Assembly (NCBI GenBank): GCA_965279595.1
Contig: OZ257246.1
Span: 779,767-811,766, forward strand
Source of the DNA: Sphingobacteriaceae bacterium
Lineage (GTDB): Bacteria; Bacteroidota; Bacteroidia; Sphingobacteriales; Sphingobacteriaceae
Reading direction: 5' to 3'
Length of the DNA: 32,000 nucleotides
The translations under genes and the position numbers were made by a program. The notes below the pieces were generated by a model. The model ran no database searches. It was not told the DNA's origin and worked only from the letters and a program-made list of their open reading frames with translations. How positions within the stretch are numbered: position 1 is the first letter of the stretch; every line of letters starts with the position of its first letter. Positions 1 through 32,000 of the stretch are shown one piece after another.

Positions 1-2
1 TA

Positions 3-494
3 ACTATTCATGATACACTTACAATTCCAACTTTAATTAATGACACCGCTACGACTTTCATTGTAGTTCGTCATGCTGAACGTGATAATGTTGGTGCAGA
101 TCCTATTTTAAATGCAGCAGGAATTGTACGTGCAGAAGAATTGAAAAGAATTTTAGAAAAAGTCCCAGTTGAAGCTGTTTACGCCACACCCTATAATCGA
201 ACTCGGCAAACGGTTTCGCCAACAGCATCGAGTAAATCTTTAACCGTAACTGATTATTCAACAAGTACGCCCTATTTACAATTAGTCAATCAATTTAAAA
301 GCAGTCATAAAGGAAAAGTGATTCTCATAGCAGGACATTCAAACACAGTACCAGAAATATTAAAAGCTTTAACAGCGAATGCTTATAATATAACTATTGC
401 TGATACACAGTTCGACCATTTATTTATTGTAAGTGCAAGTACTCCAAGCAATACACAAGTAGTGCATTTGAAATATGGGGTGGCTACGCCTTAA
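3..494 (+). CDS. Histidine phosphatase superfamily protein (phosphoglycerate-mutase-like / SixA-like), 5' end cut by the window edge
   Basis: The frame of the 141..494 ORF stays open back to nt 3. It reads ...TFIVVRHAERDNVGADPILNAAG..., which is the RHxE catalytic motif of this superfamily. The second catalytic His context is ILIAGHSNTVPEI. The TTG at 141 is therefore internal, not the start. Confidence 0.75.
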   Translation, partial: TIHDTLTIPTLINDTATTFIVVRHAERDNVGADPILNAAGIVRAEELKRILEKVPVEAVYATPYNRTRQTVSPTASSKSLTVTDYSTSTPYLQLVNQFKSSHKGKVILIAGHSNTVPEILKALTANAYNITIADTQFDHLFIVSASTPSNTQVVHLKYGVATP

Positions 495-532
495 AGGATT
501 TAGTTCAAATTTGATTTAACATTTCATTTAAA

Positions 533-570
533 ACAAAAAAGCCCTTCTAAAAATTTCAGAAGGGCTTTTT
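533..570. terminator. Bidirectional rho-independent terminator between convergent genes
   Basis: A-run at 533-540, perfect 8-bp stem GCCCTTCT (541-548) / AGAAGGGC (558-565) with a 9-nt loop, then T-run at 566-570. Confidence 0.8.
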
Positions 571-584
571 AATTCTTAATTTTT

Positions 585-1457
585 TTAAGAATACAATATA
601 ACAGAAGAAAGACTTCTGGTAGAGAAAACACTTTGCATTGGATTCACACACATTACAGGAATTTGTTCTGCATTGTTGATTACTTGTTGCTCTGCAGGTC
701 CTAAAATTAAATCTTTCAAATCTTTATCCAAAGTAGTAAGCATAATGATTAAATCTGCGTTTACTTTTTTTGCATACTTTACAAAATCATCAGAAAAATC
801 ACTTTTACTTTCTTGTTCAGCAATTTCAAATTGAACCTCATGTCCTTCTAATTGACGTGCCATAAAGTTTGCATTGTTTCTGATGTGATTGCTCTTCTCT
901 TCATCATTACTATGTTGTTTGTACAACACCACTTTTGATCCAAATATTTTTGCGAATGTAATTGTTTGCAATGTTTTTTGTTTTGTTTCAAAAGTATCAT
1001 CAACTGGAACTACAATTGTATCATATCCTTCATGAACAGGTGCTTTATGTTGTACAATAATTACAGGCATTTTACTGCTACCTACAACTTTTAAAGCGCG
1101 TGCTCCAGTTAGATGCTGCATACCTTTAACACCATGAGTACCCATCACTATCAATGATGCATTTAATTCTGAAGCTTCTTCACCAATTGTTGTAAATATA
1201 CTTCCTTCTTTCATCACAAAATCAATTTCAACATTGTATTTGCTAGCATACATTTTACTTCTTTCATCCATAACAGTCAACAAAGTTTCAAGACCTTTAT
1301 TTTGCTTTTTAAGCTCGGCTCTTGATTCATCATTGATCACATGAAACAAGGTTATTTTATCATTATCTTTTTTTGCAATGATTGCTGCATAAGCAATGGC
1401 ATTAGTGGCAACTTCAGTAAAGTCGTCGGGTACTAGAATACATTTTTTGATTTCCAT
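585..1457 (-). CDS. Universal stress protein, tandem Usp domains
   Basis: The 290-aa product has two Usp-like halves. The first ends in LIVMGTHGVKGMQHLTGARALKVVGSSKMPVIIV, the G-x2-G-x9-G(S/T) ATP-binding-type motif. The second half ends in ...ADLIIMLTT...AEQIPVMCV. Confidence 0.85.
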   Translation of the reverse strand: MEIKKCILVPDDFTEVATNAIAYAAIIAKKDNDKITLFHVINDESRAELKKQNKGLETLLTVMDERSKMYASKYNVEIDFVMKEGSIFTTIGEEASELNASLIVMGTHGVKGMQHLTGARALKVVGSSKMPVIIVQHKAPVHEGYDTIVVPVDDTFETKQKTLQTITFAKIFGSKVVLYKQHSNDEEKSNHIRNNANFMARQLEGHEVQFEIAEQESKSDFSDDFVKYAKKVNADLIIMLTTLDKDLKDLILGPAEQQVINNAEQIPVMCVNPMQSVFSTRSLSSVILYS

Positions 1458-1492
1458 ACACTATAATTTTGGGGTAATTGGGTGATAAATAA

Positions 1493-1500
1493 CAAAGATA
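1493..1500 (-). promoter_or_regulatory. Candidate Bacteroidota -7 promoter box (TAnnTTTG) for the USP gene
   Basis: The minus strand reads TATCTTTG, an exact match to TAnnTTTG, 36 nt upstream of the ATG at 1457. Confidence 0.45.
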
Positions 1501-1585
1501 TAAACATAATCGAATTTTGCACTTTCGAATTATCTGCCGATTAAAAATACACAGGATTTATATAAATTCCCAAACGAAGACCCTT

Positions 1586-3418
1586 TTATTTACCATTCAG
1601 TTGTTCTACAAAGTACATTTTCAACTGTCCTTTGTTTTTAGCTGTGAGCTCTCCTCGGTATTTGCATTCGAACTTTTGCCCAATCAAATCAAATGTTTTT
1701 TGAGAAATATTTATTCTTCCTGCTTCTGAATTTTGTTCCATTCTTGCAGCGGTATTTACAGTATCTCCCCAAATGTCATAGGCAAATTTCTTAACGCCTA
1801 CCACCCCAGCTACTAAAGGACCAGAATGAACACCTACTCGAATTTCAAAAAGTCCTCCATTCTTTTTCCTTTCTTTTGTAAATTCAATGATATCAAGGGC
1901 AGCGAGAATAGTTCTTTCTGCATGTTCGATTGTTGGATTCGGAACACCACATACTGCTAAATATGCATCTCCAATTGTTTTTATTTTTTCGAGTCCGTGC
2001 TTTTCTGCAATGGCATCAAAAGCTTTAAAGTATTGGTGAATTTCGGCTACTAAATCTTTAGGACTGAGACTTTCACTGATGCCAGTAAAATTCACAAAGT
2101 CAGTGAATAGCACAGATACTTCATCAAACTGTTGTGCATCAACCTCGCCTTTCAATTTTAATTCTTCTGCAACTTCTGATGGTAAAATATTTAACAACAA
2201 TTCATCACTTCTCTTTTTCGCTTTATTGATTTTATTTCTTTGTCTGAAAAACACAGCAGCAAATAATAACACAATTGCAAAGCCTCCAACAAATGTATTT
2301 CTAAGTAGTTTTTGTCTTTGCAATTCCTTGATACTTATTGCATCTTTTTTTTCTTGCTCTGCTTTTGCAGTGAACTCCTTTCTGTCAAATTCACTTTGGT
2401 ACTGATGGCGAATTGCTGATTTTTGATTCTCGATTTTTTTTACTCTTTCCACTGCAACTTTTTCAATTTCAAAATACTCTAAAGCCTTTCGGTAATTGCC
2501 TTTTCTTTGATAAATCAATCCTAAAAGATTAGCTGATTCACTTATATTTACAGGCATGTCAACTTCATTAGCAACTTGCATAGCAATGCTAGCATGTTCC
2601 AATGCTTCTTTAATTTTTCCTTGATCAAATTCAATCTTAGCTAGACCAATTAAGTTTACAACATAGCCTTTCTTATTTCCAATTTCTTGTGCCAATTCAA
2701 TGCCTTCTTCAAAATACTTTATTGCATTTATAAAATCTTTTCGCTTATAAAAAACATCACCTAATCCCTTTGTGACAATAGTAGTAATTTGATTTTTTAA
2801 GTTATGCTTTCTTGCAATTAAATAAGCTCTATGATAATATTCATATTGCTTCTCAACATTGTTCTTTTTTGAATAAATTACAGCAATGTTATTAAGTGTA
2901 GCAGTGAGGTCTTTGTGGTTTGTTGAATTGATTTGCATTGCCAGCGCTTTCTCATAGCTTCTGAGAGCCATATCAGTTTCACCAATACGATCATAAACCG
3001 CACCTGTGCTACTATATATTAAAGCAAGTCCAGTTAAATTATTTATCTCCCTATAAATTTTCTCACAAGCAGAATAATATTCAAAAGTTTTAACATAATC
3101 AGCCTGTTCTGCAGATTCGAATCCTTTATTGTTTAAATAAGTTCCATAATAAACAGTAGCGCAATGTACAATATCAGCCTGGCTGCTTTTCCTCAATTTT
3201 TGCGAAAGTATTCCCAATTGTTCATTGTATTTTTGCCATTCTCCATCAGCTGCATTATCTGAAAGGTCACTCAAAATTATCAGTTTGGAAGTGTCATCAG
3301 GTGTTGATTTTAAAACCTTGACTAATGAATCTATATAAGATTGTTCTTGCGCATGTAATACTGTGTTGCCAAAAAGAATTAGAAGGAAACTAATAATTGT
3401 GAATTTTATTTTCATCAT
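1586..3418 (-). CDS. Class III adenylate cyclase with signal peptide, periplasmic TPR array, coiled coil and a single TM helix
   Basis: The N-terminal signal peptide is MMKIKFTIISFLLILFGNTVLHAQ. It is followed by repeated TPR-like units (A..Y...G..Y....A...Y.KAL) and the TM helix FVGGFAIVLLFAAVFF. The C-terminal cyclase core reads VSVLFTDFVNFT ... KIKTIGDAYLAVCG ... VGVHSGPLVAGVVG ... YDIWGDTVNTAARME. The Lys (KTIGD) plus Asp (YDIWG) pair predicts ATP specificity. Confidence 0.9.
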   Translation of the reverse strand: MMKIKFTIISFLLILFGNTVLHAQEQSYIDSLVKVLKSTPDDTSKLIILSDLSDNAADGEWQKYNEQLGILSQKLRKSSQADIVHCATVYYGTYLNNKGFESAEQADYVKTFEYYSACEKIYREINNLTGLALIYSSTGAVYDRIGETDMALRSYEKALAMQINSTNHKDLTATLNNIAVIYSKKNNVEKQYEYYHRAYLIARKHNLKNQITTIVTKGLGDVFYKRKDFINAIKYFEEGIELAQEIGNKKGYVVNLIGLAKIEFDQGKIKEALEHASIAMQVANEVDMPVNISESANLLGLIYQRKGNYRKALEYFEIEKVAVERVKKIENQKSAIRHQYQSEFDRKEFTAKAEQEKKDAISIKELQRQKLLRNTFVGGFAIVLLFAAVFFRQRNKINKAKKRSDELLLNILPSEVAEELKLKGEVDAQQFDEVSVLFTDFVNFTGISESLSPKDLVAEIHQYFKAFDAIAEKHGLEKIKTIGDAYLAVCGVPNPTIEHAERTILAALDIIEFTKERKKNGGLFEIRVGVHSGPLVAGVVGVKKFAYDIWGDTVNTAARMEQNSEAGRINISQKTFDLIGQKFECKYRGELTAKNKGQLKMYFVEQLNGK

Positions 3419-3546
3419 AATTGCTTAGGGTTATAGACAATTCAAAATGCTTATTCTATAAACTAAAAATGCTTCAAACAATATAATTGAGTTTATAGAC
3501 TGGCAATCTTTAATAAACGAATTTAACTAATCAGGTTTGATAAAAA

Positions 3547-4125
3547 CTAAGTCAGTTTATTTTTCACTGAATTCAGGTTTTGCATTTTCACTGGATTCCG
3601 GTATTGTTTTGAATAAGAAGTAAAAAACTGATGTGCTTCTAAAAAGCGTACTTGTAAATGATTCCACTGTTCTATGTTTTCAATCAATCCAAAAGTTTTT
3701 AATTCCAAATAAAGGTTATTACCAACTTTTTCAAAATCATTGCGACCCAAATAATCTAGATCAGCATCACAAATAATTTCTTCTAGTTTGTTTTGTGGTG
3801 TTTGAGGAATTCGAGTTGCCATTATCATTCCACAAATAATTTCAATTTCATTTTCAGAATAATCAAAGTTCGGTAATATTTCACGAGCCAATTCACAACT
3901 TTTTATTTCATGTTCAACTGATTGATAAATGAACCCAATATCATGCAACCATGCAGCGGTGATCAATAAATTTGTATCGCTTCGACTTGTATTTTCTTCA
4001 ACAGAAATTCTTTGCACGGCTTCAACTACATCTATAGTATGTTCAACGCTATGATATGTGAAGTCAGGAGAGAGTTCTGTTCTCAATTGGTTTAACATAA
4101 AGGTGGATAGTTGTTCTAGTTCCAT
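3547..4125 (-). CDS. HD-domain metal-dependent phosphohydrolase
   Basis: The 192-aa product contains YHSVEHTIDV ... AAWLHDIGF ... ICDADLDYLG, the H...HD...D pattern of the HD superfamily. Confidence 0.8.
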   Translation of the reverse strand: MELEQLSTFMLNQLRTELSPDFTYHSVEHTIDVVEAVQRISVEENTSRSDTNLLITAAWLHDIGFIYQSVEHEIKSCELAREILPNFDYSENEIEIICGMIMATRIPQTPQNKLEEIICDADLDYLGRNDFEKVGNNLYLELKTFGLIENIEQWNHLQVRFLEAHQFFTSYSKQYRNPVKMQNLNSVKNKLT

Positions 4126-4760
4126 TAGCTATTCAACAAATTTTGTGTTTATAAAATTGAATTGGATCAAAACTTCTGACACTAAAGAATCAGATTCGTT
4201 TTTTAAATTCCAAATTGAATTCGAAGAATCAAGATTACTTTGAAAAGAAATTGAAACTAGCAATTGCAAAAAGTACTTTAGAAGAATTGATTTTTTAAAA
4301 TTCATGAGATGAAAATTAAAGTATACAATAAATAAATCTAATATACTGCTTTTTTAGGCATTTCAGTTTCTTGAGACCAAATGTGTTGAGTTATGAATCC
4401 AAGAATGAATCATCGATTCAATTTCTAATTTAGTATGAATTAAGCTAGAAAATTGATTAGAATTCCTTCCAAATGCATAATTCAATTGCAATGATAGACT
4501 TAATGAGAAGAATTCACCAATTCTAAATGGTGTAATAAGTGCTTTTATAATTAAATTCCTTTCAGAATTTTAAATTATAATCTCCAAATATTAATCCATA
4601 TCGACCAAATTCACATTCAAATATTCAACAAAATTTTAAAGTAGTAATTTCAATTTATATATAAGGAGAACTCAGAGTCGCCCAAAAGGATGAAAGAAAT
4701 TACTAATTACAATTTTATTATGAAAGCAAAATTTTTATTCTAATGCTATTTATCTTTAAG

Positions 4761-4787
4761 GATTTTATCACTCCATGTGATAAAATC
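4761..4787. repeat. Perfect 11-bp inverted repeat (hairpin or palindromic site) in an ORF-free tract
   Basis: GATTTTATCAC (4761-4771), 5-nt spacer TCCAT, GTGATAAAATC (4777-4787). No flanking T-run on either strand. Confidence 0.6.
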
Positions 4788-5148
4788 TAGTAAAGATTGA
4801 ACCAAGTACAGTTAAACAATAACTGATAACGGCTGACAAAGTGGATCAAGATTTGCAATTTTAAATTGATGAATTTATTCCTGTTTGTTCCAAAAGATAT
4901 GTAAATGGGAACTTTGCAAATAACAAAGTCGGTATTAAAGTAAAAATTGACTCTACATCTATGACCTATAAAGAAACTTTAATATTGCGATTTACAAAAG
5001 AAATTTTTGATGCAATTTAGTAAACTGTTAAAACAAGCTTAAAAGTTGCTTTTCATTTAATTGAGAAGAAGCAAATAGGGCCTACTTGGTAGCAACCTTG
5101 AATAGTATTTTGATTTATGCGTCTGTTAAATTTTGACTGGCGCATAAA

Positions 5149-5847
5149 TTAAAAACTAAACATTGATAAAATCTCTTCCCTATGTGCTCTGCTTACATCA
5201 ACTTTATCTCCATTATGCATTACTAAAAACAAACCCTCATTTTTTTTGAGTTCACTAATCTCTTTTAAATTCACAATATGTGATTGATGACAACGAAAGA
5301 ATAAAGTTGATGGCAACAAGTCCTCAAAATATTTAATATTCTTACTCACCACTTTATTTGAATTGCCGTAATAAACAGTAGTATAATTCCCTTCTCCTTT
5401 TAAATGAATGATATCTTTCACATTCACATATGTATATCCGGTTAAATCTGCTAATGCAATTTTTCCATTTTCATCAATTGGCTTTTTTACTTGTGCACTC
5501 AACTTATCAATTGCCAATTGCAATTCTTCAATGATAATTGGTTTTAATAAATAATCCTCTGCTTTAATTCTCAATGCTTTGATGGCATGCTCCGAACTGG
5601 CTGTAGTAAAAATGACAACAAAATCACGACTCGGAAATGTCTCTAATAAATCAAACCCAGTACCACCGGGCATGTCAATATCCAACAAAACAACATCAGG
5701 CTTTTTTTGATTAATTAGTTTGATGCCATCTAATGCTGTTCTCGCAGTTCCTACAATTTCTGCATTTTGTATGAAATTTTGAATCATTAGCTCTAAACTT
5801 TCTATCGCATCTAATTCGTCATCAATTATAATTAACTTAAGATTCAT
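5149..5847 (-). CDS. LytR/AlgR-family response regulator (REC + LytTR DNA-binding domain)
   Basis: The receiver domain reads LIIIDDE ... DVVLLDIDMPGGTGFDLL ... VIFTTA ... DYLLKP. The C-terminal LytTR-like part reads IHLKGEGNYTTVY ... FFRCHQSHIVNL. There is a 1-nt gap to the upstream kinase gene. Confidence 0.9.
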   Translation of the reverse strand: MNLKLIIIDDELDAIESLELMIQNFIQNAEIVGTARTALDGIKLINQKKPDVVLLDIDMPGGTGFDLLETFPSRDFVVIFTTASSEHAIKALRIKAEDYLLKPIIIEELQLAIDKLSAQVKKPIDENGKIALADLTGYTYVNVKDIIHLKGEGNYTTVYYGNSNKVVSKNIKYFEDLLPSTLFFRCHQSHIVNLKEISELKKNEGLFLVMHNGDKVDVSRAHREEILSMFSF

Positions 5848-5848
5848 A

Positions 5849-8767
5849 CTAATTAACTAGGGTTTTATAAGGCAAAGATAATTTTATTAGTGTTCCAAAA
5901 ACATTTCCCTTTGCATCAATTCTATTTATTTGCTCAAAAACATAAGGGAGTTTTACTTCTTTATTAATCAATTCCAATCTCTTTTTTGTGATAGCAACAC
6001 CATAGCTTGATTTAATAGGATTTTCACTTTTATTGATTGCTTGAGCATTTTTAAATCCAATACCATTGTCAATAATTTCACAAATAAGAATTGAATTGTG
6101 GAATGTAAAAACAACTTTAAGCTCTCCTTTTCTTTCTTTCAATTCTTTCAATCCATGAATAATCGCATTCTCTACGAATGGCTGTATTAACATACTTGGA
6201 ATTTGGATATTCTCCACAACACTATTATTTGAAATTGAAATCTCGTATTCAAATTGATCTTTAAATCGTAATTTTTCTAACTCTAAATAGGTATTCAATA
6301 ATTTTATTTCACTATCAATTGGAATCCATTTTAAGTTAGCATGATCTAAACTTAAACGCATCAATCTACTGAACCTTCCCAAATACTTAATGGCATTCAA
6401 TTGATCAGATTTTAGGATAAAATTTTGAATACTATTCAAAGCATTAAAAATAAAATGAGGATTAACTTGTGCAAGTAGCGCCTGCTGCTCATTTAAAAGC
6501 ATCTCTTCTTTCTCTCTATTTCTTTGCTGCTCGTTTCGAATTCGAAATCTGAAATAAAAATAAATCAAAAGAGAAATAAGAGATGTCATTAAACCATAAA
6601 ACCAATAAGTTTTCCAGAAAGGAGGAGGAATGGTAAAACGATACTGTTCCTTATTTTGAGATGTAAAACCATCTTCATTGATAGCAACTACTTCAAAAGT
6701 GTAGGTGCCAAAATCCAAAGAATTGAATTCTACATTATTTTGATTTAGCTTTCTCCAAGTAGAGTCCAAGCCTTTTAATCTATAATTAAATTTTATATTT
6801 TGACCAGCTCGATAGGCAACTGCATTGAAGTGAAATTGGATTCTTTGATCATCATAAGTAAATGGATAATTCAATCTTGGTGAAATATTACTTTGATTTA
6901 AGGTTGAAATATTTATCAATTCAATTTTAGGTTTTTTGTTGTTGATTAAATTAATTGTTGAAGGAAAAGCAATCAGTTTGTTTTGAGCAACAACATAAAC
7001 TTTTCTATTTTGTAAATATATTTTCCGAATATCGTTAAATGGAAATCCATTCTCCACCGACAAATAACTTAGTTTCGGTTTATTAATATTATTCAAATCA
7101 ATTCTCACAACACCTTTCTGCGTGGCAGCCCAAACAACATTACCTTCAATGGCTAAATCATTAACCATATTGTTTTGAACAGATTCTCCCAAAGTAAGCT
7201 CATTAACTTTTTCATCTTGAATAATAAATATTCCTAAGCCTAAAGATGAAAGAACAATACTTCCATTTTCAATTTCTTTAATATTATTTATTCGAATATT
7301 TATTTTGTCTTTTTTATAATACTCCTTTTGCTTTCCTCTTAAATTGACTATTCCATCATTTACTCCAACCCATATTGTTTTTTTTGAATCAATATATAAA
7401 GCAAAAGGTGCAGTTTCTAATAATGTTAGATTTTCAGGTGGCAAATTCAAATGTTTAATTTCAATTTTTTTAACGTTTGAAACATTGGCTGCTACCCAAT
7501 AATTACCATCAGAAGTAATACACTTCCCCAATCCACCTAATTGCTTTAGTGTTTTTCCATTCTCATTGAGCAGATATAATCCATCAGAAAAACCAACTAA
7601 TAATCGTTGATGCAATTGATCAAAGTATAAATCATTACAAATAGAAATTTGTGATGTATTGGAATTAAATGTTTCACTTGTAAACTTTGTAATTCCATCT
7701 TCTTGAATTAATATTCTATTTTTGTTAGTGGCAATAAATAATTTTTTTTGCCTATCTCCAGTAATCTCTTTGATGTCTTCATTAATTTTTAATTCAGGAA
7801 TATTGACGTATTCAATTTCAATTTTAGGAATATAATAAACTCCTTGGTTGTAAGTGCTAAACCAATAACCCCCTTCAAAATCTTGTTGCACATCAGTTAT
7901 GGTTTGGTTGCTAAAATAGCAACGACCATTTTTTTGATTAATGGTTTCTGAAGGCTTATAAAGCTTAACTCCATTGTAAAAGAAGCAAAGCCAAAGATCA
8001 CCATTAGCATCCAAATACATATTTAAAATTGGAACATCAAATTCATTGCTTGCAATTATTCTACCATTTTTTAAAACATAAATCCATTTATCAAAACTGA
8101 CTATTGTTTCCCCATTTTTTCTTTGAGCAGAAAAAGTTTTGAAATTCAAGGTGGTAAAACCCTTCTTAATATTTTGAAATTGATAAGGTAAAACTTCGGC
8201 AATGTTTTTTCTTAATAGTGGTGGACTGAAAATAAATGCAGATGCATTACTGATTTTATCATACCTCAACTCACTGATTAACGTGCTATCATATTCGAAT
8301 TTTTCGTTATTGATTATTTTGATAAACCCTTTGCTGTTTGTACCTATTACAAACGGAACTTCCTCTTTAAACTGAATATTTAAAATATTTGAAGAAGCTG
8401 GTAACTTGATTAAATTTTGAAGTTTTTTATTTAAATGATAGGACTCAAATTTATTAGCTTTGAAATAATGCAATGTTTTGTCATTGCAAACTGCCCATAT
8501 CACCCCTTTCGGACTAAGGAATAATTTATAAACCAAATTATCACTTAATCCATCATTTACTGTATAATGTTTAAAGCTGGTACCATTGAAACGTGCAATT
8601 CCTCTATCAGTTCCAAACCACAAGTAACCTTGCGGATCAGCAATTACATCATAAACTTCATTGCTAGGCAGTCCATTGTTTGGATTGTATTGATAATAGA
8701 TAGGATCTTGAGCAATACAAAATTTGACAGATGAAATTAAAAATACAAATGCTAAAACTTTATTCAC
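5849..8767 (-). CDS. Sensor histidine kinase with a periplasmic two-component-regulator beta-propeller / Y_Y_Y domain and a LytS/YehU-type kinase core
   Basis: The 972-aa product has a signal peptide and a long ectodomain with repeated LWFGT / W.GT..G propeller-like motifs. A TM helix (YWFYGLMTSLISLLIYFYF) follows, then NPHFIFNALNSIQ (LytS-type His_kinase) and an HATPase_c end (DNGIGF). The start codon is GTG at 8765-8767. The only upstream in-frame ATG is followed by a stop. Confidence 0.9.
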   Translation of the reverse strand: MNKVLAFVFLISSVKFCIAQDPIYYQYNPNNGLPSNEVYDVIADPQGYLWFGTDRGIARFNGTSFKHYTVNDGLSDNLVYKLFLSPKGVIWAVCNDKTLHYFKANKFESYHLNKKLQNLIKLPASSNILNIQFKEEVPFVIGTNSKGFIKIINNEKFEYDSTLISELRYDKISNASAFIFSPPLLRKNIAEVLPYQFQNIKKGFTTLNFKTFSAQRKNGETIVSFDKWIYVLKNGRIIASNEFDVPILNMYLDANGDLWLCFFYNGVKLYKPSETINQKNGRCYFSNQTITDVQQDFEGGYWFSTYNQGVYYIPKIEIEYVNIPELKINEDIKEITGDRQKKLFIATNKNRILIQEDGITKFTSETFNSNTSQISICNDLYFDQLHQRLLVGFSDGLYLLNENGKTLKQLGGLGKCITSDGNYWVAANVSNVKKIEIKHLNLPPENLTLLETAPFALYIDSKKTIWVGVNDGIVNLRGKQKEYYKKDKINIRINNIKEIENGSIVLSSLGLGIFIIQDEKVNELTLGESVQNNMVNDLAIEGNVVWAATQKGVVRIDLNNINKPKLSYLSVENGFPFNDIRKIYLQNRKVYVVAQNKLIAFPSTINLINNKKPKIELINISTLNQSNISPRLNYPFTYDDQRIQFHFNAVAYRAGQNIKFNYRLKGLDSTWRKLNQNNVEFNSLDFGTYTFEVVAINEDGFTSQNKEQYRFTIPPPFWKTYWFYGLMTSLISLLIYFYFRFRIRNEQQRNREKEEMLLNEQQALLAQVNPHFIFNALNSIQNFILKSDQLNAIKYLGRFSRLMRLSLDHANLKWIPIDSEIKLLNTYLELEKLRFKDQFEYEISISNNSVVENIQIPSMLIQPFVENAIIHGLKELKERKGELKVVFTFHNSILICEIIDNGIGFKNAQAINKSENPIKSSYGVAITKKRLELINKEVKLPYVFEQINRIDAKGNVFGTLIKLSLPYKTLVN

Positions 8768-9013
8768 TAGTTCATGGGAAAATGATTGGTAATTTATGAT
8801 TTATTTTTGGAAGGAGAAATGGGAAGAGAAAGTATTAATTTTAAACTTTGATAAGTGCTTTATTTAAATCATTGCTTTATTTATCAATTTAATAAATATT
8901 ATTAATAAAAATATTTGCAGGAAGTTGTATATCCAAGCGATCAAAAATGAAGAGATAAAAATTTTGGGAATGCAATTTTATTTAAATTGCTAGCATTTGT
9001 ACTACTTGCCTAA

Positions 9014-9056
9014 ATCAAAAAAACAAGTAGTTAATTGATCAATTAACTACTTGTTT
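9014..9056 (-). terminator. Rho-independent terminator of the methyltransferase gene
   Basis: Perfect 36-bp palindrome at 9021-9056 with 18-bp arms (AAACAAGTAGTTAATTGA / TCAATTAACTACTTGTTT). On the minus strand it is followed by a T-run (the plus-strand A-run ending at 9023). It lies directly downstream of the stop at 9065. Confidence 0.8.
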
Positions 9057-9064
9057 CTTGAAAA

Positions 9065-9847
9065 CTATTTCTCCGCCACAAATAATAAAAAATGATTCAT
9101 TAAAAAATAAATGTCATCTACAACATGAAATTTTTTGATTGCTTCTGTAATTACTTCTTCAACAATTTGCTGATTATGTTTTTTTATAGCTGCTGCCGCC
9201 GGACCTGTGCCCATAAAGCTTTTCACCCCATCACCTAGTTCTGCATAATTGAAAGGACAAGGAATTTGATTGCGAGAAAGTAATTTTAAGTTCTGACTAT
9301 TTAAAATACTTTCTACTTTTCCATTTTCAGAAAGCGCGAAAGGTCCTGGTGTTCCAGCAGGAGGTGCTGGTAGTAATGTACCAATTGATTTTAAAACTTG
9401 AGTTGCATCACTTATTTCTGGTGTTGCCCAAATGGCTGCAACTAATTTTCCACCTGGTTTCAATACTCTTTTTGCTTCAGCAATTGCATTCTCAAAACTT
9501 CCGGCATATTGAAATGAATTGAATCCTACTACAACATCAAATGTGTTTTCTTTGAAAGGCAATGCTTCTAAATCGCCTTCCATAAAAATGTTGTTTGGAT
9601 TGCGTGTCTGCGCAACTTCTAAGAGTCCAGGTGCGGCATCAACACCAACAACCTGAGCGCCTACTGCAATTGCCATGGAACTAAATAAACCTGAACCACA
9701 GCCGGCATCTAACAAAAGGTCGCTTTTTGTTAGTTTTAATTGTGATAAGGTTTCATGATAAATTGGAAGAAACCAAGGTTCAAAATGTTTGGACCAATTA
9801 TGCGGAGCAATACTCCACAAATCTCCTTGAATTATTTTTGTACTCAT
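9065..9847 (-). CDS. Class I SAM-dependent methyltransferase
   Basis: Motif I is LLDAGCGSGLFS. An acidic post-I residue occurs in VVGVDAAP, followed by FDVVVGFNSFQY and LKPGGKLV. Confidence 0.85.
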   Translation of the reverse strand: MSTKIIQGDLWSIAPHNWSKHFEPWFLPIYHETLSQLKLTKSDLLLDAGCGSGLFSSMAIAVGAQVVGVDAAPGLLEVAQTRNPNNIFMEGDLEALPFKENTFDVVVGFNSFQYAGSFENAIAEAKRVLKPGGKLVAAIWATPEISDATQVLKSIGTLLPAPPAGTPGPFALSENGKVESILNSQNLKLLSRNQIPCPFNYAELGDGVKSFMGTGPAAAAIKKHNQQIVEEVITEAIKKFHVVDDIYFLMNHFLLFVAEK

Positions 9848-9867
9848 AAATAATGTTTTTATAAGTG

Positions 9868-9875
9868 CAAAAGTA
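9868..9875 (-). promoter_or_regulatory. Candidate Bacteroidota -7 promoter box for the methyltransferase gene
   Basis: The minus strand reads TACTTTTG, an exact TAnnTTTG match, about 20 nt upstream of the ATG at 9847. Confidence 0.45.
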
Positions 9876-9940
9876 ACTTAGCTTTTAAAAATAAATTTGA
9901 CTCAGAAGTTCGGAATGTTGACTTTAAAGATCATCGTGTT

Positions 9941-10792
9941 TTATTGTTTCAAAGAAATTGGACTGGCTCCAAATCGCAAACGAAATGCACGACTGAAGTG
10001 AGAAGTGCTTTCAAAGCCGCTTTCAAATGCAGCCTCAGCAACCGTTCTGCCAACATGATTTAATAAATTGTGTGCATGCTGTAGTCTACGTTCTAATAAC
10101 CATTTACCTGGAGTGGTCTGAAAAGTTTTTTGAAAATCTCTTTTAAAAGCAGAAAGACTTCGTGAAGTTAAACTTGCATATTCAAGCAAACTTAAATTAT
10201 ATGAAAAATTATTTTCCATTACTTGTTGCAAAGAAGTATGTCGAGGCTCTTTTAAGATTGAATTAAAATGTGCTAATAATTCTGTATTCAATGGGTTGTC
10301 TGCCAACATCAAAATCAATTCACGAAATTTCAATTCTATTAAAGAGGGATCTGGAGATTTGGGCGCATCAAAGTAAGAAGACATTGAATTAAAAAAACCA
10401 TGTACTTGCAATCCATTTTCAATAGGGATAATTATGTTTGTTTTCTCTTTGGAGTTATTTAATGGGCTTGATTTGGATTTCAATACATCATAAATAAATT
10501 CATCAGGAATAAAGAATAGAAAAAAACAAAACTCCGTTTCAAAAAACTGTTCAACAATGTTTGCTCCCTTACAAACAAACACACATTTGCCTTCTGTTAG
10601 GTCGTAAGATTTATTTCCTGCATGCCATATTTTTTTACCCTTTACAACATACACGATATAATTCATAGAGCTCCACACATCTTCAAATCTATTCTGAAGT
10701 GGGCAGTTATACATTGTCAATAATGTATCGCCACTTTGGAGTTGCTTATAAATTTGCGTGTTACTTTTTATTTGTACAGGTAAATTTATCAA
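9941..10792 (-). CDS. AraC-family transcriptional regulator (cupin-like N-domain + HTH_18)
   Basis: The C-terminus reads LSLLEYASLTSRSLSAFKRDFQKTFQTTPGKWLLERRLQHAHNLL ... VAEAAFESGFESTSHFSRAFRLRFGASP, the typical double AraC HTH. Confidence 0.9.
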   Translation of the reverse strand: MINLPVQIKSNTQIYKQLQSGDTLLTMYNCPLQNRFEDVWSSMNYIVYVVKGKKIWHAGNKSYDLTEGKCVFVCKGANIVEQFFETEFCFFLFFIPDEFIYDVLKSKSSPLNNSKEKTNIIIPIENGLQVHGFFNSMSSYFDAPKSPDPSLIELKFRELILMLADNPLNTELLAHFNSILKEPRHTSLQQVMENNFSYNLSLLEYASLTSRSLSAFKRDFQKTFQTTPGKWLLERRLQHAHNLLNHVGRTVAEAAFESGFESTSHFSRAFRLRFGASPISLKQ

Positions 10793-10805
10793 GGTAAAAA
10801 ATCAT

Positions 10806-11135
10806 TTAAGCTTTTCTAACAAATTCTGATTTCAATGCCATCGATCCAAACCCATCTATCTTACATGAAATATTATGATCTCCATCAGTCAAACGAATGT
10901 TTTTAACTTTTGTACCAGCCTTTAATGGCTTTGGTGCGCCCTTTACTGGCAAGTCTTTGATTACTATAACTGAATCTCCAGTTTTCAATTCGTTACCATT
11001 TGAATCAAGAACTATACTAGTACTCACCGTTTCTACTAATTCCTCAGTAGGAATCCATTCATTGAAACATTGTGTGCAAACCATCATCTCCTGGTTAGGG
11101 TACGTTAAATCTGAATTACAAATTGGGCAGTTCAT
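10806..11135 (-). CDS. phnA: PhnA/YjdM zinc-ribbon protein
   Basis: The N-terminal Cys4 ribbon is CPICNSDL...CTQCFNEW. The C-terminal PhnA domain reads DSNGNELKTGDSVIVIKDLPVKG...LKAGTKVKNIRL...DHNISCKIDGFGSMALKSEFVRKA. Confidence 0.85.
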   Translation of the reverse strand: MNCPICNSDLTYPNQEMMVCTQCFNEWIPTEELVETVSTSIVLDSNGNELKTGDSVIVIKDLPVKGAPKPLKAGTKVKNIRLTDGDHNISCKIDGFGSMALKSEFVRKA

Positions 11136-11139
11136 TTTG

Positions 11140-11200
11140 TTAATGGGTTAATGAGGTAATGTTAATTAGTTAATTAGCTAATTAACACATCAACACATTA
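11140..11200. repeat. AT-rich repeat tract, copy 1 (TTAAT/TAATTAACACATCAACACATTA family)
   Basis: The tract reads ttaatgggttaatgaggtaatgttaattagttaattagctaattaacacatcaacacatta. Its last 22 nt (11179-11200) are the perfect reverse complement of 11300-11321. Confidence 0.8.
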
Positions 11201-11205
11201 CTTAG

Positions 11206-11277
11206 TGGCCCCGACCAGAATCGAACTGGTATCAAATGTTTAGGAAACATCTATTCTATCCGTTGAACTACGGCGCC
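11206..11277 (-). tRNA. tRNA-Arg (anticodon CCT), 72 nt, no encoded CCA
   Basis: I folded the cloverleaf by hand from the minus strand. Acceptor GGCGCCG/CGGGGCC, D-arm GTTC-AACGGATA-GAAT, anticodon arm GATGT-TTCCTAA-ACATT, 4-nt variable loop, T-arm ACCAG-TTCGATT-CTGGT, discriminator A. There is one G4:G69 mismatch in the acceptor stem. Confidence 0.9.
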
Positions 11278-11282
11278 TTTTT

Positions 11283-11322
11283 TTAATGTGTTGATGAGAT
11301 AATGTGTTGATGTGTTAATTAA
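11283..11322. repeat. AT-rich repeat, copy 2 (inverted relative to copy 1)
   Basis: The copy reads ttaatgtgttgatgagataatgtgttgatgtgttaattaa. It contains an internal direct duplication of TAATGTGTTGATG (11284-11296 and 11300-11312). Positions 11300-11321 pair perfectly with 11179-11200. Confidence 0.8.
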
Positions 11323-11355
11323 ATCGTAGCAAAAGTACAAAAAAGTGGAGATTTT

Positions 11356-11395
11356 TTAATGTATTGATTAGATAATGAGCTGATGTGTTAATTGG
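11356..11395. repeat. AT-rich repeat, copy 3 (same orientation as copy 2)
   Basis: The copy reads ttaatgtattgattagataatgagctgatgtgttaattgg. It matches copy 2 at 34 of 40 positions in my hand alignment. Confidence 0.7.
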
Positions 11396-11481
11396 AAGGA
11401 GTGGCTGGATTAGTCAATTTAGTTTGCTTGGGATAGCTTTTAATCTGATTTTCAATAAAACTCAAATTCTGTGTAACGTAG

Positions 11482-11527
11482 TAATTAACACATTAGCTCA
11501 TCAACACATTAGCTCATTAGCTAATTA
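11482..11527. repeat. AT-rich repeat, copy 4 (same orientation as copy 1), overlapping the 3' end of the acyltransferase CDS
   Basis: The copy reads taattaacacattagctcatcaacacattagctcattagctaatta. Positions 11483-11502 are an 18/20 inverted match to 11374-11393 in copy 3. The repeat supplies the last codons and the stop codon (11517-11519) of the 11517..12599 gene. Confidence 0.7.
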
Positions 11528-12599
11528 AGAACCGATTCTTCAACCTCGTAATCCTACTTTCATAAAATTCATAGGATACATAAGCTACTACAATTAGCAG
11601 GGCCAAATTTAGGCTTGTATTTAATGCAAAACCAAAATTGAATTGCCATGGTTGGAAATGAGTGAATAATTGTTGCCAAATGTATAAGCTGTAAGATAAT
11701 ACCCCTAATGTGCGCATCCATTTTAAATTCAAAAACTGGGCGTAAAATGTCTGAGCATTTAAATTCAACAACAGTATCACTCCAATCAAAAAAGCAAAAA
11801 TCAATGGTGAAATAAATGGAATAAACCATAAGGATACTTTACAACGAAGTATGATTGCTATGAAAAAAACGATGAATGCTAAATAATATTGATTAAAATA
11901 TTTTACAATAGTGTTTGGAAATTTAAATGCTAAAATTGAAATTAATGAGCCAACTAAAATAAACACGGTTCCTCCTCCAAATACATTAATGATGGCAAAC
12001 GCTATTAAATGAATATTTCGATTTGATTGAAAAACGCCGATATTATTATATCCCAAAAAACTAATTAAAGTAATACTGAAAATTAAAAAGATAATAAGTT
12101 GGGTGTAATTTTTCAATGATAATTTAGAAAGTAAAAATGGAAACAATAAATAATACTGCTCTTCAATTCCTAAACTCCACAAATGCCCTGTATACCAATC
12201 TCCAGTAATGATTGGTAAATTTTTCACGAAAAACAAACTAGCTAAAAAATTGGCATTACTAATTGCCAATGAAAATATTTTATTCAGAAAAAACAAAACA
12301 AATAAATACAAAAAAACCAATGGTAAAATTCGAAGACTTCTTCGAATATAAAAATAGCCTAAGTGGATACTTCCTGTTTGCAACTTTTCTTTCAACAATA
12401 AAGTGGTAATTAAAAAGCCACTGATTACAAAGAAAATCTCAACTCCTACTCTACCTAATTCTAAATCATAAATAAATGGGTTGGCAAAAAACACATGCCC
12501 TGCTATTACCAACAAAATAGAAATGGCTCGTAGACCATCAACCGAAGGTAGAATAGCTTGCTTAAAAAATGCAGGTGTTTGAATTTCATTCCATTTCAC
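11517..12599 (-). CDS. Acyltransferase family 3 integral membrane O-acyltransferase
   Basis: The N-terminus reads VDGLRAISILLVIAGH ... VEIFFVISGFLIT. It is followed by about 10 predicted hydrophobic helices. The start codon is GTG at 12597-12599. Confidence 0.85.
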   Translation of the reverse strand: MKWNEIQTPAFFKQAILPSVDGLRAISILLVIAGHVFFANPFIYDLELGRVGVEIFFVISGFLITTLLLKEKLQTGSIHLGYFYIRRSLRILPLVFLYLFVLFFLNKIFSLAISNANFLASLFFVKNLPIITGDWYTGHLWSLGIEEQYYLLFPFLLSKLSLKNYTQLIIFLIFSITLISFLGYNNIGVFQSNRNIHLIAFAIINVFGGGTVFILVGSLISILAFKFPNTIVKYFNQYYLAFIVFFIAIILRCKVSLWFIPFISPLIFAFLIGVILLLNLNAQTFYAQFLNLKWMRTLGVLSYSLYIWQQLFTHFQPWQFNFGFALNTSLNLALLIVVAYVSYEFYESRITRLKNRFLIS

Positions 12600-12704
12600 G
12601 TTTAAATATAGAAACTAAATATTCAAAATAAATTATTTGATTGGCCATTTTGATTTATTGAAATAGTTTATACCTTTAATTTTCAACCTATTAAACCCTA
12701 AGCA

Positions 12705-14636
12705 ATGAAAAAATTATTTACGCTCCTCTTATTCATTACTTCATTTCATTTTTCAAGTTTGGCACAAAGTCAGGCAGCATTAGATAGCATGGAACGTACA
12801 CTCAGCAGCAATGCCCATGATACTATCAAGCTAAAAACACTTGGTGATTTAAGTTGGATGTATGGCTTTAGCAATTTTGAAAAGTCATTGCAATTTGGAC
12901 AACAAGAGTTGGCTTTGGCGGAAAAGCTGAATGATAAAGCAAGTATCGCATTGGCATATAGTGATATTGGTATTGCTTATACCCGTATGAGTAAACTTGA
13001 TGAATCATTGCAAGCACACTTAAAATCATTGGCTATTAGGAATGAATTGGGATTGAAAGAAAAAGCAGCAGGTTCTTACTCCAACATTTCATTAATTTAT
13101 AAACAGCTTGGCAAATACAAAGAATCTACCGATTATATGTTACGTGCTTTGAAAGTATATGAAGAAGTGAAAGATGAAAAGAAACAAGCATTGGTATTGG
13201 GTAATTTATCGAATCTGATTTTGAATATGGACCAATTAGATTTGGCAGCAAGTTATATTCGCAAAGGAATTAAGTTGGCAGAAAAAACACAATCCTACCA
13301 AACGCTTGCCAATTTATATACAAGTTATAGCAGCTATTTTTATAAAACAAAAAAATACGATTCAGCTTTGGTATATAATAGTTATGCTATTGAAGTTTAT
13401 ACTGGATTGAATAATTATACTGACTTAGCAGGTTCGTTGAACTCGCGTGGACAAATAGAAATAGAGCTTAAAAAATATCCAATTGCGATGAAATCTTTTG
13501 CTGAATCATTAGACATTCGTAAAGCTTTGGGTGATGAATTAGGTATTGGTACGTGTCATAAAAATATCTGTTTCTGTTTAATGAAATTGAAAAGATTTGA
13601 TGAAGCAATGGCACATATTGATACTAGTATTGAAATTTTCAAACGTACTGAATCACGAAATTATTTAAAAGAAGCTTACCTTTTTGTAATGGATATCTAT
13701 CAAGATAAAAATGATTATAAAAATGCAATGCTCTATTATAAATACTCTGAAGAATTGGAAGATAGCATCATTAATACAGAAACTACCAACAAAATGAATG
13801 AGCTGCAAGTTCAATACGAAACAGAAAAAAAAGAGCAGCAAATAAAAATTCAATCGCTTGAGTTAAACAGAAAAAATATTTTCATTGGCGTAATTGTTGC
13901 CATACTAGCCTTAACAATTTTTATCGCAACTCTTATTTATAATAGACGCAAACTCAAACAAGATGCGAAACTACAAGCAGAAATAATTAAACAACAAGAC
14001 TTAGCATCACGCGGAATTATTGAAGCAGAAGAGAATGAAAGAAAAAGGATTGCAGGTGATTTACATGATGGTGTTGGGCAATTGTTTTCTGCAGTAAAAA
14101 TGAACCTTTCAAGTATTAGTGAACAAATTAAAATAGATGATCAAAAAGTAAAAACATTGTATGATAAAACCATTGACATGGTTGATGAATCATGCAAAGA
14201 AGTGCGAAGCATTTCACATAACATGATGCCGAATGTTTTATTAAAATCTGGCTTAAGTTCTGCAGTACGTGAATTCATTAGTAAAATTGATGCAGATAAA
14301 ATTAAAATCAATTTAGAAACTTTCGGATTAAATGATCGATTAGATTCAAATATTGAAACAGTTTTGTATCGTGTAATTCAAGAATCTGTTAACAATGTAA
14401 TTAAGCATGCTGATGCCAATCAATTAGATATTCAATTGAGCAAAGACCAGGAAGAAATTACAGTTACTATTGAAGACAATGGCAAAGGCTTTGATACTAA
14501 CAATCAAGATAATTTTGAAGGTATTGGTTTGAAGAACATCAAAACCAGAGTAGAGTTTTTAAAAGGTACAGTTGAGTGGGATTCAACTATTGATAGAGGA
14601 ACTGTTGTTTCTATACATATTCCAATTACAGCCTAA
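12705..14636 (+). CDS. TPR-sensor histidine kinase (signal peptide, TPR ectodomain, coiled coil, TM, HisKA_3 + HATPase_c)
   Basis: The signal peptide is MKKLFTLLLFITSFHFSSLAQ, followed by TPR-like units and the TM helix IFIGVIVAILALTIFIATLIY. The HisKA_3 H-box is ERKRIAGDLHDGVGQ, and the ATPase motifs are NNVIKHA ... DNGKGF ... GIGLKNI. Confidence 0.9.
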   Translation: MKKLFTLLLFITSFHFSSLAQSQAALDSMERTLSSNAHDTIKLKTLGDLSWMYGFSNFEKSLQFGQQELALAEKLNDKASIALAYSDIGIAYTRMSKLDESLQAHLKSLAIRNELGLKEKAAGSYSNISLIYKQLGKYKESTDYMLRALKVYEEVKDEKKQALVLGNLSNLILNMDQLDLAASYIRKGIKLAEKTQSYQTLANLYTSYSSYFYKTKKYDSALVYNSYAIEVYTGLNNYTDLAGSLNSRGQIEIELKKYPIAMKSFAESLDIRKALGDELGIGTCHKNICFCLMKLKRFDEAMAHIDTSIEIFKRTESRNYLKEAYLFVMDIYQDKNDYKNAMLYYKYSEELEDSIINTETTNKMNELQVQYETEKKEQQIKIQSLELNRKNIFIGVIVAILALTIFIATLIYNRRKLKQDAKLQAEIIKQQDLASRGIIEAEENERKRIAGDLHDGVGQLFSAVKMNLSSISEQIKIDDQKVKTLYDKTIDMVDESCKEVRSISHNMMPNVLLKSGLSSAVREFISKIDADKIKINLETFGLNDRLDSNIETVLYRVIQESVNNVIKHADANQLDIQLSKDQEEITVTIEDNGKGFDTNNQDNFEGIGLKNIKTRVEFLKGTVEWDSTIDRGTVVSIHIPITA

Positions 14637-14643
14637 GTGATAT

Positions 14644-14672
14644 AGGGTATGGCATATACCCTTTAATGGGTA
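14644..14672 (+). terminator. Intergenic hairpins between the two paralogous kinase genes (weak terminator candidate)
   Basis: AGGGTAT (14644-14650) pairs with ATACCCT (14656-14662). An overlapping alternative pairs TACCC (14657-14661) with GGGTA (14668-14672). Only a short T tract follows. Confidence 0.3.
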
Positions 14673-14720
14673 TTGCTCTAATTTAACGAATACTTCATCT
14701 TTAATTTCAACCCAGAAAAG

Positions 14721-16631
14721 ATGAAGTATTCCTTATCGCGATTTATATTCTATTTATTCAGTCTCCTTTTTTTTACGCAAACTACTTTTGCTGAAATTGA
14801 CCCTATTGCAGAAAAAAAAGTAACTCAATTATTAATTCAATCTTCACAAAACAGATCAGAATTGTTGAGGCCTGCCATAAATCAGGCATTAACTGCCTAT
14901 TCGTACGCTGAAAACATTTCAGATACTTCACAAATAAAATGTTGCATTGCCATTGCCAATCTCTACAATGACATAGGCAATTATGATTCGAGTTTGTATT
15001 TTTCTCAAATTGGAAAAACAGTAGCTAGTAAAATAAATTCAAAAAGTGATTTAGCTGCCATTTACAATGCCATGGGAGTTACTTATATCAATCAACTCAA
15101 ATTCAAACAAGCAATGCAACACTATTTTCTAGCATTGAAAATTTTTGATGAATTAAAAATGCCAATGAGATGTGCAGATGAATACAGCAATATTGCATAT
15201 GTACATTCTCAAATGGGCAATTTCAAAGAGTCAAGACGATTCCAAGAAAAAGCATTACATATTTATCAAGAAAATAAATACAAAAAAGGAGAAGCTCAAT
15301 CATATAATAATTTAGGAATTCTATTTGCTGAAAATGGAAGATTAAATGAAAGTTTATATTTTTTCAAGCTTTCTAAAAATATAAGAGAAAAAATAAATAG
15401 CAAAAGCGATTTGTGTTGGACTTACAATAACATAGGTGGTATTTATACCATGATTGAAAAATATGATTCGGGGTTATACTATTTGAATAAAGCAGCTGAA
15501 CAATTCAAACTAACAGGAAATACTAATGGAATGGCAGCAGCCTTAGGTAATATTGGCTCAGTGAATAAAGATTTGAAAAAATACAAAGAGGCAATTGTGT
15601 TTTTTCATCGTGGATTAAACGTTGCTAAAGAAAATAAATACTATGATTTAATTGAAAATACTTATGCGGGTTTAATTGATGTTTATAAATTAACCAATAA
15701 CTATAAAACTGCTTTACTTTATGCCGATTCATTAGTGGCTTTGAAAGACAGTATTTATGATAAGGAGAGCAGCAAGAAAATTGCAGAAATGCAAGCTTTA
15801 TACGAAACGGAAAAAGCAAGTAGCGAAAACAAATTATTAGCAAAAGAAAACACAATTCAGAAATTAGAAATTGGTAGAAGGAAAATCTATATCATAACAT
15901 TAATTGTTTTGTTTATACTCATTACCATTATATATATTTCTTATTACAATAGATATAAATTCAAAAAAGAAAGTCAGTTGAGTATGGCTTTGTTTAAGCA
16001 ACGTGAAGAATCTTCAAAAGAAATTATTAAAGCGGAAGAAAATGAAAGAAGAAGAATTGCAACTGATTTGCATGATGGATTAGGTCAATTGTTTTCAGCT
16101 GTAAAATTAAACCTATCCGGCATTAGTGATAATATTTCATTTAATGATAATAACCAAAAAGAAGTATTTGAAAAAACTTTGAGTTTGGTAGATGAATCAT
16201 GTAAAGAGATTAGAGAAATATCACACGCCATGATGCCGAATGTATTATTGAAATCTGGCCTAGCCTCTGCCATCAGAAATTTCATTCAAAAAATAGACCA
16301 CCAAAAATTAAAAGTAAACTTAGAAACAACTGGTTTAGATCAACGTTTAAACCCTGAAGTAGAAACTATTCTATATAGAGTAATTCAAGAGTGCATAAAC
16401 AATGTAATAAAACATTCAAAAGCTAATCAATTAGACATTCAATTAATAAAAGATGAAGATGGCATGAATGTTACCATTGAAGACAATGGTGTTGGGTTTG
16501 ATAAAAACACCATTCAATCAGAAGGATTAGGGTTGAAAAATATTTATTCTAGAATAAATTATTTAAACGGAACCGTTGAATGGGATTCAGCAGAAGGTAA
16601 GGGGACATTGGTAGCTATCTTCATTCCTTAA
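14721..16631 (+). CDS. TPR-sensor histidine kinase, tandem paralog of 12705..14636
   Basis: The architecture matches the upstream gene: signal peptide, TPR units, TM helix IYIITLIVLFILITIIYISYY, H-box ERRRIATDLHDGLGQ, and ATPase motifs NNVIKHS ... DNGVGF ... GLGLKNI. The kinase cores are highly similar by eye, while the ectodomains are divergent. Confidence 0.9.
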   Translation: MKYSLSRFIFYLFSLLFFTQTTFAEIDPIAEKKVTQLLIQSSQNRSELLRPAINQALTAYSYAENISDTSQIKCCIAIANLYNDIGNYDSSLYFSQIGKTVASKINSKSDLAAIYNAMGVTYINQLKFKQAMQHYFLALKIFDELKMPMRCADEYSNIAYVHSQMGNFKESRRFQEKALHIYQENKYKKGEAQSYNNLGILFAENGRLNESLYFFKLSKNIREKINSKSDLCWTYNNIGGIYTMIEKYDSGLYYLNKAAEQFKLTGNTNGMAAALGNIGSVNKDLKKYKEAIVFFHRGLNVAKENKYYDLIENTYAGLIDVYKLTNNYKTALLYADSLVALKDSIYDKESSKKIAEMQALYETEKASSENKLLAKENTIQKLEIGRRKIYIITLIVLFILITIIYISYYNRYKFKKESQLSMALFKQREESSKEIIKAEENERRRIATDLHDGLGQLFSAVKLNLSGISDNISFNDNNQKEVFEKTLSLVDESCKEIREISHAMMPNVLLKSGLASAIRNFIQKIDHQKLKVNLETTGLDQRLNPEVETILYRVIQECINNVIKHSKANQLDIQLIKDEDGMNVTIEDNGVGFDKNTIQSEGLGLKNIYSRINYLNGTVEWDSAEGKGTLVAIFIP

Positions 16632-16681
16632 ATAAATTTGGAAACAAGTACTTATTTTCCATAATTTCGCAAGAAAAAACA

Positions 16682-16894
16682 ATGGCCGAATTTAAGATTC
16701 AAGAAGGTTGGGATAAAATCAAAGTTAAGATCCAACGCAAATACAGAGACGTTACAGATGCTGACCTAAACTTTAATGCAGGTATGGAAAATGAAATGAT
16801 CTTGCATTTGATGAAAACAATTAATAAAGACAGAAACTACGTAGAGTTTATGTTGAAAAAAATGGATTTCAATAAAGACAACAATAGGGTTTAA
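16682..16894 (+). CDS. Small CsbD/YjbJ-like stress protein (tentative)
   Basis: The 70-aa product reads GWDKIKVKIQRKYRDVTDADLNFNAGMENEMILHLMKTI. This follows the CsbD pattern W..hKG.hK..WG.LTDDDL....G....L.G.lQ. Confidence 0.45.
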   Translation: MAEFKIQEGWDKIKVKIQRKYRDVTDADLNFNAGMENEMILHLMKTINKDRNYVEFMLKKMDFNKDNNRV

Positions 16895-17490
16895 TGCTAA
16901 GTTGGAATTTAGAAGAGTTGATATCGAAATCTTTTGATGCCAATTCTTATTTAGCATTTTTTGAAACTTTGGTTGCCAATAAAAAAACAACCGGATCTGC
17001 ACAAACAAAATTCATGATTGAATACACGGCTAATAATTTAGCGATTACTAAAAAGTGTATTGAAGAAATTCCACAAGAGAAATTAAATGCTTTATCTTCA
17101 AAAATAAAACAAGACACTTTATGGGTATTATTTACAGAGCCTTGGTGTAGCGATGCAGCCTATAGCGCAGCTGTTTTCATTAGCTTAGCGGCTATTAACC
17201 CACATGTACAATTACGCATATTATTGCGTGATGAAAACAATGAAATTTTTGATAATTATTTAACAGCTAACAAAAGGCAAATTCCAAAATTAGTTGTTTT
17301 TAATACAAATACTTTAGAAGAAATTTTTACTTGGGGAGCAAGGCCTAAAAAGTTGAATGATATTTTGAAAAAACTCATTGAAGAAAAAGGGCATATACAT
17401 ATCAACGAAAAGAAATTATTAGTTCATCAGTGGTATATGAATGACAAGCAAGTAGAATTATTTAAAGAGTTGGATGAATTAATACCATAA
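16894..17490 (+). CDS. Thioredoxin-fold family protein (Thioredoxin_9-like)
   Basis: The 198-aa product contains LWVLFTEPWCSDAAYSAAVF in the position of the thioredoxin-fold active-site strand and helix, and later IPKLVVF. The TAATG overlap with the upstream ORF suggests coupling. Confidence 0.6.
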   Translation: MLSWNLEELISKSFDANSYLAFFETLVANKKTTGSAQTKFMIEYTANNLAITKKCIEEIPQEKLNALSSKIKQDTLWVLFTEPWCSDAAYSAAVFISLAAINPHVQLRILLRDENNEIFDNYLTANKRQIPKLVVFNTNTLEEIFTWGARPKKLNDILKKLIEEKGHIHINEKKLLVHQWYMNDKQVELFKELDELIP

Positions 17491-17523
17491 AAAAAGCCCA
17501 TGTAAAATATACACGGGCTTTTT
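17491..17523. terminator. Bidirectional rho-independent terminator between convergent genes
   Basis: A-run at 17489-17495, stem GCCCATGT (17496-17503) / ACACGGGC (17511-17518) with one mismatch, then T-run at 17519-17523. Confidence 0.7.
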
Positions 17524-17540
17524 AATTTCTATAAATAATA

Positions 17541-19583
17541 CTACCAAACTTTTACACGATCAGCAGCAGGTCTGTACATTTTGTCTCCTTCTTTCACACC
17601 AAAAGCTTCATAAAACTCAGGCATGTTTGTTAAAGGACCATTGGTACGATATTTACCTGGTGAATGTGGATCAGTTACAATGCGTTGGTTCAAATTCTCA
17701 GGAGTAATATTTTGTCTCCAAACTTGAGCCCAACTTAAAAAGAATCTTTGATCTGCAGTAAATCCATCAATTTTTTCATTGGCTTTTCCTTGAGCAGTTC
17801 TTTTAAACGCATCATAAGCAATATTGATACCACCAACATCTGCAATGTTTTCACCTAAAGTTAATTCACCATTTACATGCACATTATCTAAAACAGTATA
17901 TGCTGAATATTGATCAACTAACATTTTAGTTTTCTCTTTAAATCTTCTGTTGTCTTCTTCAGTCCACCAATTTTTTAAATTTCCTTCTTTATCGAATTGA
18001 CAACCTTGATCATCAAAACCATGAGTCATTTCGTGACCTATAACAGCACCAATACCTCCATAGTTAATGGCATCATCAACAGTTGGATCAAAGAAAGGGA
18101 ATTGTAAAATACCAGCAGGGAATACAATTTCGTTGATGTTCGGATTATAATAAGCGTTGATAGTATGTGGCGTCATTCCCCATTCTGTTTTATCAACAGG
18201 CTTTCCTAATTTTTTAATCATCTCATCAAATGCAAATTCATTAGAACGAATAATATTCATTACATAAGAGCTGCGATCAATAGTTAATGGAGTATAATCT
18301 TTAAACTTATCAGGGTATCCAATTTTTTTAATGAATACGTCTAATTTAGCAATGGCTTGTTGTTTAGTTGAATCGCCCATCCAATCTAATTTACCAATAC
18401 GTTCACGATAAACGGCTTGCATATTAGTTAACATTTCAATGCAACGTTGTTTTGCTTCTTCAGGGAAATATCTTTTCACATAAACAGATCCTAATGCTTC
18501 ACCTACGCCACCATCAATATCGCCCAATACACGCTTCCATCTTGGTTTCATTTCTTTTGCACCGTTCATTGTTTTGCCATTAAATGCAAAACTTTCTGCA
18601 ACAAAAGCTTGGTTTAATTTTCCAGCAAATGAACTTACTAAATGCCATCTCATATAAGTTTTCCAAGCTTCCATTTTTTCTGTTTTAATCATTTTGTCTA
18701 CCTCAGCAAAAAACTTAGGTTGACTCATGATAAACTCTTTTACATCCTTCAATCCAGCTGCATTGAAGTGTGCATTCCAATCTATTGTTGAAGTAACTTT
18801 GTTTGCTTCAGCAATTGTTTTCTTATTGTAAGATGCATATGGGTCGCGCATTTCAACTCGAGTCATTGAAGCTTTTGCCATTTGCGTTTCTAGACGCATG
18901 ATGGTTTGTGCATTTGCTTTTGCTGTAGCTTCATCATCACCCATTAATTTAAACATGCGTTCTAAATGGGAAATAAATTCTTTACGAATTTCAATTGAAC
19001 GCTCATCTGTATTTACATAATAATCACGATCAGGTAAACTTAATCCACCTTGATCTGCATAAGGAATATAAGCAGTACTTACTTTCATGTCTTGATATAC
19101 ATAAAAATTAAATAAAGGTGCTACTCCTGTGCGTTGATATTTTGCAACTAATTTCAAGAAATCATTTTTGTCTTTCATTGCTTGAATTTCATCAAACGAT
19201 GATTTCAATGGAGAAATTCCTGCTTTTTCAATAGCGATAGAATCCATTCCACTTGCGTAAAAATCACCTACTTTTTGTTCATTACTTCCACTTTTTGCAG
19301 AAGTATTAGCTGCGGCTTCTTCTAATAATACTTTTAGCTTTTTGTTTGTATTATCTTGGAGAATTGTAAATGCTCCCCAGCGCGTTTCTGTACTTGGTAT
19401 TGGATTGTTTTTCATCCATTGACCGTTTGCGTAACTGTAAAAATCATCTTGAGGGCGAACTGTTGTATCAATATTTGCTACATCAATTGCTGTGATTTTT
19501 TCTGAACTTTGGTTTGTTTTACAGGCATTAACTACCAGAACAACACCAAGTGCAGCACTTAAATAAATTGAAGACTTCATCAT
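17541..19583 (-). CDS. M13 family zinc metallopeptidase (neprilysin/PepO-like endopeptidase), secreted or lipoprotein
   Basis: The zinc site is VIGHEMTHGFD (HExxH) with downstream GENIADVGG. The signal peptide contains a Cys (LVVNAC). The C-terminus is ...RVKVW, typical of M13. Confidence 0.92.
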   Translation of the reverse strand: MMKSSIYLSAALGVVLVVNACKTNQSSEKITAIDVANIDTTVRPQDDFYSYANGQWMKNNPIPSTETRWGAFTILQDNTNKKLKVLLEEAAANTSAKSGSNEQKVGDFYASGMDSIAIEKAGISPLKSSFDEIQAMKDKNDFLKLVAKYQRTGVAPLFNFYVYQDMKVSTAYIPYADQGGLSLPDRDYYVNTDERSIEIRKEFISHLERMFKLMGDDEATAKANAQTIMRLETQMAKASMTRVEMRDPYASYNKKTIAEANKVTSTIDWNAHFNAAGLKDVKEFIMSQPKFFAEVDKMIKTEKMEAWKTYMRWHLVSSFAGKLNQAFVAESFAFNGKTMNGAKEMKPRWKRVLGDIDGGVGEALGSVYVKRYFPEEAKQRCIEMLTNMQAVYRERIGKLDWMGDSTKQQAIAKLDVFIKKIGYPDKFKDYTPLTIDRSSYVMNIIRSNEFAFDEMIKKLGKPVDKTEWGMTPHTINAYYNPNINEIVFPAGILQFPFFDPTVDDAINYGGIGAVIGHEMTHGFDDQGCQFDKEGNLKNWWTEEDNRRFKEKTKMLVDQYSAYTVLDNVHVNGELTLGENIADVGGINIAYDAFKRTAQGKANEKIDGFTADQRFFLSWAQVWRQNITPENLNQRIVTDPHSPGKYRTNGPLTNMPEFYEAFGVKEGDKMYRPAADRVKVW

Positions 19584-19699
19584 AATTTAATGGTTTGGGA
19601 GGCAAGTTAATAATATTTTGTATGGGGATTAATTTGATTACACGATTGTTACAATTCCTTTACAATCTGATGTCTAATCTGAATAAACATTGAATTCAC

Positions 19700-19707
19700 T
19701 ATCTTTG
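19700..19707 (+). promoter_or_regulatory. Candidate Bacteroidota -7 promoter box for the nuclease gene
   Basis: TATCTTTG is an exact TAnnTTTG match, 17 nt upstream of the ATG at 19724. Confidence 0.45.
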
Positions 19708-19723
19708 CAGCTTAATACCAGTT

Positions 19724-21382
19724 ATGAAAAAGTTAATTTTTATTCTTTCTATTGTTTTAATCGGCTTTAATGCAAATTCACAAGGATTAACCATTAATTC
19801 CACTCAATTGAACTTTGCCAGCACTTTTGAAAATGCAGCCGATAGCCAGTTTATTTCTATTAAAAACAACACTGAAAGTAATATCGTTTTAAAGGAGTTT
19901 AGATTTTACGCTTTCTATAATAGCTATCCATTTTATGTTAAACAGGATACACTAAATATTCTTGCAAACGACTCTGCTGGATTTTATATTTATTTTAAAC
20001 CACTTCATAATGTATTACATAATGCAGAACTTTTTGTAATTACAGAACCATCTATTTATTCATTTTCAATTGATTTAAAAGGTCAGGGTAAATACAGTAA
20101 AACTTATTATAATTCAACAGAAAACAAATCAGAAGAGGATTTGAAAGCGTCCATTAAAACATTGGTTGCACAAGGATATGTTTCCTTAGGTTACAATACT
20201 GCACGTGATAAAATGTTCATGGAGATTGATAATAAATTTGTGAACGGTCAAGGTGCAGGTTCAAATACACTAGAATGTGTATATACAGGCAAATTGGCTT
20301 TTGGATATACAGATAGAACTTCTGCACAAACCAATTTTAACTTCAATACAGAGCACACTTTTCCTCAAGGGTTTTTTAGTCAGAATGAACCTATGCGTTC
20401 AGACTTACACCATTTATTTCCAACCAATGATGCGGCTAATAATAGTAGAAATAACTTTGCTTTTGGTGTAGCTACCTTACCATATCAAAATGATGCTACA
20501 AATACACCTTCACATTTAGGTTCTAATAGCATTTATGAACCAAGGGATACACAAAAAGGCAGAACCGCAAGAGCGATGATGTACTTTGTATTGCGATACC
20601 AGGATTATACAAACTTTTTTGCAACACAGGAATCTATTTTGCGTCAATGGAATGCTACATACCCCCCAAATGCTGTTGATATAGCTAGAAACAATGCCAT
20701 TCAATTGGTACAAAAAAATAGAAATCCATTTGTTGATTATCCTCAATTGGCAGATAGGATTCAGAAAATTGTTGGCACTTCAACTGCGCCTGTTATTAGA
20801 GGAAGTGATTATATTAAAACGATTACTACTTCAGAATTGATAGACACAAATTTGGTTTATCACTTTGAAATTCCTTATGTCAATACAGGAAATACAAGTT
20901 TAACCTTAACTAATTTTAAAAGCACTGACGCTGTTAGTCATTTGACATTAATTGCTGATACCATTCAATTAGCAGCTAATGAGGCTACCAAACTATCTAT
21001 AGATATTCAAACAACTGACACATCAGGATTAATAATTGATAGTATTTTATTTTTGAACAATGGGCAACCTGAATTTTTCATAATCAAGGCTAATATTAAA
21101 AAGACAATTACAATTGGATTTGATTCAAATATTCCCAATTCGGAGATTCAATTTTACCCAAATCCTGTTTTTAACCAAGCAATTATTCAATTAAAATCCA
21201 ATAATTATGTAAATGCGATTTTATTGATAGATGTATTAGGAAAAACGCATCGATTAAGTTTTGAAAAAATTGATTCAAAAAACTTGTTAATAGATTTATC
21301 TCCATTTCATTCTGGAATCTATTGGTTATCAATAAAATCTAACCAAAATACAATCCAAAATCTAAAAATTATTAAAAATTAA
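19724..21382 (+). CDS. Secreted endonuclease I family nuclease with N-terminal Ig-like domain and T9SS C-terminal sorting domain
   Basis: The endonuclease I core reads TEHTFPQGFF ... DLHHLFPTNDAANNSRNN ... RNPFVDYP. The C-terminal roughly 80 aa read FYPNPVFNQAIIQL...IDVLGK...SGIYWLSIKS...KIIKN, which matches the T9SS type A CTD pattern. Confidence 0.85.
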   Translation: MKKLIFILSIVLIGFNANSQGLTINSTQLNFASTFENAADSQFISIKNNTESNIVLKEFRFYAFYNSYPFYVKQDTLNILANDSAGFYIYFKPLHNVLHNAELFVITEPSIYSFSIDLKGQGKYSKTYYNSTENKSEEDLKASIKTLVAQGYVSLGYNTARDKMFMEIDNKFVNGQGAGSNTLECVYTGKLAFGYTDRTSAQTNFNFNTEHTFPQGFFSQNEPMRSDLHHLFPTNDAANNSRNNFAFGVATLPYQNDATNTPSHLGSNSIYEPRDTQKGRTARAMMYFVLRYQDYTNFFATQESILRQWNATYPPNAVDIARNNAIQLVQKNRNPFVDYPQLADRIQKIVGTSTAPVIRGSDYIKTITTSELIDTNLVYHFEIPYVNTGNTSLTLTNFKSTDAVSHLTLIADTIQLAANEATKLSIDIQTTDTSGLIIDSILFLNNGQPEFFIIKANIKKTITIGFDSNIPNSEIQFYPNPVFNQAIIQLKSNNYVNAILLIDVLGKTHRLSFEKIDSKNLLIDLSPFHSGIYWLSIKSNQNTIQNLKIIKN

Positions 21383-21569
21383 GGGGGAAATAGCTCGAAT
21401 TATAAAAATCAATCCAAGGTTTAAAAACCCAATTTAGATTAAATAGGAATGGTTTTAATAAATTTAGTTGTGCTAAAAAGCTGTTTTTATTATTATTTTA
21501 AGCATATTTAGACAATTGTTAGAATTTTATTAGGAAAAGTAGTAAATTGTAGCCCCTATACCCAGTAAA

Positions 21570-23402
21570 ATGTTGAGGACGAGTAAAAAACACAACAGAA
21601 AAAAAATTCTTGCAATTCTTGCACTTGCGTTTTTTATGTTAAATAATGCTGGGGTAAGTTTGGCCCAATCAAATAATAATAACGAGAACCCTTATTCAAA
21701 AGAAAATTACTCAGATGCAAAAAAATTGCAACGTGTGGTTTATAATATTATTCAACCATATTTAAAAGGAACAAATTTTTTAGTTGATGTAAAAATTAAA
21801 AAACAGTCATTTGAAGTTGATTCAGCAGGTGTTCAAATAACTGATGTTGATACAGGTATGGCGGTTGATTATTTACCAGGTGTAGCTGATGGCTCCAATG
21901 TTGTAATAAATGATAATGGAGTTTACGCGCCTTTTAATATTGGCAATGGTAAAACAAAAACAGTAGTTATAGTAATGGACACCTGCTATGATTCCAATGC
22001 ATTGGCTTTTATTGACAATTTAGTTAGAAGTACAATTCCATTTGATGCTGCCAACGGTGATAGATTATTGGTACAATCGCAGGTCTTTCCTGCTTCACCA
22101 AATTCATTTCCACCAGTTCAAAAGCCAGTACCTAACGTTGCTTCACTAAGTCCATTCCCTATTCAACAGCAACCTTCTATACAACAAACATTTCCTCAAG
22201 TAACCAAAAATGAAACACCACCTGAAAGTGGTTCATTAAACATGGCAGCTTTGATTCCATACTTGATCATAATTTTGTTGTTCATGCTTTTTGCTTTTGT
22301 TATTTTATATCTTTTGTTAAGACCCAAAAAGAAAAAGCAAAATGAAGAGCTACAATCGATACATCAAAAAATTGAACAATTAGAAAATGCTGCTAGAGCA
22401 CCGATATTAATTCAACATGATGACAACTTAGATAATTATGCAAAGTTGGCGGATATGCGTTCATATGTTACTAAAGAATTTATTAGCAATAAAAATAAAG
22501 TTGCAGATTTATTCAATGAGTGGGTGGAAGTAGATGAAAGTGCTGGTCTTCAAAAAATAGTTAACATTTTAAAAGCTACCAATCCTAAATTATTACCTTT
22601 TTTAAATTCTCATTTATCAAAAGACAATTACCATTATGTTGAAATTTCATTAGATGATAATCCACCATTGGTTCCTGAAGAGCAGCTAAAACATATTGAA
22701 CAATTTAAAAAAGAAATATCCACTTTTAATACAGCACCAAAAACAAAAGAACGAGATATCTTTCATTTCTTAAATCAATTAAATGAACAACAAATCATGT
22801 ATTTGATTAAAGAAGAAAGTGAAGAGTTAGCTGCCATTGTATTGGCTCAATTGAACCCTAAAAGATGTATGAGTATTATCAAAAATTTTGACAGTACTAA
22901 ACAATCAATCATTCTACAAAAAATGAGCAGCATCAATGATTTGTCGGTTGCTGTATATAAAGAAATTGCTTCTTATTTTTCTGCGAAAGCTATGTCAATG
23001 AATGATATGAAATATGTGAGTTTGGATGGATTGAAAACTATTATCAGTTTATTAGATACATTACCTACAACTGAACAGAAAAAATACATTGATGATTTAG
23101 CGGGATATGATTTAGATCTCGCAAGAAAAATTAAAGAGCGCTTCATTACTTTCGAAGAAATACAAGATCAAGATGATTACTTTTTGCAACGTGCATTAGA
23201 AGATGTTGATTCAGGTACCATTGCCAAAGCATTGATCAATGCAAATGAAACAACAGTTAATAAATTAATTAGTCTTCGTCCGAAGAGAGAACAATTATTA
23301 ATTAAATCAGAAATTGATTACAATAAAGATTTATTAATAGAAGAAATTGAGAAAGCTAGAAAAGTCATATTAGATAAATTGAAATTGAACTTAGTTGCAT
23401 GA
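21570..23402 (+). CDS. Bitopic membrane protein with a periplasmic RBM-like N-domain, P/Q-rich linker, TM helix and cytoplasmic FliG-like (middle + C-terminal) domain
   Basis: Signal/anchor helix at aa 12-33. Periplasmic domain at aa ~45-170. P/Q-rich linker at aa ~173-222. TM helix MAALIPYLIIILLFMLFAFVILYLLL followed by RPKKKK (positive-inside). The cytoplasmic region aa ~397-608 reads LIKEESEELAAIVLAQLNPKR... GLKTIISLLDTL... LARKIKERFITFEEIQDQDDYFLQRALEDVDSGTIAKALINA...SLRPKREQLLIKSEID...IEKARKVIL. This runs parallel to the FliG_M and FliG_C signatures (EHPQ-helix region, MFxFE..LDD..iQr.LreVD...la.ALKga, torque helix). Confidence 0.7.
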   Translation: MLRTSKKHNRKKILAILALAFFMLNNAGVSLAQSNNNNENPYSKENYSDAKKLQRVVYNIIQPYLKGTNFLVDVKIKKQSFEVDSAGVQITDVDTGMAVDYLPGVADGSNVVINDNGVYAPFNIGNGKTKTVVIVMDTCYDSNALAFIDNLVRSTIPFDAANGDRLLVQSQVFPASPNSFPPVQKPVPNVASLSPFPIQQQPSIQQTFPQVTKNETPPESGSLNMAALIPYLIIILLFMLFAFVILYLLLRPKKKKQNEELQSIHQKIEQLENAARAPILIQHDDNLDNYAKLADMRSYVTKEFISNKNKVADLFNEWVEVDESAGLQKIVNILKATNPKLLPFLNSHLSKDNYHYVEISLDDNPPLVPEEQLKHIEQFKKEISTFNTAPKTKERDIFHFLNQLNEQQIMYLIKEESEELAAIVLAQLNPKRCMSIIKNFDSTKQSIILQKMSSINDLSVAVYKEIASYFSAKAMSMNDMKYVSLDGLKTIISLLDTLPTTEQKKYIDDLAGYDLDLARKIKERFITFEEIQDQDDYFLQRALEDVDSGTIAKALINANETTVNKLISLRPKREQLLIKSEIDYNKDLLIEEIEKARKVILDKLKLNLVA

Positions 23403-24460
23403 AAATAACAAAACACCTATTTGTATTTATTTTTACATTAGTTGCTTTAAATGCTGCAGCTCAAAAAAAATATGACCGTGAATCAAAGCTGACTGAGTTT
23501 AACGATTTATTGATTAGTGTATCCGCCAGCATCAATGATATTCCATTTGCAGCTAGACGAGTAGCTTTATTTGATATTACTTCTCGCTCTGACAATCCTG
23601 TTATTATTAGTCAAAAACAATTGCGTTTACAATTTGAAGATGTTTTGAAAAAGAAAGCGTTTACAGTTGTATCTGTTCCGGAATTTGAACGAAAAATGAT
23701 CATGAAAATCAATGGTAATGATTCATTGATAAAAATTGATAACCAAAGTGCCATTAGCAATTTTCGTCAACAGCCTGAAAGCTTAGCAGAGCTTTGCAGA
23801 AAATACGGTATTCAAAGTTTGATTGATTGCAATTTGTTTTTTGATAGTGTGAATGGATTTGTCATGAATATTCGATTTGTAAATGCATCAACAAGAGAAG
23901 TGCTTTGGAATGAAACGCTATATTCAAGAGTAAAAGAATCTACTTTTAAAGTTCGTAAACGAATTAATTTTGGAGCTGGGTTAACAGTGATAAACTCTTT
24001 CCAAGAAAATACAACTGTTTATTCATCAAATACAATTACTACTTCTTTCTTAGCTGAATATACCTATGACCAAAATATGTCTGCTGATAATACAGCATTT
24101 TTTGGATTGTTCGCACGTTTAAATTATTACAACTTGCGATTAGCCACAAGTGCAGTCAGTGAAAATAATAAACTAGGGAGCGCCTTTTTCCCAGGAGTAG
24201 GTATTCGTGGTTCAAAATTATTTTATAAAAAGAAACAAACTCAAGGTTACTGGTTTGAATATCAATTAGGCGGTGGAGTTACTATTTACAATAAATTGTT
24301 TGGTCAAGTTAACCAAGCAATGAACATAAGTTTAACAAAGAATTTCGGAATTGGAATGATGATGGAGTATAACTTAATTGCTCCGAAGTATTCTAAAGGT
24401 GTTACTTCTGTTTCATTTAATAATATTAATTATGCGTTTTCCCTTGCTTATAAATTCTAA
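23399..24460 (+). CDS. Outer-membrane beta-barrel protein with a CsgG/LpoB/FlgO-like periplasmic N-domain (tentative)
   Basis: The signal peptide is MKITKHLFVFIFTLVALNAAAQ. The N-domain reads RRVALFDITSRS ... LAELCRKYGIQSLIDCNLFFDSVNGFVMNIRFVNASTREVLWNETL. The C-terminal half has alternating aromatic/hydrophobic beta-strand patterning and ends in ...NYAFSLAYKF (terminal Phe, an OMP signature). An ATGA overlap joins it to the upstream gene. Confidence 0.6.
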   Translation: MKITKHLFVFIFTLVALNAAAQKKYDRESKLTEFNDLLISVSASINDIPFAARRVALFDITSRSDNPVIISQKQLRLQFEDVLKKKAFTVVSVPEFERKMIMKINGNDSLIKIDNQSAISNFRQQPESLAELCRKYGIQSLIDCNLFFDSVNGFVMNIRFVNASTREVLWNETLYSRVKESTFKVRKRINFGAGLTVINSFQENTTVYSSNTITTSFLAEYTYDQNMSADNTAFFGLFARLNYYNLRLATSAVSENNKLGSAFFPGVGIRGSKLFYKKKQTQGYWFEYQLGGGVTIYNKLFGQVNQAMNISLTKNFGIGMMMEYNLIAPKYSKGVTSVSFNNINYAFSLAYKF

Positions 24461-24998
24461 ACAAACAAAACTGTTTAGACTTTGCAATGTTGCAATTGTT
24501 GGCTTAAGTTTTCTGTTGTTAAATGGAGTTGAACTTCATGCTCAAAGTCCATTTCAAAAAGTTGACACTACGAAAGGTCGAGTAAAAATTAAATATAAAA
24601 ACCAAAATACTTCTATTGATTTGGTACTTGACCCAAACGATCAAGAATTTAATTTAGAATTTAATGGTAGAGATTTAGTAAGCAGTTTAATTATTGTTGA
24701 CAGTACAAAAAAAAGCGGCAAAGATGTAAATTCCTTAACAAGTGCGGAGAATAGCAAGATGCTTCGATTTTATCGTTTATCACAAGATGAATATTATAAA
24801 AAAGCATATGATAGAGCATTATCCTATGTTGATAGCTCTTTATATATTGCAGAAACATCAGAAGCATTGGGTCTGAAAGGAAGTATATTTTTTACAAAGG
24901 GAGAAATTGATCGTGCAAAAAGAAATTGGGAAATGGCGAAGAAAATTGATCCGAATTTTAAAACCCCAGTTATATATCAAAAAAATAGTCGCCAATGA
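24432..24998 (+). CDS. Small secreted TPR-repeat protein
   Basis: I prefer the ATG at 24432 over the ORF-track start at 24378. It gives a normal signal peptide (MRFPLLINSKQTKLFRLCNVAIVGLSFLLLNGVELHAQS), whereas the longer start overlaps the previous gene by 83 nt. The C-terminus is TPR-like: YYKKAYDRALSYVD...ALGLKGSIFFTKGEIDRAKRNWEMAKKIDPNF. Confidence 0.65.
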   Translation: MRFPLLINSKQTKLFRLCNVAIVGLSFLLLNGVELHAQSPFQKVDTTKGRVKIKYKNQNTSIDLVLDPNDQEFNLEFNGRDLVSSLIIVDSTKKSGKDVNSLTSAENSKMLRFYRLSQDEYYKKAYDRALSYVDSSLYIAETSEALGLKGSIFFTKGEIDRAKRNWEMAKKIDPNFKTPVIYQKNSRQ

Positions 24999-25825
24999 GA
25001 TTTTCAATTATAAGTTTGTTTCTTGTTTTGTTTTCCTTAGGATTATTGGCCTTAGGTATTTGTGATGTTATTGGCATTGTACACATAAAAAAAGCATTAC
25101 CTTTTTTATACGTCAACCGATTTTTAGATTTACCTAGTTTCTTAATAGTTGCAGGTGGAACTTTGAGTAATGCATTTATAATATACCCTCCACATTTATT
25201 AGCAACATCTTTTAGTAAATTATTTTTATTGTTCAGTCAGTCAAAAGATAACCAAAAACAATTAGAAAAAGATATTGATTCAGTTGTGTCATGGGCAAAT
25301 GAATATAAAACAAACCGAATTGAATTTCTTAGAACAATTCAAGATAGACAAACACATGATTTCTCAGCATATTTATTTTCATTAGTTAGCACTAATTATT
25401 CAATTGATGAAGTAAAAATTATTGGAGAAGCTAGTATCAACGAGCATCATAATAAATATTTAAAAATTGCTGATGTATTTAAAAACATGGGTAACTCTGG
25501 ACCAGCATTTGGTATGTTCGGAACTTTGTTTGGTTTAGTTTATATGCTTAGTAGTTTAGATGACCCTTCTAAAATTGGACCTGGTTTAGCAACAGGTTTA
25601 TTAGTTACACTTTATGGAGTTTCTATGACTCACTTGCTATTTTTCCCAATGTCGAAAAAAATATTGCTTAATGCAGAATATAATTTAATAAGAGAAGAAA
25701 TGTTATTAGAGGGAATTGAATTAATTGCTGACAATAAATCTCCGCTTTTTATTAAAGATAAATTACAGACCTATTTAGATCGAGCTTATACTATGAAGCA
25801 ATTGAAGAACGAGAATAAAAAGTAA
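24995..25825 (+). CDS. MotA/PomA-type stator proton (ion) channel subunit (MotA/TolQ/ExbB superfamily)
   Basis: The profile shows four TM helices with a roughly 100-aa cytoplasmic loop between TM2 and TM3. Motifs are FLDLPSFLIVAGGTL (MotA TM2 motif), GPAFGMFGTLFGLVYML (TM3 with Pro) and GLLVTLYGVSMTHLLFFPMSKKI (TM4 with Pro). An ATGA overlap joins it to the upstream gene. Confidence 0.85.
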   Translation: MRFSIISLFLVLFSLGLLALGICDVIGIVHIKKALPFLYVNRFLDLPSFLIVAGGTLSNAFIIYPPHLLATSFSKLFLLFSQSKDNQKQLEKDIDSVVSWANEYKTNRIEFLRTIQDRQTHDFSAYLFSLVSTNYSIDEVKIIGEASINEHHNKYLKIADVFKNMGNSGPAFGMFGTLFGLVYMLSSLDDPSKIGPGLATGLLVTLYGVSMTHLLFFPMSKKILLNAEYNLIREEMLLEGIELIADNKSPLFIKDKLQTYLDRAYTMKQLKNENKK

Positions 25826-25829
25826 TTCG

Positions 25830-26486
25830 ATGTCGAGAAATATAAAACATCGATCAGAAGAACATGAAGAAAATTGGTTGATCACGTATGCAGATACCAT
25901 CACTAATTTACTTGCGTTTTTTATATTGATAGTTTCGATGTCAAGAATTGATCAAAACATTTGGGCTGAAGTAAGTAAGGGCTTGAAATCAAAATTAAAT
26001 CAGAAAGAAGTTAAGACCAGTTTAAATACAGTGAAAGATCGCTTGGATTCTCTTTTAAAAAAAGAAGAACAAGCTGGTTTGATTGATGTGAAAATGGATC
26101 AAGATGGTATTAAAATGAATATCTTGAGCAGAGGTGTTTATAATTCAGGTGAAGCAGAATTGTTGGATGAGGGCAAGGGAATAGTTGACCGCGTAATTAA
26201 TGCAATAAATTCTACTAAAAGCAATACTTTTAAAATAGATGTAGAAGGACATACTGATGATGTGCCTATCAAAAATGATTTCTATAAATCAAATTGGGAA
26301 CTTTCAACTTCACGTGCTTCAAATGCTATCCAATATTTAATAGATAAAGGAATAAGTCCTGATAGATTAAAAGCTTCTGGTTATGGCGATACCAAGCCAC
26401 TATTCCCTAACAAAGATGTTAAGGGCAATCCTATTGATAAAAACAGAGCATTCAATAGAAGGGTTGTAGTTCGTATATATTACTAA
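25830..26486 (+). CDS. MotB-type stator subunit (TM with conserved Asp + OmpA-like peptidoglycan-binding domain)
   Basis: The N-terminus reads EENWLITYADTITNLLAFFILIV, the MotB channel helix with its critical Asp in the YAD context. The C-terminal OmpA_C-like part reads VEGHTDDVPI...SNWELSTSRASNAIQYL...LKASGYGDTKPL...NRAFNRRVVVRI. There is a 4-nt gap after the MotA-like gene. Confidence 0.88.
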   Translation: MSRNIKHRSEEHEENWLITYADTITNLLAFFILIVSMSRIDQNIWAEVSKGLKSKLNQKEVKTSLNTVKDRLDSLLKKEEQAGLIDVKMDQDGIKMNILSRGVYNSGEAELLDEGKGIVDRVINAINSTKSNTFKIDVEGHTDDVPIKNDFYKSNWELSTSRASNAIQYLIDKGISPDRLKASGYGDTKPLFPNKDVKGNPIDKNRAFNRRVVVRIYY

Positions 26487-26487
26487 A

Positions 26488-26841
26488 ATGAATCTGGAAA
26501 TAATTCGTGAGTATTGCCTTGCAAAAAAAGCAGTGGAAGAAGGATTACCTTTTGGTGAAGATGTTCTGGTTTTCAAAGTAATGGGGAAAATATTTCTATT
26601 GACTTCTTTGGATAACCCTATTAGCATTAACTTAAAATGCGAACCTGATTATGCAATTGAACTAAGAGAAAAATATGAAGAAGTAATCCCAGGATTTCAC
26701 ATGAATAAAAAAATGTGGAATACTGTTAGTATAAATGGAAGTCTTCATCAAAAATTTATTTTAGATTTAATTGATCATTCATATAACCAAGTTGTATTGG
26801 GATTTTCAAAAAAAATGAAAGAAGAATTAAACTCAATTTAA
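26488..26841 (+). CDS. MmcQ/YjbR family protein
   Basis: The 117-aa product reads IREYCLAKKAVEEGLPFGEDVLVFKVMGKIFLL...LKCEP..A.ELREKY..VIPGFHMNKKMWNTV, the typical YjbR pattern. The start lies 1 nt after the MotB-like stop. Confidence 0.75.
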   Translation: MNLEIIREYCLAKKAVEEGLPFGEDVLVFKVMGKIFLLTSLDNPISINLKCEPDYAIELREKYEEVIPGFHMNKKMWNTVSINGSLHQKFILDLIDHSYNQVVLGFSKKMKEELNSI

Positions 26842-26842
26842 T

Positions 26843-27079
26843 ATGTGGACAGAAGAAAATAATTGCTTGTCAAAAAAATTTCTATTTGATGGCTTTGTTG
26901 AAGCTATGAAATTCATCAACAAGGTTGCAACTGTTGCTGAAAGTTTAAATCATCACCCAACTATTATCAATACATATAATAAAGTAGAGTTGATTTTACA
27001 AACGCATGATAAAGGAAATACAGTAACAGAACTAGATTGGCAGCTAGCAAAAGAAATTGATCGAATAAATGAAATTTGA
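26843..27079 (+). CDS. 4a-hydroxytetrahydrobiopterin dehydratase (pterin-4-alpha-carbinolamine dehydratase)
   Basis: The 78-aa product reads F.F..FVEAMKFINKVATVAESLNHHPTIINTYNKVELILQTHD...T..D..LAKEID, with the conserved HHP motif. Confidence 0.85.
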   Translation: MWTEENNCLSKKFLFDGFVEAMKFINKVATVAESLNHHPTIINTYNKVELILQTHDKGNTVTELDWQLAKEIDRINEI

Positions 27080-27155
27080 AGAACTTTTATTTACTTTCTG
27101 CAATAAGTCAAATTAACTTATTACTAATATTGGAAAAAATTAAGATTGTTTTAAA

Positions 27156-28904
27156 ATGAAATTGTATCTCACCATCCTACTTGTTTTGTGTTTTTCATTA
27201 AATTCAAAAAGTCAAGAAAATTTAGTTAGTAACCAATCCACAACCTATGCTGATTGCATAGCCTTCTACAAAAAATTATCAGAAAAACATTATTTAGTAA
27301 CTATTGAAAAAGTAGGTATTACTGATATTGGTTTGCCATTGCAATTAATTAAAATTGAAAAAGATGGCGATAGCAAAAACAAAATTAGAATACTAATTAA
27401 CAATGGCATACACCCTGGAGAGCCTGAAGGAATTGATGCTTCTATGCAAATTGCTAAAAGTGTTGTTGGAGATCAATCAGAATTAGCTAGTTCAAAATTT
27501 AGTAAGTCTATTTTAGATAATTGTATCATTTATATTATTCCTGTATATAATATAGATGGAGCATTAAAAAGAAACAGTACTTCAAGAGCAAACCAAAATG
27601 GACCTGTTGAATATGGATTTCGTGCCAATTCTAAAAACTTAGACTTAAACCGAGATTTTATAAAAATGGATTCTAGAAATGCAACAACATTTGCTGAAAT
27701 TTTTCAAAGAATAAAGCCGCATGTTTTTATTGATACTCACACCAGTAATGGAGCAGATTATCAACATGTGCTTACCTATATAGCTACACAAAAAGATAAA
27801 TTACAAAAAGATTGTTCAGCAGTAATGACAAAGAAAATTATTCCTGTTCTTGAAGATAGTTTAAATAAAAAAAATTGGAAGCCTATACCTTATGTAAATG
27901 CTTGGACCGATCATCCTGATTCAGGCTGGTCAGCATTTTATGAAAGCCCAAGATTTGCAACTGGCTATGCAGCACTATTTAATTGTATTGGCTTTACTGT
28001 TGAAACACATATGCTCAAACCATTTGATCAAAGATTGTCTGCAACTTATGACTTTTTAAAAGCAATAATTGAAATTTCTAGCGACAATAAAAAAGCAATA
28101 ATGGATGCTAGGACAAAAGCTAATAAAGACGATTTATCAAAAAAATATTTTCCTTTAAATTGGAAAACTGATTCTAGCAAAATAAGTTCTCTTAATTATT
28201 TTGGCTATAAAGCAAAATATAAAAAATCAGAAGTAAGTGGAATGGATAGATTATATTATGACAAAGCTGAACCTACACAATTAAAAGTAAAATATTATAA
28301 TTCATACAAGCCCATAGATTCAGTAGAGAAACCTTATGCATATATCATTCCTTATGCTTGGGATGCAGTAATTAAAAGATTAAAAGCAAATGACATTGAA
28401 ATGGAACAACTGAATGTTAATGCTCAGTCACTAAACGTTCAAGTTTATTATATTGATGATTATAAAAGTGCGAGTCGCCCATATGAAGGACATTACAATC
28501 ATAGCCAAGTAAAGCTACATACTGAAACTCAAAATATAAGTTTTAGTGATAAAGATTATATAGTATTCACTAATCAACCATCTGTTCGTTTTTTAATTGA
28601 AACTTTAGAACCCAAAGCAGTAGATTCCTATTTCAATTGGAATTTTTTTGATGCAGTGTTAGCACAAAAAGAATATTTTTCAGATTATGTTTTTGAAGAT
28701 CTAGCAGCTGAAATATTAAAAAACAATCCGGATTTACAACAAAAATTAAAAGACAAAATTAATGCAGATCCAAAATTTGCAAGCAATGGGGCAGCACAAT
28801 TAGATTTTGTTTACAGAAATTCTTCTTACTTTGAAAAAAGTTATTTACGTTACCCAATTTATAGAGTACAAAAATCAAGTGATTTGAAATGGAGACAATA
28901 TTAA
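27156..28904 (+). CDS. M14 family zinc carboxypeptidase, secreted
   Basis: A signal peptide is present. The zinc-binding HxxE motif occurs in NNGIHPGEPEG. Further motifs are NRDF and the later His ligand context FTVETH. Confidence 0.8.
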   Translation: MKLYLTILLVLCFSLNSKSQENLVSNQSTTYADCIAFYKKLSEKHYLVTIEKVGITDIGLPLQLIKIEKDGDSKNKIRILINNGIHPGEPEGIDASMQIAKSVVGDQSELASSKFSKSILDNCIIYIIPVYNIDGALKRNSTSRANQNGPVEYGFRANSKNLDLNRDFIKMDSRNATTFAEIFQRIKPHVFIDTHTSNGADYQHVLTYIATQKDKLQKDCSAVMTKKIIPVLEDSLNKKNWKPIPYVNAWTDHPDSGWSAFYESPRFATGYAALFNCIGFTVETHMLKPFDQRLSATYDFLKAIIEISSDNKKAIMDARTKANKDDLSKKYFPLNWKTDSSKISSLNYFGYKAKYKKSEVSGMDRLYYDKAEPTQLKVKYYNSYKPIDSVEKPYAYIIPYAWDAVIKRLKANDIEMEQLNVNAQSLNVQVYYIDDYKSASRPYEGHYNHSQVKLHTETQNISFSDKDYIVFTNQPSVRFLIETLEPKAVDSYFNWNFFDAVLAQKEYFSDYVFEDLAAEILKNNPDLQQKLKDKINADPKFASNGAAQLDFVYRNSSYFEKSYLRYPIYRVQKSSDLKWRQY

Positions 28905-29503
28905 AAGCTATACCAGTTTCATCAGGCATTTTTATTTTTATTTTAGTTACATCAATTTATGCTTTCTATGAGAAAGGACATTTGATGCGTACTTTGATGC
29001 TACATCCATATAGCATTAGCAGAAAGAAAAATATTTTTACCATTATCACGAGTGGATTTATTCACTCTGATTGGAATCATCTTTTATTTAATATGTTTTC
29101 CTATTATTTCTTTGCCTTTACTTTAGAGAGAATTGTAGGTCACTGGCAATTTGCCGTAATTTATTTTTCAGGATTGGTATTGAGTGATGTAAGTACTTTA
29201 ATCAAAAATAAAAACAATCCAAGTTATTATAGCTTGGGGGCTTCAGGAGCTATTTCTGCAGTGTTGTTTAGTTATATTTTATTTGATCCTTTATCAAAAA
29301 TATACATTTTCATTATTCCGGTTGGAATTCCTGCATACATTTTTGCATTGCTTTATTTAGCTTATTGTATGTATGCTTCAAGAAATAAAGCAGACAATGT
29401 TAATCATGAAGCTCATTTTTGGGGTGCCGTAACAGGCTTAGTTGTTACTTGTATTTTGTATCCTCGTGTATTTTCTTTTTTTGTAAATCAGGTATTAGGC
29501 TAA
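28889..29503 (+). CDS. Rhomboid family intramembrane serine protease
   Basis: The profile shows six hydrophobic helices. Motifs are HSDWNHLLFNM, the catalytic GASGAISAVLF (GxSG) and a downstream His (HEAHFWGAVTG). It overlaps the upstream gene by 16 nt. Confidence 0.85.
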   Translation: METILKAIPVSSGIFIFILVTSIYAFYEKGHLMRTLMLHPYSISRKKNIFTIITSGFIHSDWNHLLFNMFSYYFFAFTLERIVGHWQFAVIYFSGLVLSDVSTLIKNKNNPSYYSLGASGAISAVLFSYILFDPLSKIYIFIIPVGIPAYIFALLYLAYCMYASRNKADNVNHEAHFWGAVTGLVVTCILYPRVFSFFVNQVLG

Positions 29504-29995
29504 AAGCAAAAGTACTTCATTCTTTTCTACTTTATCGCCTGGATTAATTTTTACACTTTTAATAACTCCATCAGTTGGTGATTTTAAAATGTTTTCCATT
29601 TTCATTGCTTCCAACACAACCAAATTATCCCCTTTTTTTATCTCCGAACCTTCTTGAACTAATACTTTTAATACTAGGCCTGGCATTGGAGCTTTTATAT
29701 CATTAATTTTTTTATTTGCTAAAGTGTCTAAGCCCAATGATTTCAATAAATCATCATATTGGTCTTTAATATTAAGCTCATATTTATTCCCATTCACTTT
29801 TATACTTGCCACTTTAGTTTCTCTATCTAAATTAATAAGTTCAGCAGTATAAGATTTTGTACCTAATAAAATACTAAACTTATTCTCAGAAGCCCTTGCT
29901 AATTGAACATCTTCAGTATTTCCAACAATTTTTAATCCTTCAGCATTTTTTTCTAAATCAAACTGAAAATTATTATTTACTTTAATGTGGTACAT
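29495..29995 (-). CDS. Biotin carboxyl carrier protein-type biotinyl domain protein
   Basis: The C-terminal biotinyl domain reads IKAPMPGLVLKVLV.EGSEIKKGDNLVVLEAMKMENILKSP..G.IKSV, with the AMKM biotinylation motif. Confidence 0.85.
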   Translation of the reverse strand: MYHIKVNNNFQFDLEKNAEGLKIVGNTEDVQLARASENKFSILLGTKSYTAELINLDRETKVASIKVNGNKYELNIKDQYDDLLKSLGLDTLANKKINDIKAPMPGLVLKVLVQEGSEIKKGDNLVVLEAMKMENILKSPTDGVIKSVKINPGDKVEKNEVLLLLA

Positions 29996-30012
29996 GTGTT
30001 TCTTAATTAATG

Positions 30013-30675
30013 TTAATGACTAAAAACATATTGAATAATATTTGCACCCATTTTTAGGGCCTTCTCATGCATCTCTGGTGTATCGGTTGGATAAGTTCCC
30101 ACTTCTTCCCAACCATTACCTAAATCACATTCGTAATCGTAAAAACAAACCAACCTGCCTTTATAAATTATACCAAATCCTTGTGGTCTTTTTCCATCGT
30201 GTTCATGAATCTTTGGCAAACCATTACTAAAATTATACTTCTGTGAAAATATAGGATGAGAGAAAGGGAGTTCAACAAAATTTAAATCTGGAAAAACTTT
30301 TTTCATTGATAATCTAACAAATTGATCCATTCCATAATTATCACAAATATGAAGAAAGCCTCCGCCCATTAAATAATTTCTCAAATTCTCTGCTTCTTGA
30401 TCTGAGAATACAATATTGCCATGTCCAGTTGCAAATACATAAGGATAATTAAACAACTCTGATGAACCTGGTTCTACAATAGATTCATCCTCATAAATAT
30501 TGCTATTCAAGTTTTTGTTACAATAAGAAATTAAATTATTTAGTGCAGTGCGACTAGAATACCAATCACCACCTCCATTATATTTTAATCTTGCGATTCT
30601 ATAAGTTGGATTAACAAATGAACTGCTTAACAGCAGAAAAGAAATTAAAATTAAAGTATAGAATCCTTTTTTCAT
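30013..30675 (-). CDS. DUF4159 domain-containing protein
   Basis: A signal peptide is followed by IARLKYNGGGDWYSSRTALNNL ... GGFLHICDNYG. This matches my memory of the Bacteroidota DUF4159 family signature. Confidence 0.65.
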   Translation of the reverse strand: MKKGFYTLILISFLLLSSSFVNPTYRIARLKYNGGGDWYSSRTALNNLISYCNKNLNSNIYEDESIVEPGSSELFNYPYVFATGHGNIVFSDQEAENLRNYLMGGGFLHICDNYGMDQFVRLSMKKVFPDLNFVELPFSHPIFSQKYNFSNGLPKIHEHDGKRPQGFGIIYKGRLVCFYDYECDLGNGWEEVGTYPTDTPEMHEKALKMGANIIQYVFSH

Positions 30676-30677
30676 TT

Positions 30678-31385
30678 CTAAAAATCTTGGTCAGCTAAAA
30701 TGGTTGCCATTAAAGCTGCGGTCTCTGTTCTTAATCTAGATTCACCTAAAGTAATTGCATTAAAATTATTTTTTATTGCTAATTCAATTTCATTGTTGCT
30801 AAAATCACCTTCAGGGCCAATTAAAATTAAATTTCGCGAATTATTACTTTCTTTCTTTATCTCAGCTATTGTTTTTTTTGAAGTTTCCAAACAATGTGCA
30901 ATCATTCTATTTTCATGATCAAATTTTTGCGCAATAAAATGATTGAATGATAGCATTCCATTTAGTTTTGGATGATATGCTTTTAAACTTTGCTTCATGG
31001 CAGATTCAATAATTTTATTCAAACGTTCAGGCTTTATTTCTTTTCTTTCAGAATGATCACAAAGTAAAAGTGTTATTTCATCTATCCCAACTTCAGTTGC
31101 CTTCTCTAAAAACCACTCAGTTCGTTCTATGTTTTTTGTTGGGGCAATGGCAATGTGCAAATAGTTCTTTCTCTTTTGAAATTCTCGTTTCACATCCACA
31201 ACCTGCACCATACAACGCTTTGGATGATTATCTATTATTTTGGTTTCGAAAAAACCACCCTGGCCATCAACTAAAAATATAATATCGCCATTCACTAAAC
31301 GCAATACTCTTGTACAATGCTTACTTTCTTCTTCATTGAGTTGATAAAGATCGGCATTGATATCAGGTGTATAAAAAAGATGCAT
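30678..31385 (-). CDS. rsmE: 16S rRNA (uracil1498-N3)-methyltransferase RsmE
   Basis: The N-terminus reads MHLFY...L.EEESKHCTRVLRL..GD. The C-terminus reads LILIGPEGDFS..E...A...F..ITLG.SRLRTETAAL (SPOUT knot). Confidence 0.88.
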   Translation of the reverse strand: MHLFYTPDINADLYQLNEEESKHCTRVLRLVNGDIIFLVDGQGGFFETKIIDNHPKRCMVQVVDVKREFQKRKNYLHIAIAPTKNIERTEWFLEKATEVGIDEITLLLCDHSERKEIKPERLNKIIESAMKQSLKAYHPKLNGMLSFNHFIAQKFDHENRMIAHCLETSKKTIAEIKKESNNSRNLILIGPEGDFSNNEIELAIKNNFNAITLGESRLRTETAALMATILADQDF

Positions 31386-31390
31386 TTGAA

Positions 31391-32000
31391 TTAATTGTGT
31401 GTATCAACAAGTTGATTGTCGTCGGTCATAGCTTGTATGAGAAACATACTCACCGACTCAATATTGTTTTTCTTTTTTGCCAATACTACAAAATGATATC
31501 CACCAAAATCAATCTCTTCACCAAGTTCTGGAATCTTTTCGAATATTACATTCATTAATCCAGCAACCGAATCATAATCATCATCTTCAGGAAGTGCAAC
31601 TGGCAAGAATTCATTCACATCTGAAATTGCAGAATGAGCATCAACAATAAATTCATAATCTGAAACAACCACAACTTTTGGTTTCTCTTCATCATGTTCA
31701 TCTTGAATTTCTCCAACTAACTCTTCAATGATATCTTCCATGGTTACTAAACCTGCAGTTCCTCCAAACTCATCTAAAACAATTGCAATGTTTGGATTTT
31801 TTTTATTTTTCATTTCAGTCAACAAATCTGCAATTCTTTTTGATTCAGGAATAAAAAACACGGGTCTGATCATGTCTTTTAATTGAATAGTTTGATCTTT
31901 CAATTCTTTCATCAACAAATCTTTTGCATGAATGAAACCAACAATTTCATCAATTGACCCTTTATAAACAGGCATTCTTGTATAGCCTTCATTAATTACA
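31391..32000 (-). CDS. CNNM/hemolysin-family protein (CBS pair + CorC_HlyC C-terminal domain), GldE-like, 5' part beyond the window
   Basis: The frame stays open to the window end (...VINEGYTRMPVYKGSIDEIVGFIH.KDLL). Further motifs are VLDEFGGTAGLVTMEDIIEELVGEI.DE.D and the CorC_HlyC-like tail (F.V.A...I.D......G.F.V). The ATG at 31975 is internal. Confidence 0.8.
   Translation of the reverse strand, partial: VINEGYTRMPVYKGSIDEIVGFIHAKDLLMKELKDQTIQLKDMIRPVFFIPESKRIADLLTEMKNKKNPNIAIVLDEFGGTAGLVTMEDIIEELVGEIQDEHDEEKPKVVVVSDYEFIVDAHSAISDVNEFLPVALPEDDDYDSVAGLMNVIFEKIPELGEEIDFGGYHFVVLAKKKNNIESVSMFLIQAMTDDNQLVDTHN

Follow-up and report, generated by a model that had tools for sequence, protein, structure and literature searches.

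A Co-directional Five-Gene Locus

The window, by which we mean the whole 32-kb stretch of DNA that was analyzed, carries a co-directional run of five genes on the + strand at 21570-26486 in the ORF listing, and all features given below lie on this strand. Four of the ORFs span 21570-23402 (gene 1, product P1, 610 aa), 23399-24460 (gene 2, P2, 353 aa), 24995-25825 (gene 4, P4, 276 aa) and 25830-26486 (gene 5, P5, 218 aa). The ORF of gene 3 (P3) spans 24378-24998 with a mechanically assigned TTG start, and translation from the ATG at 24432 gives a product of 188 aa. An earlier note on this DNA, made from the sequence alone, had described tightly packed junctions, and these coordinates agree with ATGA overlaps of 4 nt (23399-23402, 24995-24998) and with the 4-nt gap between genes 4 and 5 (25826-25829). 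The 29-nt overlap of genes 2 and 3 (24432-24460) is valid if the ATG at 24432 is the start of gene 3; given that gene 3 of the relatives begins 7-13 nt past the gene 2 stop, this overlap is not conserved. The central observation of the earlier note, a five-gene locus that unites rotor and stator components, is borne out by the ORFs, the junctions, the Pfam identities and the recurrence of the arrangement in related loci. Every locus long enough to reveal it has this gene order, and since the five genes recur with their order unchanged in ~30 independent loci, the locus is not a product of chance.

Gene 1 Joins a Part of FliF to a Complete FliG

As judged from its sequence and predicted structure, P1 (21570..23402) has the C-terminal part of FliF, with its last ring-building domain and TM helix, naturally fused to a complete FliG (N, M and C domains). 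This architecture is backed by Pfam, by hhalign comparisons with E. coli FliF and FliG, and by Foldseek searches with an AlphaFold model of the protein (pLDDT 80.8). P1 has one strong TM segment in addition to an N-terminal signal sequence (residues 1-32; 21570..21665), recognized by hydropathy and a modelled helix at residues 5-31, with predicted cleavage between SLA and QS. According to the Q-rule of Bacteroidetes, signal cleavage leaves an N-terminal Gln, and the predicted site conforms to this.

The periplasmic domain that follows (residues 44-173; 21699..22088) is a ring-building-motif (RBM) domain homologous to FliF RBM3. It folds as alpha-beta-[insert 79-127]-beta-alpha-beta, the insert carrying a conserved LPG motif, and its alpha-beta-beta-alpha-beta core is modelled with a pLDDT of ~90-96. 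A search with YscJ_FliF models, which the earlier note had proposed, was positive and points to a FliF-derived domain: YscJ_FliF_C matches 21/48 P1 family members (best E 7.1e-08), the P1 of the window itself scoring below the cutoff (11.1 bits vs 23.8). Moreover, hhalign aligned the domain with residues 396-432 of E. coli FliF (93.7% probability, E 2e-07), and Foldseek matched the model, with a probability of 1.00, to structures of the FliF MS-ring and of RBM3, and also to EscJ, the closest structures to the periplasmic domain being 33-34-mer FliF rings.

A Pro/Ser/Gln-rich linker (residues 174-224; 22089..22241), predicted to be disordered from its composition and a pLDDT below 50, leads to the single TM helix (residues 225-250; 22242..22319), which hydropathy and the AlphaFold model place at the position of FliF TM2. 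At ~50 residues the linker is far longer than expected for FliF and resembles TonB/TolA spacers, an observation that weighs against a ring machine; a disordered segment of this length would transmit torque poorly.

On the other side of the TM helix, residues 285-390 (22422..22739) form a helical domain located where FliG_N would lie, modelled with a pLDDT of 94-97 and matched by Foldseek to full-length FliG. The FliG_N match of the window's P1 is below the cutoff and maps to the M region, while a family member, P0031, matches FliG_N at residues 314-404 (30.8 bits, cutoff 25). The FliG middle domain (residues 400-480; 22767..23009) was detected by Pfam FliG_M (37.6 bits, cutoff 25), phmmer and hhalign; in it, the FliM-binding EHPQ motif is changed to EESE. 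The FliG C-terminal domain (residues 487-609; 23028..23396) scores 63.2 bits for FliG_C (cutoff 23.3), is modelled with a pLDDT of 96-98, and superposes on its Foldseek matches with an rmsd of 1.2-1.5 A. FliG_M and FliG_C are above the Pfam cutoff in 48/48 P1 family members, P1 matches the MC part of T. maritima FliG (phmmer, E 5e-18) and residues 113-315 of E. coli FliG (hhalign, 99% probability, E 6e-18), and the top 13 Foldseek matches of the model are all FliG (302-321 columns aligned), the best being full-length FliG. The FliG homology claimed in the earlier note is thus real. A generic MgtE-like repeat was also considered for P1 and rejected, since each member scores higher for FliG_M and FliG_C than for MgtE_N, and the fold search leads to FliG instead of MgtE.

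A Flagellar-Type Stator and Two Envelope Partners

P4 (24995..25825) is a PomA/MotA-type stator A subunit by its Pfam, NCBIfam and PDB matches; it scores 58.8 bits for MotA_ExbB, its best NCBIfam matches are flagellar PomA/MotP-type models, and its cytoplasmic domain is of PomA length, spanning four helices. P5 (25830..26486) is a MotB-type B subunit (MotB_plug 56.8 bits, OmpA 63.4 bits) with a TM Asp22 (25893-25895), a plug (residues 7-55) and an OmpA-type peptidoglycan-binding domain (residues 104-196). The best NCBIfam models for the stator are flagellar PomA/MotP/MotD (122 and 149 bits, vs 12 bits for TolQ), P5 matches flagellar MotB/MotD at 1.7e-43, and the PDB matches to MotA/PomA reach E ~1e-25. 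The proton-binding Asp, the plug, the OmpA motifs and both MotA prolines are conserved. The MotAB stator recognized in the earlier note therefore holds, and is of the flagellar PomAB type rather than Tol/Exb.

The alignment to E. coli FliG places the torque helix of P1 at residues 565-584 (23262..23321), with K565, R573 and E581 corresponding to K264, R281 and D289. R573 is near-invariant across the family and K565 is conserved, whereas conservation does not extend to the D288 and R297 equivalents, so that the canonical charges are kept only in part. In P4, the equivalents of PomA R88/E96 vary by subgroup, and the charges of the MotA loop (residues 99-123; 25289-25363) co-vary with the torque helix between subgroups, a covariation that amounts essentially to one phylogenetic split.

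P2 (23399..24460) combines a signal peptide, a conserved alpha/beta periplasmic domain (~residues 23-175) and a C-terminal half rich in beta-strands. It is a putative small outer-membrane (OM) beta-barrel, because the signal peptide is accompanied by strands of alternating hydrophobicity and a conserved C-terminal aromatic residue; no match was found in Pfam, NCBIfam, PADLOC or PDB sequences. The gene keeps its place wherever a locus is long enough to reveal it. P3 (24432..24998) is an exported protein, a lipoprotein in most lineages, in which a short conserved N-terminal beta motif precedes a C-terminal TPR pair; the TPR of the window's protein is below the cutoff, while TPR_2 is present in 13/13 orthologs (Pfam).

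The Module Is Widely Conserved and Stands Apart from Other Flagellar Genes

When grouped at 50% identity, the FliF-FliG fusion family forms no fewer than 143 clusters at E<1e-30. The five-gene order is maintained at P1 identities between 100% and 27% (27-34% in Bacteroidota MAGs) and also occurs on contigs of 58-70% GC. The neighbourhood survey thus finds the arrangement widely conserved, so that its absence from every other genome, which the earlier note had held would count against it, does not apply. Purifying selection acts on each of the five genes (omega 0.036-0.095, dS unsaturated), and single MAGs carry two paralogous copies of the module. It lies in conserved housekeeping synteny rather than in a variable island, and was not found on viral contigs. 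The genome matches are MAGs in 16/16 cases, labelled Sphingobacteriales, Sphingobacteriaceae, Sphingobacteriia, Flavobacteriales, Flavobacteriaceae, Bacteroidia, Bacteroidota bacterium or uncultured bacterium. The groups named in these labels are known as non-flagellated; some classes within GTDB Bacteroidota are flagellated.

As the earlier note had stated, the 32-kb window holds no other flagellar gene, whether by Pfam on the 20 flanking ORFs or by comparison of E. coli flagellar proteins with all window ORFs. Nor did neighbourhoods totalling 469 kb (the window and ~437 kb of related loci) yield any other flagellar structural or export gene, whether FliM/N, FlhA/B, FliPQR, rod, hook or filament. 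A rotor without rod, export gate or filament has no evident object to turn, which is a point against a flagellum-free rotor. In one GC-rich locus (L024), cheR, cheB, cheW and an MCP gene lie directly downstream of the module, suggesting that some carriers may be flagellated. The earlier note had also reported hallmarks of T9SS and gliding; of the former, the window shows a T9SS C-terminal sorting domain, carried by the upstream endonuclease, the latter were not seen in the window, and no link of the module to either was found, no gld, spr or por gene lying beside it in the loci inspected.

A Proposed Rotor-Stator Machine

We propose that the five genes encode a conserved machine of rotor and stator that operates in the absence of a flagellum, and give this reading a probability of roughly 0.58. 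It supports in part the inference of the earlier note, in which a minimal rotary or power-stroke machine derived from the flagellar motor would pass PMF energy to the outer membrane or cell surface. In this model, the signal peptide would export P1 and be cleaved from it, leaving a single-pass inner-membrane protein with a FliF-RBM3-type domain on a Pro/Gln-rich tether in the periplasm and a complete FliG in the cytoplasm. P1 would oligomerise, and we infer that the product would be a ring resembling a stripped-down MS-ring fused 1:1 to a FliG ring. P4 and P5 would assemble into PomAB/MotAB-type 5:2 stator units anchored to peptidoglycan through P5; ion flow via the conserved P5 Asp would turn the P4 pentamer, which would push on the torque helix of P1 across a charged interface and so rotate the ring. 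No direction switch is expected, because FliM/FliN are missing and the FliM-binding motif is lost. P3, an OM-tethered TPR protein, and P2, putatively OM-anchored, would join the machine to the outer membrane, where they may either hold stators and ring in place, in the manner of the flagellar scaffolds MotX or PflA/PflB, or receive the mechanical output. In Vibrio, MotX/MotY and FlgO/P/T, and in Campylobacterota PflA/PflB and FlgP, are periplasmic TPR-type or OM-anchored proteins that position MotB-type stators around the rotor; P2 and P3 have no detectable homology to any of these, and a scaffold role for them is only an analogy.

The module shares with the flagellar motor the homologous RBM3-type domain, the TM helix, FliG N/M/C and the torque helix with R281 and K264 equivalents, and its stator has the PomA-type A subunit and a B subunit with Asp, plug and OmpA-type peptidoglycan-binding domain. 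It differs in that FliF and FliG are in one polypeptide that lacks RBM1 and RBM2, the hydrophobic helix at the N terminus probably serves as a cleaved signal peptide instead of a first TM helix, and the tether is long. Covalent joining has a precedent in the full-frame FliF-FliG fusions engineered in Salmonella and Vibrio: such a fusion is reported to assemble rings (PMC6079021), and PDB 8z4d is a FliF-FliG fusion chain. In contrast to P1, which is natural, has only the last FliF domain and comes without a flagellum, these are laboratory constructs with full-length FliF inside a complete flagellum.

Alternative Explanations

P1 might instead be a linear force transducer of the TonB/TolA kind that forms no ring. 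One P1 molecule, or a few, would dock through FliG_C on the spinning MotA pentamer and be dragged along or wound up by it; the periplasmic domain, pulled on its Pro/Gln-rich tether, would in turn pull on P2/P3 at the outer membrane, in the way of Ton- or Tol-type energisation. We consider this unlikely, though the most probable of the alternatives. The disordered ~50-residue spacer between periplasmic domain and TM helix would suit it, as would the conserved periplasmic domain of P2, the OM candidate, and the joint encoding of a motor in the inner membrane, a protein anchored there that spans the periplasm, and OM and TPR proteins. Tol-Pal with CpoB (cf. CpoB/YbgF) parallels this set, TPR protein within the operon included, and Tol-Pal and ExbBD-TonB likewise pair a 5:2-type ion motor with a Pro-rich-spacer protein and OM partner(s). 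Yet the periplasmic domain is a ring-building motif closest to FliF rings, FliG is a ring-forming protein, no TonB_C, TolA, TolB or Pal homology was detected in the five proteins (Pfam, NCBIfam), the stator with its plug and OmpA domain is flagellar-type, and coupling would run through the FliG domain in the cytoplasm, not through a TM helix within the motor. The GldLM/PorLM motor of gliding and T9SS, from the same phylum, is also an ion-driven 5:2 motor with output to the outer membrane, but is unrelated in sequence, the five proteins having no GldL, GldM or Por matches (Pfam, NCBIfam).

An unlinked part of a genuine flagellum, such as an alternative stator/rotor set or an accessory motor ring in a host flagellated elsewhere, seems improbable. 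The gene screen covered neighbourhoods of 469 kb in all, so that a flagellar regulon may lie elsewhere in a carrier genome, and the L024 chemotaxis genes and the flagellated Bacteroidota classes would fit a flagellated host. Against this, the named groups among the MAGs are known as non-flagellated, the 469-kb screen revealed no further flagellar structural or export gene, export apparatus, rod, hook, filament and P/L rings being absent nearby, the FliM-binding motif is lost, the missing RBM1 and RBM2 house the export gate in flagella, and P2 and P3, which are not flagellar, accompany P1 in all cases. A survey likewise reports Bacteroidota without filament, C-ring and MS/P/L-ring proteins (PMC12199754).

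Very improbable, in our view, is an anti-phage defence of the Zorya kind, or another system without a mechanical function, reusing MotAB-like and helical-repeat (e.g., MgtE_N-type regulatory) domains. Zorya (ZorAB plus effectors) does have a MotAB-related membrane motor outside the flagellum, P5 matches ZorB models (E 3e-19), and MgtE_N weakly matches 39/48 P1 family members; but P5 is far closer to flagellar MotB/MotD, P4 has no ZorA match and P1-P3 no defence-family match, nuclease, helicase or ZorC/D/E-type effectors are lacking, Zorya has no FliG, and both the FliG scores and the core-genome context point elsewhere. Finally, the relic of a lost flagellum that the earlier note had offered, with motor genes drifting towards loss, is hardly credible: flagellar-type parts do lie here in a lineage without flagella, and flagellar gene remnants occur in other non-motile bacteria (PMC12199754), but this reading is contradicted by purifying selection, intact functional residues, order and composition kept across wide divergence and very different GC, paralogous duplication, and a derived fusion whose dedicated non-flagellar partners P2 and P3 point to maintained function.

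A literature search found no description of this five-gene system. The module appears to be a self-contained, ion-driven machine not described before, in which the rotor/stator core of the flagellum would be combined with two OM partners in a group of bacteria without flagella.

Organization of the module and its neighborhood

The module consists of five + strand genes encoding P1 (610 aa, window positions 21570–23402), P2 (353 aa, 23399–24460), the TPR protein P3 (188 aa, 24378/24432–24998), the PomA/MotA-type P4 (276 aa, 24995–25825) and the MotB-type P5 (218 aa, 25830–26486). The ORF listing returned exactly the coordinates and strand that the earlier note had assigned, and the two ATGA overlaps and the 4-nt gap that it described follow from them. 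Its 29-nt overlap between genes 2 and 3 holds if gene 3 starts at the ATG at 24432; in relatives, gene 3 begins just after the gene 2 stop. A sigma-70 promoter and terminator scan, whose model is not that of Bacteroidota promoters, performed no better than on shuffled sequence.

The window has a GC content of ~30%. We scanned 20 flanking ORFs with Pfam, including 18 of the 21 of at least 110 aa and a 78-aa PCD ORF, and found sensor kinases, a TPR-cyclase, peptidases, methyltransferases and similar products, with no flagellar domain among these 20 ORFs. The T9SS C-terminal sorting domain of one flanking endonuclease is a mark of a Bacteroidota-type host. The gene of this Endonuclease I (19724–21382, +) lies between an M13 peptidase gene and the module and is missing at this position in four related loci (L001–L004), suggesting a lineage-specific insertion beside the upstream region of the operon. 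On the other side, a YjbR-family gene starts 1 nt past the motB stop and is followed by a pterin-4a-carbinolamine dehydratase gene (26488–27079, +); in relatives, neither gene is present in the interval from motB to the M14 peptidase gene, and the two are probably co-transcribed passengers, not members of the module. Farther upstream, two tandem paralogous sensor kinases (12705–14636 and 14721–16631, +) combine TPR repeats with HisKA_3 and HATPase_c domains, and a 610-aa fusion of TPR repeats and an adenylate/guanylate cyclase (1586–3418, -) adjoins a tandem universal stress protein gene (585–1457) and an HD-domain gene (3547–4125). Between the latter and a LytTR response regulator gene lies a stretch of ~0.85 kb at ~27% GC (4306–5148), in which we found no ORF of at least 60 aa and no Rfam match.

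P1 as a predicted FliF-FliG fusion

The homology to FliG proposed for P1 in the earlier note was confirmed by Pfam, residues 393–604 passing the cutoffs of FliG_M (PF14841, 37.6 bits vs. a cutoff of 25) and FliG_C (PF01706, 63.2 vs. 23.3). Moreover, P1 aligned to Thermotoga maritima FliG with an E value of 5e-18, both domains were present in 48/48 diverse members of the P1 family, and the family profile matched residues 113–315 of Escherichia coli FliG at 99% probability (hhalign). FliG_N scored 23.9 bits in P1 itself, which is below its cutoff of 25 and placed on the M region; in the family member P0031 it reached 30.8 bits, above the cutoff, just upstream of FliG_M. The score of P1 against the FliG equivalog TIGR00207 (83.9 bits) did not reach the cutoff of 226.7. 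While flagellar FliG is a soluble protein of ~330 aa encoded among flagellar genes, P1 is a 610-aa membrane protein. Its FliM-binding EHPQR motif is not kept: “sEHPQt” of T. maritima aligns to “eESEe” in P1, and near-invariance across the family is limited to the first Glu (E416), a loss of the motif that fits the absence of FliM and FliN. Members of the family are labeled in databases as “FliG C-terminal domain-containing protein” or mislabeled as FliG, MotE or FliL.

A relation to YscJ_FliF was also upheld, since the C-terminal M-ring model PF08345 matched 21 of the 48 family members (best E value, 7.1e-08), with P1 alone scoring only 11.1 bits, short of the cutoff of 23.8. The family profile aligned with residues 396–432 of E. 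coli FliF (93.7% probability, E value of 2e-07, hhalign), which form the last helix and strand before the second transmembrane (TM) helix of FliF. The N-terminal FliF region with the ring-building motif domains RBM1 and RBM2 (PF01514) had no match in the 48 members, and the periplasmic part of P1 spans only ~130 residues.

An AlphaFold model of P1 built from the 48-sequence alignment had a mean pLDDT of 80.8 (a 6-sequence model was poor, with a pLDDT of 52.8). From the N terminus to the membrane, it predicts a signal helix, a periplasmic domain of alpha-beta-insert-beta-alpha-beta topology with a core pLDDT above 90, a Pro/Ser/Gln-rich linker that is disordered in the model (residues 174–224), and one TM helix, followed by a confident helical domain (285–390) and then by the FliG M and C domains. 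In MS-ring structures, RBM3 of FliF likewise has an insertion between strands 1 and 2, the beta-collar; the insert of P1 at this position is shorter and has a near-invariant L-P-G motif. When the model was compared with the PDB using Foldseek, the top 13 matches were full-length FliG proteins (E values down to 7e-10, 302–321 aligned columns), in agreement with the proposed homology, and the next were FliF MS-ring and RBM3 S-ring structures at a probability of 1.00 and the injectisome ring protein EscJ; matches to the co-folded FliF-C:FliG-N complexes 5tdy and 5wuj were weak. A generic MgtE-like domain is contradicted both by these FliG matches and by the presence of FliG_M and FliG_C in every member analyzed.

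Taken together, the Pfam, hhalign, AlphaFold and Foldseek results indicate that P1 is a natural fusion, in which the predicted last ring-building domain of FliF and its TM helix are joined to an essentially complete FliG. An exhaustive profile search over 1.84 billion representative proteins returned at least 143 clusters at E<1e-30, most of them 580–680 aa long and matched end to end, such that the membrane-anchored architecture defines a large family. Word-indexed protein searches with P1 and with two alignments gave the same 29 proteins each, the divergent family being reached only by the exhaustive profile search. An engineered FliF-FliG fusion is reported to assemble rings (PMC6079021).

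A flagellar-type stator

P4 contains a MotA_ExbB domain (58.8 bits, Pfam), and its best NCBIfam matches were PRK09109, MotP and PomA at 108–122 bits, compared with 12.4 bits for TolQ; the best of these scores, 122.4 bits, did not reach the flagellar-stator equivalog cutoff of 237. It matched solved PomA/MotA structures over residues 40–264 with an E value of ~1e-25, and its cytoplasmic domain has the length of that of PomA (four-helix), the E. coli-type insertion being missing. In an alignment that combined a PomA fragment, E. coli MotA and MotB, and the orthologs of eleven loci, both MotA prolines (E. coli P173 and P222) are conserved in the P4 orthologs, and the charged loop positions R90 and E98 are partly conserved, differing between subgroups. 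The Thr of the P4 motif “FGTLFG” (TM3–TM4, 25385–25669) aligns with PomA T158 and is Ala in E. coli MotA; we take this position to be linked to Na+ use in PomA. P5 matched MotB_plug (56.8 bits) and OmpA (63.4 bits) in Pfam, as well as MotD/MotB models (E value of 1.7e-43; 149 bits, below the equivalog cutoff of 283). Its D22, equivalent to the proton-binding D32 of E. coli, is invariant within “WLxxYAD,” and the plug and OmpA motifs are intact. Judged by these scores and alignments, P4 is of the flagellar MotA/PomA type and not of the Tol/Exb type. A PomA-type torque domain, a plug and an OmpA-type anchor have been described as markers of flagellar stators (the “FIT” clade), among whose listed carriers there are no Bacteroidota (PMC12505986).

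On the rotor side of the presumed interface, K565 of P1 (E. coli FliG K264) is conserved, and R573 (R281) is conserved and near-invariant across the family. Among the other torque-helix equivalents, D289 is acidic only in the low-GC subgroup, D288 is replaced by Ser, and R297 is variable. In the flagellar motor, torque generation involves MotA R90 with FliG D289 and MotA E98 with FliG R281 (PMC7564593). We compared paired P1 and P4 sequences from 24 loci, setting low-GC Bacteroidota against a GC-rich subgroup. In the former, MotA positions 107–108 are an invariant N107-R108, FliG-like positions 574 and 581 are acidic (E and E/D, respectively), and MotA position 113, which aligns with PomA E96, is R/N. 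In the GC-rich subgroup, by contrast, positions 107–108 are E/D followed by G, position 574 is M, position 581 is G/S/A, and position 113 is acidic (D/E). Such a pattern would fit a co-evolving charge interface, and it is suggestive only, because essentially a single split in the tree underlies it.

Exported partners and a proposed mechanism

P3 carries a signal peptide and a short beta-type motif that is conserved, and its C-terminal part is formed by a TPR pair, with TPR_2 detected in 13/13 orthologs; a lipobox Cys in most lineages indicates that it is generally a lipoprotein. In part of the GC-rich subgroup (L005, 3097–4371; L023, 10932–12188; L024, 10830–12098), P3 has an additional Ala-, Pro- and Lys-rich tail of ~200 residues at its C terminus, which is missing in other lineages. 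In P2, a signal peptide precedes a conserved alpha/beta domain of ~150 residues, and the C-terminal half is rich in alternating-hydrophobic strands and ends in an aromatic residue in 12/13 orthologs. This half would fit a small outer-membrane beta-barrel anchor. P2 had no match in Pfam, NCBIfam, PADLOC or PDB sequences, and its profile matched nothing in the PDB at E values up to 10 and nothing in Pfam at E values up to 1. An apparent 540-aa P2-P3 fusion in L020 (726–2348) is an assembly artifact, as its junction translates to XXXX, i.e., a run of N. The predicted cleavage sites of P1 (SLA/QS, 21660–21670), P2 (AAA/QK, 23460–23470) and P3 (LHA/QS, 24500–24545) each leave an N-terminal Gln, which is typical of exported Bacteroidota proteins.

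We propose, with a probability of roughly 0.58, that P1 would form a ring carrying FliG and resembling the MS-ring, in which ~33–34 FliF subunits assemble, that PomAB-type stators anchored to peptidoglycan would turn this ring of P1, and that P3 and P2 would link the whole to the outer membrane, serving either as a scaffold for the stators or as the recipient of the output. The main alternative, suggested by the long Pro/Gln-rich tether of P1, is a device that would pull in the manner of TonB or TolA; we consider it less likely. No TonB_C, TolA, TolB or Pal family match was found in P1–P3.

Conservation and probable autonomy from flagella

The five-gene arrangement recurs in other genomes: every locus long enough to show it has the order P1-P2-P3-P4-P5 on one strand, and this order is kept down to 27% P1 identity. 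In close relatives (~72% identity), which are freshwater metagenome-assembled genomes (MAGs), all five genes are present and again flanked by the M13 and M14 peptidase genes. Among GTDB species genomes, a scan yielded 16 loci, all from MAGs; the labeled carriers are Sphingobacteriales, Flavobacteriales or Bacteroidia (or related names, or plain Bacteroidota). When metagenomes were scanned starting from the divergent subgroup, 15 loci of 58–70% GC were obtained. A scan of viral contigs for the module was negative.

In one Bacteroidota subtype, a sixth gene of the DUF5723 family (~505 aa) directly follows motB on the same strand (L016, 12897–14426; L017, 5865–7397; L018, 12831–14357; L019, 13116–14528; L020, 3907–5439; L021, 11368–12879). 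DUF5723 has been modeled as a 16-stranded outer-membrane barrel (bioRxiv 10.1101/2025.01.03.631275), and the subtype suggests a six-component variant with a second outer-membrane protein. Genes 7 and 8 downstream in L016–L020 were rejected as members, being housekeeping genes (AIR synthase-like and AspRS). In two Flavobacteriales MAGs, the whole module is present as a pair of paralogs, with one copy of the five-gene and one of the DUF5723 type (L014 and L016 in CAZKOM01; L015 and L017 in CANGWH01).

The dN/dS ratios of all five genes range from 0.036 to 0.095 in the least saturated pair. Together with the paralogous copies, these values contradict the view, raised in the earlier note, that the locus is a relic of a lost flagellum. 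We also screened all ORFs of the window and of 36 related loci (469 kb) with 43 E. coli flagellar and chemotaxis proteins. Apart from FliG, MotA and MotB of the module itself, these matched only generic response regulators, one chemotaxis cluster and, weakly, two FlgJ-type hydrolases. The expectation of no other flagellar gene in the 32-kb window was sustained, and no flagellar genes were found near the module in any of the 37 sources. Within these 469 kb, the screen likewise contradicts an accessory role in a real flagellum. The chemotaxis cluster (cheR-cheB-cheW-MCP) lies directly downstream of the module in convergent orientation on the GC-rich contig L024 (13608–17722, -) and is missing from its closest relative, L023; its presence could be fortuitous, or it could hint at chemosensory control or at a flagellated host. 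The Zorya anti-phage system is excluded by the lack of a ZorA match and of an effector in PADLOC, where P5 showed only generic ZorB similarity (3e-19). These results show that the gene module is maintained, apparently autonomous and built from the flagellar rotor-stator core.

Discussion

FliG and the MS-ring protein FliF are, to our knowledge, regarded as flagellum-specific. Searches of the openly available full-text literature, to the exclusion of subscription-only papers, in which earlier knowledge may exist, turned up no account, outside flagella, of a FliF-FliG fusion or of a module pairing FliG with MotAB. For rotor proteins encoded by non-motile genomes, it has been remarked that they “could have an alternative function,” with no explanation offered (PMC12199754). 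What we describe is a widespread, selected module in which a FliF-FliG fusion is paired with a flagellar-type stator in bacteria apparently without flagella. Its parts all come from families already described, and it presumably works on the principle of the flagellar motor.

As a tentative reading, the module may encode a free-standing ion-driven rotary motor, in which a FliF-FliG ring spun by PomAB-type stators would be coupled to outer-membrane proteins, without secretion apparatus, rod, hook or filament, and would drive a process of the envelope or the cell surface in Bacteroidota without flagella and in other lineages. If so, the module would be a flagellar motor that has been radically repurposed or, alternatively, a surviving example of a pre-flagellar rotor-stator module, depending on how its FliG and MotA branch relative to the flagellar ones. 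Such a motor would extend the short list of 5:2 ion-motor machines (flagellum, Ton, Tol, Agl-Glt, GldLM and Zorya). A tractable minimal rotor-stator pair, with one rotor gene and two stator genes, would thereby become available, opening to experiment the long-standing question of what a flagellar rotor and stator could do in the absence of an export apparatus and filament, and the module may reveal an envelope or motility function in abundant freshwater Bacteroidota.

Follow-up and report, generated by a model that had tools for sequence, protein, structure and literature searches.

A Natural FliF–FliG Fusion in a Conserved Operon with Flagellar-Type MotAB Genes

A gene at positions 21570–23402 of the 32,000-nucleotide stretch of Sphingobacteriaceae DNA analyzed here (the window) encodes a 610-residue protein in which the last third of FliF (RBM3 with a reduced collar, TM2, and the FliG-binding tail) is naturally fused, end to end, to a complete FliG, RBM1 and RBM2 having been lost; this gene and all features described below are on the plus strand. 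The assignment is supported by the ORF listing together with Pfam, PDB, AF2, Foldseek, and hhalign comparisons, which agree with the original prediction of a natural FliF–FliG fusion, that is, of one polypeptide carrying a FliF-type periplasmic domain, a transmembrane (TM) helix, and the FliG middle and C-terminal domains. Since the fusion is encoded in a conserved operon with MotA and MotB, the ensemble looks like a stripped-down flagellar-type motor; most likely, the fusion and MotAB make up a non-flagellar, ion-driven rotor-stator module, its rotation and the output of that rotation being the presumptive parts of this reading. We found no description of the fusion family in the literature.

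Domain Architecture of the Fusion Protein

The protein begins with a predicted signal peptide (aa 1–33; 21570–21668), recognized from the sequence and from an AF2 helix at aa 7–30, in which positive charges at the start give way to a hydrophobic core, cleavage by signal peptidase I being predicted at SLA/QS (the slash marking the cut). By column counts, the residue after the predicted cleavage site is Gln in 82 of the 111 members of the fusion family, as the Bacteroidetes Q-rule would lead one to expect (PMC5837995). A cleaved signal peptide is more likely than a membrane anchor: of the “signal or anchor helix” originally placed at aa 12–33, the hydrophobic helix is present (aa 7–30), with SLA/QS as the probable cleavage site. 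A P/Q-rich disordered linker (aa 174–224; 22089–22241; pLDDT < 50 in AF2) leads to a TM helix (aa 225–250; 22242–22319) that is helical in the AF2 model, is followed by RPKKKK, and corresponds to FliF TM2, pairing in hhalign with the FliF region from residue ∼458 on. The cytoplasmic region, aa 257–609, is all-helical in the model. The model was built from a 111-sequence alignment and has a mean pLDDT of 82.3; a 12-sequence alignment gave only 44.5. Taken together, the ORF, AF2, and Pfam results reproduce the domain order that had been proposed: signal peptide, alpha-beta-beta-alpha-beta domain, P/Q linker, TM helix, and FliG region.

The periplasmic domain (aa 44–173; 21699–22088) resembles the ring-building domain RBM3 of FliF in the AF2 model, in PF08345 matches among relatives, and in Foldseek and hhalign comparisons. 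Its elements (helix 44–61, strands 70–78 and 128–136, helix 142–155, and strand 165–170) form the expected alpha-beta-beta-alpha-beta pattern in the AF2 model, with a pLDDT of 84–97 in the core, and G163-D164 matches the RGD motif of FliF. At ∼130 residues, the periplasmic part of the model amounts to a single RBM, and no PF01514 match that would indicate RBM1 or RBM2 was obtained in the window protein or in 75 relatives. It should be noted that the RBM likeness is significant at the level of the family and not of the single sequence: PF08345 (YscJ_FliF_C) gives a non-significant E = 0.54 on the window protein alone but matches 42 of the 75 relatives (best E 7e-8), always within the periplasmic domain. 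In Foldseek, the matches that come after FliG are FliF MS-ring, S-ring, and RBM3 structures (8t8p, 8z4d, 8zdt, and 6sd1; E 0.015–0.2), and the SctJ proteins EscJ and PrgK rank below them (E 0.3–0.6). The domain, which had been called “FliF/SctJ-like,” is thus supported as FliF RBM3-like specifically (PF08345, Foldseek, and hhalign), the likeness to SctJ being weak.

Between beta1 and beta2 lies an insertion (aa 79–127; 21804–21950), delimited by low pLDDT in the AF2 monomer, column counts, and hhalign. It carries a family motif, LPGLP (LPGVA in the window protein), in which P103 is kept in 109/111 and G104 in 107/111 members by column counts, and it stands at the place of the FliF beta-collar, with ∼50 residues versus ∼105 in E. 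coli FliF. Its position opposite the collar comes from a forced end-to-end hhalign alignment and is weak (probability 28%).

The protein is collinear with E. coli FliF and FliG. FliF residues 396–429 pair with aa 140–173, with the RGD motif common to both (hhalign E 2.4e-4), and FliF residues 458–552 (TM2 and tail) pair with aa 240–324 (probability 83%, E 9e-6), in an alignment that stops exactly at the FliF C terminus, residue 552. The end of this region (aa 285–324; 22422–22541) resembles the C-terminal FliG-binding tail of FliF by hhalign and column counts, and W318 within it is Trp in 96/111 members. When the family profile is aligned to a concatenation of E. coli FliF and FliG, aa 140–608 match residues 396–868 (probability 99.6%, E 1e-24), that is, a continuous stretch consisting of FliF 396–552 and then FliG 1–316. 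Because FliF 396–552 and FliG fall within one continuous alignment, the gene reads as an end-to-end FliF–FliG fusion.

Within the FliG part, the middle domain (aa 397–484; 22758–23021) is identified by Pfam FliG_M, a PDB match, and column counts, and the C-terminal domain (aa 510–608; 23097–23393), with the torque helix at about aa 569–584, by Pfam FliG_C, PDB, and hhalign. Both Pfam matches are above the gathering score (FliG_M at aa 407–479, E 2.6e-9; FliG_C at aa 510–604, E 3.1e-17), and a phmmer search of PDB sequences aligns T. maritima FliG (1lkv) with aa 398–603 (E 5e-18), in line with the predicted FliG likeness of aa ∼397–608. Among the 75 relatives, FliG_C is found in all 75 and FliG_M in 70. 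The fusion was also predicted to lack the FliG N-domain, but an equivalent is present at aa 326–396 (22545–22757). E. coli FliG 6–316 pairs with aa 326–608 in hhalign (probability 99.2%, E 9e-20), the top Foldseek matches are full-length FliG (E 1e-9; ∼300–311 columns aligned to chains of 310–331 residues), and in relatives the corresponding segment scores above the Pfam FliG_N threshold (P0035, aa 304–390, 37.6 bits; P0031, aa 314–404). The fliG equivalog model TIGR00207 (NCBIfam) is not reached, with 83.9 bits versus a cut-off of 226.7.

At the level of single residues, phmmer and hhalign both set R573 against R281 of E. coli FliG and E581 against D289, which agrees with the proposed torque-helix match retaining the Arg and one acidic residue. 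Among the 111 members, position 573 is occupied by Arg 98 times and by Lys 11 times; the acidic position is not conserved (Glu in 44/111). The positions of E. coli FliG D288 (S580 here), K264, and R297 are uncharged in the window protein, S580 being the one of the three with a family count. The R160 position holds Gln in the window protein and Arg in 50/111 members. The FliM-binding EHPQR motif is not conserved, with EESE opposite EHPQ and a Glu (84/111 members) as the sole kept residue.

The Operon and Its Conservation

From 21570 to 26486, five plus-strand genes follow one another with start and stop codons that overlap or nearly abut. The start of the second gene (23399–24460) overlaps the stop of the fusion gene; it encodes an uncharacterized 353-residue protein with a signal peptide (AAA/QK), an N-domain predicted to be alpha/beta from its sequence pattern, and a C-terminal half ending in YKF, and is predicted from sequence features to be an outer-membrane beta-barrel protein. 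Homologs are encoded at the corresponding place of the operon in Fibrobacteria (hhalign probability 89%, E 2.4e-6), as well as in a third clade. No relatives were found in Pfam, NCBIfam, or PDB sequences, comparison with FlgH gave no match, and comparison of the N-domain with the CsgG/LpoB-type fold gave a 17–20 residue motif match at a probability of 1–4%. The product of the third gene (24432–24998) is a small TPR protein, exported by way of a signal peptide (LHA/QS) and with weak Pfam TPR matches; the ATG at 24432 is a more likely start than the listed TTG at 24378. This protein is conserved in all four clades by alignment, is a lipoprotein in other clades, and has a profile that matches canonical TPR repeats in the PDB.

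The last two genes encode the stator, which is classed on sequence as flagellar-type MotAB. The 276-residue MotA-type A subunit (24995–25825; PF01618, E 6e-16), whose start overlaps the TPR gene stop, has flagellar MotA or PomA as all of its best 10 PDB matches (E down to ∼1e-25); the NCBIfam flagellar models match below their cut-offs. MotA loop charges pair with FliG in flagellar motors (R90 and E98 in E. coli; R88 and E96 in PomA). At the position of PomA R88, there is a Lys in Bacteroidota and a Gln in Fibrobacteria, and at the positions of PomA E96 and E97 there are Ile and Gln, neither acidic, with Asp and Arg nearby. The 218-residue MotB-type B subunit (25830–26486; MotB_plug, E 1.7e-15; OmpA, E 2.5e-17) has PDB matches to MotB and PomB, and its TM segment YADTIT aligns with the Asp-bearing MotB segment, so that plug, channel Asp, and OmpA-like peptidoglycan-binding domain are all present. 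Promoter-like sites were fewer than in shuffled sequence, the consensus used being unsuited to Bacteroidota. A T9SS-sorted protein is encoded next door to the operon in the window.

The module is kept in Bacteroidota, Fibrobacteria, and two metagenomic clades. The N-terminal 396 residues of the fusion gave 155 clusters at 50% identity, nearly all 580–690 residues long, and word-indexed searches with alignments as queries returned the same 29 proteins again. MAGs of Bacteroidota and of Fibrobacteria have an identical five-gene order. A marine/saline clade also keeps the genes for the fusion, small TPR protein, MotA, and MotB side by side, and its MotB has an extra SPOR domain; in the clade L037–L043, the fusion, outer-membrane protein, and TPR protein are present, with no motAB within 10 kb. 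The module is under purifying selection (pN 0.16–0.27 versus a saturated pS of 0.66–0.81). When 33 E. coli flagellar and chemotaxis proteins were used as BLASTP queries against the window and 45 related loci (8–10 kb flanks), only FliG, MotA, and MotB were found, and no fliM, fliN, export-gate, rod, hook, or filament genes. Several members are annotated as “flagellar motor switch protein FliG” in source databases. Two candidate associations were rejected: the 120-residue ORFs upstream in Fibrobacteria are HTH/transposase-like rather than CheY-like, and the MotA/TolQ/ExbB, OmpA, and TPR set implicated in Fibrobacter cellulose adhesion is an ExbB/ExbD/TonB cluster without FliG.

A Proposed Rotor-Stator Mechanism and Its Alternatives

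FliF has two TM helices with both termini cytoplasmic and forms a ring of about 33–34 subunits. In the mechanism that we propose for the fusion, removal of the signal peptide would leave a single-pass inner-membrane protein, the RBM3-like domains of which would pack side by side into a periplasmic ring, as FliF RBM3 does in the S-ring, placing the FliG N-, M-, and C-domains directly beneath the membrane. MotA5B2-type units made from the operon, anchored to peptidoglycan via MotB and passing ions through the Asp channel, would push on the torque helix of the FliG C-domain (R573) and so turn the ring. Such a machine would be a bare rotor-stator pair, probably one-directional, that dispenses with the FliM/FliN switch, type III export gate, rod, hook, and filament; the TPR and predicted outer-membrane proteins would provide a periplasmic scaffold or bushing, or else the load that rotation acts on. 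The notion of a self-contained ring-forming rotor, raised in the original prediction, gains plausibility from the tight clustering of motA and motB with the fusion gene in one operon. That the FliF(RBM3)–FliG protein forms a ring driven, presumably in rotation, by the operon’s MotAB is, on balance, what we favor, without great confidence. The fuller proposal, that a free-standing, ion-driven rotary motor of flagellar ancestry, carried by bacteria that build no flagella (mostly Bacteroidota and their relatives), is spun by MotAB without a flagellum and drives an envelope process via the TPR and outer-membrane proteins, is more tentative, and we would put it somewhat short of an even chance. In the marine clade, the output may pass through a larger cluster that includes DUF4402 proteins.

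Several observations count against the rotor reading. Of five charges at the FliG torque interface, only the R281 position is conserved, and the MotA charges are partly replaced; the clade L037–L043 has no nearby motAB; and the poorly modeled collar reaches only about half the FliF length. The poorly conserved interface charges would fit an arrangement in which the ring does not spin but is held by the TPR and outer-membrane proteins as a static docking platform, its FliG domains serving to recruit or activate MotAB, whose energy would reach the envelope as it does in Tol-Pal or Ton systems, for outer-membrane maintenance, transport, or cell-wall remodeling. The operon does pair a 5:2-type motor with a periplasmic TPR protein, an OmpA-like domain, and a predicted outer-membrane protein, a set of parts like that of trans-envelope force transducers such as Tol-Pal, which likewise has a TPR protein (CpoB), and the SPOR domain in the marine-clade MotB is a binder of septal peptidoglycan. 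However, this stator is flagellar in type, matching PomA/MotA best and having a plug, and is not TolQR- or ExbBD-like; the operon has no TolA- or TonB-like partner spanning the periplasm; and the partner known to rotate against MotA is FliG, which is complete here and has a nearly invariant Arg in its torque helix. We regard a static platform as unlikely.

It is much less probable still that the fusion is a specialized FliF/FliG paralog working within or beside a true flagellar basal body, with flagella encoded elsewhere in the host genomes. Some lineages in or near these phyla are flagellated, and the database label of a flagellar motor switch protein fits this idea. To our knowledge, flagellum building is not known in Bacteroidota. 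Against such a paralog, neither the RBM1 and RBM2 domains, where FliF accommodates the export gate, nor the FliM-binding EHPQR motif is present in the fusion, and the 33-protein BLASTP survey recovered nothing flagellar beyond FliG, MotA, and MotB. In the host of the window, moreover, a T9SS-sorted protein adjoins the operon, the Gln after the signal-peptide site in 82/111 members is a Bacteroidetes-specific trait (PMC5837995), and Bacteroidota score as a largely non-motile phylum (PMC12199754).

Leftover flagellar genes are known in non-motile lineages (PMC12199754), and the operon might accordingly be a decaying remnant of an ancestral flagellar cluster without present function, but this reading is effectively refuted: the five ORFs are all intact, their order is identical in two phyla and the core is common to four clades, pN is 0.16–0.27 with synonymous sites saturated, and specific motifs are nearly invariant in 111 diverged members. 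A Zorya-like anti-phage defense system built on a MotAB-like motor has a negligible chance of being correct and was rejected, since PADLOC gives a generic ZorB match for MotB (E 3e-19), attributable to general MotB similarity, and nothing for the other four proteins, including the fusion and the 353-residue protein, MotA being of normal length with neither a ZorA match nor the long ZorA tail, and no ZorC, ZorD, or ZorE equivalents being found.

If the ring of the proposed rotor-stator module does rotate, the flagellar torque generator would for the first time be seen to power something besides a flagellum. The fusion family offers a conserved, testable example of a torque-generating rotor and stator pair without export or axial machinery. 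With one rotor gene and two stator genes, it would provide a minimal system in which structural and single-molecule studies could address the driving of FliG by MotA. It would also bear on whether a rotor-stator core can exist usefully on its own, a question central to models of flagellum evolution: depending on where its FliG and MotA fall in trees, the family could have arisen by reduction of the flagellar motor or be a surviving relative of a rotor that predates the export apparatus and filament.

Comparison with Known Systems

The module shares with the flagellar FliF/FliG/MotAB core the RBM3, TM2, FliG-binding tail, three FliG domains, and torque-helix Arg, a stator with plug, channel Asp, and OmpA-like anchor, and an order of parts collinear with fliF followed by fliG. 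It differs in having FliF and FliG on a single chain, without RBM1 or RBM2 and with a roughly halved collar, and in the replacement of FliF TM1 by an apparent cleaved signal peptide; in addition, EHPQR is missing, fliM, fliN, and the export-gate, rod, hook, and filament genes are not nearby, and the operon contains genes for a predicted outer-membrane protein and a small TPR protein.

The nearest known precedent is a smaller FliF–FliG fusion from Chlamydiaceae (PMC4768692; Bergeron, 2016, PeerJ), in which a truncated FliF is likewise naturally joined to a cytoplasmic part resembling FliG; these bacteria, too, are not considered to be flagellated. As described, that protein has ∼330 residues, with an RBM2-like and one further RBM-like domain, no SpoIIIAG-like (RBM3) domain, and a FliG part homologous to the middle domain only, and it is discussed in connection with the injectisome and not with MotAB. 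The present fusion, with 610 residues, RBM3, FliG N-M-C, and MotAB alongside, is set apart by this description. Engineered FliF–FliG fusions of Salmonella and Vibrio are reported to assemble rings (PMC10941966; PMC11481574; PMC6079021). These too join FliF head-to-tail to FliG, and one of them, PDB 8z4d, is matched by the window protein; in contrast, they are laboratory constructs, with full-length FliF containing three RBMs and a complete flagellar system.

Ring-building alpha-beta-beta-alpha-beta motifs also occur in SctJ (EscJ, PrgK) and SpoIIIAG, and SctJ likewise runs from a signal peptide through a periplasmic domain to a C-terminal TM helix. Unlike the fusion, these proteins come without FliG, and the fusion has no lipobox; EscJ and PrgK are structurally weak matches (Foldseek E 0.3–0.6), and SpoIIIAG is not among the Foldseek matches listed for the fusion model. 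GldLM, ExbBD-TonB, TolQR-TolA, and ZorAB are comparable as cases in which a MotAB-family motor acts on an envelope process rather than on swimming. Their force is transmitted via the B subunit or a TonB/TolA-like arm, with no FliG ring, whereas the stator encoded here is of the flagellar subtype and is accompanied by its known cytoplasmic partner, FliG.

Composition of the fusion

The FliF-FliG fusion is encoded exactly where the open reading frame had been placed, at 21570-23402 on the + strand of the window, and is 610 residues long (residue numbers are its own). Its C-terminal region contains FliG_M (aa 407-479, E 2.6e-9) and FliG_C (aa 510-604, E 3.1e-17), both above the Pfam gathering score. 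In a phmmer search of PDB sequences, T. maritima FliG (1lkv) is the best match (E 5e-18, aa 398-603), followed by FliG of four other species, and the top Foldseek matches are full-length FliG chains (e.g., 8wiw_3, E 1.2e-9), with 311 alignment columns for the 321-residue chain 3hjl. The FliG N-domain, said in the original prediction to be lacking, is present, because the corresponding region is covered by these Foldseek matches, by an hhalign alignment of the family profile (aa 326-608) that begins at residue 6 of E. coli FliG (6-316; probability 99.2%, E 9.4e-20), and by FliG_N itself, which exceeds the Pfam threshold at this place in the relatives P0035 (aa 304-390, 37.6 bits) and P0031 (aa 314-404). 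Of the two torque-helix residues put forward as candidates, R573 falls opposite E. coli R281 and is a basic residue (Arg or Lys) in 109 of the 111 family members; E581 aligns with D289 as proposed but is Glu in only 44 of the 111. According to the alignment with E. coli FliG and the column counts, the FliM-binding EHPQR motif is not kept in the fusion, EESE standing in its place.

AlphaFold2 gave a confident model when run on the 111-sequence alignment (mean pLDDT 82.3), a 12-sequence version (pLDDT 44.5) being unusable. The model comprises an N-terminal helix (aa 7-30); a periplasmic core made of a helix (aa 44-61), two strands (aa 70-78 and 128-136), a second helix (aa 142-155), and a third strand (aa 165-170), with a poorly modelled insertion (aa 79-127); a disordered P/Q-rich linker (aa 174-224); a TM helix (aa 225-250) followed by RPKKKK; and an all-helical region (aa 257-609) with pLDDT mostly >90. 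This agrees with the domain layout proposed earlier, including the alpha-beta-beta-alpha-beta pattern of the periplasmic part. At the N-terminus, a strongly basic start and a 12-residue hydrophobic core are followed by SLA/QS (the slash marking the predicted cleavage site), with Gln directly after the site in 82 of the 111 family members. Because most signal peptidase I substrates in Bacteroidetes expose an N-terminal Gln (PMC5837995), this sequence pattern argues for a cleaved signal peptide, and once processed the fusion would cross the membrane a single time, N-terminus out and C-terminus in; the Gln column also points to Bacteroidota as the source of most family members. Gln is exposed at all four predicted signal peptidase I sites at 21570-24998 and 19724-21382 (SLA/QS, AAA/QK, LHA/QS, and ANS/QG), which fits the Bacteroidetes Q-rule.

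For the FliF part, PF08345 (YscJ_FliF_C) matches the window sequence alone at aa 129-173 without significance (E 0.54); at the family level the match is significant, with 42 of 75 relatives hit (best E 7.1e-8), always in the periplasmic domain and always by the C-terminal part of the PF08345 model. After FliG, Foldseek returns FliF MS-ring, S-ring, and RBM3/collar structures (8t8p_A, E 0.015; 8z5v, 8z4d, 8zdt, and 6sd1), with EscJ and PrgK ranked behind them (E 0.3-0.6). In hhalign, aa 140-173 align with E. coli FliF 396-429 (E 2.4e-4), the motif RGD...V....F occurring in both (D164 is invariant, and G163 is found in 108 of the 111 members), and aa 240-324 align with FliF 458-552 (probability 83%, E 9.3e-6), taking in TM2 and the cytoplasmic FliG-binding tail and ending at the exact FliF C-terminus. 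When E. coli FliF and FliG are artificially concatenated, the family aligns without a break, aa 140-608 matching residues 396-868 of the construct (probability 99.6%, E 1.2e-24), a score dominated by the FliG part, so that the independent support comes from the two FliF-only alignments. Between beta1 and beta2, where FliF has its beta-collar, the fusion has the insertion at aa 79-127, which is about half the length of the FliF collar and carries an LPGLP motif that is nearly invariant in the family column counts; forced end-to-end hhalign sets it opposite the collar, weakly (probability 28%). Pfam, Foldseek, and hhalign support the core of the original prediction, a FliF-type periplasmic domain joined to a TM helix and FliG, and the protein is FliF(RBM3-TM2-tail)-FliG(N-M-C). 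On the whole, it resembles a fliF-fliG gene pair joined head to tail and stripped of RBM1, RBM2, and part of the collar.

The operon and its relatives

Downstream of the fusion on the + strand, and unmentioned in the original prediction, are four closely packed genes whose start and stop codons overlap or almost touch. They encode a 353-residue predicted outer-membrane protein (23399-24460) that has a signal peptide, ends in YKF, and belongs to no Pfam or NCBIfam family; a small exported TPR protein (about 24432-24998; Pfam); MotA (24995-25825; PF01618), whose ten best PDB matches are all flagellar MotA/PomA (E down to 1e-25); and MotB (25830-26486), with a plug (E 1.7e-15), the channel Asp in YADTIT, and an OmpA-like domain. 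NCBIfam flagellar stator models match MotA and MotB with scores below the equivalog cut-offs. Besides the fusion, the operon supplies a flagellar-type stator together with a TPR protein and a predicted outer-membrane protein. In the 353-residue protein, the motif FVMNIRFVNASTREVLWNET (aa 154-173) is reminiscent of the final beta-hairpin in the periplasmic domains of CsgG and LpoB from E. coli, but with an hhalign probability of only 1-4% this counts as no more than a lead.

This module is conserved across phyla. A word-indexed search found 29 proteins, most of them ~70% identical and from Bacteroidota/Sphingobacteriales MAGs, one being 26% identical with its architecture unchanged. Among species-representative genomes, seven Bacteroidota/Sphingobacteriales loci and eight Fibrobacteria loci have an identical five-gene order, and the second operon gene of one phylum is a homologue of that of the other (hhalign probability 89%, E 2.4e-6). 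When the N-terminal 396 residues served as the query of an exhaustive profile search, 155 clusters at 50% identity were recovered (102 with E ≤ 1e-10); since nearly all are 580-690 residues in length, the fused architecture is the rule in the family.

Scanning metagenomes with a distant subgroup yielded 30 loci in two clades. In a marine/saline clade (L016-L036, L044, and L045; e.g., L036:450-14799), the fusion lies inside a larger conserved cluster that runs from a ~975-residue protein (linked by BLASTP to a TonB-dependent receptor) through a DUF4402 protein, 216- and 177-residue proteins, another DUF4402 protein, and a 277-residue protein to a ~1000-residue protein with a TPR module, the fusion, a small TPR lipoprotein, MotA, and a long MotB in which a SPOR domain is added to plug and OmpA. 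A homologue of the 353-residue protein is absent from this cluster, and we found no literature on DUF4402. The other clade (L037-L043, ~35% GC; e.g., L037:9848-13637) has the fusion (674 residues), a homologue of the 353-residue protein, and the TPR protein, followed downstream by a MarR-type regulator and a TonB-dependent receptor instead of motAB, neither motA nor motB being found within 10 kb. Of the partners, the small TPR protein alone turns up in all four clades.

Possible modes of action

From this composition we infer how the fusion may work and what purpose it may serve. In the reading that we favour, its RBM3-like domains would form a ring carrying a FliG ring beneath the membrane, and MotAB units docked on the FliG C-domain would turn it; the TPR protein and the predicted outer-membrane protein might act as scaffold or bushing, or else as the load. 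For lack of FliM, FliN, and the EHPQR motif, such a motor would not switch, and for lack of RBM1, RBM2, and the export gate, it would export nothing. Engineered FliF-FliG fusions from Salmonella and Vibrio form rings, according to the abstracts (PMC6079021, PMC10941966, PMC11481574).

The main rival, which we consider unlikely, is that the ring is a static platform recruiting MotAB for Tol-Pal-like envelope work. Less likely than a static platform, and in our judgment improbable, is a specialised flagellar paralogue in a flagellated host; other flagellar genes among those searched are not nearby, as a BLASTP comparison of 33 flagellar and chemotaxis proteins of E. coli with all ORFs of the window and 45 loci matched only FliG, MotA, MotB, and one generic receiver domain, and no other flagellar genes were found in the 32-kb window. 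It is very improbable that the cluster is a relic: the five-gene order is kept in two phyla, and in the four genes tested (the TPR gene being left out; orthologues ~71% identical in protein sequence), pN is 0.16-0.27 against a saturated pS of 0.66-0.81, showing that these four are kept by selection. A Zorya-like defence system is hardly credible, being contradicted by PADLOC, in which MotB has generic ZorB matches and the other four proteins have none.

If the fusion indeed forms a rotating ring, its operon would present the torque-generating core of the flagellar motor isolated in a non-flagellar setting, and therein lies its importance. A natural FliF-FliG fusion has already been described in Chlamydiaceae; it differs in being ~330 residues long, with RBM2 and one further RBM but no RBM3-type domain, a homologue of the FliG middle domain only, and no MotAB link (PMC4768692). 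No description of the present family was found in full-text literature searches, and the parts searched of a 2025 classification of MotAB homologues make no mention of Bacteroid-, Fibrobacter, or non-flagellated hosts and mention FliG once only, as the canonical rotor partner. In the source databases, family members are labelled "FliG", "MotE", or hypothetical.

Surroundings of the operon

Elsewhere in the 32-kb window lie genes for regulators, peptidases, and housekeeping proteins. Directly upstream of the operon, a secreted endonuclease I with a type IX secretion (T9SS) C-terminal sorting domain (19724-21382, + strand) places the host among T9SS-bearing Bacteroidota. Two adjacent + strand genes (12705-14636 and 14721-16631) share a domain set, with a TPR region preceding the histidine-kinase domains HisKA_3 and HATPase_c. 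On the - strand, a Reg_prop/Y_Y_Y-type sensor histidine kinase (972 residues) and its LytTR response regulator occupy 5149-8767, and a 610-residue protein combining a TPR region with a class III adenylate/guanylate cyclase domain (1586-3418) has as neighbours a tandem universal stress protein (585-1457) and an HD-domain protein (3547-4125). A tRNA gene (11206-11277, - strand) is the sole Rfam match in the window.
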